A model generated the notes under the pieces. That model was not told the origin of the DNA. It saw nothing but the letters and a program-made list of their open reading frames with translations, and ran no database searches. From an uncultured Acidobacteriota bacterium (GTDB lineage Bacteria > Acidobacteriota > Vicinamibacteria > Vicinamibacterales > SCN-69-37), in NCBI GenBank assembly GCA_963764505.1, contig CAVXSP010000001.1, forward strand, positions 2,036,614 to 2,100,613: a stretch of DNA of 64,000 bases, in the 5' to 3' direction. Within the stretch, counting starts at the first letter, position 1. The number at the start of each line of letters is the position of its first letter. Shown piece after piece: positions 1 through 64,000 of this stretch. The translations under genes were made by a program, and so were the position numbers.

Positions 1-490
1 GGTCGGTCCACGGGCCGAGCTGCGTATATCGCTGCCGGAGATCGAGCCCCATCACGCGAGACCACAGCCGCGCCCCCGGCGCGGGGACGTAATGGCCCTG
101 GGCGGCGGCGACGGACGGGTCGCCAAGCGCGGCCGTGAGCCGCTCGATCCAGTCGTGCGCGATCACGACGTCCTGGTCGATCTGCGCGATGAGCGGGTAC
201 CGGGCGGCGCGGATGCCGGCGTTCAGCGCGGCCGCGGCGCCGCGGCGCGCGCCGTCGAGCAGCTTCAGATCGCCCGCCGCCGCATGTCGCGCGAGGATCT
301 CGCGGGACCCGTCCGTGCTGCCGTCGTCGATGGCGACGATCTCGAGCGGTCCGGGGCATCGTGCGGCGAGAACGGCGGCCAGGACGTCTTCCAGCCAGCG
401 CGCGCCGTTGTGGACGGGCAGGACGATGCTGACGCCCGGGTGGAGCGACCCGTCGTGGGAGCGCGCAGGGGCCGGCGCCGCAGCGTCCAT
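1..490 (-). CDS. Glycosyltransferase family 2 (GT-A fold), N-terminal part; gene continues past the left edge
   Basis: Own translation of the minus strand from ATG 490-488: MDAAAPAPARSHDGSLHPGVSIVLPVHNGARWLEDVLAAVLAARCPGPLEIVAIDDGSTDGSREILARHAAAGDLKLLDGARRGAAAALNAGIRAARYPLIAQIDQDVVIAHDW. This shows the typical GT2 blocks VLPVxN, DDGSTD and DxD. It is absent from the ORF track because no stop lies inside the window. Confidence 0.8.
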   Translation of the reverse strand, partial: MDAAAPAPARSHDGSLHPGVSIVLPVHNGARWLEDVLAAVLAARCPGPLEIVAIDDGSTDGSREILARHAAAGDLKLLDGARRGAAAALNAGIRAARYPLIAQIDQDVVIAHDWIERLTAALGDPSVAAAQGHYVPAPGARLWSRVMGLDLRQRYTQLGPWTD

Positions 491-505
491 GGCCGGTTCA
501 GCATC

Positions 506-1769
506 TCATGGAGCGGCGAGTTCCTGGTAAAGGGCTTCGAGCTGCCGGCACACCGATTCGGTGCCGAACAGATCCCGCACGGCGGACTGGGCCTCGACCG
601 CTCTCAGGCGCCATTCGGCCGGGCGCTGCAGCACGATTTCGATCGCCTCGGCCAGCGCCGCCGCGTCTCCCTCCGGCACGACGACCCCGCCGCCGACCCG
701 CCCGATCACCTCGCCGCACCCGCTGTCGTCCGCGACGATGACGGGCGTGCCGCAGAGCAGCGCTTCGAGCGGGACCAGGCCGAAGATTTCGTGTTGTCCC
801 GCGTAGACGACGACGTCGGCGGCGGCGAGCGCGTCGAGGCGGTCGCGGCCGGTGAGCAGGCCGGTGAAGGTCGTCCGGTTCCGGATGCCGAGCGCGTCGA
901 TGAGCCGCTCGAGCTCGCGGCCGTAGCCCATGTCGTTGCCGGCGACGACGAGCCGTGCGGCGGGCGAGTCGAGGCGCGCGAACGCCCGCGCGAGCACGTC
1001 GAGCCGCTTGCGCGGCGTGATCTTGCCCAGGTACATGACGACGGGCGCGGTGCCGAGGCCGAACCGCTCGCGAAAGGCGGCGGGGTGGAGGGGCGCGTCG
1101 AACTCGGCCAGATCGAGCGGGTTGGGGATGACGCGGATGAGCTCGGGCCGCACGCCGAGAGCGGCGAGCTGTCGTCGCTCGGCCTCGGTCACGGCGAGGA
1201 GCCGGCCGGCGCCGCGAACGACGTCGCGGCCCACGGTCGCGTCGAACACGCGCTTGGCGAGCCGGCGGCGCTCGATGACGGGCGCGGTGCCGTTTGGCGC
1301 GAGGACGTAGGGCACGCCGGCGCGGGTCAGCTCGCGCGCGGCGGAGACGCCCGGGAGGTTGCGGCAGGCGTGGAGATGCGCCACGTCGAACTCGCGCGCG
1401 TGGGTCCGCAGGAAGCGCGCCATCCCGCGGGCGAGGAAGAGCTGGGCGTGGTACGCCGAGCGTGTTGGACGCGTTCGGGAACACGTGAATCGTCACGCCC
1501 GTCGGGGACCGTTCCTGCCACGGGCCGGCGCGCGGCGCCCCGGCCGGCCGGTCGAGCCGGCGCCGCCCGTCGCAGGCGTCGGTCGTGACGACCGTGACGT
1601 CGTGGCGGGCGGCGAGGCCGTTGGCGAGGGCGGCGGCGATCCGCGGGATGCCGCCGTAGGCCCAGGCGCGCTCGTAGTAGGGAGTGACGTGGAGGATCCG
1701 CAGATGAGCAGCCCGTTCGGGAGTGGATTGTATCGGCTCCCGAGCCCCTCCGGCGGGTCGAGCGCGCAA
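506..1769 (-). CDS. Glycosyltransferase family 4 (GT-B, group 1), one frameshift as assembled
   Basis: ORF 506-1423 carries the C-terminal GT1 domain (YLGKITPRKRLDVL, EIFGLVPLEALLCGTPVIVADDSGCGEVI). The N-terminal Rossmann half lies in ORF 498-1769 (LRILHVTPYYERAWAYGGIPRIAAALANGLAARHDVTVVTTD). The frames join near 1450-1456 (HVFPNASNTLG | YHAQLFLARGMARFL). The start is uncertain (ATG 1769 or near 1715). Confidence 0.8.
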
Positions 1770-1909
1770 CTCCCGGCGGCGCGCCCGACAGGTCCGCTCG
1801 ATGGCACGTACGGTCCGCTACGGGCGCCTGCATCGACCGCTCAGCGCCCTGGCCGGGGCGCTGCTCGGCGGCCTGCACTCGCCGCTCAGCTCCAGAATCC
1901 AACGCGCCG

Positions 1910-2156
1910 CTGCCGAGAGTCAGTTGGGTTGACGATCCGGAGGCTTCCGGAGCCGACGCTCGAAACCGCGGCCTCCATCCGCGCGGATTTCGTGCTGCCG
2001 CGCATCGGGCCGCTCCGCGGTCGGCCATCATCTCGTCTGGGCCGCCGCGGAGGTCGGCCCTCGAAATCCGCACTCCTTCCGGCGCGGTTTCGCGCTGACG
2101 CGAGTCGCGTCGCTCCGAGGCGCCTCCGGATCGTCAAGCCAACTGACTCTCGGCAG
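1910..2156. repeat. ~247-bp imperfect palindromic element with 35-bp terminal inverted repeats (MITE-like or structured RNA)
   Basis: Left arm 1910-1944 is ctgccgagagtcagttgggttgacgatccggaggc. Right arm 2122-2156 is gcctccggatcgtcaagccaactgactctcggcag, its reverse complement with one mismatch. Interior segments also pair imperfectly (cgaaaccgcg/cgcggtttcg, gcggatttcg/cgaaatccgc). It lies in the divergent intergenic region between the GT4 gene and the ABC permease gene. Confidence 0.7.
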
Positions 2157-2472
2157 TCCGCCCACTGGAACCCAGCACGTTCGTGGCCCTCACGAATCAG
2201 GATCTTGCAGCGAAACCGTCAGGACAAGAGGCTGCCGCCCGCGTGACGATCCGCGCGTCGGGCCCATGTCGAGTCGAGCCGCTGCTCGGCGTCCAGGGCG
2301 AGCGGGAGGCGTGGGCACCGGTCTTGATCAGACTGCGCAGTCGAGCGAGCTGAAGATGGGGTGCGCGCTGGTGGGTCTCCGAGCTGGAGGGTCCGCGGAC
2401 GTGCCATCTGGAGGCGGGCACGGCGGCGCCGATGATACATTAGGGAGCCCCCGGGAAGCGTTCCATGCCCCT

Positions 2473-3326
2473 ATGCCACCAGACGTAAGTCCCGTGCTCG
2501 ACCGGCCGTCCGGCCGGTCGGGAGTGCCGCCATACGCCCCCATCAGCCGGACGGCCCAGCGGAGACGCTCGGTCGATTTCAGCGGCCTGGTCTGGACGCT
2601 CGTGCGGACGGACTTCAAGACGCGGTATCACGGGACGATCGGCGGGTTCCTGTGGGCGTTGTTCAAGCCGCTGGCGATGTTCCTCGTGCTGATGGGCGTG
2701 TTCTCGTTCGTGTTCCACAGCGACCAGAACTACCGGCTGAACCTGATCGTCGGGCTGTTCCTGTACGATTTCTTCTCGGACGCGACCAAGACCGGGCATG
2801 ATTTCGCTGCGCGCCAAGGGCTACCTGATCACGAAGGCGAAGTTCCCGTCCTGGATCATCGTCGTCACGTCGATCTCGAACGCCGTCATCACGCTGGCGA
2901 TCTTCCTGGTGTTCGCGCTGGCGTTCCTGACGCTGTCCGGCCATGCGCCTTCGGTCGCGGGCGCGGGGCTCTTCATCTGGTACCAGCTCCACCTGTTCCT
3001 GATCGTGGTCGGCTTCTCGCTCGCGACGAGCGTGCTCTTCATGAAGTACCGGGATCTGAACCAGGTCTGGGAGGTGGTGGCGCAGGCCGGGTTCTTCATC
3101 GCGCCGATCATCTATCCGCTCAGCATCCTGCCGGAGCGGCTGCACTTCTATCTCTACATCTGGCCGCCGACGCCGGTCATCATGTTCTCGCGGTCGGTGC
3201 TCGTCGACGCGTCGTGCCGAGCGGCTTCGCGCACGCTGCTGCTGACGCTCGAGGCGCTGTCGGTGCTGGGCGATCGGGATCCTGATCTACCGCCGGTACG
3301 CGCCGCGCGTGGCGGAGTACGTGTGA
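2473..3326 (+). CDS. ABC-2 type polysaccharide/O-antigen export permease (Wzm/TagG/KpsM-like), at least 2 frameshifts as assembled
   Basis: ORF 2266-3285 carries TLVRTDFKTRYHGTIGGFLWALFKPLAMFLVLMGVFSFVFHSDQNYRLNLIVGLFLYDFFSDATKTG. It continues in ORF 2798-3337 (MISLRAKGYLITKAKFPSWIIVVTSISNAVITLAIFLVF...FIAPIIYPLSILPERLHFYLYIWPPTPV). The true C-terminus is in a third frame (WAIGILIYRRYAPRVAEYV, stop 3324-3326). The first junction is at the GGG run 2794-2796. The start at ATG 2473 is a guess. Confidence 0.8.
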
Positions 3327-3333
3327 GCGGGCG

Positions 3334-4078
3334 ATGAGCGCGCCGGTCATCGAGCTGCGCGGCGTCACGAAGACGTTCTCGATCCCGAGCACGCGACGGG
3401 ACACGGTGCGCGAGCACGTGCTCGATCTGTTCCGGCCGCATCCGCACGAGCGGCTCGAGGTCCTGCGCGGCGTCAGCTTCGAGCTGCACGCCGGGCGAGA
3501 CGCTCGGCATCATGGGCCGGAACGGCTGCGGCAAGAGCACGCTGCTGAAGGTCATCTCGGGGATCTACCCGCCGGACGGCGGCACGCTCGCGGTGCGCGC
3601 GCCGGTCACGCCCATCCTCGAGCTCGGCGTCGGCTGGAATCCGGATCTGGATGCCGTCGACAACATCTACCTGCTCGGGACGGTGATGGGCCTGTCGCTC
3701 AAGGAGCTGAAGGGCGCCATCGACGAGATTCTCGCGTTCGCGGACCTCGAGCGGTTCGCCAATCTGGAGCTGCGGCACTACTCGAGCGGCATGGCGGCAC
3801 GCCTGGCGTACTCGGTGGCGTTTCGCGCGGTGCGGGACGTGCTCATTCTGGACGAGATCTTCGCGGTCGGCGACGCAGGGTTCAAGGAACGCTGCGAGCA
3901 GCGCTATCGCGAGCTGCACGCGGCGGGCCACACGCTGCTGCTGGTCAGCCACGATCCGAAGACAATTGACGGATTCTGCACGCGCGCGCTGTTGCTCGAG
4001 CGCGGCCAAATCGTGCTGCAAGAGACAAGCGCGGTCGTGACGAAGGAGTACAGTCGTTTATTCAGCGCCCCTCAATGA
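3334..4078 (+). CDS. ABC transporter ATP-binding protein of polysaccharide exporter (Wzt/TagH-like, short form), one frameshift as assembled
   Basis: ORF 3334-3969 begins MSAPVIELRGVTKTFSIPSTRRDTVREHVLDLFRPHPHERLEVLRGVSFELHAG. It continues in ORF 3512-4078 with Walker A (GRNGCGKSTLLK), the signature motif (YSSGMAARLAYS), Walker B (LILDE) and the H-loop (LLLVSHD). Removing one G from the GGG run at 3493-3495 restores HAGETLGIMGRNGCGKST. No C-terminal glycan-binding domain is present. Confidence 0.85.
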
Positions 4079-4115
4079 CTGTTCTGTCAAGGACCAGAGG
4101 ACACCGACCGGTACA

Positions 4116-5378
4116 ATGAGGCCTGATTTCCGACTCGTTGCGATTCTCGCGATGTACAACGAGGCCGACCTTGTGGGTCAGACAGTCGAAGATCTGGTGA
4201 GGCAGGGCATTGAGGTCTATGTGCTCGACAACGGGTCTACCGACGGAAGCCGACAGGTCCTGCAATCCCATGTCGGCCGAGGTGTCATTCAGATCGAGTC
4301 GTTCCCATCCGAGGGGGCGGGTCAAGCCGGGATTTACGAGTGGGAACGAGTTCTTCACCGTAAGGAGAGCTTGGCCGAGGAGATCGATGCCGATTGGTTC
4401 ATCCATCAGGATGCTGATGAGTTTCGCGAAGGCCCGTGGTCGGCTCTCGATCTAAAGGCGTCCATTCAGCGAGTGGATGAGTTCGGCTACAACGCGATCG
4501 ATTTCACGGTGCTCGATTTTAGGCCGACCGGGGAAGAGTTCGACCCCGCGCGTGACGTTCGGGACCAGTTCACCTGGTTCGAACCAGGGCAGAGTTGGGA
4601 CCGGATCCAGATCCGATGCTGGAAGAAGGGGGTCGAGAGAGTCGATCTCGCCTCCTCGGGAGGGCACGAGGCCATTTTTCCCGGCCGCAAGGTTTTTCCG
4701 ATCCGGTTCCTGCTACGCCACTATCCGATTCGCGGTAAGCGACATGCCAAGCGGAAGATCTTCATCGAAAGGGTTCCCAGATTCGATCCAGCCGAGCGCA
4801 ACAAGGGCTGGCATCGGCAGTACGAGCGGTTTGCCGCAGACGACGCGTTTGTGTGGGACAGGTCGTACCTGAGCCATTACGTTCCAGACCAAGTGAGGCT
4901 CGACCTCTTGCTCAGACACCGCGGCGTCGAGGAGCTCGAACTCGCCCGCGAGGCGGAGCGATTGCGAACGGACCGGGAGCGGGATGACTTGAGAGCTGTC
5001 ATCACTCGCCTTTCGTCAGAAATCGACGCCCAGAGCGCGGAGCTTGACCGGCTTCGGACTGAACTTCGGGAAGCCACGGCGAGACTGTCTGTTCTGTCGG
5101 ACACGCTGGAGACGCGGGATCGCGAGCTAGCTCGACTCGGTTCGGAGCTGGAAACGCGAACCGGTGAACTCATGGCGCGTAATCAGACCGTGCTGCACCT
5201 CACGGCCGATCTAGATAAGTGTAACCGCGACGGGGCGGTCGCTGTCGCGCAGTTGGCCGCCGAGCATAATGAACGTGTGCGCCTCGCTGCTTTGGTAGAT
5301 GCACTTCATGCGTCGGCGAGCTGGAGGATGACGAGGCCGTTGAGGGCAATCTACGAGTTCTTGCGTGGCGGATTGTGA
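4116..5378 (+). CDS. GT2-like glycosyltransferase with C-terminal coiled coil and SWRxTxPLR tail
   Basis: Intact 420-aa ORF. The N-terminus reads VAILAMYNEADLVGQTVEDLVRQGIEVYVLDNGSTDGS...IHQDADEF (GT-A like). Residues ~270-400 are heptad-rich (ELELAREAERLRTDRERDDLRAVITRLSSEIDAQSAELDRLRTELREATARLSVLSDTLETRDRELARLGSELETRTGEL). It ends in SASWRMTRPLRAIYEFLRGGL. Confidence 0.75.
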   Translation: MRPDFRLVAILAMYNEADLVGQTVEDLVRQGIEVYVLDNGSTDGSRQVLQSHVGRGVIQIESFPSEGAGQAGIYEWERVLHRKESLAEEIDADWFIHQDADEFREGPWSALDLKASIQRVDEFGYNAIDFTVLDFRPTGEEFDPARDVRDQFTWFEPGQSWDRIQIRCWKKGVERVDLASSGGHEAIFPGRKVFPIRFLLRHYPIRGKRHAKRKIFIERVPRFDPAERNKGWHRQYERFAADDAFVWDRSYLSHYVPDQVRLDLLLRHRGVEELELAREAERLRTDRERDDLRAVITRLSSEIDAQSAELDRLRTELREATARLSVLSDTLETRDRELARLGSELETRTGELMARNQTVLHLTADLDKCNRDGAVAVAQLAAEHNERVRLAALVDALHASASWRMTRPLRAIYEFLRGGL

Positions 5379-5452
5379 CCGATGAACCGCGTGAGGCTCA
5401 TCGGCACATTCAGTGGTAGTTCGGCGGCTCGGGGCCGAGGGGCGTTCAAGCT

Positions 5453-6412
5453 ATGATTCGCGTCGAGGAGCCTGTGGCTGTGCCAGAACGTCGAATCAAT
5501 GGTTTCGGTGTCGTCTTGATGTATCACCGAGTCGCGGTCCATCCCAGTGACCGTCACAGATTATGTGTCTCCCCCGCGGCCTTTTGGGACCAGATGGAAT
5601 ATTTGCTGAGGCTCCGTCTTCACGTCGTGCCCCTTGAGACTCTCGCAGCTTGTGCGCGAGCGGGGCGAATTCCGGATCGCATGGTCGCTATCACGTTCGA
5701 TGATGGCTATGTCGATACGGTGGTCAGCGCAATGCCGGTGCTGGTCGAGCTCGGTCTGCCGGCCACGTTTTTCATTGTAAGCGATGCCCTGAGGCCCGGC
5801 TACGAGTTCTGGTGGGATGTGCTGGAGCGTGTCTTTATAGCCGAGCACCCACTGCCTGAGATGATTCGGCTGCCGTTGCCGACTGGGACGGTCGCGATGT
5901 ACTCACGGACTCGGGCTGAACGCGAACTGGCTCACGACACGATCAGGGACATCTTCTATTCGCTTTCGGCAGGAAGAAGGGACGAGGCCACCCACAGAAT
6001 CATTGAATGGAGCAGGCTGGGCGACGATAGGGATCCGAACCTGCGTCCGGTGACAACAGAAGAGTTGCGACTTCTCGCAGACGCACCAGGCATGAGCATC
6101 GGAGCGCACACCTGCAGTCACGTAATGCTCCCAGCTCAGGACGATCGTGTGAAACGGGCCGAACTCGGGGAAAGTCGATCGCATCTGGAGAAGGCCCTCG
6201 GCCGTACGGTGCGACTCTTTTCATATCCCTACGGCGGATTCGATGCCTCAACTTGCAGTGCCGTTGCAGAGACGGGCTTTACCGTCGCGGTGACGACCGA
6301 GGAGGGGCCTGTGCAGCTGGGAGATGACCCTCTCCTATTACCTCGTTACGATGTGCGTGGCGGCGAAGACTTCGGCGCAGATCTTCGCCGGTTGCTCGGG
6401 TTGGCGGTCTGA
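5453..6412 (+). CDS. Polysaccharide deacetylase (CE4 / NodB homology domain)
   Basis: Intact 319-aa ORF with VLMYHRV, ITFDDGYVDT, ATFFIV, SIGAHTCSHVML and FSYPYGG blocks, as in NodB-type carbohydrate esterases. Confidence 0.8.
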   Translation: MIRVEEPVAVPERRINGFGVVLMYHRVAVHPSDRHRLCVSPAAFWDQMEYLLRLRLHVVPLETLAACARAGRIPDRMVAITFDDGYVDTVVSAMPVLVELGLPATFFIVSDALRPGYEFWWDVLERVFIAEHPLPEMIRLPLPTGTVAMYSRTRAERELAHDTIRDIFYSLSAGRRDEATHRIIEWSRLGDDRDPNLRPVTTEELRLLADAPGMSIGAHTCSHVMLPAQDDRVKRAELGESRSHLEKALGRTVRLFSYPYGGFDASTCSAVAETGFTVAVTTEEGPVQLGDDPLLLPRYDVRGGEDFGADLRRLLGLAV

Positions 6413-6434
6413 CCGGCGAATCGCCGAGCCTCAG

Positions 6435-7053
6435 TCAGGCCGTGTGGCGGGCTTTTGCGTCGTTTCGGAATCGATAAATCGGTTCGTCGCCCTCCTCTGT
6501 GTGCCAGATGATTCTCGCGTCACATCGAAAACCAGCGCGGGCAAACATCTCAATCAGTTCCTGTTCGTGAAACGTATTGACCCACCCGATTCGCGCCCGC
6601 TCGAATCGCTCAAGCAGTCGCGTTGGACCCCCTCGGCGGGAGCGAGCTACCTCATACGACGCGATGCACCATCCCACGTGCTTGGAGAGCCAGGTCGGGA
6701 TCTCCACGAGCCCCACCAGGTACTCCAGGACCCCGGCAAAGACCGCGACGTCCACACTCAGCCGCGAGATATCGGGGAGTGGCCGGCGATTCAGATCGCA
6801 GACGAATGTGCCCACACCGCGATCAACTGAGATCCGCTGGTACATACGCACAGGTCTGGTCTAGATGTCGTTCCAGCCATCGGTGTCCAGCGCCGAATTC
6901 GATGACGCGGCTATGTTTCGGAATGAGACCGGCGACAATGCGAGTGCGTTCCTCCCAAAGAACCTGGTAGCTATCATCTCGCTTCCAACGGGCCGTATCA
7001 GGACGGCCCGTCGCCATGCAGAGAGCCGTCTTGCAGAACAATCGCCAGTCCAT
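6435..7053 (-). CDS. Class I SAM-dependent methyltransferase, one frameshift as assembled
   Basis: ORF 6823-7053 carries motif I (SRVIEFGAGHRWLERHL...CAYVPADL). ORF 6435-6851 continues it (VDRGVGTFVCDLNRRPLPD...DVAVFAGVLEYL...). The junction lies near 6826-6835. Confidence 0.7.
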
Positions 7054-7058
7054 ATTGG

Positions 7059-8312
7059 CTACGCGCGTGGATGGTTCACAATGCGCTGCAATTGACGGTA
7101 GGCCTTTCGGCTTTCCTCAAGCTGACAGGCCGCTGCTCTGAGCAGCGGCTCGCGCACCTCGTCGGCGGAGGTCCAGGCCTGGCTGATGGCGTTCGTCAAT
7201 TCGTCGCGAAAGTCTCGCCGGAGTCGGACGAGCTGACAACCGACACCGAATTGATCAGCCAGTCCCAAGAACTTATCCACGTAGTATGCGGACCGCGCAA
7301 GCGCCACAACGGGCCGTCCAGTTGCTAGCGCGAAAACGCCGGCATGATAACTGCCGGTCACCAGCACTCGGCAGTGGTGGATCTGGTCAACCACCGTGGC
7401 TGCAGTATGGATCGCGGGGGCGGCGATCGTCGAGCCAGAGTATCCGGATAGGAGGAATCTATTCGACACCTCGTCTTCCTCGCCCGGTACGCGAGAGATG
7501 GGCACCGAGACTAGCGAGGCTCCGAAACGGTACGCGGAGGTCTGAACGACTTCACGAACGACGGTTAACAGATCAGTATTTAGTTCGGAATACGACGCCG
7601 CACGCACATTAACTCCAAGGCCGCTGCCGCCAGCAGTTCGTTCGGGATCGTACGCGAGCTCGATCGCATCGTCGCCGGTCGTGACAATTCGATGGGCAGA
7701 GACGCCAAGGCTCTTGAGAAGCGGGCCGCCGGCCAAGTGTTCACGGAGTGCGATAAGGCGAACATGTGGAAGTACTGCAGCCGCGCGCGTCAGAAGCCTA
7801 TCATCGGTAAGAGGACCAATGCCCTGCCCCATCAGGGCAGTCGGAACGCCACGAGAAATGGCGAGGGCCAGAGTGTTAAGCAATTCCTCCGCGTACCATG
7901 GAAATGCGTCCGTGATACCGCCCATTCCGCCGGCTATGACAAGATCGGACGTCGAGACGAGTCGGACGAATTCGCTGGCCAGTGCGGATTCACTATGGGC
8001 GGGATAGGGCATAAGCCCAAGGTTCGTCTCCGGAATACTGAGTGCGCCTGCGGGCAGTACGCCATCGTGGAGCACATCAGGCGGGCAGCTTCTACCAGCG
8101 AGCCACGTCGCTCGACCCTCCATCGAGATTGCCTGCATGTTCGGCGTCAGGACCGGAAATTGATCAGGCACTTCGCTGAGCACAAGGAGCCGCGCCTGCG
8201 GCCAAAGCTCCGCAAGTCGAGCGATGGTGACTTCTTGCATAGCCATGTCGCCGGCGTTCCTGAGAATGTAGTCGCTCGGCTCAACAAGTATCTGCATCTG
8301 GACCTCCGGCAA
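7059..8312 (-). CDS. Polysaccharide pyruvyl transferase family protein (CsaB/WcaK-like)
   Basis: Intact 417-aa ORF. The blocks DLVIAGGMGGITD, IALREHLAGGPLLKSLGV...RIVTTGDDAIEL and CRVLVTGSYHAGVFALATGRPVVAL resemble the pyruvyl transferase family. Confidence 0.65.
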   Translation of the reverse strand: MPEVQMQILVEPSDYILRNAGDMAMQEVTIARLAELWPQARLLVLSEVPDQFPVLTPNMQAISMEGRATWLAGRSCPPDVLHDGVLPAGALSIPETNLGLMPYPAHSESALASEFVRLVSTSDLVIAGGMGGITDAFPWYAEELLNTLALAISRGVPTALMGQGIGPLTDDRLLTRAAAVLPHVRLIALREHLAGGPLLKSLGVSAHRIVTTGDDAIELAYDPERTAGGSGLGVNVRAASYSELNTDLLTVVREVVQTSAYRFGASLVSVPISRVPGEEDEVSNRFLLSGYSGSTIAAPAIHTAATVVDQIHHCRVLVTGSYHAGVFALATGRPVVALARSAYYVDKFLGLADQFGVGCQLVRLRRDFRDELTNAISQAWTSADEVREPLLRAAACQLEESRKAYRQLQRIVNHPRA

Positions 8313-9564
8313 GCGGTGGATCGCGGACGTACAAGCGTATTACGGCGATTGTGCCGTCTGCGGAATCGGCGCCCGACCGTGTATCGCGCAAGTAGAATGG
8401 CATGCCGTCTGTCACCCATTCACCTGTCCGCACCGATCCCGATCCTGCGCCGATGATCTCGTGAAACACCTCCCCGTCTGGTGTCTTGATTCGGATTTCG
8501 GCTCGTTCGAGATCAACCTTCCAGTGGATCACCGCTGATCCAACGCCGGCCGCATTTCCGCGAAGCGGATTCGCCGCCGCCCAGATCCTTCCGGTGCCGC
8601 GACCGGCGAGCCTGCGACACAGCGACCGCCAGCCATTCATCGTGTGCTCCCGAAGGCGCGCTAGATGCGCGGAGGTACGAGGCGCGACCTCCCACAGGAG
8701 TGCCGTGGGCCAATACGTCAGCAGCGTGAAACCCGCCGAGAGCGTCTTGCCCACGCGATACCTAGACCACGATCGCCGAAATTGTCGCCGCACGGCGAGG
8801 CCGTAGGCGGCTCGTCCCCAAGCCAGCCCCTCGGCCAGGGCGCGCTGATCGGGTCGACTCGTCTGCACGTGACGGCGCTGTCTGCGCAGAACCGTGATGA
8901 CGGCCGGGAGCATGATCATCGCCCGGCGGGACAGGCTTGCCGGATGTTGGCGGTACTCGGCGACCAGCTCGCTGTGGGCGCATGCGGGCCAACGTCTTGT
9001 GAGGCGCAGGTAGAGGTCATAGTCTTCACAGGCACGCAACTTCGGTTCGAAATACTGTTTCTCCGCGAACACACACCGCCTAAACATCACTGAATGGCAG
9101 GCGCCAATGCAATTGCTGCGTAGCAGCGCGCGATAGAGCGGCTCGCGAAGGGCGGAGGGGATTGCGACGGCGAGCTCCTGCCCTGCGTCGTCAAATTCAC
9201 GATATCCCCCATAGACAAACGCGCACTCGGCATGCGTCCCTAACGCCTCCATGCCAGCTTGTATCGCGCGAGGCAGCAATCGATCATCGGCATCCAGGAA
9301 CACAAGGAAGTCGCCTCGGCTGGCTTTGATGCCGGTATTGCGCGCGTGAGCGAGACCGCGATTATTCTGACGGATGTACCGCACTTGCGAGAACTGCAGG
9401 GCGACGTCAGCTGTCGTATCTGAGGAACCGTCGTCAACGACGATGATCTCGTCTGGCACGCACGATTGCTCGATCGTGCTTCGGATCGCTTCAGACAAGT
9501 AATGGGCTTGGTTGTAGCACGGAATGACGACCGAGACGGTCCGACCAGTGCACATACGACGCAC
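8281..9564 (-). CDS. Glycosyltransferase family 2 with extra C-terminal domain
   Basis: Intact 427-aa ORF with VSVVIPCYNQAHYLSEAIRSTIEQS, IIVVDDGSSDTT, NRGLAHARNTGIKASRGDFLVFLDADD and ACEDYDLYLRL. Its 3' end overlaps the pyruvyl transferase start by 32 nt. Confidence 0.85.
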   Translation of the reverse strand: MRRMCTGRTVSVVIPCYNQAHYLSEAIRSTIEQSCVPDEIIVVDDGSSDTTADVALQFSQVRYIRQNNRGLAHARNTGIKASRGDFLVFLDADDRLLPRAIQAGMEALGTHAECAFVYGGYREFDDAGQELAVAIPSALREPLYRALLRSNCIGACHSVMFRRCVFAEKQYFEPKLRACEDYDLYLRLTRRWPACAHSELVAEYRQHPASLSRRAMIMLPAVITVLRRQRRHVQTSRPDQRALAEGLAWGRAAYGLAVRRQFRRSWSRYRVGKTLSAGFTLLTYWPTALLWEVAPRTSAHLARLREHTMNGWRSLCRRLAGRGTGRIWAAANPLRGNAAGVGSAVIHWKVDLERAEIRIKTPDGEVFHEIIGAGSGSVRTGEWVTDGMPFYLRDTRSGADSADGTIAVIRLYVRDPPLAGGPDADTC

Positions 9565-9571
9565 GCGCAGC

Positions 9572-10257
9572 TCAGGAGTGCGTAGAAAGAGTCAGAGCGG
9601 GCTTAGTAGCCCGTACGCAAAACAACAACGGGAACCATGGATCTACGTAGTCGAGTTCGTCGCGCGTGAGCTCCTCCGGAGCGAGGCCGTATAGAAACGC
9701 CACGCAGGTAAGGACGTTGCCGAAGCCAGTGACGTGGAATGATGTGTCGGGAAACACCTCGGCAAACAACCCGCGAACGGCAGCCTCGGTGAAGCGCCAG
9801 AAGTCGCTTTCAGGATAGCCATCACCTTCGAAGTGTGAGTCAACGCGGCTCACAGAAGGTAGCGTACACAAAAGAACCCCTCCGGGTTTGAGAATGCGAT
9901 ATGTTTGCCGCAAGGCTGCCTTAATGTCGAAGATCTGGTGCAGGGTCTGCGTCAAAATGAAGCAATCGAACGTGTCAGCCGTCATCTGGTCACTCGTGAG
10001 ATCCGCCACGACGGTCGCGCTCTTATTCGCCGGGTTGATGTCCAGCACGTCGACCGCGGTCAGCTCGCTGCCGTACCGATCTGTGTACCGGAGTCCTTGA
10101 CTTCCAAAACGCGCCCACGGATGTCGCCCCGATGTCGCTCGAGAAAACTCTCGATGTAGTAGCGGTCCAACGGTCTGCCGCGATCGAGACCCCAGACGTC
10201 GCTGATGGGCGTCAATCGTCGCAGCTCTCCCCAATTGATGCGCGGACACTGGTTCAT
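9572..10257 (-). CDS. Class I SAM-dependent methyltransferase, one frameshift as assembled
   Basis: The N-terminus lies in ORF 10060-10629 (MNQCPRINWGELRRLTPISDVWGLDRGRPLDRYYIESFLERHRGDIRGRVLEVKDSG, ATG at 10257-10255). The rest lies in ORF 9572-10267 (YTDRYGSELTAVDVLDINPANKSATVVADL...FDCFILTQTLHQIFD...ILKPGGVLLCTLP). The junction is near 10085. Confidence 0.7.
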
Positions 10258-10361
10258 ATCGATCCACCTGAGGCCGTCACAGTTGCGGCCATTCCGTAAC
10301 TCGACTAGAGTACGAGTCCCCGGTTGCCCACTGAGGGACGAAACTGCCAGCGAACTCCCGG

Positions 10362-11192
10362 ATGCCGCCCCGCCCTGTCGTTCTTTTTCAGTTCCATGCG
10401 CACTTCGACCTATGCCGGTCGCGGATTGCCCTGTTGAGGCGGCTGAACCCAGACCTGCGCCTCTACGGATTATATGGCGGTGATGCCGACAGCTTGAGGG
10501 AGGCGGCGGCACTGAAGCCGGCTGGTCTCGACGACGTCTATCTCGTCCTCGCGGACCAGCCGGCACGGAACAAGTGGAAGGATACCGACCTCGCCGTCGC
10601 GGAATGGTTCCGAACGATTGGCAGATCAATCTTGTTTGATCGGGTTCACGTAATTCAGTGGGATCTGCTCATATTCGACTCGCTGGATCGCGTCTACCCG
10701 CCGCTCGCGGATGACACCGTGGCGCTGACTGGCTTGACGCCATTGGCGGCTGTCGCGCATTTTTGGGATTGGACCGTACAGGAGCCACTGGCGACGACAT
10801 CGTCGGCGCTGATCGAGGCAATGCGGAGGCGCTTCAACTATCGAGGTGACCCCTTCGTTTGCATCGGTCCTGGCTATTCACTCTCGCGTGATTTCTTGGC
10901 ACGTTACAGCGACGTCGATCATGATCATGCGCTGGGTCATGACGAATTGCGGCTGCCGCTCTTTGCGGAAATGTTGGGGTTCAAGCTGATTGACACCGGA
11001 TTCTATCCGAGATGGCGTGACCCCGAGGTCGAATGCGTATTTAATGCCGATCCGAAAGAAATCGATCCAGAACGAGTCGCCGCAGAACTTCGCCGAGTCG
11101 GCGGTAGACGCGTCTTCCACCCGTGCCGGTCCCTATTCGATGCGGCGCAGATCAAGCGGCTGTCGAATCTGCTTGCCACCCAAGACGGATGA
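10362..11192 (+). CDS. Hypothetical protein (no family recognised)
   Basis: Intact 276-aa ORF with protein-like composition (VVLFQFHAHFDLCRSRIALLRRLNPDLRLYGLYGGDADSL...). Its stop lies 8 nt before the radical SAM gene start. Confidence 0.55.
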   Translation: MPPRPVVLFQFHAHFDLCRSRIALLRRLNPDLRLYGLYGGDADSLREAAALKPAGLDDVYLVLADQPARNKWKDTDLAVAEWFRTIGRSILFDRVHVIQWDLLIFDSLDRVYPPLADDTVALTGLTPLAAVAHFWDWTVQEPLATTSSALIEAMRRRFNYRGDPFVCIGPGYSLSRDFLARYSDVDHDHALGHDELRLPLFAEMLGFKLIDTGFYPRWRDPEVECVFNADPKEIDPERVAAELRRVGGRRVFHPCRSLFDAAQIKRLSNLLATQDG

Positions 11193-11199
11193 AGCGCTT

Positions 11200-12334
11200 A
11201 TGCAGTCCGACATCCTGATCGCAACGCCACTCTGGTGGCCGAGCGGTGACGCCCGGCTCCACAACTTCGAGCGAGAGGTGACGCTCGAGGAGACGGAGCG
11301 TGTTCTGTTGAAGTCCTGGTCAGGACCGAGGACGGTGGCCGAGGTGATAGCCTCTACGGGACTTCCTGCCGCGGTCGTGGAGGCCGGGGCTACTCAACTG
11401 CTGCGTGAGGGGATCCTCGTACGGATGGTTGAGGCCAAGGACCAGACACCGGCGATCGAAATTGAGATTACGGCTGCGTGCCAGGCCAAGTGCTCTTTTT
11501 GTCCTCGGGAGGTCATCAAGAAGAGCCGGGGTTTCGGCCACATGACACGAGAGGTGTTTCGCGACGTGCTGGAGAGCACAAGCGGAAGAGACGTCCCCGC
11601 CTTCTGCTTTTGTGGAATCGGCGAGCCGCTGCTCCACCCGCATTTTTTGGAGTTTACCCGCGCAGTGCGCAATAGAAACCCTCAGGCGAAACTGTTCTGC
11701 TATTCAAACGGATGGGATCTCTCTGGGACGTGCAGGCCGGGTGCTCCTCGAGTCGCCAATAGAAACGCTCGTGGTGTCAGTGCACGCCTACAATCGGGAC
11801 GTACGCAATCGCCTCATGCAGTTGCCCGAGGGCACAGATGTGCTCGGCGAAATCGATCGCCTGTTGGCGGCGGCGCATGCGGGACGTCGGCTCCTCGAGA
11901 TCCGTGTCGGGCAGGTGGAGCTTCCAGACTTGCCACGCGACGAGAGACTCGTGTCATGGTGCGCGGAACGGAACATCGCATTCGATTCGTGGACCGCGTG
12001 GAACCGTGGGGGCAACGTTGCCATAGGGGGCCAGCGTGCGCCGTGGGTGAACGTCAGCCCGGACTCCTGTTACCATTTTGCGAGCACGATTTTCGTAGAT
12101 TATCGCGGGAATGTCTTAGCGTGCTGTTGTGATGCGCGAGGCGTTACGTCGGACTACCGACTCGGCCCGTCGACGCTCGAAGACGTCATCAACGGGCGCC
12201 TGCGGATCTTGGCGGCTGGACAGCCGCTGACGCGACTGTGCACAGGCTGCGATGCGAGTCTCTCGAACAAGACATTCATCAAGACGAGCTTCTACGCAGC
12301 CGCTCTAGCCAATGAGTCTCCTCATTCGGCCTGA
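11200..12334 (+). CDS. Radical SAM enzyme with C-terminal Cys-rich (SPASM/twitch-like) region and N-terminal PqqD/RRE-like winged-helix segment; one frameshift as assembled
   Basis: ATG at 11200 (MQSDILIATPLWW...). The radical SAM CX3CX2C motif is ITAACQAKCSFCP, followed by GIGEPLLHP. The frame changes near 11712-11720 (KLFCYSNGW | ISLGRAGRVLLESPIETLVVSVHAYN). The C-terminal Cys cluster is CYHFASTIFVDYRGNVLACCCDARG...CTGCD. N-terminal residues ~20-75 (DARLHNFEREVTLEETERVLLKSWSGPRTVAEVIASTGLPAAVVEAGATQLLREGILV) look PqqD-like. Confidence 0.75.
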
Positions 12335-12724
12335 ACCGAGGCAGCGAGCGGCTGGCGGAGGCGCAGAATGGCATTCACGGGCGCCGGACAGGACGATGCA
12401 CGCGGTCGAGAGACAATCGCGACGATCGAGGCGCGGCCGTGGCGCTGTTCTGCAAGCTGATTGTCCTCGTCGTAGATGCACGGACGGCGGCACGCGATCA
12501 CGAAACGGGCCGTTCGGTCGCGACAAAAGGCCGTATGGCGACGAGCGGCCGCGTCCCGAGTTCACTTTTGTATGATCGGCCGCCGCGTAGACGGGTGGAG
12601 CAGGACCGGATAGGCTGTGGTAGTCACAGAGACGGGAGATGCGCTGTACGGGGTGACGGGAGTGGTGGCGGGCTGGTACAGCGGGGTTCTCGGCGCAGTC
12701 CTTTGCTTTGCCACCTCCTCCCCG

Positions 12725-13089
12725 ATGAGCGGAGACCCCGACCCGGGTAACGAGCTGCCGTTCGGCTCGGTGGAGACACCAGCCGCCCCGGGACAGCCGT
12801 TGCCGGAGGGAGCCGCATGACAGTTTCAGGGTGGGCGCTCGATGATCCGGCCGTGGCCGGCGTCCGCGTGTTCGTGGACGGGCGGTTTGAGGCGAGGACG
12901 GGGATCAGCATTCTCCGGTCGGATTTGATCAAGGTCTATCCGCAATACCTGCACGGCACGGACCGGCACGGCTGGAAAATAGACGTGGCCGTGCCAGCAC
13001 AGCCTGGAGCCCGCACGGTGCTCGCGCGGGCCGTCGATGACGGCGGCGCCACGCACGATCTGACGACCGTCTCCATCACGGTGCGGTGA
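12725..13089 (+). CDS. Small Ig-like domain protein (module often fused to glycosyltransferases), one frameshift as assembled
   Basis: ORF 12617-12820 ends ...MSGDPDPGNELPFGSVETPAAPGQPLPEGAA. ORF 12817-13089 continues with MTVSGWALDDPAVAGVRVFVDGRFEARTGISILRSDLIKVYPQ...TTVSITVR. The junction is near 12810. The start is uncertain (ATG 12725 or GTG 12617). Confidence 0.5.
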
Positions 13090-13117
13090 CCGGAAGACGT
13101 GTGGGGAGTCGTTCCTG

Positions 13118-14284
13118 ATGGGCTGGATCAAACGGGGCGCGGCGGCTCCTCGGACGCTCTTCATCTCGCACGACGACTTCAGGGCCGGCGCCCCGATCGT
13201 CCTGCTGCGTCTTCTCAGCTGGCTGAAATCAGAGACCTCGGTGGAGTGTGAGGTCCTGCTGAGGGACTGCTACAACGATCTGCGGCCGGAATTCGAGAGC
13301 CTCGCGCGCGTATCGACCTGGCAGGTCGATGGCTTGGGTGAGGCGGCAATGACCGCGCATAGGGATGCACTGCTACGCCGCTGGGGCCGATCCGAATTCG
13401 ATTTGATCTATTCCAACACGATCACGAACGGCGCCGTGCTCGAGGCCCTGTCGGTCCTGGGCATTCCCGTCATCACGCACGTGCACGAGCTTGGGTTCTG
13501 GATACGACACCGGCTAGGGCCTCTGGGCGTCGAGCAGGTCACCCGCCGGACGAATCGGTACATCGCTGCCTCGGAGGCGGTGCGCGCGAACCTCATTCAA
13601 GACGTCGGCGTTCCGGAGTCGTGCGTAGACGTGGTGTACCAGTTCGTGCCCAGCGTGTTCCCGCATGTCTCGGACGGGGAGCGGTCGGCCCTGCGGAAGC
13701 GTCTGGGCATCCCCCATGACGCGTTCGTAATTGGTGGCTGCGGAACAATGGACTGGCGGAAAGGTCCGGACCTTTTCGTGCAGATCGCGGCGACGGTCGC
13801 GAGGAGGTCGCTGGCCGGCATCCATTTCGTCTGGCTTGGCGGCAACTTGCACGGGCTTGAGATGGCGCAACTTCGCCACGACGTTCAGCGTGCTGGCGTT
13901 GGGGCGATGATCCACTTCGTGGGAACGGTGGAGAAGCCCTGGGCCTATCTCGCCCTGTTCGACGTCTTGGCACTCACGTCACGTGAGGATCCGTTCCCAC
14001 TGGCGAACCTGGAAGCCGCGTCTCTCGGCGTGCCGATCGTGTGCTTTGCGCAGTCTGGCGGCTCCCCTGAGTTCGTGGAACCGGACTGCGGGTACGTCGT
14101 GCCGTACCTGGATCTCGAGGCGATGACGGCTCGCCTGCTGGAACTGCACGCCGATCCCGACCTTCGGCTCGCGATGGGGCGTCTGGCGCAGGAAAGGGTA
14201 CGCGAGCGCCACGTGGTGTCGGTCGCCGGTCCACGAATCCTGGACATCATGAACCACGTGGCGGTCAACGTCCGCGGAAGATGA
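13118..14284 (+). CDS. Glycosyltransferase family 4 (GT-B)
   Basis: Intact 388-aa ORF with VITHVHE, GGCGTMDWRKGPDLF and the EX7E-type region SREDPFPLANLEAASLGVPIVCFAQSGGSPEFV. Confidence 0.85.
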   Translation: MGWIKRGAAAPRTLFISHDDFRAGAPIVLLRLLSWLKSETSVECEVLLRDCYNDLRPEFESLARVSTWQVDGLGEAAMTAHRDALLRRWGRSEFDLIYSNTITNGAVLEALSVLGIPVITHVHELGFWIRHRLGPLGVEQVTRRTNRYIAASEAVRANLIQDVGVPESCVDVVYQFVPSVFPHVSDGERSALRKRLGIPHDAFVIGGCGTMDWRKGPDLFVQIAATVARRSLAGIHFVWLGGNLHGLEMAQLRHDVQRAGVGAMIHFVGTVEKPWAYLALFDVLALTSREDPFPLANLEAASLGVPIVCFAQSGGSPEFVEPDCGYVVPYLDLEAMTARLLELHADPDLRLAMGRLAQERVRERHVVSVAGPRILDIMNHVAVNVRGR

Positions 14285-15417
14285 ACGTCGCCCAGGGAAG
14301 TGCCCGTGCGCTGGCCCGAAGCGCGCGAATACTCGCGTTCTACCTGCCGCAGTTCCATCCGATCCCGGAGAACGATCGATGGTGGGGCCGCGGTTTCACC
14401 GAGTGGACCAACGTGGCGCAGGCGAAGGCCCTGTTCCGGGGCCACCGCCAACCCCATGTACCCGCGGATCTTGGTTTCTACGATTTGCGGTTGCCCGAAG
14501 CGCGTGCCGCCCAGGCCGATCTAGCGCGCGCGCACGGTATCGCAGGCTTCTGCTACTGGCACTACTGGTTTCGGGGAACGCGGCTGCTCGAGCATCCATT
14601 CGAGGCGGTCCTGCGTTCACGGCAGCCGGAATTCCCGATTGCACTGGCCTGGGCCAACGAATCGTGGTCCCGGCGATGGCTCGGAGAGGAGCGCGACGTT
14701 CTGCAACCGCAGACCTACTCCGCCGACGACGATGAAGCACACGCGCGGTGGCTGGCGAGAGCTTTCGATGATCCGCGGTACGTCCGGGTGGAGGGCAGGC
14801 CCCTGTTCCTCGTATATCGCCCCAAGGATCTGCCTGACCCGGCGGCCACTACAAGACGGCTTCGCGATGTATGCCGGGCCGAAGGTGTGGGCGAGCCATA
14901 TCTGGTCGGCATCAACGCGCACTGCCTGCACGTGGACTGTCGGACGATTGGGTTCGACGACACGCTGCATTTCGAGCCCCAGCTCGGTGCGCTCCCCGGG
15001 GCCTTCGATGATGGCTTCCGGCTTTCAAGGCTCGCAAGGAACATCCGCCTCTCGGTGCGGAGCGCACGATTGAAAGTGTACGACTACGCCGCGGCGAGGG
15101 AGGTCATGAACGCCCGGCGCCCTCCTTGGCCGACGATTCCGAGCATTTTCGTTGGCTGGGACAACAGCCCTCGGCGGGGACGGCACGGTATCGTCATCGT
15201 CGGCTCCACGCCGCAGCGCTTCGAAGCCGGACTGAGAACCGTCACCGATCTCGTTGCGTCCCGACCGGCCGAGGAGCGGCTCGTGTTCGTGAATGCGTGG
15301 AACGAGTGGGCCGAAGGGAACCATCTCGAACCGGATTTCGAGTTCGGCCGAGCGTACCTGGAGGCCGTCACACGCGTCGTCGGCGATCGGGGCACGAGCG
15401 GCCAAACGCTGGAGTGA
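14281..15417 (+). CDS. WbsX-family glycosyltransferase/glycan-processing protein (intact paralog)
   Basis: Intact 378-aa ORF with ILAFYLPQFHPIPENDRWWGRGFTEWTNV, FCYWHYWF, ALAWANESWSRRW, FVGWDNSPRR and FVNAWNEWAEGNHLEP, the hallmark blocks of the WbsX family. It has a 4-nt overlap with the upstream GT4 gene. Confidence 0.8.
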   Translation: MNVAQGSARALARSARILAFYLPQFHPIPENDRWWGRGFTEWTNVAQAKALFRGHRQPHVPADLGFYDLRLPEARAAQADLARAHGIAGFCYWHYWFRGTRLLEHPFEAVLRSRQPEFPIALAWANESWSRRWLGEERDVLQPQTYSADDDEAHARWLARAFDDPRYVRVEGRPLFLVYRPKDLPDPAATTRRLRDVCRAEGVGEPYLVGINAHCLHVDCRTIGFDDTLHFEPQLGALPGAFDDGFRLSRLARNIRLSVRSARLKVYDYAAAREVMNARRPPWPTIPSIFVGWDNSPRRGRHGIVIVGSTPQRFEAGLRTVTDLVASRPAEERLVFVNAWNEWAEGNHLEPDFEFGRAYLEAVTRVVGDRGTSGQTLE

Positions 15418-15427
15418 GGCAGGTGCG

Positions 15428-16951
15428 ATGGGCGTAGAAGGCCACACGCCGGAACCATCCCTTCGTCCGCGGTTCGTGCTCTCGGTCGCGGTCGGCGCGG
15501 CCTGGTTGGCTGGCTGGATCGTCCGCACGCACTCGGCGAGTCCGAATGTCGACGACTTCTTGTACACGATCCTGGCCCATCGATTGTGGGTGCCACTCTC
15601 CCGAGGGCACCTCATTGAGGCCGTCCACATCTTCCTGACGAGCGGCGAGACGGCGCCGTTGATTCCCGGGCTGGGAGCGCCGCTGTCAGGGTTTGGACCT
15701 GATGTCGTCGTCCTCATTCAGCTCCCGCTGCTGCTGACACTCTCGAATCTCATTTTTGCCATTGTCGAGCGGGTCCAGGGAACGCGTGTGGCCCTCGTGG
15801 CAGCGCTTGCCACGGCGCTGTCGCCGCCCGTCCTGAACTGGTCGTTGATGGTGCACATGGCCCTGGCGAGTGCTGTGTGCACTCTGGCGGCCTTAGACGT
15901 ATACCTGCGCTCCGATGCGTTCGCTCGCAGAGGGCCGACGTTATGGCTCGGAGTCTCAATCGGCTTGCTCGCGCTGAGCCGATCGATGGCGCCCGTGTAT
16001 GTTTCGGCAGTCTGCGGGGCGTTTCTGGTGAGCGCACTGCTCGTCCACCGAGGAGACATTCTCGGCAAGGCAGGCAACGTCGCTTTCGGAGCGGTTGCCG
16101 CCGCCGTGATTGCCGGCCCGTGGTACTGGACGAGCGGCCTCACCGCCTTGAACTATCTGATCGCGTCCGGGTATCTGGGCCGGACCGGGTTCATCGAGAT
16201 CGGCAATCCGCTGCGCGTCCGCTTTGACGCGACGTTGCGGGACATCGGTGCGGCGCAGGCAGGCCTCCTGTTGCTGATGGGCGTGCTTTCCATTGCAGGC
16301 CGGCTCCGCGAGCGGAGGACCGTCCCGCAACCGAAGATCGAAACGGACACCCAATGCGTCTTGTTCACGTTCGGAGCGCTCGCCATGGCGCTGTTGAGCA
16401 CGAGCGGCAACCCCGGCACCGCGTTCGATCTTCCGGTCGTGGTGACGCTGATGCCGGCACTGGTTCTCTGTCTTCCGCGCGGCGGGGCCGCCCTGAAGAT
16501 TTCAGCGGCCGCTTCTCTGCTCGTCTCCGGGCTGGCAATCGCGCAAAGCTGTCTTGCGCCAGGCTGGGAAGATCGCGCCTTCATGGCCCCGGCACCAGAG
16601 TATGCAGGCGGAATCGCCTTGGCCACAGGGCAGGCCGATCTTCAGCAGTCAGTGCTCACCGATCGTATCGGCGCCCTTGTCGGTGACCACGACCTCTTCG
16701 TGGTACGAGACGACGCCGTCGTGAACGTGAACGGTCTCAGCTACTACAAGATCAGGACAGGAGCCAGCGGCGTGGTGGGTTGGCCTTCGTATGCGCCAGA
16801 GGACAGGCGCGTCGTAGTGCCGGAAGACTATGACTTCGTGCTCACCGGGCGCAGCTGCGCGCCATACCATCGGAACGTCGACTCAGCGTACCTGGAGTCG
16901 TCTCTCGAGGTCGGGGGCTGGCTGCGGATCTTCAGCCGACGTGTGTGTTGA
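15428..16951 (+). CDS. Polytopic membrane protein, GT-C-like (ArnT/PMT-type) glycosyltransferase or polymerase candidate
   Basis: ATG at 15428 inside ORF 15293-16951 (MGVEGHTPEPSLRPRFVLSVAVGAAWLAGWIV...). About 10 or more hydrophobic helices occupy the first ~400 aa, followed by a soluble C-terminal ~120 aa. The functional call rests on architecture only. Confidence 0.55.
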   Translation: MGVEGHTPEPSLRPRFVLSVAVGAAWLAGWIVRTHSASPNVDDFLYTILAHRLWVPLSRGHLIEAVHIFLTSGETAPLIPGLGAPLSGFGPDVVVLIQLPLLLTLSNLIFAIVERVQGTRVALVAALATALSPPVLNWSLMVHMALASAVCTLAALDVYLRSDAFARRGPTLWLGVSIGLLALSRSMAPVYVSAVCGAFLVSALLVHRGDILGKAGNVAFGAVAAAVIAGPWYWTSGLTALNYLIASGYLGRTGFIEIGNPLRVRFDATLRDIGAAQAGLLLLMGVLSIAGRLRERRTVPQPKIETDTQCVLFTFGALAMALLSTSGNPGTAFDLPVVVTLMPALVLCLPRGGAALKISAAASLLVSGLAIAQSCLAPGWEDRAFMAPAPEYAGGIALATGQADLQQSVLTDRIGALVGDHDLFVVRDDAVVNVNGLSYYKIRTGASGVVGWPSYAPEDRRVVVPEDYDFVLTGRSCAPYHRNVDSAYLESSLEVGGWLRIFSRRVC

Positions 16952-16999
16952 GTCCCTGCAACGAACTCGTGTTGTGGCGACGACCAGTCCTGTCACGGA

Positions 17000-17040
17000 G
17001 CCGAAGCGGCAATGACCCGCTTGCCGGGCGGTCCTTCGGC
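17000..17040. terminator. Possible bidirectional stem-loop between convergent genes
   Basis: gccgaag(17000-06)/cttcggc(17034-40) and cggcaa(17007-12)/ttgccg(17021-26) pair around an 8-nt loop. No U-tract follows. It sits between the stops at 16951 (+) and 17078 (-). Confidence 0.3.
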
Positions 17041-17077
17041 GCCTGAAGATCATGGAGTGGTGGCGTCGGCGCGGGTC

Positions 17078-19326
17078 TCATCGACGTGTGCGCATTCTCA
17101 GCGCCAGCTCGTAGCACGTACGAAGGGGAGCCGTGATTCTCCAGCTCAGCGAACGCCGCAAGGCTGCGATTTCGTCGATGGCTCGCTGCATCTCGCGGCG
17201 GATCTCGAGAAATTCGGCTCTGACCGGGGGAAGATCTCCGGCCAGTTCTCTCCGGTGGTAGGACGCCGCACAGTCTGGCGAGACCGTCTCGCTGAGCGCG
17301 GCGATCCATTCCGGGCTGTCATCCGCCGACTCACCGGGCGCCGTGCCGTTGACGTCGAGCGCGAATGCCAGGAATGTTGCAGCTTCGTCGGGCCGTCCCG
17401 CCAGTCGATGTTGACGCCAGTGATCGAAAGCTGCGTCACGGTAGTGCCGGCGAACAGCGGCAGCCACCTTTCCAGCGTCGGGAATGCGATCGCGGCGCTG
17501 GCTGAGCACGAGCATCTTGCCGAGGTAACCGTGTTGGAGTTCGCTGACTCCGGAGAAACGCCCCGTCTCCTGTGCGTCGTGCCGACGATAGCGAACCAGC
17601 GGGGCGACCAGGTACCCGACGTCGAAGAAGAGGGCCGCCCGCATCCACAGCTCCCAGTCCGCGGTGAACGGGAGGCTGTGACTGAACTTCCCGATCCGTT
17701 CGTAACACGCCCTGCGCACAAGAACGCTCGGACACGAGACGATGTTCGGTCCCGTCACGAGTGTCCTGAAGAAGTCCGCTCCCGAATGGAGGCCCTCTTG
17801 CTCCGGTCTGGGTTCGAAATACCACCACCCGGAAATCACCTCTCCCCCGGCGTCCACCTGTAGGACGCTGGAGTAGACGAAGCCCGCGGATGGGTGCTCA
17901 TCGAGGAACGCGACCTTCGACGAGACGTTGTCGGGTTCCATGACATCGTCTTGGTGGAAGATGCAGATGTACTCGCCGCGTGCGAGGTCCAGGCACCGGT
18001 TCCAGTTGCCAACCAGGCCGAGTCGTGAGGCGTTCGAGAACAGCCGCACGCGCGGGTCCGAGAAGGACCCAGACACGCCGCGGCTGTCGTCGTCGGACGC
18101 GTCGTCGACGATCAGAAGCTCGAAATCACCGAACGACTGACCCAGGACGCTTTGGATCGACTCGGCCAGAAACCGTGCACCGTTGCAGGTGGGAATGCAG
18201 ACTGTGAGTTTAGGCCGGGGCTTCGTGACGGCGGTTGAACGCCCACCGGCCGCCGGGTGGGTTTCCACCGCGCGGGCCGGCGATCGAAGCGCCTCGCGAG
18301 TCGCCTCCAGGTAGGCGCGACCGGACCGCTTGTCGGGCTCGAGATGCGCGCCTTCAGCCCATTCGTTCCAGGCGTTCACGAAGACGAACGAGTCCTGCTG
18401 GTCGACGGACCGCTGCAGGGCGCCCTCCAACCAGGCTCGGTACAGCGCTGGGGTGGATCCGGTCACGACCGTGGCGTGCCGCCGACGCCGCGGCGTATTG
18501 TCCCAGCCCGTCGTGACGCACCGGAAGTAGCGAAACGCCGGGTGCGCCTTGGCGAGCGCTGCCTCGACCAGGTTCGCATACGCGTAGACGCGGTTCTGGT
18601 CGCCAAACATGGCCTCTGGAATACCGAGCCGCAACCAGTCTGGCTGGAACTCGACCGCGGCATCGAAGCCGAGCGAGGCGGGGTCGACCCGATCGCCCGC
18701 GAAGTTCTCGACCGACGCAGGAAGAGCTCGCCCACGCCGAGCCGCTCGGCCTCGTTCCGCCAGACGTCGGCCAGCCGGCGTGGATCGGGCAGCACGTCGG
18801 ATCCGGTAGACGAGCAGCAACGGCTTCCCGTCGACCCGCACGTAGCGGGGATCGGCAAGCGCTGGTGCCAGCCACGCGGATGTGGGCCAGCTCGTCGTCG
18901 GACGCTGTAGCACTGCGGCACCAGCACGTCGTCGTTGCCGCCGTCCCACGCACGGGTCCAGTTCTCGTTGGCCCAGCAGAGGCAGAACGGGAAGTCGGGC
19001 TCGCCGGACTCGAGGACCTCCGTGAACGGCCGCTCGAGCAGCCGCCGGCCGCCGAACCAGTAGTGGTAGTAGACGAAGCCGTCGATCCCGTGGTCGCTGC
19101 GCCAGCTCGGCCTGCGCTGCGCGCACCTCGGGCAGCGCGCAGGTCGTAGAAGCCGAGCTCGGACGGCAAGGTGGGGCTGCACGTGCCCGAGAACAGCGGC
19201 GCCGCCGCGGACGACGTTCGTCCATTCGGTGAACCCGGCGCCCCAGCCACGGTCGTTCTCCGGGATCGGGTGGAACTGCGGCAGGTAGAACGCGATCAGT
19301 CTGGCCGATCCGCTGGCTGCGCTCAT
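17078..19326 (-). pseudogene. WbsX-like domain fused to GT2 domain with coiled coil and SWRxTxPLR tail; ~7 frame changes in the WbsX half as assembled
   Basis: The start is MSAASGSARLIAFYLPQFHPIPENDRGWGAGFTEWTNV (ATG 19326-19324). WbsX blocks are scattered over three frames between ~19200 and ~18715 (SELGFYDLR; LPEVRAAQAELA; GIDGFVYYHYWFGGRRLLERPF...CLCWANENWTRAWDG; WLAPALADPRYVRVDGKPLLLVYRI; LPDPRRLADVWRNEAERLGVGELFL). From there a single frame runs to 17078 (TTGWDNTPRR, FVNAWNEWAEGAHLEP, then GT2: LTVCIPTCNGARFLAESIQSVLGQS, LLIVDDASDDDS, ICIFHQDD). The tail is IDEIAALRRSLSWRITAPLRTCYELALR. Confidence 0.75.
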
Positions 19327-19534
19327 GGCAGGTCGGCGACATTCTATCTGGACCAGCATCTCGCCGCTTGCCGCCCTGTCCCGAGGAGCTCTGGCGAGTT
19401 TGATTAACGGCCAACAAGCCGGCTACGCTGCGGCGCGCGAGTGCTTTCGAAAGCGACCGTGGCAATCGGGCGGACGTACGATGTCGGCCGTGCACGCGAC
19501 AGGATCGCGTCGAAAGAGTTGTCAAGAGGCAAGT

Positions 19535-21582
19535 ATGATGGATGATGTTTCGGCTAGGCCCCTGGCTTCGTCGCCTGCGTTCGTGGACTCTGTTCTCCTC
19601 TTGGCCGCGTCGAGCGGGAACGAGTTCATGCTTCACATCGCCGATCTGTACCGGCACGGGTTTCAGGAAGCCGGTATCACCTGCGAATCTCCTGATCGAC
19701 GAGATTCCGCGTGCGTTCGTTGACAGGCAGGTGCGGATCGTCGTGGCGCCGCACGAGTTCTTCCCTCTGTTCGCGAGGGACCGCCTCCGGCCGCCAACCC
19801 TCGCGCGTCTGCTGTCAGAGGTGTACGTGCTCAACGTCGAGCAGCCGGGGGGGCAATGGTTCGAGATCGCCTCTGGATACGGACGCCGCGCCCGGGGCGC
19901 GATCGACATCAGCCGCGACGGGGCGCACGAACTCCTTCGGAGAGGCGTCGACGCCACGGTCGCGCCGCTCGGCTATGCCCCGATGCTGGAGTGTGAGTCG
20001 CTCGATCGGCACACCGAGAGACCGATCGATGTCCTGTTCCTGGGACACAGCTCGCCCCGACGGGATGAGTTCCTGGCTCGCCACGCCGACGTCTTCAGCG
20101 CGTTCAACTGTCACTTCGTGCTCACGGACTTGGCGGCGCCGCGCCGCCTCGGCACGAGTGGGTATCACACGGGTCTTGATCGCTTGCGGCTGCTGGCGTC
20201 GAGCAAGATTCTTGTCAATGTCCATTCGAGCGATCGCACGTACTTCGAAACGCATCGGGCGCTGCTGGCCCTCGCAAACAACTGCCTGTTCGTAAGCGAG
20301 CTCAGCCGAGAGAGCGGCTCCCTGCAAAGCGGTGTCCATTTCGTGATGGCTTCGATCGAAGAAATCCCGGCGGTGTGTCGACGATATCTTCAGGATCCGC
20401 AGGCGCTGCGTGCGATCGCCTCGGAGGGGCACGCGTACGTCAAGTCGCAGCTGACGATGAAGTCGACGTGCCAATCGCTGATCCGGCAGCTCGACGAGCT
20501 CGAACGCGAAGCACATGGGCGGAACGGCGCCCATGAGCCGGCCCGTCTCGATCGTCAGCGGGCCAGGCGCCGGATTGCGCGTCAGATTCGCGAAGACGCC
20601 GGAAGGCGCACACGAGGCGAACGTACCTGGGACCTCCAGCGCAACTCGGCTTACGTCGATTCGTCCAGTCCCTCGGTGGCTGTCGTCGTGACGCTCTACA
20701 ACTATGCATCCTACATCCAGGAATGCCTGTTGAGCGTGCTCTCCGCGGAGGCTGTCGGGGACGGCGTCGAGGTCATCGTTGTGGACGACGGATCGACCGA
20801 CGAATCGCTCGAGCGGGCGACCGCATTGGCGAACAACGCCGCCATGCCGATTCTGATCGTTCGAAAACACTCCAACACCGGATTGGCTGACGCCCGAAAT
20901 GTTGGGCTGTCCTGCGCGCGGGCGAATGCTGTCTTCATCCTGGACGCGGACAACTGGATCTATCCCCGGTGTCTTCGGCTCCTGTACGAGGCGCTGCGGG
21001 CTGGGACCTGCGCAGGCGTCTACAGCCTGATCCGCCGGTTCGACCACAAGACCCAAGAAGCACTGGGGCTCATGTCTCGATTCGACTGGGACGTGACGGA
21101 GCTGATTCGGTCACCTTACATCGACGCGATGGCGATGATGGACCGTGAGGCGGTGCTCAGCGTCGGTGGATACTCGACGGAACTCATCGATCACGGCTGG
21201 TTCGGCTGGGAAGACTACGACCTCTGGCTGAAGCTGGCGGCGGCAGGCTTCGCCTGCAGGCTCGTCCCGAACGTGCTCAGCTCCTACCGTGCTCACGAAC
21301 GCGTCGATGCTGCATCGCACCAATCAGACAACGGAAGGCATTTCGCGCTACTTCCACTCGAAGTTCAGGAACCTGGTGAAGGAGCACCCGGGCTTGGACC
21401 GGTATTTCGGCTTTCCCGTATCGTCCGTTCGTGGCGTGCCGTCGAGAGCGCCGGCCGCTTACGACCTGAGCGAACGATGCGGTCAGCTCGAAGCCAAGCT
21501 CGACGCGATGTACGCCTCGGCAAGCTGGCGGGTGACGGCGCCACTGAGATTCGCGTATCGCTTGCTGACCGGTCGGCCGTAG
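19535..21582 (+). CDS. Two-domain glycosyltransferase (GT1-like/CgeB-like N-domain + GT2 domain) with SWRxTxPLR tail; 2 frameshifts as assembled
   Basis: ATG 19535 (MMDDVSARPLASSPAFVDSVLLLAASSGNEFMLHIADLYRHGFQEAGITCE) is in ORF 19325-19723, and the frame shifts near 19685 into ORF 19542-21662 (IDVLFLGHSSPRRDEFLARH...ILVNVHSSDRTYFETHR). The GT2 blocks are VAVVVTLYNYASYIQECLLSVL, VIVVDDGSTDES and FILDADN...WEDYDLWLKL. A second shift near 21300 leads into ORF 21289-21582, ending in EAKLDAMYASASWRVTAPLRFAYRLLTGRP. Confidence 0.75.
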
Positions 21583-21600
21583 TCGGAGACGACCGCGGAC

Positions 21601-22589
21601 TCACGGAGCGTTGCCGTACCGGCGCCGCGCGTGATGCCAGGCGCCCAGGCCAACGTTCTTGAGTCCCGCGGCCCTCGGGACGGCAGGGGACAGGAGCGCG
21701 AACACCGCGTTCAGTGCCACGATCGGAACCGTCCGGAGGATCCCGAGCCCCGGGACGGGCAGCGGCGCCGCTCGCTTCGCCAGCAAGAGATGGTTGCGGG
21801 TCGCAAAGTACGATCTTGCGAGGCGACGTGGACCCGATCGAGACGCTTTCCTCGTGATAGGCGAGCGCCGCCGCGCGCGACGGCCGAGAGGAAGCCGGCC
21901 CGACGAGCGCGCAGGCAGAAGTCGATGTCCTCGAACGAGTAGAAGTATCGCTCGTCGAGCAGCCCGATCCGATCGAACACCGTCGCGGCGAATCAGCATC
22001 ACGCACCCGCTGACCGCGTCGACGATCCGGCGGTCGGCGCGCGCTGTGCGCGTCGAGCCGTTGCGCCCGCGCCGTGATTCCACATGCGGCCGGTCGCCGC
22101 CGAGAAGCGGATGCCCATCGACGAGACCAGCTCGGGCTGCGCGCGCGAGAGCAGCACGGGCCCGACGATGCCGATCCGCGGATCCGTCAGGAGGACGTCC
22201 TCCATCTGCGCCAGCGCGTCGGGGGCGACGATCGCGTCGCTGTTCACGAGCAGCACCAGCTCCGCGCCGCGGGTCAGCGCGTCGCGGATCCCGACGTTGC
22301 AGCCGCCCGAAAAGCCCAGGTTCTCGCCGCTCTCGAGCACGCGCGCCGCCGGGAGCGCCGCTCGGAGACGGGCGGCCTCGCCATCGCTCGATCCGTTGTC
22401 CACGACGATGACCTCATCGATCGGCCGGCGGGAGGCCTGCAGCGCCAGCACCGCGAGCTGCGTCTCGTCCGGCGTCTCGAAGTTCAGCACGACCGCGGCC
22501 GTCTTCGCCGGGATGCGCGGAGCGCGGCGTGCGGTCGGCGCCCGCAGCCGAGCCGTCCGCGAGCTGCGCGGTAGAGGTCGCGCGTCCAC
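21601..22589 (-). pseudogene. Glycosyltransferase family 2 (rhamnosyltransferase-like), ~4 frame changes as assembled
   Basis: GTG 22589-22587 is preceded by aggagga. AAVVLNFETPDETQLAVLALQAS...VIVVDNGSSDGEA...NLGFSGGCNVGIRDAL...LLVNSDA lies in ORF 21999-23294. The remaining pieces lie in three other frames: VDAVSGCVMLIRRD; FDRIGLLDERYFYSFEDIDFCLRARRAGF; LAYHEESVSIGS; SYFATRNHLLLAKR. Confidence 0.75.
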
Positions 22590-23913
22590 CGCGCATCCTC
22601 CTGGATCGTCCGGCCGGGCTCGACGCCCGCCCGCAGCCGGTCGAGCAGACCCGCCTCCTCGATCACGCGCCGCATCGTCCGCCGCAGATCGGCGGCATCG
22701 CCCACCTGGAAGAGGAGTCCCGTCCGGCCGTCGGCCACCATCTCCGCCATGCCGCCGATGTTCGAGGCGATGACGGGCACGCCGGCGGCGAACGCCTCGC
22801 GAATGACGAACGGGGCGTTCTCCAGCCAGACCGAAGGCACGACGAGGACGTCGATGGAGGCGAGCGCCTGCGGGACGGCGTCGTGCGGAATCGGTCCGTG
22901 GACGTGGACATCGGGCTGGGCCAGGAGCGGCTCGACCTGCGAGCGGTACCGATCGTCGCCGTGGTAGGGCGTGAACGACCCGAAGATTTCGAGCGTCGCC
23001 CGGCCGCGCGGCAGTCCGGCGAACGCCTCGAGCAGCAGGTGCGGCGCTTTCGAGACGAGCAGGCTGCCCATGAATGCGAACCGCACGTGTCCGGCCAGGC
23101 GTCGCGATGCAGAGTCCGCGAACCCGGCTCTGATCGATGCCCTGCGGCGCGTAGGCGATCCGATCGGGCGGGATGCCGAATTCCAGGAAGCGCTCGCGCA
23201 GCGTGTTCGACGGCGCGAGAAAGTGGGTGACCGCGGCGCTCATCCGGCGCATGTGCTCGAGGCGGCGCGCGGAGGCCGCCTGGGTGTCGAGCACGCGGCC
23301 GCCGATCCGCTGGCCCGCGGCGAACGACCCGTCCGAGCGCGCGCGCGCCGGCCGCCGGCAGCCCGCGCTCGACCGCTCGCAGCAGGCCCGCGAAGCGGTA
23401 GCCTCCGCGACCGGCCGCCCCGCGGCGCCGACGCACCGCGCGCACCCGTTCGGGTACGGCCCGTCGCATCGGCTGGAGGTCGAGGTCGAAGAGCTGCCCG
23501 CGATGGCAGATGAGCCAGTAGTCGTTCAGCGTGAAGACGGTGGGGATCCGTCTGGCCGCGCACTCGAGCACGAGTGTCCGTCGACAGGCACGTGAGGTGC
23601 TGGATGTGCACGACGTCGGGCCGGATTTCGTCGAGCAGTGCAGCGCCGATGCGCCGAATGGCGGGATTCCGGTACGTCTCCTCGAAGGACCGGCAGGCGT
23701 GGAAACGTGTTGTTCACGATCGTCAGATCGAGGCCGTCGCGCGTCTCGCGCCGCACGTGGTACTCGGGCAGCTCGGCATCGCGCTTCGCGCGTGAGGACG
23801 AAGACCTCGTCGCCGAACTCGTGCCGCAGCGCGCGCGCCAGATCGTGCGTGTAGATCTCGGTGCCGCCCATGGCCCAGGGCGGAAATCCGTGGACGACGA
23901 ACAGGACGCGCAT
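22484..23913 (-). pseudogene. Glycosyltransferase family 4, at least 5 frame changes as assembled
   Basis: ATG 23913-23911 starts MRVLFVVHGFPPWAMGGTEIYTHDLARAL. Further pieces follow in other frames: RRETRDGLDLTIVNNTF; FEETYRNPAIRRIGAALLDEIRPDVVHIQHL; LVLECAARRIPTVFTLNDYWLICHRGQLF; HFLAPSNTLRERFLEFGIPPDRIAYAPQGIDQS; VRFAFMGSLLVSKAPHLLLEAF...PSVWLENAPFVIREAFAAGVPVIASNIGGMAEMV. One junction is resolved at the CCC run 23123-23125. The 3' end is uncertain. Confidence 0.75.
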
Positions 23914-24858
23914 CAGAGCCGTCCCTCGTCCGGAGCAGCTCGCGCCCGGTGTCCGTCGACCGGATGCCCAGGTACTGCCCGAGCGGGAACGCGAGCGCAA
24001 GGGTCATGGCGCGCCAGAGCACGCGCGGCGACGTGCCGGAGCGGCGAGCCGTTCGTCGCGCACCGCAGGTGCAGCGGCACCGTCGACGCCCAGGCGCGCA
24101 GCAGGCTCGGCACGTCCGGGATCGTCGCCAGCCCGAACAGCGCGCGCAGCCGCTGGTGCGCCAGATACGTCCGCATCAGCTCGTAGCGCGCCGGACCGAT
24201 CGTGCGAGTGGATGACGACCGCCTCGGGCACGTAGGCGAGGCCGTGGCCCGCGAGCAGCACGTCGCGCGCCCACTCGAGGTCTTCGGCGATAGGGGTCGC
24301 CTTGAACGGGTGGCGCGTCCAGACCGATCGCCGGACGCAGGAGCAGACGTTGTCGAACACGCAGGCGGTGAAACGGTCGTAGGGCGCCAGGCGATCGAAC
24401 GCCTCGCGGCTCGCGACGTAGCTCGTGCGCGGCGTCGGGCTGGCGGCGAGCCACCTGGCGAGGTAGTAGCGGGTGATGGCGGAGGCGTCGGCCCGCGGCT
24501 GCTGGCGCGCGTAGGTGCCCGCCAGCCGGTCGTCGGCCAGGAGCGGCCGCACGAGGTTGTCGAGCCATCGCGGCGAATCGGGTACCGCGTCCTGCACGAG
24601 CAGCACGACGAGCGCGCCCCGGCTCTCGACGATCGCGGCGTTGCGCGTCTCGCCGTGGTTGAACGTCGCGGCGGGAATCTGGAGCAGGCGGTCGACTCGG
24701 GATCGCAGGTACTCGACGGTGCCATCCGTCGAACCGGAGTCGATCGCGACGATCTCCCGCCGCAGCGGGCTCTCCTGCGCATCGATCGCGGCCAGCACGC
24801 CGGGCAGCGTGCCGAGGCCGTTGCTGGTCAGGAGGACGATCGAGACGTCGGGCGCCAC
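23913..24858 (-). pseudogene. Glycosyltransferase family 2, at least 2 frame changes as assembled
   Basis: GTG 24858 starts ORF 24004-24858 (VSIVLLTSNGLGTLPGVLAAIDAQ...IVAIDSGSTDGT...FNHGETRNAA...EDLEWARDVLLAGHGLAYVPEAVVIHSHDRS). The C-terminal part is in other frames (RYELMRTYLAHQRLRALFGLATIPDVPSLLRAW...; LWRAMTLALAFPLGQYLG). Its stop overlaps the ATG of the next gene at 23913. Confidence 0.7.
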
Positions 24859-24860
24859 GG

Positions 24861-26241
24861 CTAGGCCGACCGTCCGGCCGCCGTCCGCTCGTCACGCTCG
24901 CGTAGATCGCCTCCCAGCCGGCGGCGTCTTCCTCGATCGTCCGGACGGCAGGGAGGCGGGCCGCGAACTGACGCACGAGCTCCGGCTCGTCGATCGAGCC
25001 GCTCGAGCGCGGCCCGCAGTGACGTCCGGCGAGTACGCGTCGTAAATCAGCCCGTTGACGCCGTCCGACACGAGCTCGGGAATGCCGCCCTGCCGGGCTC
25101 CGACGATCGGGACGCCCGCCATGAACGCCTCGTGGATGACGAGCGGCGAGTTCTCGGGCCAGAGCGACGGCACGACAAGGACGTCGATCTGGCTGTACAC
25201 GTCCTGCGCCCGGTCCTGGTCGAACGGTCCCATGAAGCGCACCGGCAGATCGCGCGCCTGCTCGCGCAGCGTCTTCACGTAGGCGGGGAAGACCTCGAGA
25301 CTGCCGAACACTTTCAGCTCCACTGTCATCGTGGGCAGGCCCTGCAGCGCCTCGATCAGCACGTGCACGCCCTTGTGCCAGACGAGCGTGCCGACGAAGC
25401 CGAGCCGCAGACGGCGATCCGGTGCGCGTGGCGCGGGCGCCGCGCGTCGGAATCCGTAGTCGACGACGCGGAGCTTCCCGGGCGGCATGCCGGCGGCGCG
25501 GTACTCGTCGGCCAGGGCCTGCGACGGGGCCACGAAGAGATCGATCGATGTCGAAGACCTGCCGCGCCTTGTCCAGCCGCCGCACGATGTCCGCGGCGGT
25601 CAGCGGCCTGCGCGAGCGCGGACGCCCTGCTCGATGGCCGTGAACGTGCCGGGAAGCCGGCGCCGGACGACGTCGGCCAGCCGGACGAGCGCGGGGACGC
25701 GCGCGGCGACGCGCCGGCGGCCCGGCTGAGAGCCATCTGCGATGCCCAACTGCGACTGCGGAAAGCAGCGGCTGCAGCGCTCCGGGATCGATGACGTGGC
25801 ACACGTGCGCTTCCGCCATGTGCACGCGCTGGCCGCCCGGACGGGACAGAGCAGCGTGTAGTCGTGGAGCGTGGCGACCGTCGCCGCGCCGCGCTCGCGC
25901 GCCAGCGCCGGCAGATCCATCGACAGGTTCAGGAGGTTGTGCACGTGCAGCACGTCGGGATCCGTCGCCGCGAGCACGTGCCGCAGCGACCGGTTCAGGT
26001 CGGGCGACTGGTACGACTCGTCGAAGGTCGAAAACGCCCAGTTGTTCACCAGCTCGACGACGGGCAGGCCGTCGTGGACGCGCCAGGTGAGCGAGCCGTG
26101 CGCGCGCGCGGGATCGTATTCGGCGCACAGGACCGTCACCGCGTGCCGGCGGGCCAGCTCGTGGGCGAGGTGGTGCGCGTAGATCTCCGAGCCGGCGCGA
26201 TGCCGCGGGAGGAAGTCGTGGATCGCGTGGAGCAGCCTCAT
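24861..26241 (-). pseudogene. Glycosyltransferase family 4, at least 5 frame changes as assembled
   Basis: ATG 26241-26239 starts MRLLHAIHDFLPRHRAGSEIYAHHLAHELARRHAVTVLCAEYDP...DVLHVHNLLNLSMDLPALARERGAATVATLHDYTLLCP (ORF 25600-26688). The sequence then alternates frames: GGQRVHMAEAHVCHVIDP; ERCSRCFPQSQLG; LTAADIVRRLDKARQVFDID. The C-terminal GT1 domain is in ORF 24892-25533 (LGFVGTLVWHKGVHVLIEAL...PSLWPENSPLVIHEAFMAGVPIVGARQGGIPELV). The 3' end is uncertain. Confidence 0.75.
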
Positions 26242-26335
26242 CGGAGCCCGGCCGTCAAGGATACCCGAACGCGTCACGCGAGAGGCGGAGCGGCCCGCAC
26301 CGCACCGACCGTCACGGTCGGCGCCGCCAGTCGCG

Positions 26336-28320
26336 CTACCGTTCCAGAATGACAGCGAGTTCGAAGATGTCCGTGACGTTCCCTGCTGACGTCGGCGTCC
26401 GCAGCCAGCGTGCAACTGATGAAGGCCGCCCGCGAGGGAATGAATGTCCACCAGGAACGCATATGGGCACGTTGTCGTTGTGCTGCGCGACCTGACCGCC
26501 GTCGGCGATGATAGCGACCTCCGCCACGCCGACGTCGTCTGTCCGCCGAGAAGGAACGTGAGAGTCCCGACCCCGAGGCTCACGCTGGCGAGCGAGACCG
26601 TGGGAGGAGTGCTGTCCACCGGTGGAGGTGGCGGCGGTGGGGCGGCGGTGGCGGTGGAGGCGGTGGCGGAGGCGGCGGAGGCGAGCATTGCCGATCGTCA
26701 CCAGCGTGTCCGGCAGCACCGCCACGTTGCCCGCATCGATCGACGTAGCGCGCAGGGTGAGCCGATGAGAGCCGTTCGCGTAGCGCGTGGTGTCGAGGTT
26801 GTAGACGAAGCCCGTCGTGACCGGCATGCCGAGGTAGGTACGCCGAGACGTCGGGACGGGGGATGCCGTAGGTCGCGCTGCCCGCGCGCGCGCCGTCGAC
26901 GAAGACGTCCACGGTCGCGACGAGGGTGTTGTCGATCATCCATCCGCTGATCGGCACCGTCGCCGAAAGCGTCTGGCCCGCGATCGGCCTCTCCACGTAC
27001 CCGTAGCGGCGGCAGCGTGTCGGCGGCGTCCGTCGCCGGCCCGAAGCGCATAGATCGTCTGGCGCGCCGCCCGGTAGTCGCCGGCAATGAGATAGATGTC
27101 ACCTTCGAAGATGCTGTTGGGCGTCAGCGTCATCGGCACGTCCGGTCGGAAGTAGTTGGCGGCATCGCCCATACTCGCCGGTCGCGCCGTCCCACCTCAT
27201 GCCGCTCGTCGTACGGATACTGCTGAGGGACCTACACGGTCAGGCCGACGCCCTTGTCGTTCACGAGCGACGGCCCAGTGCTCGGGGACGTAGCTGAGGC
27301 GCGATGCGCTCGTTCGGATAGGGCAGCGTGCCAATCGTAACGGCGCCGCCGGTCCACGGCGGCGCCGCCGCTGTACTGCACGAACCGGTCCCAGCCGCGA
27401 TTGACGTAGACGGCGGGAAATTCCTGGAACGCGTTGGCGTGCGTGTCGCTGCCCGAGTGCGGTAATCCTGTAGTGCAGCCGGATCGCGTGCGGATCGGCG
27501 GCGACGAAGCTCACCCACTGCTCGATTGACGACGTCGGAGGCCACGGGCCGGCCGGCGACCGCCGCCCTTGTCGTCCGGGTTCCATTCGAGCGGGCGTGT
27601 GAGGATGTGAATCGACTGCGAGTCGGACTCCTGCAGAATCACCGGGCTGCCGGCATTGTATTTGTCGCCGCCCTGGACCGGGTCCCAGCCCCAGACGCCC
27701 GTGCAGCCGGCGCAGTTGTCGTACGCGGCGTTGCCGTCGTAGAGCGCCGCCTGCACCTGCCGCCCCGTGCAGTCGGAGTTGTTGATGAGGTTCTGCCCGC
27801 CGATCACGATCTCCGCGACCGTGCCGCCGCACTTCGTCTCCACGCCCACCCGGATCATGCCGTTGTCGATCCGAATCATCGTGCCGGTCTGGGTCGCCGC
27901 CAGCGTGAAGCTCACTCCCGATCCTTGCAGCAGCCGGTTCTCGCTCGACAGGCCCGAGAGATCGATGCCATAGGCGTACAGCACGTGGGGACGCCCGTCG
28001 CGGTACTCGCTCGGAATGGCGAACGAGTAGCTGTGCAGCCCGCTGGACGCGGCCACGTAGGCGCTGGCGAGCGTCAGGCCGAGGAAGGTGCCCGTCGCGG
28101 CCGGCCCATCGAGATAGAAGTGCACGTAGACAGGCGTGCCCAACGCATCCAGATCCAGAGCCCAGCCCGTGGCATTGCCACTGGCATCGACGCCCGAGAG
28201 CGTGCCGTACACCGGCAGACTGGCTCGCGCGGCCGTCGTCACGCACAGGAGAATCAGAATGGCAGCCGAAAGCGTGGCCATTGGCCGCCGGGCGATGCGG
28301 CGATCGGTCGGAGAAGTCAT
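26336..28320 (-). pseudogene. Large secreted protein with Ig-like domains and a central uncharacterised (possibly glycan-active) domain; at least 6 frame changes as assembled
   Basis: ATG 28320 (or 28281) is followed by a signal peptide (MATLSAAILILLCVTTAARA). The first Ig-like module is GNATGWALDLDALGTPVYVHFYLDG. The central domain is in ORF 27511-28503 (CGGTVAEIVIGGQNLINNSDC...GVWGWDPVQGGDKYNAGSPV). Later pieces lie in several frames: IEQWVSFVAADPHAIRLHYRI; DAANYFRPDVPMTLTPNSIFEGDIYLIAGDY; QTLSATVPISGWMIDNTLVATVDVFVDGARAGSATYGIPRPDVSAYL; MPVTTGFVYNLDTTRYANGSHRLTLRATSIDAGNVAV. A poly-Pro linker and a terminal Ig-like domain (DDVGVAEVAIIADG...NVTDIFELAVILER) close the protein. Confidence 0.6.
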
Positions 28321-28524
28321 GAGTGGCGCTCCCAAGCAGAAGCGATGCCAATGCACGGAAGCCGTCTGGTGGGAGGCCTCCAGTTCCAGCGATGGTCCGC
28401 CGGTACAGATGTGTGTCGAAATGAACGAGCCTGCATTCCTCAATGCGGGCTGCGCGGTACGCCTGTCGCACCGGCAGCGGGGGCCGTCCAGCTCGGCAGC
28501 CATTGACGCTGGAAAACTCCAGTT

Positions 28525-30041
28525 GTGCGGAGTCTACTTGACGGGGACGATTACCCCACCTCATCACCCAGCGGGATGACGGAGACTCCACTCTCGCAGA
28601 CGGATAGTCGCTCTTGGCCTGGAACGTGGATTGTTGCGCTCGCGGCCGTCACGGCGGTCTGGTTTGCGCTCCTGTTGACGCGTCGGCTCGGGTTGCACAT
28701 CGACGAGAACAATTACTTCCGGATCGCGCACAGCGATTTCTTCGGTGATTCGGCCCTCTCGAACAAGCCCTACGCCTTTTACGCCGTCAATTACCTCTTC
28801 ATGAACGGTATTGGCCGCTTCCTGGGCCCCTTGCACCCGGTGGCACTGCACCTGCTTTACTTCGCGGGCCTCACGGCCAGCTGCGCTCACCTGGCGCGCA
28901 GGCTCCGATCCGGTGCCACCGAGCGTCTAACGATCTTCCTGGCGGTTCTGCTGAGCCCTTTCCTTCTCTTCAACTCGACCCAGTTGATGATGGAAAACGC
29001 GCAGTATCCCGTGCTGGCGCTCCTCTTCGGCCTTCTTCTCGACCCTGAGGCCGGTGTCACCAAGCGCTCGTCGCTCGCCCTTTTCGCTCTGGCGCTGCTC
29101 TCGGTCCTGATCAAAGAGACCTCGGTCGCCGCGCTCGCCGTCCTGGCGATCGGGTTTCGCGAACGCAGGAACGGGGTCTGGCCGCTCTGCGCTGTCATGG
29201 CGATCGGCGTGAGCATGGCCGTTTTCGCCTCTCACGGCGGCGTGGACACGCCCCAAAAGACTTATGGCAGCCTGACCTCCCTTCCCGGTTTCGATGAGCT
29301 GGCAGATAGGGCTGAAAAGATGGCGGCTTTCGCGTGGACCTGGGTCTTCCTGCTGACCCTTCCACTGTGCGCAGCCGCCGTCCTCGCTGCTGTGCGTGAC
29401 CGGGCGGTCGTGGGCAGTCGAAAACACGTCCGCATTCTCATCGCCTCGCTCGTCGCCGCAGCCGTCATCGGCTTTCTGAGCAAAGAAGATTTCGTACGCT
29501 ACTCGTACCCGGTCGTGTTTCTGGCGCTTTGTTCCGCCGTCACCCTCGCGTCAGGCCTCAAACGCTGGGTACTTCCCATGATCATCGTCGCCGGAGCGGT
29601 CCCGGTTTGGAACATGTGGACCCCGGACGATGGCGACAGGCTTTCGCTCTGGCCTTCCATTCTGACTCGCGAGCTCTACTACAGCGGGTTTACCGTGCTG
29701 CCCGGCTATCCGCTCCACGCCTGGAGCGTTCTTTCGGCGGGAAGAAGGACGGCTTGTGCGTCCTGGTGACGACGAAGGACTCCGAAAACCCCTGGGCCAT
29801 CGCCAACTATTTCAAGTACGTGGGCAGAGACGTCCGGCTCTTCACGGAGGCTCAAGCTGCCGATTTCGAAAGATGCCCCGGCGCCAAAGCCATCGTGCGC
29901 CGGCAGTACTCGGAGGACTCGACCGATTGCTTGCCGCAGTGCGCCGAAGGCGTTGCTGTCGACGCTTGTGTCCGCCAGCCGATGCGCGGATGGGCCCGGA
30001 GTGAAGGGCGAGTATTGACCAACAAGACCTGTCTTCCGTGA
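28525..30041 (+). CDS. Polytopic membrane protein (GT-C-like / polymerase-like) with soluble Cys-containing C-terminal domain; one frameshift as assembled
   Basis: ORF 28525-29769 has about 10 hydrophobic helices (WIVALAAVTAVWFALLL..., FLAVLLSPFLLFNSTQLMMENAQYPVLALLFGLLL...). Near 29730 it continues in ORF 29529-30041 (KKDGLCVLVTTKDSENPWAIANYFKYVGRDVRLFTEAQAADFERCPG...). GC content is lower than in the flanks. The start is uncertain (28525 or ATG 28576). Confidence 0.55.
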
Positions 30042-30103
30042 CGGGACTTTCGCTTTCGCCGCGTTCGAGCGATCGCCAAGCTCAAGCCGAAGCACTGCTC
30101 GAG

Positions 30104-31408
30104 TCACCGCGCCCACCGCAGGAGCACGGCGCCTCCGGGCACGAGCCGCAGCGGCGCATCGCGGCCGTCGGCCCACGTTCGGGTCGCGGGATCGAACTGC
30201 TGGGGCTGCGCCTCGCCGGCACGCAACCGCAGCGTGATGCCCGCTGCCTGCCGGTAGTCGCGATTGACGATGAGCGCCGCGATTCGTCCGTCCGCGTCCT
30301 CGAACAGACCGGCGGTCGCGGGACCGCCTTCCATCGCGGCGATCGGACCGAGGGGCGGCCGCGGCGCGGTCTCGCCGATGGAGTCGGCGACCGAGACGGA
30401 CCGGAAGCCCTGGAGCTCGTCGGCGATCGCGCGCGCCGTCCGGTTGATGCGCGAGGCCTCCGCGAAGTGCCGCGTCGGCCTGCCGTCTTCGATGAGCCCG
30501 TGGTGGAACTTCATGATGTCGGCGTGCTCGACGTGCACGGGGGTCCAGTACGCGAAGTAGGAGATGCCGCGCGCGCCGTACGCGAGCGCATGGTACGCCT
30601 GCCAGCGCAGCTCGCCCTCGGTCGGATCGCGATAGGTCGCGTGCGGCATCGCCAGGACGATCAGCATGAACGGGACGCCGTGCCGTTCGGACAGCTCGCG
30701 AATGAGCGCCAGGCTCGTGAAGAACGTCGGCCGCGTGCCGGGGATGCCGAACGGGTAGTAGTCGTAGCTCAGGAGCGCCGGCTCGACGGTCGTGACGAAG
30801 CGCTCGACGTAGTCGGGATACGACGCCGCGCCCGCGCCCCCAACCGCGTACTCGGGGAGCAGGTTCACGTACGCGAGGTGGTCCGGGTCGGCCGCGCGCA
30901 GGCGCCCGATGACGGCCGCGAGGCCGGCGAACTGATCGACGACGGGCTCGTCGGCGACGAAGTAGCCGCCGAAGCCGGGCTGGTCGCGGTACTCCGACAC
31001 GGCCGCGTCGAGTGCCGTCTCCCAACCGGGCCGCCCCGGCGCCTCCGCATCGAACCGCGAGTCGGCGATCCACATCACGAGCCCATGGCGCGCGGCGACG
31101 GGCAGGGCCTGCCGCGCGAGCTCGGGCGTCTGCACGCCCTCGCACGGTGGCCCGACGACGGTGAAGCCGGCCCCGGCCATCTCCGCGGCGCGCGCGTCGT
31201 CGAAGAGGGCCAGTGGCGGGCCGCACCAGGCGGTGGTGATGAACGAGGACGCGGGCTGCGTCGCGGCGCTCACAATCGCGCTCGGAGAGCGGAGCGGCGA
31301 GGGACGCGGCGGAGCGCTGGCGCACCCGGCGGCGGCCACGAGCAGAGGCGCCAGCAGCCGAGGAGCTGTGCACACGCGTCCGAGGTGAAGGAGACGTGTC
31401 CGCTTCAC
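30104..31408 (-). CDS. Lipoprotein, putative TIM-barrel glycoside hydrolase
   Basis: GTG 31408 lies inside ORF 30104-31765 (VKRTRLLHLGRVCTAPRLLAPLLVAAAGC, a lipobox-like signal). The mature part has GH-like blocks (GYFVADEPVVDQFAGLAAVIGRLRAADPDHLAYVNLLPEYA, LLSYDYYPF, ISYFAYWTP). The family is not assigned. Confidence 0.55.
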   Translation of the reverse strand: MKRTRLLHLGRVCTAPRLLAPLLVAAAGCASAPPRPSPLRSPSAIVSAATQPASSFITTAWCGPPLALFDDARAAEMAGAGFTVVGPPCEGVQTPELARQALPVAARHGLVMWIADSRFDAEAPGRPGWETALDAAVSEYRDQPGFGGYFVADEPVVDQFAGLAAVIGRLRAADPDHLAYVNLLPEYAVGGAGAASYPDYVERFVTTVEPALLSYDYYPFGIPGTRPTFFTSLALIRELSERHGVPFMLIVLAMPHATYRDPTEGELRWQAYHALAYGARGISYFAYWTPVHVEHADIMKFHHGLIEDGRPTRHFAEASRINRTARAIADELQGFRSVSVADSIGETAPRPPLGPIAAMEGGPATAGLFEDADGRIAALIVNRDYRQAAGITLRLRAGEAQPQQFDPATRTWADGRDAPLRLVPGGAVLLRWAR

Positions 31409-31596
31409 GGCCACGCAGATGCTACGACGCGGCGGCGAATCCGGAAAGGGCACGTCCGCCGGGTGGCGTCGGGCGGCGGCGTTGGCCTTCCGGATAAAAG
31501 TCTTCGTGATGACTGACTTGTCGTACGGAGCGGGGGGCTGCGGACGCGATCCGGTGGCCGCGACTTTGCGTATGCTGGGCGCGCGCGCCAGACCCC

Positions 31597-32736
31597 ATGG
31601 AGCTGACCGGCGAGCAGCAGCGGCTGCAGATATCGGCGATCGAGTTCGCACGACAGGCACTGGGCTACGACATCGTCGCCGCCGACGCGGACGAGCGGTT
31701 CGGGCGGGACACCTGGCGGCGGTGTGCGGAGTTCGGCGTGCTGGGCATGCCGATTCCGGAGGCATTCGGCGGGCTGGGGCTCGGCCTCTCGGCGCTGCTC
31801 GCGGTCATGGAGGGCCTGGGCTACGGGACCCGCGACCAGGGCCTGCTCTTCTCGCTCAATGCGCACCTCTGGACGAACTCGATTCCGATCCTCACCTACG
31901 GGACGGTCGCGCAGCGGACGCGCTGGCTGCCGGGCCTGTGCGACGGCACGCTGATTGGCGCCAACGCGGCGTCGGAGCCGGACGCCGGCTCGGACATCTT
32001 CGGCATGCGCACGCGGGCCGTGCGCGAGGGCGACGTCTACGTGCTGAACGGCGCGAAGACGTTCGTCACCAACGCCCCGGAGGCCGATCTGTTCGTCGCC
32101 TACGCCACGCTCGACCCGGCGCTCGGCGCCATGGGTGTCACGGCGTTCGTCATCGAGCGCGAGACGCCGGGCTGCCGGATCGGCCGTCCGCTGCACAAGA
32201 TGGGTCTGCGGACGTCGCCGATGGCGGAAGTCGTCTTCGAGGACTGCCGCGTGCCCGTCGACAACCGGCTGGGCCGCGAGGGACGCGGCGTCGAGGTCTT
32301 CGAGTGCTCGATGGAATGGGAGCGCGGCTGCATTCTCGCGAGCTGTCTGGGCGTCATGCGGCGGCAGCTCGAGGACTGCATCCGGCACGCCCGCGAACGG
32401 AAGCAGTTCGGGCGGCCGATCGGGAAGTTCCAGTCGGTCGCCAACCGGATCGTCGACATGAAGGTGCGGCTCGAGACCAGCCGCCCGCTCGTCTACCGGA
32501 TCGGCGTGCTGAAGGACGCCGATCAGGAAGCGATGCTGGAGGCGGCCATGGCCAAGCTCTACGTCTCGCAGAGCTTCGTGCAGTCGAGCCTCGACGCCAT
32601 CCAGATCTTCGGCGGCTACGGCTACATGACCGAGCAGAGAGTCGAGCGCGACCTGCGCGACGCGGTCGGCAGCACGCTGTATTCGGGGACGTCGGAGATC
32701 CAGCGCAACCTGATCGCGCGCGCGCTGGGACTGTGA
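31597..32736 (+). CDS. Acyl-CoA dehydrogenase family flavoprotein (probably acting on a carrier-bound substrate)
   Basis: Intact 379-aa ORF with GANAASEPDAGSD, NGAKTFVTNAPEADLFVAYA, GMRTSPMAEVVFEDCRVP, RKQFGRPIGKFQ and IFGGYGYM. The C-terminal block reads YSGTSEIQRNLIA, where MCAD-type enzymes have YEGTSEIQ. Confidence 0.85.
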   Translation: MELTGEQQRLQISAIEFARQALGYDIVAADADERFGRDTWRRCAEFGVLGMPIPEAFGGLGLGLSALLAVMEGLGYGTRDQGLLFSLNAHLWTNSIPILTYGTVAQRTRWLPGLCDGTLIGANAASEPDAGSDIFGMRTRAVREGDVYVLNGAKTFVTNAPEADLFVAYATLDPALGAMGVTAFVIERETPGCRIGRPLHKMGLRTSPMAEVVFEDCRVPVDNRLGREGRGVEVFECSMEWERGCILASCLGVMRRQLEDCIRHARERKQFGRPIGKFQSVANRIVDMKVRLETSRPLVYRIGVLKDADQEAMLEAAMAKLYVSQSFVQSSLDAIQIFGGYGYMTEQRVERDLRDAVGSTLYSGTSEIQRNLIARALGL

Positions 32737-32746
32737 CGAGGACAGA

Positions 32747-32846
32747 AGTTCTTAGTTGTGAGTTGAGAGTTGTAAGTTGGATTGCCCGAACAGAGCGGCC
32801 GAGACGAGTGCCGAGCCTGTAGCCTGTAGCCTGGAGCCCGTAGCCC
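32747..32846. repeat. Two different heptanucleotide tandem arrays filling the ACAD-ACP spacer
   Basis: 32747-32781 reads agttctt agttgtg agttgag agttgta agttgga (5 x AGTTNNN). 32810-32846 reads gccgagc ctgtagc ctgtagc ctggagc ccgtagc cc (5 x the GCTACGG family, reverse orientation). The second array ends directly at the ACP ATG (32847). The variant unit ctGGAGc supplies the only SD-like element. Confidence 0.85.
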
Positions 32847-33104
32847 ATGCCTGAAGTGACCAACGTCAGAGACACGATTCGGCAGTTCATCCTGACCAAG
32901 TACCTGCCCGGAGAGTCGGCCGCGAATCTGCGCGACGACACGCCGCTCCGGACGAGCGGCGTCCTCGATTCGCTCGCCACGCTGGGCCTGGTGAACTTCC
33001 TCGAGAAGGAGTTCGGGATCCAGATCGAGGCGCACGAGACCGGGGTCGACACCTTCGATCGCATTCAGGACATCGCCGCCCTGGTCGAGCGCAAGCGCGC
33101 GTGA
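32847..33104 (+). CDS. Acyl/peptidyl carrier protein
   Basis: Intact 85-aa ORF. The phosphopantetheine attachment motif GVLDSLATLGLVNFLE sits in the expected position of a 4-helix carrier protein. Confidence 0.85.
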   Translation: MPEVTNVRDTIRQFILTKYLPGESAANLRDDTPLRTSGVLDSLATLGLVNFLEKEFGIQIEAHETGVDTFDRIQDIAALVERKRA

Positions 33105-33129
33105 CCGGGCGGGCGGGAGCCGCGCCGCC

Positions 33130-34689
33130 GTGACCAATCATCTTGCCGAGTACCTCGAATCGAGTGCCAGCCGCTTCGGATCGCGGACGGCCGTGGTCGA
33201 TCCGGGCGGTTGGAGCCTGAGCTACGCCGACCTCGACCGCCAGGCCGACGCGCTGGCCGGATGGCTCGCCGCCTCCGGCGTGCGGCCGGGGGACCGCGTC
33301 GGCGTCGTGCTGCCGAAGAGCGTGCCGTCGGTCGTGGCCCTGTTCGGGATCATGAAAGCCGGGGCCGCCTACGTGCCCGTCGACTGCACGGCGCCTGCCG
33401 AGCGCGGCCGGGGCATCCTCGCCGATTGCGCCATCCGCGCGCTCGTCGCGGATGGTTCGTCGCTGGCCACGGCGCCGCCGGCGGGCGCCGGCGGGCCGCT
33501 GCCGGTGATCCTGGTCGGCGAGCCGCCCGACGGCCCGCTCGACGGCGTCCAGCTCGCCCGCTACGACGAAGTGGTCCGCGGCCAGGGGCCGGCGCCCCGG
33601 CTACCCGCGCGATGCCGGGGATCTCGCCTACATCCTCTACACGTCCGGGTCGACCGGCACGCCGAAGGGCGTGATGCTGACGCACCGGAACGCCACGAGC
33701 TTCGTCGACTGGTGTTCGTCGGTCTTCACGCCGGACGAGCACGACCGTTTCAGCAGCCACGCGCCGTTCCACTTCGACCTGTCGGTGCTCGACATCTACC
33801 TGTGCCTCAAGCACGGCGCCACGCTGTTCCTGGTCTCCGAGGCGCTCGGGAAGAATCCGAAGGAGCTCGCGCGATTCGTCGCCGAGCGCCGGCTGACGGT
33901 CTGGTACTCGACGCCGTCGATCCTCGCGCTGCTGCTCCAGTTCGGCGCGCTCGAGACGCTCGACCATACCAGTCTGCGTCTCGTGCTCTTCGCGGGCGAG
34001 GTGTTCCCGGTCAAGCACCTGCGCGACCTCACGCGGGCGTGGCCCCGGCCGGCCTACTACAACCTGTACGGACCGACCGAGACGAACGTCTGCACGTTCG
34101 CGAGGATTCCCACGGAGATCCCGGACGACCGCGACACGCCGTACCCGATCGGGTTCCCGTGCGCGCACTGCGGGACCGTCGTGCTCGACGCCGACGGGCG
34201 GGAGATGGCCGAAGGCGAGGAGGGGCTCCTCTACGTCAGCGGACCCTCGGTATTCGGCGGCTACTGGAACCGCCCGGCCGAGAACGCGGGCGTCTTCGTC
34301 GAGCGCGGCGCTTCGCGCTGGTACAACACGGGCGACGTCGTGCGCTGGGATCCGGCCGAGGGCTACATCTACGTGGGCCGGCGCGATCGCATGGTCAAGC
34401 GGCGCGGCTACCGCATCGAGCTCGGCGAGATCGAGCGGGCGCTCTACCGGCACGCCGAGGTGCGCGAGGCCGCCGTCGTGGCGATTCCCGACGCGGAGTC
34501 CGGCGTCCGGATCGTCGCGTTCCTCGCGTGCGGCGACGCCGTGCCGCCGTCGATCATCGAGATGAAGACGTTCTGCGCGTCGCACCTGCCCGGGTACATG
34601 AGCCCCGATCGCTTTCTGTTCGAGCCGCACCTGCCTCGCACGTCGACCGACAAGGTCGACTACCAGTCGCTGCGGCGGCGGTTGGCTGA
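33130..34689 (+). CDS. Stand-alone adenylation enzyme (DltA / NRPS A-domain-like carrier-protein ligase); frameshift(s) as assembled
   Basis: GTG 33130 starts MTNHLAEYLESSASRFGSRTAVVD...VLPKSVPSVVALFGIMKAGAAYVPVD. The frame changes in the GGGG/CCCC runs at 33585-33598. The sequence then continues as GYPRDAGDLAYILYTSGSTGTPKGVMLTHRN, HAPFHFDLSVLDIYLCLKHGATLFLV, NLYGPTETNV, YNTGDVVRWD, GRRDRMVKRRGYRIELGEIE and PRTSTDKVDY (start of ORF 33671-38374). The stop is probably the TGA at 34687-34689 in the original frame, which implies a second shift near the 3' end. Confidence 0.8.
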   Translation: MTNHLAEYLESSASRFGSRTAVVDPGGWSLSYADLDRQADALAGWLAASGVRPGDRVGVVLPKSVPSVVALFGIMKAGAAYVPVDCTAPAERGRGILADCAIRALVADGSSLATAPPAGAGGPLPVILVGEPPDGPLDGVQLARYDEVVRGQGPAPRLPARCRGSRLHPLHVRVDRHAEGRDADAPERHELRRLVFVGLHAGRARPFQQPRAVPLRPVGARHLPVPQARRHAVPGLRGAREESEGARAIRRRAPADGLVLDAVDPRAAAPVRRARDARPYQSASRALRGRGVPGQAPARPHAGVAPAGLLQPVRTDRDERLHVREDSHGDPGRPRHAVPDRVPVRALRDRRARRRRAGDGRRRGGAPLRQRTLGIRRLLEPPGRERGRLRRARRFALVQHGRRRALGSGRGLHLRGPARSHGQAARLPHRARRDRAGALPARRGARGRRRGDSRRGVRRPDRRVPRVRRRRAAVDHRDEDVLRVAPARVHEPRSLSVRAAPASHVDRQGRLPVAAAAVG

Positions 34690-34718
34690 CCGTCGCCGGC
34701 GACTTCGGGAGCGGCGTC

Positions 34719-37281
34719 GTGAGCGACCCGTCCGCCATCACCGGCGTCTCGGAGCGTCTCGACACCGGCCCGGCGCGGCCGAAGGCGGAGGTCGCCGCCG
34801 AGGCGGTGAGCCTGCCGCTGTTTGCCGCCATTCTCGTGCCGCTCGCCGCGCTGTGGCTCGTGATCGATCACTTCGGGCTCGAGAGCAACGCCGTGTCCAG
34901 GCTGGTGCTCATCACGTGCCTCGGCTTCTCCGTCCACTACTTTCTGCCGCTGCGGTTCCGCCTGCCGTTCTTCCTCGGCCTGTCGGTGTTCGCGCTCGGG
35001 TTCGTGCTCGGCGTGGGTCCGGCCGCCTGGATCGTCGGCATCGGGCTGACGCTCATCGGGCTGTGCCATCTGCGGGCGGCGTTTCGCACACGGCTGGTCC
35101 TGGTCTGCGCCGCGGGCCTCGCGATCGTCGCCGCGCGCGCCGGGCTGGCGCACGTGCCGGTGCCCGCCTCGGTCTGGCCGATCCTGGGATCCCTGTTCAT
35201 GTTCCGGCTGATCGTCTACCTGTACGACATCCGGCACGATCCGTCGCTCGCGTCCTTCTGGCCCTCGCTGTCGTATTTCTTCCTGCTGCCCAACGTCTGC
35301 TTCCCGCTGTTTCCCGTCGTCGACTACAAGACATTCCGCACGACGTACTACCGCGGCGACCGCCATGCGATCTACGCCGGCGGCCTGCAGTGGATCTTCC
35401 GCGGCGTCGTGCAGTTGATTCTGTACCGGGTCGTCTATCAGACGCTCGTGATCGAGCCGACGGCCGTGGCCAGCGCGTGGGACCTCGGCCAGTATTTCAT
35501 CTGGCCGTTCCTCCTGTACTTCCGCGTCTCGGGCCAGTTCCACGTGGTGATCGGCCTGCTGCGGCTGTTCGGCTTCGGTCTGCCCGAGACCCACCACGAG
35601 TACTTCCTGGCCTCGAGCTTCACGGACTTCTGGCGCCGGATCAACATCTACTGGAAGGACTTCATGATGAAGCTCTTCTACTATCCGGCCTACTTCGCCC
35701 TGCGGAAACGCGGCCCGGTGCTGGCGCTCGTCGTCTCGACCGTCATCGTCTTCGCCTCGACCTGGCTCCTGCACTCGTACCAGTGGTTCTGGCTGCGCGG
35801 CGTCTTTCAGGTCGGCTGGACGGACACCGTGTTCTGGTCCGTGCTGGGCGTCCTGGTCGTGTTCAACGCGCTGCGCGAGTGGCGGCGGGGCCGGGCGCGC
35901 GCGCTGACCGCGCGCACCTTGTCCTGGCCCGAGACGCTCGGCCTCGCGGCCCGGACCGTCGGGATGTTCTGCTTCGTGTGCGTGCTCTGGTCGCTCTGGA
36001 GCACGGAGTCCCTTGGCACCTGGCTCTCGCTGTGGCCGGCCATCGTGCACTGGTCGCCGGCGCCGGGCTGGACGGCCGTGGCGGCGCTCGGGGTTCCCGT
36101 GGCCGTCGGCCTCGTCGCGATCGCCAAGAGCCGGCGATGGGCGCCGGCCCCCGATCTCGGCCACGGCGGCCGGGCCGTCGTCATCCTGGCCGTCTCGGCC
36201 TGCCTCGTCGTCGGCAGCTCGTTCCGCGTGGCGGCGCACCTGGGGCCGGTCGGACGGATGATGACGGACCTGCGCTCCAGCGGCCTCAACCAGGCGGACG
36301 CGGTCGCGATGGAGCGCGGCTACTACGAGAACCTGATGGGCGTGGATCGCTTCAACGGCGAGCTGTGGGCGCTCTACATGAACCGGCCGCTCGACTGGGG
36401 CGGGACGCTGCTCGAAGAGGGGCTGGCGCGGCCGCTGAGCGGGTTCGTGCCCTACGAGCTCCTGCCGTCGGCGAGCGGACGGTTCAAGGGCGTGACCCTC
36501 CGGACGAATGCGTGGGGCATGCACGACAAGGAGTACGCGCGGACGCCGCCGGCCGGCTGCGAGCGCATCGCCATGCTGGGCGCCTCGCACGCCATGGGCA
36601 GCGGCGTCGAGCGGGAACGCACGTTCGAGGCGCTGGTCGAGGACCGGCTCAATCGGGAGCAGCCCGGCCGGTGCGTCGAGATCCTCAACTTCGCGGTCTA
36701 CGGGTACAATCCGCTCTATCAGCTCCAGATTCTCGACGACCGCGTGCTGGGATTCCAGCCGGACGCCATCCTCTACGTCGCGCATCCCGAGGACTCGCTC
36801 CGCGTCGTCCGCTACCTGACGCAGCTCGTGCGCGACGGCAAGCCGCTGCCCTACGAGTTCCTGCGCCGGATCGTGCGGGAGGCGCAGGTGGCGCCGGGGG
36901 AGTCCGAGCGCGTCATCTCGCAGCGCCTGGCGCCGTTCCGGGAACGGATCCTCGGCGATCTCTACGCCGCCATGGTCGACTCGGCCCGGCGGCGCGGGGT
37001 CTGTCCGGGCCTCGTGTACCTACCGATGGTGCCGGCCATGCAGTACGCCGTGGACGTCGAGCGGGAGAAGCGCCTTGCGACGGACGCGGGTTTCAGCCTG
37101 CTCGACCTGGCCGGCGTCTACGACGTGCCGGACCGCGACGCGCTCTGGATCGCGCAGTGGGATGCCCACCCGAACGCGCGCGGGCACGCGCTCGTGGCCG
37201 ATCGGCTGTATGCGCTGCTGCAGCGCGAAGGCTCGCTTCTCGCGTGCCGCGCCAGCGACGCGGGCCGGCCCGGGACGCTGA
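34719..37281 (+). CDS. MBOAT-family membrane O-acyltransferase (DltB/AlgI-like) fused to an SGNH/DltD/AlgJ-like extracytoplasmic domain
   Basis: GTG 34719 opens ORF 34719-37736. The first ~470 aa are polytopic with MBOAT blocks (SFTDFWRRINIYWKDFMMKLFYYPAYF, ASTWLLHSYQWFW). The C-terminal part has SGNH-like blocks (IAMLGASHAMGSGV, NFAVYGYNP, WDAHPNARGHALVADRLYALL). The convergent sulfotransferase ends at 37298, so the real stop is most likely the TGA at 37279-37281 in another frame. The 3' end is uncertain. Confidence 0.75.
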
Positions 37282-37297
37282 CATTCGGCGCGCCGCT

Positions 37298-38259
37298 TCA
37301 CGCGTTGTCGATCTGTGCGGCGTACCGCACGGCCGCGTGGTCGGATGCCTCGTCCTCGCCGCACAGGATCGACCGATTCGCCGATCAGGTCCGGCCACTC
37401 GGAGAAGGTGCGGCCGACGAGTCGGCTCAACACGTCGACGCGGCCGGCCAGCCGCTCGCGCAGGTATTCCCGCGCCGCGCCCATCCGTACCGACGTGCGG
37501 TCGATGGGACGATAGGCGGCGAGATCGACCGTGTTCAGGACGGATCCGGCAGACGGGATTTCACCTGCTGCCATCGCCAACCCTGTGTGAACCGGACGAG
37601 CGGACGGGCGAAGCGCCGCGCCTGGCGGAGCTGCGCGCCCCGCACGTTGTGCTTCTCGCTCGTGTCGATCGGCACGTCCGGGTCCACGCCGAGCCAGGTG
37701 AACAGCCGCCGGAACAGACCGGCCGGGTCTCGCTGAAGCTCGGCGAGGGTGAGCAGGAAGATCTGGTCGCGGTCGAACAGCTCGAGATACGGTTCAAGCT
37801 GGTACGCGTAGTCGCTGCGCGCGATGTAGTCGTCCCGCGTACGCACCGCCTCCTCGGGGCCGAGGGTCTCTCGGCCGTCGGCCACGAAATGCCAGTAGTG
37901 GCTGATCGCCCTCTCGACCGGATGCCGCAGCATGTAGACGATGCGCGCGGCCGGATTGAACGCCCAGATCCGCTGGGCGCAGCCGCCGACCCAGTGGCGG
38001 GCCGAGTAGCTCGTGCTCGACTCGCCTGCGTACATGACTGCGCCCGCCATCGCGAACAGCCGCAGGTACCAGCCGATCCCGGGCTCCGGGTAGGGCTGGC
38101 CCTGACCCCACATGCGGCCTCTCGCGAGATGGGGCGCGAAGTACTGCGGCTCCTTGAACGCCGACATGAAGATCTGGGGGTGCTGGTGCAGGTACGCGTG
38201 AAGCGACGAGGTCCCCGCCTTCATGGCTCCGATGATGAACAGATTCGGAAAGATCGGCA

Positions 38260-38263
<4 letters not shown>
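37298..38263 (-). CDS. PAPS-dependent sulfotransferase, 2 frameshifts as assembled
   Basis: ATG 38263-38261 overlaps the asnB stop (ATGA). It starts MMPIFPNLFIIGAMKAGTSSLHAYL (5'-PSB loop) and carries YMLRHPVERAISHYWH (3'-PB motif) in ORF 37535-38356. It continues in ORF 37020-37580 (GEIPSAGSVLNTVDLAAYRPIDRTSVRMGAAREYLRERLAGRVDVLSRLVGRTFSEWPDLIGES). A third frame holds the end (ILCGEDEASDHAAVRYAAQIDNA, stop 37300-37298). Confidence 0.75.
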
Positions 38264-40206
<1,943 letters not shown>

Positions 40207-40222
40207 GGGTGGTCGCTACCTC

Positions 40223-40346
40223 AAGCCAGAAGCCAGAAGCCAGAAGCCAGAAGCCAGAAGGGTGGAAGTTACTCTCATTCGATTGAAGAAAGCTGACTCG
40301 CGTCAGCGCGTTCGCCACTTCCGGCCTCTGGCTTCTGGCCTCTAGC
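40223..40346. repeat. Inverted pair of GCCAGAA heptamer arrays flanking a 57-nt spacer
   Basis: 40223-40260 holds 5.4 x aagccag. 40318-40346 reads cttccgg cctctgg cttctgg cctctag, the reverse complement family. The spacer contains a perfect small hairpin, gctgac-tcgc-gtcagc (40292-40307). The element lies between the GT4 3' end and the asnB start. Confidence 0.9.
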
Positions 40347-41459
40347 TTTCGCGCTGACAACCCGCCGATACACCCCGGCATACTCCGCTATCATCCGATC
40401 GATCGTGAACCGGGATTCCACTCGCTGCCGGGCGGCGAGCCCGAGCCGCGCGCGCAGCTCCGGCGCCGCCGCGAGATCGTCGAGCACGCGCGCGAGCGCG
40501 TGCGGATCGCGCGGCGCGACGAGGCGGCCGCAGCCGTCGTCCACCACTTCCGGCGTGCCGCCGACGCGGGTCGCGACGACCGGGAGCGCGGCCGCCATGG
40601 CCTCCAGGATCGTCAGCGACACGCCTTCGCTGAGAGAACTGTTCGCATATACGTCGCAGCCCGCCAGCCACTCCCGCGCATCGTCCCGGAAGCCCACGAA
40701 CGCGACCCGATCGCGGATCCCGCACTCGCTCGCCAGCCGCTCCAGCGACGCGCGCTCCGACCCGTCGCCGACGACGACCAGGCGCGCCCGGCGGCGGCGG
40801 GCCAGGTCGGCGGTCGCCCGGACGAGCGTGCCCAGATCCTTGACCGGGTCGAGCCGCGCGATGGTTCCGATGACCAGCTCGCCCTCGTCGGCCCCCAGAT
40901 CGCGCCGCGCGTGCGCGCGGGCCGCCGGGTCGGGCACGACGCCGGGGTCGATGCCGTTGTAGATGACCCGGACCGATGCCGGCGGGAATCCCTCCCCGAT
41001 GAGGTGGCGCTTGACGTCCTCGGAGACCGCGAACACGGCCGTGGGCAGACGTTTGAACAGGACGTTCGCCGCGCGCCGCTTCGTCGACGGCGGCGCGTCC
41101 GACAACCGTCCGTGCTCGGTGAAGACGACCGACACGCCGGGCGCCCATGCGCGCGCGAGCGCGCCGTAGACGAACGGCGAGTAGTGATGCGCGTGAATCA
41201 GATCGATCTGCTGCGTGCGGCACAGCCTGGCGATCGCCTGTCCCAGGGACGGGCGGAAGCCCGGCCCGCGCCGAAGCGCCGAGACGGCGATGCCTTCGCG
41301 CTCGAGCAGCGACGCCCACGCCCCGGGCTCGTCCAGGCAGCAGACCGCCATCGGCCACTCGGGATGCAGGCGCGCCGCGAGCTCGGTGACGAGCCGCTCG
41401 GTGCCGCCTGGATTCAGGCTGAGCACGAGCTGCAGAACGCGGGGCGGACGTTCGGTCAC
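40275..41459 (-). CDS. Glycosyltransferase family 4 (PEP-CTERM/EPS-locus sugar transferase type)
   Basis: Intact 394-aa ORF with GTG 41459. It carries VLQLVLSLNPGGTERLV, IHAHHY, ARLDPVKDLGTLV and the EX7E region SLSEGVSLTILEAMAAALPVVATRVGGTPEVV. The last ~20 codons read through heptamer units (ARGQKPEAGS). Confidence 0.85.
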   Translation of the reverse strand: MTERPPRVLQLVLSLNPGGTERLVTELAARLHPEWPMAVCCLDEPGAWASLLEREGIAVSALRRGPGFRPSLGQAIARLCRTQQIDLIHAHHYSPFVYGALARAWAPGVSVVFTEHGRLSDAPPSTKRRAANVLFKRLPTAVFAVSEDVKRHLIGEGFPPASVRVIYNGIDPGVVPDPAARAHARRDLGADEGELVIGTIARLDPVKDLGTLVRATADLARRRRARLVVVGDGSERASLERLASECGIRDRVAFVGFRDDAREWLAGCDVYANSSLSEGVSLTILEAMAAALPVVATRVGGTPEVVDDGCGRLVAPRDPHALARVLDDLAAAPELRARLGLAARQRVESRFTIDRMIAEYAGVYRRVVSAKARGQKPEAGSGERADASQLSSIE

Positions 41460-41465
41460 GGCGAG

Positions 41466-41535
41466 CTTCTCACTTCTGGCTTCTGGCTTCTGGCTTCTGG
41501 CTTCTGGCCTCTGGCTTCTGGCTTCTGGCTTCCTC
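41466..41535. repeat. GCCAGAA-family heptamer array (~10 units, reverse orientation)
   Basis: The units are cttctca cttctgg x4 cctctgg cttctgg x3 cttcctc. On the minus strand the array encodes the EARSQKP-repeat C-terminal tail of the DUF218 protein and ends 7 nt before the GT4 start codon. Confidence 0.9.
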
Positions 41536-42234
41536 CGTCCACCCCTGCCAGCGATGGTCCCGAATCGCCGCGTGCTCGTACAGCGCGTCGCGGCTCAGCC
41601 GGAGCGCGTAGTAGGACGGAACCCAGCGCGCCCACCCGGTCGTCGGCGGCTCGACGTCGACCGGGGACGGCACCAGCACCACGCGGACGTTGGCGTCGGC
41701 CACGAGCGCCGCGACCCGCGGCATCTGCAGCCGCGAGGCCACCAGTGCCGCCCGCGCGCCCGGATGGCTGGCAAAGAAGCGCACCACCCAGGCGATCTGC
41801 GCCCGCGTGTTGTAGGTCGTCGGATCGAGACGGATATCGTCGTAGCGCACACCGCTCCGCCACAGCGCGTCGAGCATCCACGGGTTGCCAAGCAGCCAGA
41901 CGCGGCTCGGGTGCGTGAGGTCGAACAGCTCCTTGGACTGCTGCACCCGGCCGCGGCGGTTGTCTCCGTCGAAGACGATGAGCGCGTCGAGCGCGCGGCG
42001 GTCGAGCGCCGGCTGCGCCGGCACGGCAGGGAGGTGGCTGGCAATCGTCGTCGCGACCGCCGGCACGCTCAGCAGGCCGTACAGTCCGAACACCGCCGCG
42101 AGCCACGTCCGGGCGAGCCGCCTCCGACGCGGCCAGGCCACCCGCAGCCCGAGTCCGACCAGAGTCGCCGCGACGAGAAAGGGAATGGACCCTGGCGCGC
42201 CGAGGCTCTTCAGCAGCCACAGCGCATGCGTCAC
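41470..42234 (-). CDS. DUF218 / YdcF-ElyC-like protein
   Basis: Intact 254-aa ORF with GTG 42234 overlapping the upstream stop (GTGA). Two N-terminal TM helices are followed by ALIVFDGDNRRGR, TYNTRAQIAWV and VASRLQMPR, as in the DUF218 family. The C-terminal 22 aa are encoded by the heptamer array. Confidence 0.7.
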   Translation of the reverse strand: MTHALWLLKSLGAPGSIPFLVAATLVGLGLRVAWPRRRRLARTWLAAVFGLYGLLSVPAVATTIASHLPAVPAQPALDRRALDALIVFDGDNRRGRVQQSKELFDLTHPSRVWLLGNPWMLDALWRSGVRYDDIRLDPTTYNTRAQIAWVVRFFASHPGARAALVASRLQMPRVAALVADANVRVVLVPSPVDVEPPTTGWARWVPSYYALRLSRDALYEHAAIRDHRWQGWTEEARSQKPEARSQKPEARSQK

Positions 42235-44042
42235 GAGGTGCCCAGCAATTCACGGAGGGCCCGGACGGCCGCCTGCTGAGCGGCGGAGAGCTCGAGCTTC
42301 TCGACGGAATCCAGCTCGGCGCGCGCGCGGGCGGACTCGTGCACGGCTGCGTGAATCGTCGCCGCGTGGATCAGGACGTCCGGGTTCTGCCCGAGCCGCG
42401 AGACCGCCATCTCCAGGAACGGCACGGCGGCGTTGTCGTCGCCGAGCAGATGATGGATCCAGCCCACCGTGTCGGCGATGGCCGGATCCTGCTGCAGCCG
42501 GTAGGAGCGCTGCGCGATTGTCAGTGCCTCCTGGGCGCCGTGCCCGTACTCGGCCAGGTAGTACGCCAGGTTGTTCAGCGCCATCGCGTTCTCGGGATCC
42601 AGGTCGGCGATGCGCCGGTAGCGCTCGATGCTCTTGGCGTACTCCTGGCGGACGGCGTACAGCTCCGCCAGCTGGGTCTGCGCGGCGAGGAGGCGGGGCT
42701 CGATCTCCGTCGCGCGGACGAGCAGGCTCTCGACGTTGGTCCGATCGCCGCGCGCCACCTCGCTCTCGAGCTTCAGCACGAGCTTCACGCCGGCCGGCTT
42801 CAGGCCCCCGGCGTCGGCGATCGCCAGACGGCGCTGCGCGAAAATCGCCGGCAGCTCGGTCTCGGGATCGAGGCCCTTGTCGATCTCCTCGGGCGCGAGC
42901 CACGTCCGCGGGAACGGGGTGCACAGCGGATCGCCGATCACGACCGTCTGCCAGCTCAGGAACGGCATCGCGAGGTAGAAGGACTCCGCGAGGGTGAAGC
43001 CCGACACGTAGGCGGGGAACAGAATCTGGGGCCGGATGGTGGCGTCGAGATACGGTTCGCTGACGTGCGCGGCGACGCCGGTGAGGCCGTCCCGGATCAG
43101 GTCCCCGGCCAGTGACTGAAAGCTGCCGTGAAATTGCGGCCCGCCGTCCGGGCCGCTCGGATTCCAGCTCGCGGGAGGCTCCGTGAACGTCCGGCCGTCG
43201 CTGCTGACGTACATCGCCCCGATCGCGCCGGGATTGAACACGAGCCCGGACCGGCGCTGCAGGTGCGCCGGGGCCGGGTCGTTCGACCCCCAGGAGTAGT
43301 AGCCGATCGCGGGATCCGTCGTCGAGACCGCATCAGGCGTCGTGTCCAGCAGAACCTGGCCCGCCACGGGCGTGTGCGCGAGACGCTCGGCGGCCTCCTG
43401 CAGCCACTGATCGCCGCCGCGATCGACGAAACTGGCCTTCTCGTCGAGGATGACTCTCCCCTGCGCGACAGGCGCGACCCCGCGATCGATGAGCCGCATC
43501 ACGTCGTCGACGGTGAAGCCGTCGAGCCGCGTGACGAGATACAGGTCGGAATCCACGCGCGTGAAGCGGCGAGCCTCGGCCGGAGTCCTGGTGCCGAGGA
43601 AATACGGGTTCGGCACGCGGCCCAGGACCGGGAGGATGGCGCCGAGCGATTTCCTGTAGAGCAGGGTCAGCTCGGAGTCCACGCTCGCGACGGTGCCGTC
43701 GCGCCCCCCCGTGCCTTCGATGCGCAGCGGCACGCCCTTCGTCAGAACGATATAGAGGATTCTGTCCTGGAGCGCCTGGCGGGCGAGCGCCGCCGCGATC
43801 GGGACCTCGATCGTCTGCCCGTAGACCGCCCGCGAAACCGCCTCCGTCGCCGGCGTATGCAGCCGGACGACGTGGTTCTCGCTCACCTGGCGGACCTTCG
43901 CGTAGTATTCGCCGATCTGGACCGACGCGGGGCTATCCGCGTTGACGACGACGAGCACGTTCTCCGCGGTCTGGGCCCGGCCGGGCTGGGCAACCAGGAG
44001 GAGTCCGAGCGTCGCGAGAAGAGCAGCGGTGAGGGCGCGCAT
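42231..44042 (-). CDS. Secreted protein: uncharacterised N-terminal ~430-aa domain (resembles what I recall as the TIGR03790 family) plus C-terminal TPR repeats
   Basis: ATG 44042 lies inside ORF 42231-44117 (MRALTAALLATLGLLLVAQPGRAQT signal peptide). It carries VLVVVNADSPASVQIGEYYAKVR, ILYIVLTKGVPLRI, YLVTRLDGFT, AAHVSEPYLD and TVVIGDPLC. The C-terminal region has TPR-like repeats (AMALNNLAYYLAEYG...). Confidence 0.7.
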   Translation of the reverse strand: MRALTAALLATLGLLLVAQPGRAQTAENVLVVVNADSPASVQIGEYYAKVRQVSENHVVRLHTPATEAVSRAVYGQTIEVPIAAALARQALQDRILYIVLTKGVPLRIEGTGGRDGTVASVDSELTLLYRKSLGAILPVLGRVPNPYFLGTRTPAEARRFTRVDSDLYLVTRLDGFTVDDVMRLIDRGVAPVAQGRVILDEKASFVDRGGDQWLQEAAERLAHTPVAGQVLLDTTPDAVSTTDPAIGYYSWGSNDPAPAHLQRRSGLVFNPGAIGAMYVSSDGRTFTEPPASWNPSGPDGGPQFHGSFQSLAGDLIRDGLTGVAAHVSEPYLDATIRPQILFPAYVSGFTLAESFYLAMPFLSWQTVVIGDPLCTPFPRTWLAPEEIDKGLDPETELPAIFAQRRLAIADAGGLKPAGVKLVLKLESEVARGDRTNVESLLVRATEIEPRLLAAQTQLAELYAVRQEYAKSIERYRRIADLDPENAMALNNLAYYLAEYGHGAQEALTIAQRSYRLQQDPAIADTVGWIHHLLGDDNAAVPFLEMAVSRLGQNPDVLIHAATIHAAVHESARARAELDSVEKLELSAAQQAAVRALRELLGTS

Positions 44043-44199
44043 TGCTTCGCGGGTGTGATGCGAACCGCGCGCCACATTTCCTGGGGCGGTTCCCGGGCGT
44101 ACGCCGGGGCTGCTCACCCGTGCGGGATGGAACTACTGAGAAGGTATCCGATCGGCAGACTTTTCTCCGGTCGGCGAGGCTCGGGAGGGAGAACCCGTC

Positions 44200-45105
44200 T
44201 CAGAGCTTCTGGTGTTTGCGCCGGGCGCGTCGCAGCATGCCGCCGCCGAGCGCGAGGCCCGTCCCGAGCAGGAGCAGCGACGCGGGTTCCGGCACCGGCG
44301 AATTGAACGGCGCCGCGGACCCCAGGTCCTTTCGCACCGCCCACTCCTCGTACCCGTCGTTGTTGCCGTAGGGCGCCGGAAGCCCGAATTGTGACCAGAG
44401 GTAGATGTACCGGTTCGACGAACCACCGGGGACCAGGTTGGTCGGGATGTAGAGGAACAGGTCGCCGGATCCGCTGCCGCTGTTGAGGTTGTAGTTCAGC
44501 AGCACGTTGTTCGTGGGCGCCGTCGACTGAGAGATGGCATAGGGAGCCGAGAGATTCCCGTCGAGGTCGTACCTCAGGCTGGACCCGGTCCCCGCGCAGG
44601 TGTCCGCGAACGACTTGCCGCCGGACCCCGACGAACAGAGCTGGAGGCCGGAGAGCGACAGCAGCGGATCGGAACCGGTCTGATTGATGTCGAGCAGGAA
44701 CTCGTAATATGACTGCGTGCCGGACGAGCCGTCGGCTTTCGGCAGGGTGACGACCGGAACCTGCGATTTCAGGAGGTCGGTCGTGAACGTCGGCGAGCTG
44801 TTCTCGTTGTTCAGCAAGGGCCGCGCGCTCGTATTCATGCCGTCTTCGACGAGCTTGTTGCTGCTGATGCGGACGAACGAGTCGATGACGCCAGTGCCCG
44901 TCGACTGCATGTCCGTGGTGGTCCACAGGGCGCCGGCGAAGCTCCAGAAGTCCACGCCGCCGAAGGTCACGCCGGAGCCGGACGAGCTCGTGCACGAGCC
45001 GGACGTGCAGTCGAGCGTCGCGGCCTGACTCGCCGCCGGCGCCGCGATCATGAGGCCCAGCACCAGCAGGGCCGCGGCGGCCGACTTCGTCAGGTTATCT
45101 CTCAT
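44200..45105 (-). CDS. PEP-CTERM sorting-domain protein (exosortase substrate)
   Basis: Intact 301-aa ORF. The signal peptide is MRDNLTKSAAAALLVLGLMIAAPAASQA. The body is Ser/Gly/Thr/Asn-rich. The C-terminus, VPEPASLLLLGTGLALGGGMLRRARRKHQKL, shows PEP, a TM helix and a basic cluster. The SD gggagag lies 7 nt upstream of the ATG. Confidence 0.9.
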   Translation of the reverse strand: MRDNLTKSAAAALLVLGLMIAAPAASQAATLDCTSGSCTSSSGSGVTFGGVDFWSFAGALWTTTDMQSTGTGVIDSFVRISSNKLVEDGMNTSARPLLNNENSSPTFTTDLLKSQVPVVTLPKADGSSGTQSYYEFLLDINQTGSDPLLSLSGLQLCSSGSGGKSFADTCAGTGSSLRYDLDGNLSAPYAISQSTAPTNNVLLNYNLNSGSGSGDLFLYIPTNLVPGGSSNRYIYLWSQFGLPAPYGNNDGYEEWAVRKDLGSAAPFNSPVPEPASLLLLGTGLALGGGMLRRARRKHQKL

Positions 45106-45171
45106 CCGCGAGCTCTCCCGTCCGTCTCAACTCTCAGGCCCGAAGACCGGGGCCGACTCGGCCGGCGAGGT

Positions 45172-45187
45172 TGCAAGAACAGTTCCG
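45172..45187 (-). promoter_or_regulatory. Candidate sigma-54 (-24/-12) promoter for the PEP-CTERM gene
   Basis: The minus strand reads cGGAAC-tgttc-TTGCAa against the consensus TGGCAC-N5-TTGCA. GG and GC have the correct 12-nt register. The predicted TSS lies about 55 nt upstream of ATG 45105. Confidence 0.45.
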
Positions 45188-45358
45188 GCTCAGGCGTGAT
45201 GGAAACCTGCCCGTGAACACGCGAAAAGCGGACGTCCTCATCGGCGCAAGGTCTGCAGCCGGGAGACTTTAGTTAGAGCTTCCGGCTCGCCTGTCGATCG
45301 CCTCACGAGGCGCCCCTGCGACCGCCGGCTGCCGGACCGCGACGGGTCAGGGCCTGCC

Positions 45359-45375
45359 GGGCACAGAACCTGCTT
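45359..45375 (+). promoter_or_regulatory. Candidate sigma-54 (-24/-12) promoter for the TPR lipoprotein gene
   Basis: The sequence gGGCAC-agaac-cTGCTt has the GG/GC spacing of the consensus. It leaves only a ~6-nt leader before GTG 45391, which weakens either the promoter or the start call. Confidence 0.3.
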
Positions 45376-45390
45376 GTGAGGGGACCTGGC

Positions 45391-47670
45391 GTGAGTCGTA
45401 GAACCTCCTCTGTCGCTGCAGTCGCTCTCATCGGCGCGTGCCTCGCCGGTGCCTGCTCGAGCTCGGAGAGCCGGCGTGACTCGGCGATTGCAAAGGGAGA
45501 CGCCTACCGCCGGCAGGGGCAGTACGCCGACGCCGTGCTCGAGTACCGCCGTGCCTCCCAGGCCGATCCGGAATCGCCCGTCCCATATGTGCGGCTTGGA
45601 CAGGTGGCCATCGACAGTGGTGACAAGCTGAACGCGTGGCAGTCCTATCAGAGGGCCGCCGACCTCGCGCCAAACGATCCGGACCTGCAAATCGAGGCCG
45701 GCGGCATGCTCCTGCTTGCGCATCGCTTCGATGATGCTCGCGCCCGAGCCGACAGGGTGCTGGCCCGGGACCCGAAGAATCTCCGGGCGCTTGTGCTGCG
45801 CGCGAACGCGCTGGCTGGCCTGCAGAATCTCGACACCGCCATCGAGCAGATTCGCGCCGCCATCCAGATGAGTCCCGGCGAGAGCGAGCTTTACAGCAAT
45901 CTCGCCGTCATGGAGGCCAATACCGGTCAGCTCAAGCAGGCCGAAGCCACGTTCCAGCGCGCGATCGACGTCGCACCCGGCTCGGCCTCCGCACACATGG
46001 CGTTCGGCAATTTCTATTGGGGCACGCAGCGGCCGCAGCAGGCCGAAGCCGAGCTGTTGAAGGCGGTGCAGCTCGAGCCGCGCAACGTGCTGGCCAACCG
46101 TGCGCTTGCGACCTTCTACTTCGGGTCGGGCCAGCCGCTGAAGGCGGAAGCTCCGCTCAAAGTCGTCGTCGAAGCGTCTCCGGGCGTGGACGAGCGGCTC
46201 GCGCTCGCGGACTACTATCTGGTGACTGGGAGGCGCGATCTCGGCGTGTCGATGCTCGACGCGATCACCAAGCTCCCGGACGGGGCCGACAAGGCCCAGG
46301 CGCGGCTCGCCGCGCTGCGGCTCGCCGAGGGCCGCAGCCCGGAGGCGCGCGCGATCGTGAACACGATTCTCGAACGGAATCCGCGCAGCGCCGAGGCCCT
46401 GATCGTGCGAGCCCGCTTGCTGATGGCCGAGCGTGACTACGCGGGCGCGCAGCGGGACGCGACCGCCGCCGCCAACTCGGATCTCCAGTCCGTCCACGCG
46501 TGGTACCTCGCCGGCCAACTCGACGCCCTCCAAGGCGACTATTCCCGGGCCCAGGAAGCCTTCCAAGCCGTGGTCAGGCTCAATCCGCTCGCCGCCGCCG
46601 CGAAAATCCAGCTCGCGCGGCTCACGCAGATCCAGGGCGCGGTGGATCGTGCCGACGACGCCCTCAAGACGATCCTCGAGTCCGGGCCCCGCGACCCCGC
46701 GACCGCCGTCATGCTCGTGAGCGCGCTGCTCGAGCGTCGCGACCTGGTCGATGCCGAGGCCCAGCTGAAGCCCCTTCTCGAGCAATATCCCAAGGCGGCG
46801 CCAGTCCAGTCGCTCATGGGCACGCTGAGCCTGCTGAAGAAGGACTATGCCGGCGCCCGACGCTGGTACCAGGCCGCGCTCGAGACGGCGCCGGGCTCGC
46901 TCGACACGCTCTCGGGACTGGTCGCGGCCGACCTCGCGACCGGCCATCCCGACGAGGCGCGGAATCGCGTGCTCAAGGCGCTGGCGCGAGAGCCGATACG
47001 GACGCAGCTCCGGCTGCTCCTCGCGAAGGTCTACGGCGCCACGCACGAGGTCGACAAGGCGGAGGCGATTCTGCGCGACGCGGTCAACGCCGACCCGCTC
47101 AGCTTCGACGCCTACGGCATGCTGGCGCAGCTGCTGTACGAACGCGGCCGCCTCGAGGAAGGAAAGCAGGCCTTCGAGAAGGTGCTCGAGCGAGAGCCTC
47201 GCGGCGTGGCGGCCCTGACGATGATCGGCATCATCCTCGAGAAGCAGGGCAAGACGGAGGACGCCATCGCGACCTATCGGCGCGCGCTGTCCATCGACCG
47301 GAACGCCGCCGTCGCCGCGAACAATGTCGCCTGGATCTATGCCGAGCGCGGGACGAACCTCGAGGACGCGGTCATGTTCGCGCGTACGGCCAGACAGTTT
47401 CTGCCCGATCGGCCGGCCGTCTCCGACACGCTGGGGTGGGCCTACTACCGCAACGGCCAGCCGAGGCTGGTAAAGGTGTCGATCCCGTACTTCGAGGAGT
47501 GCGTCGAGAAGGACCCGCGCAATCCCCTCTACCGGTACCACCTGGGGGCCGCGCTCGCCAGCAGCGGCGAGTCGGCCCGCGCGCGCGAGCAGCTCGAGGC
47601 CGCCCTCAAGCTGAGCACGACCTTCAGCGGCGTCGCCGAGACGCGCCGGCTGCTCGCCACGATCAACTGA
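45391..47670 (+). CDS. TPR-repeat lipoprotein, PrsT-like (PEP-CTERM system associated)
   Basis: ORF 45376-47670. GTG 45391 gives VSRRTSSVAAVALIGAC with a lipobox (IGAC). About 20 TPR-like repeats run through 760 aa (GQYADAVLEYRRASQADPESPVPYVRLGQVAI... AWIYAERGTNLEDAVMFARTA...GWAYYRNGQ). It is divergent from the PEP-CTERM gene. Confidence 0.7.
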   Translation: MSRRTSSVAAVALIGACLAGACSSSESRRDSAIAKGDAYRRQGQYADAVLEYRRASQADPESPVPYVRLGQVAIDSGDKLNAWQSYQRAADLAPNDPDLQIEAGGMLLLAHRFDDARARADRVLARDPKNLRALVLRANALAGLQNLDTAIEQIRAAIQMSPGESELYSNLAVMEANTGQLKQAEATFQRAIDVAPGSASAHMAFGNFYWGTQRPQQAEAELLKAVQLEPRNVLANRALATFYFGSGQPLKAEAPLKVVVEASPGVDERLALADYYLVTGRRDLGVSMLDAITKLPDGADKAQARLAALRLAEGRSPEARAIVNTILERNPRSAEALIVRARLLMAERDYAGAQRDATAAANSDLQSVHAWYLAGQLDALQGDYSRAQEAFQAVVRLNPLAAAAKIQLARLTQIQGAVDRADDALKTILESGPRDPATAVMLVSALLERRDLVDAEAQLKPLLEQYPKAAPVQSLMGTLSLLKKDYAGARRWYQAALETAPGSLDTLSGLVAADLATGHPDEARNRVLKALAREPIRTQLRLLLAKVYGATHEVDKAEAILRDAVNADPLSFDAYGMLAQLLYERGRLEEGKQAFEKVLEREPRGVAALTMIGIILEKQGKTEDAIATYRRALSIDRNAAVAANNVAWIYAERGTNLEDAVMFARTARQFLPDRPAVSDTLGWAYYRNGQPRLVKVSIPYFEECVEKDPRNPLYRYHLGAALASSGESARAREQLEAALKLSTTFSGVAETRRLLATIN

Positions 47671-47673
47671 CGA

Positions 47674-49578
47674 TCACCACGTGAAGCCGCCCGACGCCGT
47701 TCCGCTGAGCGCTCCGGCGGTGGCGGTGGCCTGCACCTGGTAGGGGCCCTTCGGGTCCTTGGGCTTGAGGTGGAGCGTAGCCGCCGCGCTGCCGGCGGCG
47801 CCGGTCGTCGCGCTGATGGTCGTCAGCACCCCCTTGGGATTGCGCACGACGAACGTGACCGTGGCGCCGGCCGCCGGCGCGCCGCCCGCCATGACGCTGG
47901 CTTCGAGCGCTTCGCCGTTCCGCGCCGGCTCGAACGAGAGGGCGAGGTCCAGCGACCCGGCAATCGCGATCGACGTCGTGGCCGCGCCGCCCGGCCCGGT
48001 GCCGCCCACGCGGGCGGCGGTGGCGCTGACCGTCGTCGTGCCGCTGGCCGTCGCGGACGGTGTGACGGTCAGACCGGCCGTGCCCGTCGCGCCGGGGGCG
48101 AGCACGAGCGACAGGCGGTCGAAGCTCGTCGTCCAGCCGGCGGGCACACCCGCGCTCAACGCGAACGTCGCGGCCGCGCACGACGCGTCATCCGCGTTCC
48201 TCACGCTCAGGCTGTACGTGACGCTCTGCGATGGCGACGTCACGACGGGCCCGGCCGGAGAGAACGAGACGATGGGCGCGCGAGCCGTGCACGGCGGTCC
48301 CGACGAGACGACGTTCACGGTCGCGCCCGTGGGACCCGAGGACACGACGGTGAGGGTCAGGCCGGATGCCGCGTCGGTGAACGTCTGCCCGATGTCGAGC
48401 AGCGCATCGAATGCGCTCGTCACCGGATCGAGGTCCAGCTCGAGGCTCGAGTCCGGGTCTGCGCCATCGCCCGCATGGACCAGCACGCCGGGCGCGATGC
48501 CGCTGTCGTACCCGAGACGCGTGCGTACCTCGACGTAGTACCAGCCGCCGTTCACGTTCGCGATCTTCAGCGCTTTCGGCATCTCGCCGTCCGTCTCCAG
48601 CGGATCGATCCAGTAGGACCCGGTGCCCGCCACGGTCTGCACGGGCGGCGAGGCGCCGTAGTTCAGCCAGCCGAGCCGCTCCTTCTGGAACGCGTTGAAG
48701 TACCCGACCGACAGGTTGCCCATGATGTCGTGGTCGTCGCCGTACTCGACGAACCCGCAGCCGGACGAGGCGCACGGCTGCGAGTGCGAGTGGTAGAGCC
48801 CGAGGTTGTGGCCCAGCTCGTGGCCGACGACCTGCATCGTGTACGCGCCGTTGATCCAGGCGCGCGACGGGTTTCCGCCGACCGTTCCCAGGCCCCACCA
48901 CCCGCACGACCCGGTGCTCGGGAACGCGTACACCCGGCGCGGGTAGGCGCCGACGTTGACGCCGCTCGCGGCGGCCGCCTGGTCGGCGAGCGAGGCGATC
49001 GTGTTCGTGTCGCACGAGCCGCTGCTCATCGGCAGGGTGAACCAGCCGTACACGGCGCCGCTCAGCGAGGTCTGGCCATACGACGCGTCGACGTAGAAAT
49101 TGGACACGTCCTGGAACGTCGTCGTGTAGGCGCTGGCGGTGGTCGTGGTCGTGGACGGGTTGTCCTGGAAGTTCACGAGCAGCACGAGCGTGCTCTGGTC
49201 GCCGAACGTCTTCGACGAGGCGAGGCCGACCACCTGGACGCCGCCGTTCGATTTGGAGAGCGCCAGCGTGTCGCCGGTCAGCCGGCCACGGGCCTTGACG
49301 CGTGTCCCGGTCGCGAGCGACGGCGGTCCATCGTCGAACTGCAGCCGCACGACGCGGTTTCCGACGTGCAGCAGATGGCGGAGGCGCGCGCCGGCCGCCC
49401 AGTCCTCCACGCGGACTTCGAGCTCGCCCTCGATTTCGACCTCGCCCGCCTGCGGTGGCCGCGCCGGCGCCGGCGACTGGGCGCGCGCGACCGGCGCGTG
49501 TGCCACGAGCCCGACGGCGAGCGCAACGGCGGACAGGAACTGGTGGGACAACACGGAGGGACGTCGGCAGCGCATCAT
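47674..49578 (-). CDS. Secreted metzincin zinc metalloprotease (gametolysin/M11-like) with C-terminal Ig-like/CARDB-like domains
   Basis: ATG 49578 lies inside ORF 47674-49725 (MMRCRRPSVLSHQFLSAVALAVGLVAHAPVARAQ signal). The catalytic block VVGHELGHNLGLYHSH matches HExxHxxGxxH, followed by DHDIMGN (Met-turn candidate). Two or three beta-sandwich-like repeats sit in the last ~250 aa. Confidence 0.75.
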   Translation of the reverse strand: MMRCRRPSVLSHQFLSAVALAVGLVAHAPVARAQSPAPARPPQAGEVEIEGELEVRVEDWAAGARLRHLLHVGNRVVRLQFDDGPPSLATGTRVKARGRLTGDTLALSKSNGGVQVVGLASSKTFGDQSTLVLLVNFQDNPSTTTTTASAYTTTFQDVSNFYVDASYGQTSLSGAVYGWFTLPMSSGSCDTNTIASLADQAAAASGVNVGAYPRRVYAFPSTGSCGWWGLGTVGGNPSRAWINGAYTMQVVGHELGHNLGLYHSHSQPCASSGCGFVEYGDDHDIMGNLSVGYFNAFQKERLGWLNYGASPPVQTVAGTGSYWIDPLETDGEMPKALKIANVNGGWYYVEVRTRLGYDSGIAPGVLVHAGDGADPDSSLELDLDPVTSAFDALLDIGQTFTDAASGLTLTVVSSGPTGATVNVVSSGPPCTARAPIVSFSPAGPVVTSPSQSVTYSLSVRNADDASCAAATFALSAGVPAGWTTSFDRLSLVLAPGATGTAGLTVTPSATASGTTTVSATAARVGGTGPGGAATTSIAIAGSLDLALSFEPARNGEALEASVMAGGAPAAGATVTFVVRNPKGVLTTISATTGAAGSAAATLHLKPKDPKGPYQVQATATAGALSGTASGGFTW

Positions 49579-49887
49579 TGGGTTGAGCCTCGCGATGGGC
49601 GGCGCGTGGGTCGTCGCGCGCGCGTGCGACCGTGGGGCAATCGCGATGCCATCGCCGCTCTCGCGAGTCTTCGAGGAAAATCGTGCGCGGCGCGCCGGGC
49701 GCGGCGACGCCAATCCGAAAGCCAATCCGAAATCGGTCGGCCGCGGACAAAATTCGTGCGGGCGGCGGCACTGCGCCGGCTCAGCGGCGGATGGACTGTG
49801 GCGGACTGGAAGGGACTGCAGCGCGCGGGAGGGAGTGCGAGAGAGCGGACGAGGACCCGAAGGGCGGATTGGGCGGCGGGCGGCGGA

Positions 49888-50286
49888 CTACGCGAAACTC
49901 GCGAAGCTGAACATGCCGTTGGACGCGGTCCACTCGGCGAGCCACGTCCGCAGCCTGGCGAGCGCCGAGTCGGCGCCGGCGCCAGGGTCCATGCGAAGCG
50001 TGACCAAGTGACGCCGCGGTCCGGTCAGTCCGAGCTGAATCCATCGGGATCCAGGCTCGTCCATCACGCCGTACACCTCGACCCGCCACTCGTCGCCCGC
50101 GAGGAGGGCATCCGAGCCGTCGAGGGTCAGGAACACCTCTTCCTGACTGGCGGGCTGGGGAAGCGCATCGGCCTCGCCGCGTTGCGTCGAGGGGGCGGTC
50201 CCAGGCGAGGCGGAGCGTGGCGCGGACGGCGTCGAACGAATCGTGGCGGAGCCGTTGATGACTAGCCATGCGGCGAGCAATTGCAA
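49888..50286 (-). CDS. Hypothetical small protein
   Basis: 132-aa ORF. The C-terminal half is protein-like (EEVFLTLDGSDALLAGDEWRVEVYGVMDEPGSRWIQLGLTGPRRHLVTLRMDPGAG...). No family was recognised and it could be spurious. Confidence 0.35.
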   Translation of the reverse strand: MQLLAAWLVINGSATIRSTPSAPRSASPGTAPSTQRGEADALPQPASQEEVFLTLDGSDALLAGDEWRVEVYGVMDEPGSRWIQLGLTGPRRHLVTLRMDPGAGADSALARLRTWLAEWTASNGMFSFASFA

Positions 50287-50475
50287 TTGAGCGGCCAGCG
50301 AGGCAGACCGGCATTTCCGCCGCTTCCGAGGGGCGGGCCGCTGGCGCTTATGAAAGAATACCCAGATTTGTCAGAGACTTTACAGCTTTCACCCGATTTT
50401 GTCCGGGCCAAGGCAACAAAAGTCAACCTTCCAGACCTGGATTGGAGGGTGCGGAGTTGCCGGCCCGCTCGCGGG

Positions 50476-50688
50476 TTATGCGTGCTTCTTGATCTTGTGG
50501 ACCGCCATCTTGCGGCTCAGCGTGTTCCGATGCAGGCCCGTGATCTTCGCCGCCCGGCAGACGTTGTAGTTGGTCTTGGCGAGCGCGCGCGTGAGGAAGA
50601 CCCGTTCGAACTCCTGCTGAGCGTCCTCGAACCTGATGCCGCGGTCGATCATCTGCTGCACGAGATCGGCGAGGTGGTCACGGAGCAT
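50476..50688 (-). CDS. Fis-family helix-turn-helix DNA-binding protein
   Basis: Intact 70-aa ORF, FEDAQQEFERVFLTRALAKTNYNVCRAAKITGLHRNTLSRKM. This is the C-terminal HTH typical of Fis/NtrC. Confidence 0.75.
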   Translation of the reverse strand: MLRDHLADLVQQMIDRGIRFEDAQQEFERVFLTRALAKTNYNVCRAAKITGLHRNTLSRKMAVHKIKKHA

Positions 50689-50697
50689 GGGTGATCC

Positions 50698-50728
50698 TAC
50701 GGGCTACGGGCTACGGACGACTACCGGG
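50698..50728. repeat. GCTACGG-family heptamer array (3-4 units)
   Basis: The units are ctacggg ctacggg ctacgga cgactac cggg, between the purC stop (50721-50723) and the fis-like start (50688). It is the same family as 32810-32846 in the opposite orientation. Confidence 0.75.
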
Positions 50729-51629
50729 CGTCGTGCTGATCGAGCTCCCGTCCCGTCAGCAGCCGGTATGCCTCGAGATACTTTTCCCGCGTGTTCATGA
50801 CGACCTCGTCGGGCAGCGAGGGCACGGGCGGCTGCTTGTTCCAGCCAATCTGCTCGAGATAGTCGCGGACGAATTGCTTGTCGAAGCTCGGGGGGGTCGT
50901 TCCCGGTCGATACCGATCGACGGGCCAGAATCTGGACGAGTCGGGCGTGAGAATTTCGTCAATCAGCATCAGATCGGTTCCCCGGAACCCGAACTCGAAC
51001 TTCGTATCCGCAATGATGATGCCGCGCGTGAGCGCGTACTCCACGCCGCGTGCGTAGATCGCGAGCGTCAGGTCGCGAAGGCGCGCGATCTGCGCCGCGC
51101 CGACGATCTCGCCCGCGCGAGCCTCGCTGATGTTCTCGTCGTGTCCGCTCTCCGCCTTCGTCGCGGGCGTGAAGATGGGCCGCTCGAGTCTCGCCGACTC
51201 CTGCAGGCCGGGCGGCAGGGCGATGCCGCATACCGTCGCGCTCTGCCGGTACTCCTTCCAGCCGGAGCCCGAGAGATAACCGCGCGCGACGCACTCGATC
51301 GGCAGCGGGGCGGTCTTGCGGACCAGCATCGCCCGACCGCTCAGCACGTTCGCGTGCTGCCGGGCCGCCGCGGGAAAATCGTCCACGTGGACGGACACGA
51401 GATGGTGCTGCACGAGATCGGCGACCTTCTCGAACCAGAACGCGGAGAGCTGCGTGAGCACGCGTCCCTTGTCCGGGATCCCCGACCCGAGAATGTAGTC
51501 GAACGCCGAGATGCGATCCGTGGCGACGATGAGCAAGTGCTCGCCCAGATCGTAGACGTCGCGCACCTTGCCACGACGCGCGAGCGCCAAGCCGGACAGA
51601 TTGGTTTCGAGAACGACCGCTGACGACAT
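50721..51629 (-). CDS. purC: Phosphoribosylaminoimidazole-succinocarboxamide (SAICAR) synthase
   Basis: ATG 51629 lies inside ORF 50721-51677 (MSSAVVLETNLSGLALARRGKVRDVYDLGEHLLIVATDRISAFD...GYLSGSGWKEY...IIADTKFEFG...LIDEILTPDSSRFW). Confidence 0.9.
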   Translation of the reverse strand: MSSAVVLETNLSGLALARRGKVRDVYDLGEHLLIVATDRISAFDYILGSGIPDKGRVLTQLSAFWFEKVADLVQHHLVSVHVDDFPAAARQHANVLSGRAMLVRKTAPLPIECVARGYLSGSGWKEYRQSATVCGIALPPGLQESARLERPIFTPATKAESGHDENISEARAGEIVGAAQIARLRDLTLAIYARGVEYALTRGIIIADTKFEFGFRGTDLMLIDEILTPDSSRFWPVDRYRPGTTPPSFDKQFVRDYLEQIGWNKQPPVPSLPDEVVMNTREKYLEAYRLLTGRELDQHDAR

Positions 51630-51654
51630 GCTCGGCGAGAGGAATCGAAGCCTA

Positions 51655-52788
51655 TCACTTACCTTCGCGATTCTCAATCGCTTCGGAAGATTTCTTGATC
51701 AGAATTTCTCCGCGCGCGTTGCGCAGCGACACGCGCGGCGCGCCGCTCGCGCCGAAGTCGTGCGCGAGATGCTGCTCCTGATCCCGTTCTTCGGGCTGCA
51801 ACCCGAATTCGCGCGCATCGATCCTGCCGAGCGTCGCGACGGCGTCGATCGTCACGGGCGGCGGTCCGTCGAGCAGCAGGCGCAGCGTGTCGTCGGTCGT
51901 CAGCAGCGTCAGCGGCGCCGCCGCCGAGAGCTGCACTTCGACTTCCGCGCGCCGCACGTCGACGCTCGATCGCGCGCGCGGATCGACGATCGTGATGCGG
52001 CCGTCGGTGCCGCCGATGCGCACCGGGCCCGCCGGCCGGACGAGCGTCACCTCCGCGCGCACCTCGTCGATCTCCACCGGTCCGCCGGCGTCGCTGATGT
52101 GGCACTCGCCGTCGCGCAGATCCAGCGTGACCTCGCGCGCGATACGCGCGAACGAGGCGCGCGACCGCTGCAGGCTCATCTTGACCGCGCCCGCGTCGGT
52201 CACCGCGATCGATCCGTTGCGCTGCGTGCCGGCGACCGTGCCTCGCACGGCCGAGACCGTGACGTCGCCGGCGATGCCGTCCAGCTGCGCGCCGGCGACG
52301 TTCGACACCTCGGCGCCCCCGCCGCCGCTGACGAGCACGGTCAGCCGCGCCGGGAGCCGGACGACGAGCAGGGCGGACTGGCGGACGTCGCGCGGGTAGT
52401 CCATCCTGAGCGTGAGCGCGCTTCCGAGGTCGTCGGTCTGCACCCGGACCCGCCGGGCGTATTCGAGGGCCGTTTGCGGGTCGGGACCGGTCGACCGCAC
52501 GGTCAGCTCGTAGGCGATGTCGGCGCGGGTTTCGCCGACCAGCCGGACGCGTCCCGTCAGCAGGCCGTCCACGCGCAGCTCCGCGAGCTGGGGCGACACC
52601 TCGGCGCTTGCGCGGCTCGTCGCCGTCGCCTGGGCGGCGTTGGCCCGCACGCCCTGGCGCGCCCGGTTCCAGACCCGGGAGAGCGAGAAGCCCGCCTGGC
52701 CGGGAGCCGGCTCGGGCGCCGTCATCTGGTAGGCGATCACGCCCGCCGCGACGAACGCCAGGGCGATGAATAACTCTCGCTTTCCCAT
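51655..52788 (-). CDS. Membrane-anchored beta-helix-like protein (DUF4097 / putative adhesin-like)
   Basis: ATG 52788 lies inside ORF 51655-52845 (MGKRELFIALAFVAAGVIAY, a TM anchor). It is followed by repetitive beta-strand segments (GDVTVSAVRGTVAGTQRNGSIAVTDAGAVKMSL...GPVEIDEVRAEVTLVRPAGPVRIGGTDGRITIV). Confidence 0.6.
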   Translation of the reverse strand: MGKRELFIALAFVAAGVIAYQMTAPEPAPGQAGFSLSRVWNRARQGVRANAAQATATSRASAEVSPQLAELRVDGLLTGRVRLVGETRADIAYELTVRSTGPDPQTALEYARRVRVQTDDLGSALTLRMDYPRDVRQSALLVVRLPARLTVLVSGGGGAEVSNVAGAQLDGIAGDVTVSAVRGTVAGTQRNGSIAVTDAGAVKMSLQRSRASFARIAREVTLDLRDGECHISDAGGPVEIDEVRAEVTLVRPAGPVRIGGTDGRITIVDPRARSSVDVRRAEVEVQLSAAAPLTLLTTDDTLRLLLDGPPPVTIDAVATLGRIDAREFGLQPEERDQEQHLAHDFGASGAPRVSLRNARGEILIKKSSEAIENREGK

Positions 52789-52874
52789 CGACTTGCCGCC
52801 AATCTTATAGTAGAAACATCCAGGCGACGCGCTGCCCGGACGCATGCCGTCAGCTCAACACGCGTCTGGCCTGC

Positions 52875-53906
52875 ATGACCTCCACGCCGCGTCCGCCGGG
52901 GCGCTTCCCCTGGCATACCATTGTCGTGGCCGTGCTCACGGCGGCCCTGCTCTGGCTCTTCTTCCGGAACGTCGACGTCGGCGAGCTGTGGGGGGCCCTC
53001 AGCCGTGCGCACCTGTGGCTCATCGGCCTGGCCGTACTCGTGACGATTCAAACGTACGTCCTGCGCGCCTGGCGCTGGCAGGCGCTCCTGCTGCCGCTCG
53101 GGCGGGCGCGCTTCCGCACCGCCTTTCGAACGACGGTGATCGGCTTCGCAGCCACGTTCCTGCTGCCGGGGCGGGTCGGCGAAGTGCTCCGGCCGTACCT
53201 GCTCGCCCGGCGGGAAGGCTTCAAGGTGCCGTCGACGCTCGCCACGATCGTGGTCGAGCGGCTGCTCGATCTGGCCGCGGTCCTGTTACTCTTCGCGTGC
53301 GCGCTCCCGTTTCTCGGCATCGACGTGGGGCGCGACGTCGAGTGGGCGGGCGGTATCGCCGCCGTGGCGGCGGTCGCCGGGCTGGCGACCCTGTTCGTCT
53401 GCGCCGGCCATCCGGAGCGGCTCGGCCGCCTGGCCGGCTGGGTCACGCGGTGGCTGCCGCCGCGCATTGCGGAAGTGGCCGACCACCTGGTCCGCACGTT
53501 CGCCGAGGGGCTGGCCGTCATGCGGCAGCCGGGGGCCCTCGTGCTGGCGGCCTGCTGGTCGATTCCGTTGTGGCTGTCGATCGCGCTGGGCATCTGGGTC
53601 ACGTCGGCGGCGTTCGATTTGACGTTCTCGTATCTGGGCTCGTTCCTGGTGATGATGTTCCTGGTGGTTGGCGTGGCGGCGCCCACGCCCGGCGGCGTGG
53701 GGAGCTTCCACTACTTCTACCTGCTGGCGGTGACGCGCTTCTTCGGCGCCGACGCCGCGACGGCGGCCGCCGCGGCGCTCGTGCTGCACGCCGTCTCGTT
53801 CGTGCCGGTCACCATCCTCGGCCTGACGTTCATGAGCCAGGACGGACTCTCGCTGGGCCGCCTGAAGAGCCTGCGACCAGCCGCGGAGGCGGCGGAAACG
53901 ACGTGA
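52875..53906 (+). CDS. UPF0104 / lysyl-phosphatidylglycerol-synthase-TM-region family (flippase-like) membrane protein
   Basis: Intact 343-aa ORF with 8 or more TM helices. It carries RAWRWQALL, TTVIGFAATFLLPGRVGEVLRPYLLARREG and APTPGGVGSFHYFYL, blocks typical of this family. Confidence 0.7.
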   Translation: MTSTPRPPGRFPWHTIVVAVLTAALLWLFFRNVDVGELWGALSRAHLWLIGLAVLVTIQTYVLRAWRWQALLLPLGRARFRTAFRTTVIGFAATFLLPGRVGEVLRPYLLARREGFKVPSTLATIVVERLLDLAAVLLLFACALPFLGIDVGRDVEWAGGIAAVAAVAGLATLFVCAGHPERLGRLAGWVTRWLPPRIAEVADHLVRTFAEGLAVMRQPGALVLAACWSIPLWLSIALGIWVTSAAFDLTFSYLGSFLVMMFLVVGVAAPTPGGVGSFHYFYLLAVTRFFGADAATAAAAALVLHAVSFVPVTILGLTFMSQDGLSLGRLKSLRPAAEAAETT

Positions 53907-53908
53907 CG

Positions 53909-54121
<213 letters not shown>

Positions 54122-54138
54122 TACCCGGAGGATCGTCC

Positions 54139-54597
54139 GTGAAGTGCCCGTACTGCGGCCACGCCGGCGACAAGGTGGTCGACTCCCGCGAGAGCAAGGA
54201 GGGCGAGGTCATTCGCCGCCGCCGGGAGTGTCTCGACTGCGGCCGCCGGTTCACGAGCTACGAGCGGATCGACGAGATTCCGTACATGGTCGTGAAGAAG
54301 GACGGCCGCCGCGAGCGCTTCGAGCGGCAGAAGCTGGTCGCCGGCCTGCTGAAGGCGTGCGAGAAGCGGCCGGTCCGCGTCGCGGCCCTGGAGGGAATCG
54401 CCGACAAGGTCGAGATTGCTCTACAGGAGAAGCCGGAGCGCGAAATCTCGACCGAGGACATCGGTGCCTACGTCATGCGGGAGCTGAAGGGCCTCGACAA
54501 GGTGGCGTTCGTCCGGTTCGCCTCCGTCTACCGCAACTTCCGCGATATCGACGAGTTCAAGAACGAGCTGAACGATCTGTTCAGGACGCGGGAATGA
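54139..54597 (+). CDS. nrdR: Transcriptional repressor NrdR
   Basis: Intact 152-aa ORF with a GTG start. It has the zinc ribbon MKCPYCGH...CLDCGRRFTSYE and an ATP-cone (VVKKDGRRERFERQKL...FVRFASVYRNF). Confidence 0.9.
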   Translation: MKCPYCGHAGDKVVDSRESKEGEVIRRRRECLDCGRRFTSYERIDEIPYMVVKKDGRRERFERQKLVAGLLKACEKRPVRVAALEGIADKVEIALQEKPEREISTEDIGAYVMRELKGLDKVAFVRFASVYRNFRDIDEFKNELNDLFRTRE

Positions 54598-55142
54598 TGG
54601 CATCCGGTTTTCGATGGGGCCTGCTGGCCCTGGCCCTCGCGGGGCTGGGCGCGCCGGGGGTCGCCGACATCAAGGTGATGCCGGTCGTCGCGGCCGGACA
54701 CGTGCTCGCCTCGTTCACCGCGCCCGAGGCGTTCACCGATGACAGCCGCGAGCTCGTGCGGAGCGGCGTGCCGCTCATCTTCTCCTATCTGGTCGAGCTG
54801 CGCCGTCCCTCGATCTTCTGGCTGGACCGGAGCGTCGGGCAGGCGAGCGTCACGGCGCGCGTCAAGTTCGACAGCCTCGCATCGGTCTTCCAGGTCACCA
54901 AGGAGCAGGACGGTCACGTCACCTGGTCCAAGAGCACGAGCAAGGAAGACGAGATGCGCGTCTGGGTCACCACCTTCGAGGCGGTGCCCATCACGCCGGG
55001 CGAGGCGCTCGAACCGAACGCCGACTACTACGTGCGCGTGCGTTTGGACGCGCGGCCGCACCTGAAGGTCCTCCTCTGGCCGTTCTGGCCGTTCTGGCGG
55101 ATGGACGCCACGGGCCGGGCCGACTTCACCTTCATTCGCTGA
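54594..55142 (+). CDS. DUF4390-like periplasmic protein
   Basis: ATG 54594 overlaps the nrdR stop (ATGA). The product starts MMASGFRWGLLALALAGLGAPGVA (signal), followed by HVLASFTAPEAFTDDSRELVRSGVPLIFSYLVELRR...YYVRVRLDARP. Its position immediately upstream of an NtrY-like kinase is typical for this family. Confidence 0.6.
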   Translation: MMASGFRWGLLALALAGLGAPGVADIKVMPVVAAGHVLASFTAPEAFTDDSRELVRSGVPLIFSYLVELRRPSIFWLDRSVGQASVTARVKFDSLASVFQVTKEQDGHVTWSKSTSKEDEMRVWVTTFEAVPITPGEALEPNADYYVRVRLDARPHLKVLLWPFWPFWRMDATGRADFTFIR

Positions 55143-55143
55143 C

Positions 55144-57441
55144 ATGTGGCTTCGCGACGAGCCCGCCGCGCCCGAGACGCCGGCCGAGCCGCGCAAGCGC
55201 GTGCTCGACAACCCGCGGGTCATCGCCGCCGCGGCGGCCCTGCTGGCGGCCCTGCTGGTCGGCCTCGCGTGGCTCTCGGCGCGCACGGGCACCGGGGAGA
55301 TCGTCTCGCCGCTGCTCAGCGACGCCCTGCTGTACGTGCTGTACGCCGTCGACCTCACGATCCTCGCGGCGCTGCTGTTCGTGCTGGCGCGCAACCTGCT
55401 GAAGCTGTGGGTCGAGCAGCGCCATGCGGCGCCGTTCGCCCGGTTCCGCGCGAAGCTGGTGGCCGCGCTGCTCGCGATGACGATCGTGCCGGCCGTGCTG
55501 GTGCTCCTGAGCGGCAGCAAGATCATCAGCGACAGCACGCAGCGCTGGCTGAGCGCGCCGGTCGACCAGGTCCTGCAGATCGCGAACGACATCGCCCGCG
55601 AGTACGTGAAGGAGCACCAGACGTCGGTCAGCGACCGCGCCCGGAGACTGGCCGGATCGCTCCCGTCGGCCGTGGTGGCGGCCGGCGACGAGACCGGCCT
55701 CGAGCCGATCCTGCGCGCCGAGCTGGCGACGCTGGCGCGGGGCAAGCTCGAGTGCTATCGCGTGGTGCGATCCCCCGCCGGCGACCTGGAAGTGCGGTTC
55801 GTCGCCGGAGGGGACTCAGGCGTGCTGACGCGCGATTCGGTGCAGGCGTCGGCCGATCGGCTCGCCCTCCAGGCCGTCAGGTCCAGCGCCGAGGCCGCGA
55901 ACCTGGACGAGCTCGACAGCGGCGGGTGGCTCGTCCGGTCGGCGTGGCCGATCCGGAGCGGCGGGCAGAGCGTCGGCGCGATCGTCGTGTCCGAGTGGAT
56001 TCCCGCGGACCTGAAGGCGCAGCTGCGGCGGGCGGCCAGCGAGTACGAGAACTACAAGGCCATCAAGGTCACGCGCGGCTGGCTGGAAGGCGTCTATCTC
56101 GCCCTCTTCGTCATGGTCACGCTGCTCATTCTGGTCAGCGCGACCTGGCTCGGCCTCTACCTCGCGAAGCGGATCACCCGTCCCGTGCAGATGCTGGCGG
56201 AAGGCGCGAAGGCGATCGGCGAGGGCAAGCTGGATCTGCGCATCGAGCCCGAAACCGGAGACGAGCTGGGATCCCTCGTCGAGGCCTTCAACATGATGGC
56301 GGCCGAGCTCCGGAGCAGCCAGGACAAGCTCGAGCAGTCGCGCCGCGATCTGCAGGACAAGAACGTCGAGATCGAGGGCCGGCGCCGCTACATCGAAACG
56401 GTGCTCGAGCGTGTCGCGACGGGCGTGCTCTCCCTCGGTCCGGCGGGCGAGATCCAGACCCTCAACGGCGCCGCGGCGCGGCTGCTCGGCGTCGATCAGA
56501 CGGTGCTCGGCCAGCCGGCGTCGGCCGTCTTCGCGCGCGACGAGCTGCGGCCGCTGCTGCCGCTGCTCGAAGCCGTCTGGCGCCGCGAGCCGGCCGTGGT
56601 GCAGGAGATCACCGTGGCGCGCCAGGACCGCGAGATCCACCTGGCGGCCGCCGCGACCGTGCTGACCGGAGAGGCCGGCCGGCCGGATGGCGCCGTGCTC
56701 GTGCTCGATGACGTCACGCCGCTCATCCGGGCGCAGCGGGTCGCGGCCTGGCGCGACGTGGCGCGCCGCCTGGCGCACGAGATCAAGAACCCGCTCACGC
56801 CCATCCAGCTCAGTGCCGAGCGGCTGCGCCGCAACTTCGCCGCGGCTCCGCCGAACGCGCGGGCGCTGGTCGAGGAGTGCACCGACGCGATCGTGACCGA
56901 AGTCGAGGCGCTGAAGACGCTCGTCGACGAGTTCGCCCAGTTCGCGCGGCTGCGCGGCCCGAGAACGCTGGCGACCGACCTCAACCGGCTCGTGGAGGAC
57001 ACGCTCCGGCTCTACGGCGGCGTGCTCCAGCACGGGACGCTGCGCGTCGAGAGCCGCCTGGCGGCCGACCTGCCGCTCGTCCGGCTGGACACCGAGCAGA
57101 TTCGGCAGGTCATCATCAACCTGGTGGACAACGCCATCGAGGCGCTCGGCGGCCCGTCCGCCTTGGCCGGACCGGACGGCGAGCGGCCCGTCGTCCGCGT
57201 CTCGACCGCCTACGACCGCCGGAACGGCGTCGTCCGGCTCGTCGTGACCGACAACGGACCGGGCGTGCCGACCGCGGATCGCGAGAAGCTGTTCATGCCC
57301 TACTATTCGACCAAGGGGCGCGGCAGCGGACTCGGGCTCGCGATCGTCCGCCGTATCGTGGCCGAGCACGGCGGCGGCATCGACGTCGGCGACGCGACGC
57401 CGAAGGGCACGGCCTTCACGGTCGAGCTGCCGGCGGCGTAG
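55144..57441 (+). CDS. ntrY: NtrY-like sensor histidine kinase (TM-HAMP-PAS-HisKA-HATPase)
   Basis: Intact 765-aa ORF. It has N-terminal TM helices, HAMP (RPVQMLAEGAKAIGEGKLDLRIEP...LGSLVEAFNMMAAEL), PAS, the H-box RLAHEIKNPLTPIQLSAERLRR, the N-box INLVDNAIEA and the G-boxes DNGPGV and GSGLGLAIV. Confidence 0.8.
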   Translation: MWLRDEPAAPETPAEPRKRVLDNPRVIAAAAALLAALLVGLAWLSARTGTGEIVSPLLSDALLYVLYAVDLTILAALLFVLARNLLKLWVEQRHAAPFARFRAKLVAALLAMTIVPAVLVLLSGSKIISDSTQRWLSAPVDQVLQIANDIAREYVKEHQTSVSDRARRLAGSLPSAVVAAGDETGLEPILRAELATLARGKLECYRVVRSPAGDLEVRFVAGGDSGVLTRDSVQASADRLALQAVRSSAEAANLDELDSGGWLVRSAWPIRSGGQSVGAIVVSEWIPADLKAQLRRAASEYENYKAIKVTRGWLEGVYLALFVMVTLLILVSATWLGLYLAKRITRPVQMLAEGAKAIGEGKLDLRIEPETGDELGSLVEAFNMMAAELRSSQDKLEQSRRDLQDKNVEIEGRRRYIETVLERVATGVLSLGPAGEIQTLNGAAARLLGVDQTVLGQPASAVFARDELRPLLPLLEAVWRREPAVVQEITVARQDREIHLAAAATVLTGEAGRPDGAVLVLDDVTPLIRAQRVAAWRDVARRLAHEIKNPLTPIQLSAERLRRNFAAAPPNARALVEECTDAIVTEVEALKTLVDEFAQFARLRGPRTLATDLNRLVEDTLRLYGGVLQHGTLRVESRLAADLPLVRLDTEQIRQVIINLVDNAIEALGGPSALAGPDGERPVVRVSTAYDRRNGVVRLVVTDNGPGVPTADREKLFMPYYSTKGRGSGLGLAIVRRIVAEHGGGIDVGDATPKGTAFTVELPAA

Positions 57442-57444
57442 GCC

Positions 57445-58818
57445 ATGTCCTCCATCCTCATCGTCGACGACGAAGCCGGAGTGCGCGCCTCACTGGGAGG
57501 GGTGCTGCGCGACGAGGGGTACATGGTCGATGCGGTCGACAGCGGGGAAGCCTGCCTGGACCAGGTGGTGCTGCGCCCCTACGACGTCGTGCTGCTCGAC
57601 GTCTGGCTGCCGGGCCTGGACGGGCTGGACACGCTCGAGCGGATGCGGCAGCGCCGCGTCGACGCGCAGGTCATCATGATTTCCGGGCACGGCAGCGTCG
57701 AGTCGGCCGTGAAGGCGACGAAGCTGGGCGCGTTCGACTTCCTCGAGAAGCCGCTGGCCCTCGAGAAGACCGTGCTGACCGTCCGGAACGCGCTCCGGCA
57801 GCGCCGGCTCGAAGTGGAGAACACGACGCTCCGCGCGCGCGTCGGCGCGCCGCCGACCGTGATCGGCAGCAGCAAGGTCATGCTGCGCCTGCGCGAGCAG
57901 ATCGTCATGGCGGCGCCCACCAACGGACGCGTGCTGATTGCTGGGGAGAACGGCACGGGCAAGGAGTTGGTCGCGCGGCAGATTCACGCGCTGAGCCACC
58001 GCCACGGCTCTGCCTTCATCGAGGTCAACTGCGCGGCGATCCCCGAGGAGCTCATCGAGTCGGAGCTGTTCGGGCACGCCCGCGGCGCGTTCACCGGCGC
58101 GGTCGCCGACCGGCGCGGCAAGTTCGAGATGGCCACCGGCGGCACGCTGTTCCTCGATGAGGTCGGCGACATGAGCCTCAAGACGCAGGCCAAGGTGCTG
58201 CGGGCGCTGCAGGAGCAGGTGGTCGAGCCGGTCGGCGGGCCGGCCGGCGTCCGGGTCGACGTCCGGATCATCGCGGCGACGAACAAGGACCTGGTGGAGG
58301 AGATCCGCGCCGGCCGCTTCCGGGAGGACCTCTACTTCCGCTTGAACGTCATTCCGATCCACGTGCCGCCCCTGCGCGAGCGCGGCGACGATATCCTCCG
58401 CCTGGCGGAGCATTTCGTCGCGGAGTTCGCGCGCGAGTACGGACGCCGCCCCAAACGGTTCCGGCAGGACGCGCTGCGCATCCTGCAGGGGTACGCATGG
58501 CCAGGCAACGTGCGGGAGCTCCGCAACGTGATCGAACGGCTCATGATCATGGTCTCGGGCGACCTCATCGTCGCGTCGGACTTGTCGTTCCTGGACTCCA
58601 CGCTCATGCTGCCGCAGCCGCCCGCCGCGCCGATCGACGTCCGGCCGCTGTATACCGCGCGCGACGCCTGGGAGCGCGAGTACATCCTCGGGGCGCTCGC
58701 CGTGTTCGACGGCAACATCTCCCGCACCGCGGACACGCTCGGCATCGAGCGCAGCAATCTCTATCGCAAGATGCGGAGTCTCGGCATCGCGCTCGGACGG
58801 CGGGAGGAGGACAACTGA
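57445..58818 (+). CDS. ntrX: Sigma-54-dependent response regulator (NtrX/NtrC family enhancer-binding protein)
   Basis: Intact 457-aa ORF. It has a receiver domain (ILIVDDEAGVR...DVVLLDVWLPGLDG), an AAA+ domain (GENGTGKELVARQIH, GAFTGA, LFLDEVGDM, RFREDLYFRLNV) and a C-terminal Fis-type HTH (NISRTADTLGIERSNLYRKM). Confidence 0.85.
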   Translation: MSSILIVDDEAGVRASLGGVLRDEGYMVDAVDSGEACLDQVVLRPYDVVLLDVWLPGLDGLDTLERMRQRRVDAQVIMISGHGSVESAVKATKLGAFDFLEKPLALEKTVLTVRNALRQRRLEVENTTLRARVGAPPTVIGSSKVMLRLREQIVMAAPTNGRVLIAGENGTGKELVARQIHALSHRHGSAFIEVNCAAIPEELIESELFGHARGAFTGAVADRRGKFEMATGGTLFLDEVGDMSLKTQAKVLRALQEQVVEPVGGPAGVRVDVRIIAATNKDLVEEIRAGRFREDLYFRLNVIPIHVPPLRERGDDILRLAEHFVAEFAREYGRRPKRFRQDALRILQGYAWPGNVRELRNVIERLMIMVSGDLIVASDLSFLDSTLMLPQPPAAPIDVRPLYTARDAWEREYILGALAVFDGNISRTADTLGIERSNLYRKMRSLGIALGRREEDN

Positions 58819-58819
58819 C

Positions 58820-58890
58820 GAAGCCAGAAGCCAGAAGCCAGAAGCCAGAAGCCAACCCCGGAACCCGGAACCCCGGAACCCCGGAACCCG
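58820..58890. repeat. GCCAGAA heptamer array (5 units) directly followed by a CCCGGAA(C) 7/8-mer array (4-5 units)
   Basis: 58820-58854 holds gaagcca x5, starting 2 nt after the stop at 58816-18. 58856-58890 reads ccccggaa cccggaa ccccggaa ccccggaa cccg. The arrays sit between convergent genes (the minus-strand stop is at 58895). Confidence 0.9.
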
Positions 58891-58894
58891 TCGT

Positions 58895-59778
58895 CTACAA
58901 TCGATTTTCCAGTATCCGCTCCTCGGCCGGTCCGGCGAGCTGAAGCGCGTGCGTGGCATCCGGAGGCAGCGCCGCGGCTGGCACGAGGCCGACAATCTCG
59001 CTGTTCGCCACCGAGGCGCCCCGGCGCGCGGCTTCCTCCTGGACGCGCGTGAAGACGACGGCGAGCGGCGTCGCCCCGTAGTCGGTCAGGTTCATCGAGA
59101 CCTGCACCAGCCGCTGCTCCGGCAGGTCGACCGCCATCGCCTTCACGTGCTTCAACCCGCCGGAGCTCTCGCGCACGGCCGCGGCGACCGCCTTGGCGAG
59201 GGTCAGGTCGGAGGTGCGGAGGTTGACGTTGTACGCAATCAGAAGCGGTCTCGCGCCAACGACCGATGCGCCCGCCGATGGATGGGGTTCGGCGGGGCCG
59301 AAGTCCGGCCGCCAGGCCTCATCGCGCATTTTCACGGCGAGCCCCTCGAACCCGCCCCGCCGGATGTCCTCGAGCAGCCGGCGGTCGCGCCGGACGGCGG
59401 CCTCGCCGTAGAGGAAGATCGGGAGGTTGAACCGGTCTGCGACCGCCGCGGCGACCCGCCGCGCCAGCGTGACGGCGTCCGCCATGCTCGCGCCCGCCAG
59501 GGGGACGAACGGCACGACGTCGACGGCGCCGAGCCGGGGGTGCGCGCCCGAGTGGCGGCGAAGGTCGATGAGCTCGACGGCGCGCTCGAACAAGGCGAGC
59601 ACGGCTGATTCGAGGGCGTCGGCGGCGGCGGCGAACGTGTACACCGTACGGTGATGGACGGCGTCCGAGCTCACGTCGAGCAGCCGCGCCCCGCCGGATC
59701 GAATCGCGTCCGCGCACGCCCCGATCACCTCGGCGCGCCGCCCCTCGCTGACGTTCGGCACGCATTCGATGAGCGACA
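58895..59778 (-). CDS. Glutamate formimidoyltransferase (FtcD N-terminal domain type)
   Basis: ATG 59778 lies inside ORF 58895-59848 (MSLIECVPNVSEGRRAEVI...HHRTVYTF...HPRLGAVDVVPFVPL...AYNVNL...). The upstream part of the listed ORF is only translated heptamer repeats. Confidence 0.8.
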
Positions 59779-59802
59779 TGGCGGGGTTGTAGCACAGACC
59801 AA

Positions 59803-59928
59803 GCAATCGGCAATCGGCAATCGGCAATGGGCAATCGGCAATCGGCAATCGGCAATGGGATCGACAATACCGATTACCGATTACCGATTACCGATTACCG
59901 ATTACCGATTACCGATTACCGATTACCC
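59803..59928. repeat. Dyad of two heptamer arrays: CAATCGG x~8 followed by TTACCGA x~8 (near-inverted)
   Basis: 59803-59865 reads caatcgg x3, caatggg, caatcgg x3, caatggg, atcgaca. 59866-59928 reads ataccga, ttaccga x7, ttaccca. The second array equals the reverse complement of the first apart from one transition per unit. It fills the divergent intergenic region between 59778 and 59983. Confidence 0.95.
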
Positions 59929-59938
59929 ATTCCCTGAG

Positions 59939-59969
59939 CTTGTACCCGCCGGCCATTCCCGCTATAATC
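59939..59969 (+). promoter_or_regulatory. Possible sigma-70-type promoter (TTGTAC-N19-TATAAT)
   Basis: A perfect TATAAT at 59964-59969 lies 14 nt upstream of ATG 59983. The -35-like ttgtac at 59939-59944 has over-long 19-nt spacing. Confidence 0.3.
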
Positions 59970-59982
59970 TCTCCACGTCCTG

Positions 59983-60759
59983 ATGGCCGAACCTCGACGT
60001 CTCGAATCCTCGTCCTCAACGGACCGGGCGGATCGAGCCAGTCAGGCCGACGCCTTGCTCGTGCACGGACTGGACCGGTACTTCGCGGGCCAGTTCGACG
60101 AAGCCATTCACATCTGGACGCGCGTGCTGTTCCTCGACCGATCGCATGCGCGGGCGCGAGCCTATATCGATCGGGCGCGCAGCGCGCTGGCCGAGCGGCA
60201 GCGCCAGTCCGAGGAGATGCTCCAGGCGAGTCAGCAGCTCCTCGACCGCGGCCATACCGACGCGGCGCGCGATCTGCTGACCGAGGCCGTCGCCTCGAGC
60301 GGCGATGACGAGCATGCGTCGGCGCTGCGGCTGAGGCTCGAGCGCGTCGAGCGGGCGCGCCGCGAGGCAGGCGCCGGCGGACTGACGATCAGCGCAGCGC
60401 CCCAGGTGTTGCCGGCGTGGGCGTGGCCGCGCCGTTCCAGGCACACCGGCGCCCTGCTGGTGATGGTGACGCTGCTGGCGTTCGTGATCGCCTGGGGCGG
60501 TCTCCGCGGCTGGTCGGGCGCCGCGCCCGGCGCCGATCGGCTGCCATCGCCGCTGACGCCCGAGCCGCTGCAGGTGCTGTCCAGTTCGGAGGTCGCCCTC
60601 ATCCGAGCGCGGACGCTCTACGGCCGGGGACGGCTGGCGCAGGCGCTCCAGGCGCTCGACCGTGTAGACGATGGAAGTCCCGTGCGTGGGGCCGCCGACG
60701 CGCTGCGGATCGAGATCCAACGCCTGCTGCTCGCGGGGCGAAGCCCCCGGAGTGAGTAA
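59983..60759 (+). CDS. Hypothetical membrane protein with TPR-like N-terminal region
   Basis: Intact 258-aa ORF. It has a TPR-like segment (LLVHGLDRYFAGQFDEAIHIWTRVLFLDRSHARARAYIDRA) and one TM helix (GALLVMVTLLAFVIAWGGL). Confidence 0.6.
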   Translation: MAEPRRLESSSSTDRADRASQADALLVHGLDRYFAGQFDEAIHIWTRVLFLDRSHARARAYIDRARSALAERQRQSEEMLQASQQLLDRGHTDAARDLLTEAVASSGDDEHASALRLRLERVERARREAGAGGLTISAAPQVLPAWAWPRRSRHTGALLVMVTLLAFVIAWGGLRGWSGAAPGADRLPSPLTPEPLQVLSSSEVALIRARTLYGRGRLAQALQALDRVDDGSPVRGAADALRIEIQRLLLAGRSPRSE

Positions 60760-61889
60760 TGCGATGTCCCAAGTGTCACTATCTGAGCTTTGAGCCGGAA
60801 GCTCGCTGCCGCAACTGCGGCTACGACCTGACGTTCGAACCGGGCGATCTCATCGTCGAGACGACGGACCCGACGCACGAACCCGCGGCGGAGCTGGACC
60901 TGCGGCTGGCGGCGTGGGATGAGCCGGCGACGCCGAACAGGCCGTTCTCGGCGGCGCGGTCCGAACGATCGTCCGCGGACTCCGTGGGCGTCGGATCGGA
61001 GCTGCCCCTGTTCGTGCGGGGCGTGCCCGGACCCGTCGACGAATATGCCGGCGAGCTTCGGCGCGTGGACGCACAGGACGCGGGAAGAAGCGGCGCCGGG
61101 GCGCATTCGCTGACGATGGCGCCTGCCGGGGAGGGAGGCACGGCCGATGCCGCCCTGCCGGGCGATCGGACCGCAGAGGGGAAGGCCGCCGTCGCGGAGG
61201 CGATCGAATCGGGCACCGCGCGGAGCCTCACGGAACTGGAGGCGCCGGCGCTGCCGCGCGCACCTCGTCCGCTCTCGGTCAGGCGGCCGACGCCCGCGCC
61301 GGGTCGCGTGCGCGAGAAGTACCACCAGGCCGCATCCGGGAGCCGGCGCCAGATCGGGCTCCTCGAACGCGATCTGCTGGAAGGTCTCGAGGAGGCCGCG
61401 CCGCCGGCGCCCGAGGCGTCGCGGAAGGCCGAGCGTTCCGAGGGCGCTGGGGGCGAGATCGCGTCGGCGCCACCCGTCGGCGCCGGGCGCCGTGTCGAGG
61501 CCGCTGGTGTCGACGCCCTCCTCCTCGGCGCCATCAACGCGGCGATTGTCTGGCTCACGCTGCGGCTGTGCAACCTGGGCCTGGCGGAGGTCGGGCTGCT
61601 GCCGGTCGCGCCGCTCGCCGCGCTGTTCTTCCTGCTGGATGGGTTGTACCTGCTGATGTTCACGGCGGCGAACGGGCAGACGATCGGCAAGATGGCCGCC
61701 GGCATTCGGGTCGTTGCGGGCGCTGGCGAGACCGACGGAGATCGCATCTCGGTCAAGCAAGCCGTGCTGCGAGCGGTCTGGACGTTCCCTTCGGCCCTCG
61801 TGTTCGGCGCCGGATTCCTGCCGGCCCTCTTCGGCAGCGGTCTCGCCTGGCACGACCGCGTCGCCCGCACGCGCGTCGTCCGGACATGA
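60759..61889 (+). CDS. RDD-family membrane protein with N-terminal zinc ribbon
   Basis: Intact 376-aa ORF. MRCPKCHYLSFEPEARCRNCGY is followed by a low-complexity linker. The C-terminal RDD domain reads GVDALLLGAINAAIVWLTL...NGQTIGKMAAGIRVV...WHDRVARTRVV. Confidence 0.75.
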   Translation: MRCPKCHYLSFEPEARCRNCGYDLTFEPGDLIVETTDPTHEPAAELDLRLAAWDEPATPNRPFSAARSERSSADSVGVGSELPLFVRGVPGPVDEYAGELRRVDAQDAGRSGAGAHSLTMAPAGEGGTADAALPGDRTAEGKAAVAEAIESGTARSLTELEAPALPRAPRPLSVRRPTPAPGRVREKYHQAASGSRRQIGLLERDLLEGLEEAAPPAPEASRKAERSEGAGGEIASAPPVGAGRRVEAAGVDALLLGAINAAIVWLTLRLCNLGLAEVGLLPVAPLAALFFLLDGLYLLMFTAANGQTIGKMAAGIRVVAGAGETDGDRISVKQAVLRAVWTFPSALVFGAGFLPALFGSGLAWHDRVARTRVVRT

Positions 61890-62326
61890 AGCGAGTGGCG
61901 GTGCTGGTCGCCACCGCTGCGGGCGCGGGGCTCGTTCCCTATGCTCCCGGCACGATGGGATCGGTCGTCGGCGTGATCGTCTACCTCGCCCTCCGGGCGT
62001 GGCCGCTGCCCGCGCAGATCGGCGTCGTCGCCGGCCTGGCCGCGCTCGGACTCTGGGCGTCGGGTGTCGCGGCCGTGCACTTCGGGAGGGAGGACCCGTC
62101 GCAGGTCGTCATCGACGAAGTGGTCGGCCAGCTGATCACGCTCTTCGCGGCCGGCGCGAATGCGTGGAGCGTGGTGATCGGCTTCCTGCTGTTCCGGGCG
62201 CTCGACGTGCTGAAGCCATGGCCGGCGCGCAGCTTCGAGCGGCTGCCTGGCGGCTACGGCATCATGGCGGACGACGTCATGGCGGGCGTGTACGGGTATC
62301 TGCTGCTCCGGCTGGCGAGGATCTGA
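61886..62326 (+). CDS. pgpA: Phosphatidylglycerophosphatase A
   Basis: ATG 61886 overlaps the upstream stop (ATGA). The product reads MKRVAVLVATAAGAGLVPYAPGTMGSVVG...DPSQVVIDEVVGQLITL...FRALDVLKPWP...GGYGIMADDVMAGVYG. Confidence 0.85.
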   Translation: MKRVAVLVATAAGAGLVPYAPGTMGSVVGVIVYLALRAWPLPAQIGVVAGLAALGLWASGVAAVHFGREDPSQVVIDEVVGQLITLFAAGANAWSVVIGFLLFRALDVLKPWPARSFERLPGGYGIMADDVMAGVYGYLLLRLARI

Positions 62327-63594
62327 TCATTCGGACGCTCCTCCACACGGCCGAAATCATTGCTGTCGGGAGCGAACTGCTCACGCCGCACCGCACCGAT
62401 ACGAATTCGCTGTACCTCACCGCGCGCCTGAACGAGATCGGCATCGATGTCCGGACGAAGTCGATCGTGGGCGACGATGCCGGCGATCTGACGGCCTTGT
62501 TCGAACAGGCGATCTCGAGAGCGCACGTGGTCATTCTCACCGGCGGCCTCGGCCCGACGGCCGACGACGTCACGCGCGAAACCGTGGCGGCGGCCCTGGG
62601 CCTTGCGCTCGAGGAGGATCCCGAGCTGCTCGCCGGCCTGCGCCGGCGGTTCGAGGCGCGCGGCCTGTCGATGCCGGAGATCAACCGGCGCCAGGCGCTG
62701 GTCCCGCGCGGCGCGACGATCCTGCCGAATCCGAACGGCACCGCGCCCGGGCTCTGGATCGAAGCCCGCGGGCGGATCGTCGTGATGCTGCCCGGCCCTC
62801 CGCGCGAAGTGCACCCGATCGTGGAAAAGGACCTGCAGCCGCGCCTGGCTGCGCGCACGGCCGGCCGGCTGCTCAAGCGCCGGATCGTCAAGACGACGGG
62901 CCGCGCCGAATCGCTGGTGGACGAGACCGCGCAGCCGCTCTACGCGGAGATGACGTCGTGGGCGGTTCCCGTCGAGACGACGATCCTGGCGGCGCCGGGT
63001 CAGATCGAGCTGCATCTGTCGGCGCGCGGCGACGATTCCGGCCGGCTGGACGCCGCGCTGGAGCGCGCCGTCCAGATGCTCTCGGCGGCTCTCGGCGACA
63101 TCGTCTTCAGCACGGATGGCCGCAATCTGCCCGAGATCGTCGGCGGTCTGCTGCTCGAGCGCCGCTCACGGATCGCGGTCGCGGAATCCTGCACGGGCGG
63201 GCTCGTCCTGGGCCGGTTGACCGAGGTGCCCGGCAGCTCGCAGTGGGTGATTGGCGGCGTGACCGCGTACGACAACGACGTGAAGACCGAACAGCTCGGC
63301 GTGCCGGTCGAGATGATCGCCGCGGAGGGAGCCGTGAGCGAGCCGGTGGCGCTGGCCATGGCCGACGGCATACGGGTGCGGCTCCATGCGGACATCGGCG
63401 TCGGCGTGACGGGCGTCGCCGGGCCGTCGGGCGGAACCGCCAGCAAGCCCGTGGGGACGGTCGTCATCGCGGTGTGCACGTCCACATCGAGGGAGGCGCG
63501 GACGTTCCGCTTTCCGGGCGACCGACCGATGGTCCGCCTGTTCGCGACGCAGGCGGCGCTCGACCAGTTGCGCCGGAGGCTGGCCTCGCCGTGA
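62323..63594 (+). CDS. cinA: CinA family protein (MoCF-biosynthesis-like domain + nicotinamide-nucleotide amidase PncC domain)
   Basis: It lies in the frame of ORF 61714-63594 (AEIIAVGSELLTPHRTDTNSLYLTARLNEIGI...VILTGGLGPTADDVTRE...NPNGTAPG...IAVAESCTGGL...GVTGVAGPSGG). The start codon is unclear (CTG 62323, ATC or ATT 62329); there is no ATG or GTG. Confidence 0.8.
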   Translation: MIIRTLLHTAEIIAVGSELLTPHRTDTNSLYLTARLNEIGIDVRTKSIVGDDAGDLTALFEQAISRAHVVILTGGLGPTADDVTRETVAAALGLALEEDPELLAGLRRRFEARGLSMPEINRRQALVPRGATILPNPNGTAPGLWIEARGRIVVMLPGPPREVHPIVEKDLQPRLAARTAGRLLKRRIVKTTGRAESLVDETAQPLYAEMTSWAVPVETTILAAPGQIELHLSARGDDSGRLDAALERAVQMLSAALGDIVFSTDGRNLPEIVGGLLLERRSRIAVAESCTGGLVLGRLTEVPGSSQWVIGGVTAYDNDVKTEQLGVPVEMIAAEGAVSEPVALAMADGIRVRLHADIGVGVTGVAGPSGGTASKPVGTVVIAVCTSTSREARTFRFPGDRPMVRLFATQAALDQLRRRLASP

Positions 63595-64000
63595 GGCTCT
63601 TCCTGGCCGTCAAGCCGGATCGGCAGGCCGAGGCGCTGCTCGGCCGCCGGCTGCTGCAGGTGCAGGACGCTGTCGGCTCGTTGGCCGCGCACCTGCGATG
63701 GACGCCGGCGGAGAACATTCACATCACGCTGCACTTTCTCGGCGAGCTGGGCGAGAAGCCGGCCGCCGATCTGCGGGAACGCCTCGGCGTCGCGCTGCGC
63801 GTTCCGCCGTTCGCGGTCGCGATTGAAGGGCTCGGCAGCTTTCCGCCCACCGGCTCGCCGCGCCTCGTCTGGCTGGACGTCTCGGAAGGGCGCGAGGCGC
63901 TCGAACGCGTGCACGAGGAACTGGGCCGCCGGATCGCGCAGGCCGGGCTCTCGCTCGAGCCGCGTCCCCTCTCGCCGCACGTGACGATCGCGCGCGTTCC
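63591..64000 (+). CDS. thpR: RNA 2',3'-cyclic phosphodiesterase (ThpR/LigT, 2H family), 5' part; continues past the right edge
   Basis: Own translation from GTG 63591, which overlaps the cinA stop (GTGA): VRLFLAVKPDRQAEALLGRRLL...NIHITLHFLGE...LSPHVTIARV. Both HxT/S motifs of the 2H phosphoesterase fold are present. Confidence 0.75.
   Translation, partial: MRLFLAVKPDRQAEALLGRRLLQVQDAVGSLAAHLRWTPAENIHITLHFLGELGEKPAADLRERLGVALRVPPFAVAIEGLGSFPPTGSPRLVWLDVSEGREALERVHEELGRRIAQAGLSLEPRPLSPHVTIARV

Follow-up and report, generated by a model that had tools for sequence, protein, structure and literature searches.

A four-gene cassette in a polysaccharide locus

The window, i.e., the whole stretch of 64,000 nucleotides that was analyzed, carries at 31597-37281 on the + strand four co-directional genes, in the order acyl-CoA dehydrogenase (ACAD) family flavoprotein, carrier protein, adenylase and a fusion of an MBOAT half with an SGNH domain. 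ACAD and carrier genes are separated by 110 nt, carrier and adenylase genes by 25 nt, while the adenylase and fusion genes overlap by 4 nt. The original prediction had described this close-set arrangement together with a number of motifs, and all of them were found on the + strand. The features are the following:

31597..32736, + strand: ACAD-family flavoprotein, FAD-dependent, prolyl-carrier-protein dehydrogenase subtype, 379 aa (Pfam, NCBIfam and PDB matches)
32847..33104, + strand: type II carrier protein, 85 aa (Pfam PP-binding and PDB matches)
33130..34722, + strand: free-standing amino-acid adenylation enzyme with predicted L-proline specificity (TIGR01733, PltF match, specificity code)
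33602..33602, + strand: extra T relative to the related contig L001, first adenylase frame break (blastn indel list, three-frame translation)
34687..34689, + strand: two bases absent from L001, at 34687 and 34689, second adenylase frame break (blastn indel list)
34719..36218, + strand: N-terminal half of the fusion (about aa 1-500), a membrane acyltransferase of predicted MBOAT fold (AlphaFold2, Foldseek)
36318..36335, + strand: motif GYYENL (aa 534-539) of the fusion, within its flexible and putatively periplasmic linker (invariance in homologues)
36396..37253, + strand: about aa 560-845 of the fusion, a domain with SGNH/GDSL fold and a predicted periplasmic location (Foldseek, invariant residues)
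37254..37736, + strand: fusion ORF, uncertain C-terminal tail (indels relative to L001)

Glycosyltransferases (GT2, GT4, WbsX) are also encoded in the window, as are a pyruvyl transferase, a deacetylase, a sulfotransferase and an AsnB-type amidotransferase. One GT4 gene, away from the cassette, is interrupted at 25600 by an in-frame stop codon. In keeping with the PEP-CTERM/EPS setting proposed earlier, the window has a canonical PEP-CTERM protein, ending in VPEP...RRARRK and encoded 7 kb from the cassette. An exosortase gene, however, was absent from the window ORFs that were scanned.

The adenylase resembles PltF

The adenylase carries the motifs LAYILYTSGSTGTPKGV (33623-33673), FHFDLSVLDIY (33767-33799), NLYGPTETN (34061-34087), YNTGDVVR (34322-34345) and GRRDRMVKRRGYRIELGEIE (34376-34435). 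The frame-repaired protein passed the NCBIfam amino-acid adenylation model TIGR01733 (378 bits, cut-off 317.4) and matched Pfam AMP-binding and AMP-binding_C. It also keeps Asp235, the residue binding the alpha-amino group. The proposal of an amino-acid-type enzyme rather than a fatty acyl-CoA ligase is in line with the TIGR01733 match. The best single-domain PDB match of the whole protein was PltF (6O6E, 333 bits), which is named L-proline--[L-prolyl-carrier protein] ligase in the PDB, and the substrate-pocket fragment scored 145 bits against PltF versus at most 90 bits against DltA. The Stachelhaus code reads DLLYLALVCK, exactly as in PltF; its nine internal specificity residues (D-L-L-Y-L-A-L-V-C) are those of 6O6E, whereas five or six of these residues are different in DltA. 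Among 44 cassette adenylases of many phyla the code is conserved, varying chiefly at one position. We predict that the adenylase is specific for L-proline.

As assembled, the adenylase has to be read in three pieces, in frame 1 (33130-33601), frame 2 (33603-34686) and again frame 1 (34690-34722). Indels were called by blastn against L001, a contig that is 99.0% identical to the window. An extra T at 33602, located outside any homopolymer run, leads from frame 1 to frame 2, which holds all core motifs, and extra bases at 34687 and 34689 bring the reading back to frame 1 for the final 11 codons and for the TGA, with which the GTG start of the fusion overlaps. Hence, the comparison revealed two breaks where a single frameshift had been noted before. 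If these frameshifts were real, the cassette would be a pseudogene remnant in this organism, no acyl-carrier would be made and the modification would be lost. The double break in the assembly as given would fit such a remnant, as would the position of the first break outside a homopolymer, indels that also disturb the C-terminal tail of the fusion, and the interrupted GT4 gene. However, the L001 adenylase is intact (529 aa), and it is the AsnB gene that is split in L001 and intact in the window; such opposite breaks fit scattered assembly errors. The supposedly untranslated adenylase stretch differs between the two contigs by eight synonymous substitutions and one non-synonymous substitution, and the three other cassette genes are intact in the window. 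Because of the intact adenylase in L001 and the synonymous excess, both breaks probably stem from faulty assembly or have occurred very recently. A long-dead adenylase is unlikely, and we regard a cassette without function as a fairly unlikely reading.

Carrier protein and flavoprotein match prolyl-carrier systems

The carrier contains the phosphopantetheine-attachment Ser42 (32970-32972) within GVLDSL, and this serine is invariant (50/50 homologues). Its Pfam PP-binding score of 22.5 bits exceeds the cut-off of 20.8. In the PDB ranking 6CXT_A (35 bits), PigG and PltL came first, such that the prolyl carriers Bmp1-CP, PigG and PltL are the best matches, ahead of the weaker DltC (20.8 bits). 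The best NCBIfam family is annotated for ornithine-lipid synthesis, and was matched with 100 bits at a cut-off of 130. In most related loci the carrier gene directly adjoins the fusion gene.

The ACAD scored above the cut-offs of Pfam Acyl-CoA_dh_N, M and 1. Among NCBIfam models PigA (439.5 bits) and RedW (416.9) ranked highest, both under their equivalog cut-offs, and the next family reached 291 bits; FadE-type models gave 35-241 bits as compared to 417-440 for the prolyl-carrier dehydrogenases. The PDB ranking was led by three prolyl-carrier dehydrogenases, namely AnaB (4IRN, 437 bits, about 51% identity), 6CXT_B (338 bits) and PigA (5ZW0, 313 bits); PigA and, if it is Bmp3, 6CXT_B are presumed to be pyrrole-forming. 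Ordinary ACADs reached at most 278 bits. The candidate catalytic Glu242 (32320-32322) lies in SMEWERG, and in YSGTSEIQ the position of the MCAD-type glutamate is taken by Ser363 (32683-32685). Both peculiarities had been pointed out originally. They are family features, present in 41/41 (Glu242) and 40/41 (Ser363) cassette homologues, and AnaB shares SMEWERG and YSGTSEIQR. In a crude NJ tree AnaB was nested inside the radiation of cassette ACADs.

Taken together, the PltF-identical code, the AnaB, PigA and RedW matches of the ACAD and the Bmp1-CP, PigG and PltL matches of the carrier corroborate the original analogy of the three proteins with the triad that oxidizes prolyl-S-carrier. Neither did the adenylase side with fatty-acyl ligases, nor the ACAD with beta-oxidation FadE enzymes.

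The last gene encodes a predicted MBOAT-SGNH fusion

The fusion starts with a GTG at 34719 and shares 4 nt with the end of the adenylase gene. Its AlphaFold2 model (mean pLDDT 86, pTM 0.84) was compared to the PDB using Foldseek. For the N-terminal half, DltB (6BUG_C and 8JEM) was on top, followed by HHAT and PORCN, with modest scores (E around 1e-5 and a target TM of about 0.5). By sequence, Pfam MBOAT gave no match to the fusion even at E <= 10, NCBIfam DltB matched with E = 0.0015, far under its cut-off, and a family profile found no MBOAT or DltB either. Judged from the modeled fold, the N-terminal half is predicted to be a DltB-like MBOAT, with His352 in LLHSYQW (35772-35774). In the predicted structure the MBOAT core is followed by two added helices that cross the membrane (aa 451-471 and 482-499). 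From the charges of the loops, aa 391-402 and 472-481 are assigned to the cytoplasm, and according to the positive-inside rule the SGNH half is predicted to lie outside it.

Around 35 residues past the last membrane helix the fusion contains GYYENL, within a linker segment (531-548) with pLDDT below 50. Across 35 fusion homologues (44-82% identity) G534, Y535, Y536, E537 and L539 are invariant, as are His352, S623, D815 and H817. DltX and PatA possess an extracytoplasmic FxYxxF motif whose tyrosine carries the acyl group (PMC12148441). GYYENL differs from this published motif and is, by analogy, a candidate internal acyl-shuttle tyrosine motif.

For the SGNH domain Foldseek retrieved SGNH esterases including TesA, EstA and Axe2, and Pfam Lipase_GDSL_2 scored 25.5-29.4 bits at a cut-off of 32.9. 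Ser623 (GASHAMGSG, 36585-36587) represents block I, and Asp815/His817 (WDAHPN, 37161-37169) block V. A profile search for DltD or AlgX, as suggested in the original prediction, returned no match to the fusion. Position 37281, given earlier as the end of the gene, is the stop of a different frame (ORF 37075-37281). The fusion ORF is open to 37736 and its tail overlaps a convergent sulfotransferase gene, while a sister protein of 854 aa (P0001) ends at the equivalent of about 37281. Four indels relative to L001 fall within 37254-37297 and tails vary among the homologues; the conserved SGNH domain ends near 37253 whichever tail applies.

The predicted fold thus supports the original view of an MBOAT joined to an SGNH-like domain. 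The Dlt-like logic also proposed there holds at the level of architecture, because DltB is the top fold match and the SGNH domain is placed outside the cytoplasm, but adenylase, carrier and SGNH parts are not Dlt orthologues. One could still read the genes as a Dlt-type D-alanylation system, given the sub-threshold matches to DltA and DltC models and the DltB fold, or as a misread fatty-acyl/beta-oxidation set, given the general acyl-CoA dehydrogenase domains. Against these readings stand the DltA model score (288.6 bits, cut-off 476), a pocket in which five or six of the nine residues are not those of DltA, the passed amino-acid adenylation model with Asp235 and the low FadE-type scores, and we consider either highly improbable.

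The four genes travel together

All-against-all ORF clustering of 83 loci around the fusion identified only four recurring families, namely fusion (83), carrier (55), adenylase (48) and ACAD (44), occurring in at least six gene orders. Where at least 5 kb of flank was available on both sides, 23 of 35 loci contained all four, a co-occurrence beyond chance. The cassette was found together in at least nine bacterial phyla. Culturable bacteria that carry it include Methylomonas subterranea SURF-2, Paraglaciecola arctica BSs20135 and Microvirga sp. VF16. We count this recurrence in shuffled orders in support of a functional linkage of the four genes. In about one third of the full-flank loci the fusion occurs without the triad nearby, and hence the fusion family is not restricted to a proline-derived donor.

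In L084, L085 and L086 the fusion is flanked by glycosyltransferases, a priming transferase or AsnB homologues, and all loci with annotated neighbors (the window and these three) are rich in glycosyltransferases and other polysaccharide genes. A polysaccharide acceptor is suggested by this gene neighborhood only, and the acyl group might instead end up on a lipid of the membrane, on a lipid-linked intermediate, on peptidoglycan, on a PEP-CTERM protein or on a small molecule. In Mycetohabitans the triad, without the fusion, lies in a non-ribosomal peptide cluster, and the best NCBIfam family of the carrier points to ornithine lipids, albeit under its cut-off. Against such acceptors stand the polysaccharide genes just described and the targets of the bacterial MBOAT-SGNH systems treated in PMC12148441 and PMC9558356, namely glycopolymers that are secreted or belong to the cell envelope, for instance teichoic acids. 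We hold another acceptor to be quite unlikely.

Next to the cassette, a Trp_halogenase-family gene is found in 9 of the 83 clustered loci and in one further locus, L085. The only halogenase checked, that of L005, is PltA/Mpy16-like (562 bits to 5BUK, 559 bits to PltA 5DBJ). The known substrates of PltA/Mpy16-type halogenases are pyrrolyl-S-carriers, and the L005 result argues for a pyrrole product. ACADs of halogenase loci are interspersed with that of the window and up to 63% identical to it; in the NJ tree the subclade of the window has the L005 ACAD as its closest outgroup. AnaB stops at a two-electron product, pyrroline-5-carboxyl-ACP, which is a PKS starter unit. The same machinery could stop there as well, deliver a 1-pyrroline-5-carboxyl (dehydroprolyl) group and produce a polymer with a cyclic imine ester. 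AnaB is the best characterized match (437 bits versus 313-338 for the presumed pyrrole-formers) and nests in the cassette clade, and a halogenase is missing from the window and from most related loci. However, an exposed pyrroline-5-carboxyl ester would be hydrolytically and chemically labile, and the embedded halogenases with their interspersed ACADs speak against this product, which we judge unlikely. The oxidation product is probably the pyrrole acid.

A model for carrier-dependent polymer acylation

We favor, by a modest degree of confidence, the reading that the cassette mediates carrier-protein-dependent O-acylation of an extracytoplasmic polymer, by means of a thiotemplated pyrrole triad and an MBOAT-SGNH transacylase; all of its chemistry is inferred. 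According to this model, the adenylase would activate L-proline with ATP and load it on the phosphopantetheine arm of the carrier, as predicted from the PltF-identical code. The FAD enzyme would then oxidize prolyl-S-carrier, most likely by four electrons to pyrrole-2-carboxyl-S-carrier or, alternatively, by two electrons to 1-pyrroline-5-carboxyl-S-carrier, as ACAD family membership and the halogenases embedded in sister loci suggest. The acyl-carrier would dock at the cytoplasmic face of the MBOAT half, where His352 would catalyze transmembrane transfer, with a tyrosine of the invariant GYYE in the periplasmic linker as the probable recipient, by analogy with DltB/DltX and PatA. Finally, the group might pass to Ser623 and end as an ester on a polysaccharide hydroxyl of the EPS/PEP-CTERM locus, a step suggested by gene context only.

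Like the cassette, PltF/PltL/PltE (pyoluteorin), PigI/PigG/PigA (prodigiosin), RedM/RedO/RedW and Bmp4/Bmp1/Bmp3 combine a free-standing adenylase for proline with a small carrier of type II and a flavoprotein of the ACAD family, and all three cassette proteins had their best family and structural matches among such thiotemplated pyrrole triads. In these systems the pyrrolyl-carrier is used by a PKS, an NRPS or a soluble transferase, and a small molecule results, whereas the conserved partner of the cassette is a membrane MBOAT-SGNH fusion in polysaccharide loci. AnaC/AnaD/AnaB (anatoxin-a) includes the closest solved relative of the ACAD, but the cassette is devoid of a PKS and its downstream partner is a transmembrane acyltransferase. 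In clorobiocin and coumermycin (CloN4/CloN5/CloN3 with CloN2/CloN7), a carrier-made, proline-derived pyrrole-2-carboxyl group is esterified to a sugar hydroxyl. The idea of a pyrrole ester on a sugar is shared; the CloN acceptor is, however, the deoxysugar of a cytoplasmic antibiotic intermediate, and soluble transferases act without membrane translocation or polymer.

Dlt is the only characterized MBOAT/SGNH pathway with an aminoacyl-carrier-protein rather than an acyl-CoA donor (PMC12148441). The cassette follows the order of DltA/DltC/DltB/DltX/DltD in teichoic acid D-alanylation, from adenylase via carrier, MBOAT and SGNH to the polymer. It differs in the predicted proline in place of D-alanine, the inserted oxidation step, the union of MBOAT and SGNH in one polypeptide, the lack of a DltX microprotein (with a possible shuttle motif internal, after two extra helices), an SGNH domain without DltD match and the mostly Gram-negative, environmental hosts. 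PatA/PatB, AlgI/AlgJ/AlgX and WssH/WssI combine an MBOAT having two extra C-terminal helices and an extracytoplasmic tyrosine motif with a periplasmic SGNH partner and a glycan target (PMC12148441, PMC9558356). The modeled helix arrangement of the fusion appears similar; unlike the cassette, these systems use acetyl-CoA, separate SGNH proteins and no carrier, and their FxYxxF is C-terminal, whereas the GYYExL of the cassette is internal. OatA-type AT3-SGNH fusions unite a membrane acyl-translocating and an extracytoplasmic SGNH domain in one polypeptide and form an acyl-tyrosine intermediate (PMC12148441). This joining resembles the cassette fusion, but the AT3 fold is unrelated to its MBOAT and the OatA donor is acetyl-CoA.

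In a literature search we did not find the combination of the triad with an MBOAT-SGNH fusion described, nor a surface modification of the kind proposed here. If our reading is true, the cassette would modify the cell surface by decorating a secreted sugar polymer with a proline-derived group.

Gene Layout and Frame Breaks of the Cassette

The original prediction had described the cassette as four co-directional, closely spaced genes. This layout was confirmed on the plus strand, and all quoted motifs were found at the expected positions. Third-codon-position G+C is about 0.9 in the cassette gene frames.

Genes of the cassette (window positions)
31597-32736, + strand: ACAD-family protein, 379 aa
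32847-33104, + strand: carrier protein, 85 aa
33130-34722, + strand: adenylation enzyme, frame broken twice in this assembly
from GTG at 34719, + strand: long membrane protein (MBOAT-SGNH fusion), 4-nt overlap with the adenylase stop codon

The adenylase frameshift noted previously is real in the assembly as given, but there are two breaks rather than one. Frame 1 encodes the N-terminal 157 codons, an extra T at 33602 shifts reading into frame 2, which holds all A-domain core motifs, and extra bases at 34687 and 34689 restore the frame for the last 11 codons. The fusion gene had been thought to end at 37281. In the window its reading frame stays open to 37736, but a 99%-identical protein terminates at the position corresponding to 37281; an indel cluster at 37254-37297, downstream of the conserved domain, accounts for the difference.

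A sister metagenome contig (L001; ENA ERZ25039539 contig_16490) aligns with window positions 30104-47277 at 99.0% identity, with 147 substitutions and 21 indels. Upstream of 30104 the similarity to L001 is confined to window 26709-28193, at 85% identity. The adenylase of L001 is an intact gene of 529 aa. An AsnB-type amidotransferase gene is intact in the window (38260-40206) and split in L001 (12073-14017) by two 1-nt deletions that correspond to window 39545 and 39688. Thus, each assembly has its own broken gene, which suggests that both contain scattered indel errors. Over the 360 adenylase codons that would go untranslated if the shift were real, window and L001 differ by eight synonymous changes and one non-synonymous change (18 and 7 over the whole cassette). 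This 8:1 excess argues for purifying selection on frame 2 for essentially all of the divergence. We conclude from these comparisons that the breaks are probably assembly errors or very recent events. That two breaks in one gene mark the window copy as a true pseudogene seems unlikely in the light of this selection; the copy may carry sequencing errors or be freshly inactivated.

Elsewhere in the window, a GT4 glycosyltransferase gene (24892-26688, - strand) is seemingly split by an in-frame stop at 25600-25602, by sequencing error or as a pseudogene. Its N-terminal Glyco_transf_4 domain lies in 25600-26688 and its C-terminal half in 24892-25533 (- strand).

Adenylase, Carrier and Flavoprotein Resemble Prolyl-Carrier Oxidation Systems

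The frame-repaired adenylase passes the NCBIfam amino-acid adenylation model TIGR01733 (378 bits, cut-off 317.4). Its best single-domain PDB match is PltF (6O6E, 333 bits), named L-proline--[L-prolyl-carrier protein] ligase in the PDB; DltA reaches about 226 bits. A 167-aa substrate-pocket fragment scores 145 bits to PltF and at most 91 to all others. The nine internal specificity-code residues are identical to those of PltF 6O6E at the aligned positions: the Stachelhaus positions read D-L-L-Y-L-A-L-V-C in both enzymes and D-L-M-T-(M/L)-C-T-V-A in DltA. We placed the code positions on motif anchors by what we take to be the GrsA numbering, and the identity with PltF is independent of this mapping. 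By its specificity residues the adenylase is hence proline-type and departs from DltA at five or six of nine positions. It also falls short of the DltA equivalog models (NF003417.0, 288.6 bits against a cut-off of 476; TIGR01734, 279.7 against 560), and an assignment as exosortase-associated ligase was rejected (260 bits, NCBIfam cut-off 592). The code is kept in 44 cassette adenylases, as DLLYLALVCK in 23 of them, with the remainder varying mainly at position 299 or 239.

The carrier passes the Pfam PP-binding cut-off, and its Ser42 is invariant among homologues. Its best PDB matches are 6CXT_A (from what we take to be the Bmp3-Bmp1 carrier complex), PigG and PltL, all carriers of prolyl or pyrrolyl groups, ahead of DltC, at modest E-values of 1e-7 to 2e-4. 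The best NCBIfam family, "ACP_for_OlsHI", was matched below threshold (100 bits, cut-off 130). This ornithine-lipid lead was dropped, since OlsH needs no ACP in the OlsH/OlsI paper and no GH3-like gene lies near the cassette.

For the flavoprotein, NCBIfam gave PigA (439.5 bits) and RedW, an L-prolyl-PCP dehydrogenase (416.9 bits), followed by the next family at 291. A lead of about 125-150 bits places it in the same subfamily, but it is not a curated equivalog of either (cut-offs 500 and 650). In the PDB it scores highest against AnaB, "prolyl-ACP dehydrogenase" (4IRN, 437 bits), followed by 6CXT_B (338) and PigA (5ZW0, 313); ordinary ACADs reach at most 278 bits. Serine in place of the MCAD-type glutamate (YSGTSEIQ) recurs in 40 of 41 cassette ACADs and the glutamate in SMEWER in all 41, and AnaB shares both, so that the two active-site observations of the original prediction hold beyond the window.

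The same prediction had read these three genes as a triad oxidizing a carrier-bound prolyl group. The PltF code and the best matches to AnaB, PigA and RedW and to PigG and PltL agree with this reading, and the triads PltF/PltL/PltE, PigI/G/A, RedM/O/W and AnaC/D/B correspond to the upstream half of the cassette. We infer from sequence that the cassette is proline-specific and carrier-dependent and would oxidize its substrate.

Halogenase Genes Favor a Pyrrole Product

Oxidation of the prolyl group might end at the two-electron pyrroline (dehydroprolyl) stage, as in the AnaB reaction, which ends at 1-pyrroline-5-carboxyl-ACP. In a crude neighbor-joining tree AnaB nests within the same ACAD radiation as the cassette enzymes, and the window has no halogenase gene, both in line with a pyrroline. 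Against it stand the flavin-dependent halogenase genes found beside the cassette in nine of 83 clustered loci and in L085, a further homologous locus.

Halogenase genes in or beside the cassette
L005, 12842-14185
L085, 13095-14441
also L008, L014, L027, L035, L052, L063, L076 and L080

In L005, a Pirellulales locus, the halogenase gene lies between two carrier genes, and its product scores 562 bits to 5BUK, which we take to be Mpy16, and 559 bits to PltA (5DBJ). Enzymes of the Mpy16/PltA type halogenate pyrrolyl-S-carrier proteins, and their presence implies halogenated pyrrole groups in the halogenase-bearing lineages. In the crude tree, the window's subclade has the ACAD of L005 (63% identity) as its nearest outgroup. 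On these sequence relationships, a pyrrole product is favored over the two-electron product.

An ACAD-family enzyme of Mycetohabitans also falls near the window's subclade in this crude neighbor-joining tree. On the Mycetohabitans endofungorum megaplasmid (L082, 8702-11686) a carrier-adenylase-ACAD triad (46% and 62% identity) lies within a large NRPS cluster without the fusion; the genus is known for endopyrrole production (PMC12306442). The triad is evidently common to natural-product and cell-surface pathways.

In L085, genes for ETF alpha and beta (17444-18992) directly adjoin the cassette ACAD, an arrangement hinting that, in at least some hosts, the electrons pass physiologically to ETF rather than to oxygen.

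The Fourth Gene Encodes a Predicted MBOAT-SGNH Fusion

Sequence models recognize little of the fourth protein. Its putative MBOAT half alone (aa 1-502) matched no Pfam family even at E <= 10, and the whole protein yielded nothing beyond a GDSL_2 match in its C-terminal third, just under the cut-off. A profile of the family searched against PDB sequences retrieved marginal GDSL esterase matches but neither DltB nor any other MBOAT. An AlphaFold2 model built from 35 homologues had high confidence (mean pLDDT 86, pTM 0.84). Its best PDB matches in Foldseek were DltB (6BUG_C, 8JEM), followed by HHAT and PORCN, all at probability 1.00, E-values of 1e-5 to 1e-4 and a target TM of about 0.5. The C-terminal domain was matched to SGNH esterases such as TesA; this, with the near-cut-off GDSL_2 match, bears out the proposed SGNH-like domain, and neither DltD nor AlgX models matched the last 343 aa at thresholds as loose as E <= 10. 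By its modeled fold, the fourth gene product is a predicted MBOAT-SGNH fusion, unrecognized by sequence models.

Among homologues of 44-82% identity, His352 (LLHSYQW), Ser623 (GASH), Asp815 and His817 (DAHP) and the segment G534-Y535-Y536-E537-x-L539 are invariant. Strongly basic loops (391-402, 472-481) and uncharged ones (361-366, 429-450) indicate, by the positive-inside rule, that residues 500-854 are extracytoplasmic. Fold, invariant residues and predicted topology thus agree on an extracytoplasmic SGNH partner with a Ser/Asp/His triad. Two extra helices follow the MBOAT core in the model. The GYYE motif lies within residues 531-548, the sole low-confidence segment of the model, which follows the last membrane helix (482-499), precedes the SGNH domain and is presumably flexible. 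The exact FxYxxF acyl-shuttle motif was not found in the fusion; the invariant GYYExL of the linker is a candidate for this function.

In PatA/AlgI-type systems the acyl group travels on an extracytoplasmic tyrosine motif to an SGNH enzyme that is a distinct protein; Dlt has this motif on the microprotein DltX and draws on a carrier protein as donor (PMC12148441). The fusion model resembles PatA and AlgI-type MBOATs in combining the core with two extra helices and a candidate extracytoplasmic tyrosine motif. Unlike in these systems, the SGNH domain is fused and the candidate tyrosine motif internal. The donor is evidently a carrier protein.

The carrier-protein donor makes Dlt the system closest in logic to the downstream half of the cassette. 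The original prediction had invoked this logic, and the carrier-fed MBOAT/SGNH architecture stands by predicted fold. Membership in the Dlt family does not: the adenylase, MBOAT and SGNH parts fail the DltA, DltB and DltD models, with 17.9 bits against a cut-off of 375 for the DltB equivalog model TIGR04091. The likeness to DltB is at the fold level only.

Conservation, Linkage and Spread

The fusion family is large, with more than 3,599 matches in a word-indexed search and at least 1,032 clusters at 50% identity (E <= 1e-30). The best 150 matches are mostly full length (830-960 aa). We clustered all ORFs of at least 70 aa from 83 loci, namely 80 fetched genome loci, L001, a Microvirga plasmid locus and the window. 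The recurrent families were the fusion (83 loci), the carrier (55), the adenylase (48) and the ACAD (44), and all four occur in 23 of the 35 loci that have at least 5 kb of flank on both sides. This all-against-all clustering revealed no fifth cassette-wide gene; beyond antisense shadows, only the halogenase recurs. A divergent upstream ORF (30104-31765, - strand) was rejected as a cassette member, having no family match and no homologue in other loci.

At least six gene orders occur, for example ACAD-carrier-adenylase-fusion in Vicinamibacteria, adenylase-ACAD-fusion-carrier and fusion-carrier-adenylase-ACAD. The linked cassette is found in Acidobacteriota, Planctomycetota, Gemmatimonadota, Rhodothermales, Hydrogenedentota, Nitrospirota and Methylomirabilota as well as in Alpha-, Beta- and Gammaproteobacteria. 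Shuffled synteny with kept linkage across these groups argues for a functional module. Cultured carriers of the cassette include Methylomonas subterranea SURF-2, Paraglaciecola arctica BSs20135 and Microvirga sp. VF16, and relatives of Accumulibacter and of methanotrophs carry it too.

In about one third of the loci the fusion occurs with only a carrier or alone; examples are L040, L063 and L084 (fusion and carrier gene only) and L022, L030, L057, L058 and L062 (fusion alone). Two fusion paralogues, 36-45% identical to the query, are present in L005, L012, L025, L026, L034, L068, L070-L072, L076, L078 and L080, in tandem in most loci and convergent in L034. Because of these paralogue pairs, carrier-only and lone-fusion loci, the family may serve more than one acyl donor or acceptor.

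Polysaccharide Genes and the PEP-CTERM Setting

The window encodes GT2, GT4 and WbsX glycosyltransferases, a CsaB-like pyruvyl transferase, a polysaccharide deacetylase and a PMT_2 protein, and a sulfotransferase gene is convergent with the fusion gene. Three other annotated loci are likewise rich in glycosyltransferases, priming transferases, AsnB homologues, sulfotransferases, methyltransferases and stand-alone SGNH proteins. Since glycan genes surround the cassette in all of these, the polysaccharide of the locus is naturally inferred as the acceptor. The polysaccharide-gene block at window 4000-21000 has a G+C content of 0.59-0.65, compared to about 0.70-0.74 in the rest, which is typical of horizontally exchanged glycan-synthesis cassettes.

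A secreted protein (44200-45105, - strand) combines a signal peptide with a canonical PEP-CTERM sorting signal (VPEPASLLLLGTGLALGGGMLRRARRK) of the form VPEP-hydrophobic-RRARRK, finishing in SPVPEPASLLLLGTGLALGGGMLRRARRKHQKL, and weakly matches the flocculation protein PepA. The window further encodes a TIGR03088-like glycosyltransferase, PrsT-like TPR proteins and a histidine kinase with a sigma-54 response regulator, and the best family of the AsnB-type amidotransferase is the XrtA/PEP-CTERM amidotransferase. XrtA-system families are the best match for four neighboring genes and the second-best, after NtrX, for the response regulator, all below cut-off (amidotransferase TIGR03108, 535 against 817; glycosyltransferase TIGR03088, 227 against 409; PrsT, 282 against 312; response regulator TIGR02915, 427 against 503). 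None of the 40 window ORFs scanned against NCBIfam matched an exosortase (EpsH/Xrt) model. The cassette had been placed in a PEP-CTERM/EPS locus; glycan genes and PEP-CTERM protein support an EPS locus with a PEP-CTERM flavor, but an exosortase system is not demonstrated.

Regulatory Signals and Repeats

Rfam at gathering thresholds gave no match in the whole window, and sigma-70 promoter and terminator scans of 31000-38000 returned nothing. A sigma-54-like site, TGGCCGCGACTTTGC (31555-31569), 28 nt upstream of the ACAD start, was rejected, with 42 such matches found in the window against 52 expected. It is conserved only in the sister contig L001; the locus does encode a sigma-54 activator.

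Perfect or near-perfect tandem heptanucleotide repeats of 4.6 to 19 copies occupy short intergenic gaps, often just upstream of start codons, with units such as AGCCTGT, AAGCCAG, GCTTCTG, GCCTCTG and GAAGCCA. One array abuts the ATG of the carrier gene.

Heptanucleotide arrays in the window
32814-32845
40223-40260
41465-41532
53909-53940
53984-54119
58820-58854
59803-59856
59868-59931

Of the arrays in the region shared with L001, two reach the same score threshold, and both occur in L001 as well; none were found in more distant Vicinamibacteria loci. Just after the sigma-54 response-regulator gene, beside a GAAGCCA array, lies an 8-nt unit, AACCCCGG, in 4.6 copies (58854-58889).

Discussion

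By analogy with known systems, the cassette would work like a hybrid of a pyrrole-type triad and an MBOAT/SGNH acyltransferase of envelope polymers. In this chemistry, predicted throughout, the fused MBOAT-SGNH enzyme would probably attach a pyrrole-2-carboxyl (or dehydroprolyl) group by an ester bond to an extracellular polymer. The bacterial MBOAT systems named in PMC12148441 and PMC9558356 are AlgI, PatA, WssH and DltB; SGNH partners appear there as separate proteins only, and MBOAT/SGNH pathways other than Dlt are stated to have no carrier protein. Full-text searches, of incomplete coverage, for MBOAT with prolyl, pyrrole-2-carboxyl or halogenase, or for pyrrole-2-carboxyl with exopolysaccharide, returned nothing relevant, and no paper was found for the specificity-code strings.

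We tentatively propose an unrecognized, widespread EPS decoration: a proline-derived, ester-linked pyrrole-2-carboxyl group, made on a carrier and, where a PltA-type halogenase is present, chlorinated or brominated. Its installation would fall to a natural MBOAT-SGNH fusion, the first of its kind, acting through an internal tyrosine shuttle, in what would be the second carrier-fed MBOAT pathway after Dlt. The cassette itself is widespread, unannotated and experimentally tractable, and as several of its carriers are cultured strains, the prediction is testable now. A large fusion family, at present labeled hypothetical, DltB or AlgI, would gain an annotation, and a natural single-chain MBOAT-SGNH enzyme could help to explain acyl transit across the membrane.

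If the proposal is true, carrier-protein natural-product chemistry would be linked to cell-envelope acylation, and the set of groups attached to bacterial surface polymers, which includes acetyl, succinyl, pyruvyl and D-alanyl, would grow by aromatic and possibly halogenated pyrrole esters. Such esters would change how charged, hydrophobic, UV-absorbing and enzyme-resistant the exopolysaccharides of soil, sediment and wastewater bacteria are.
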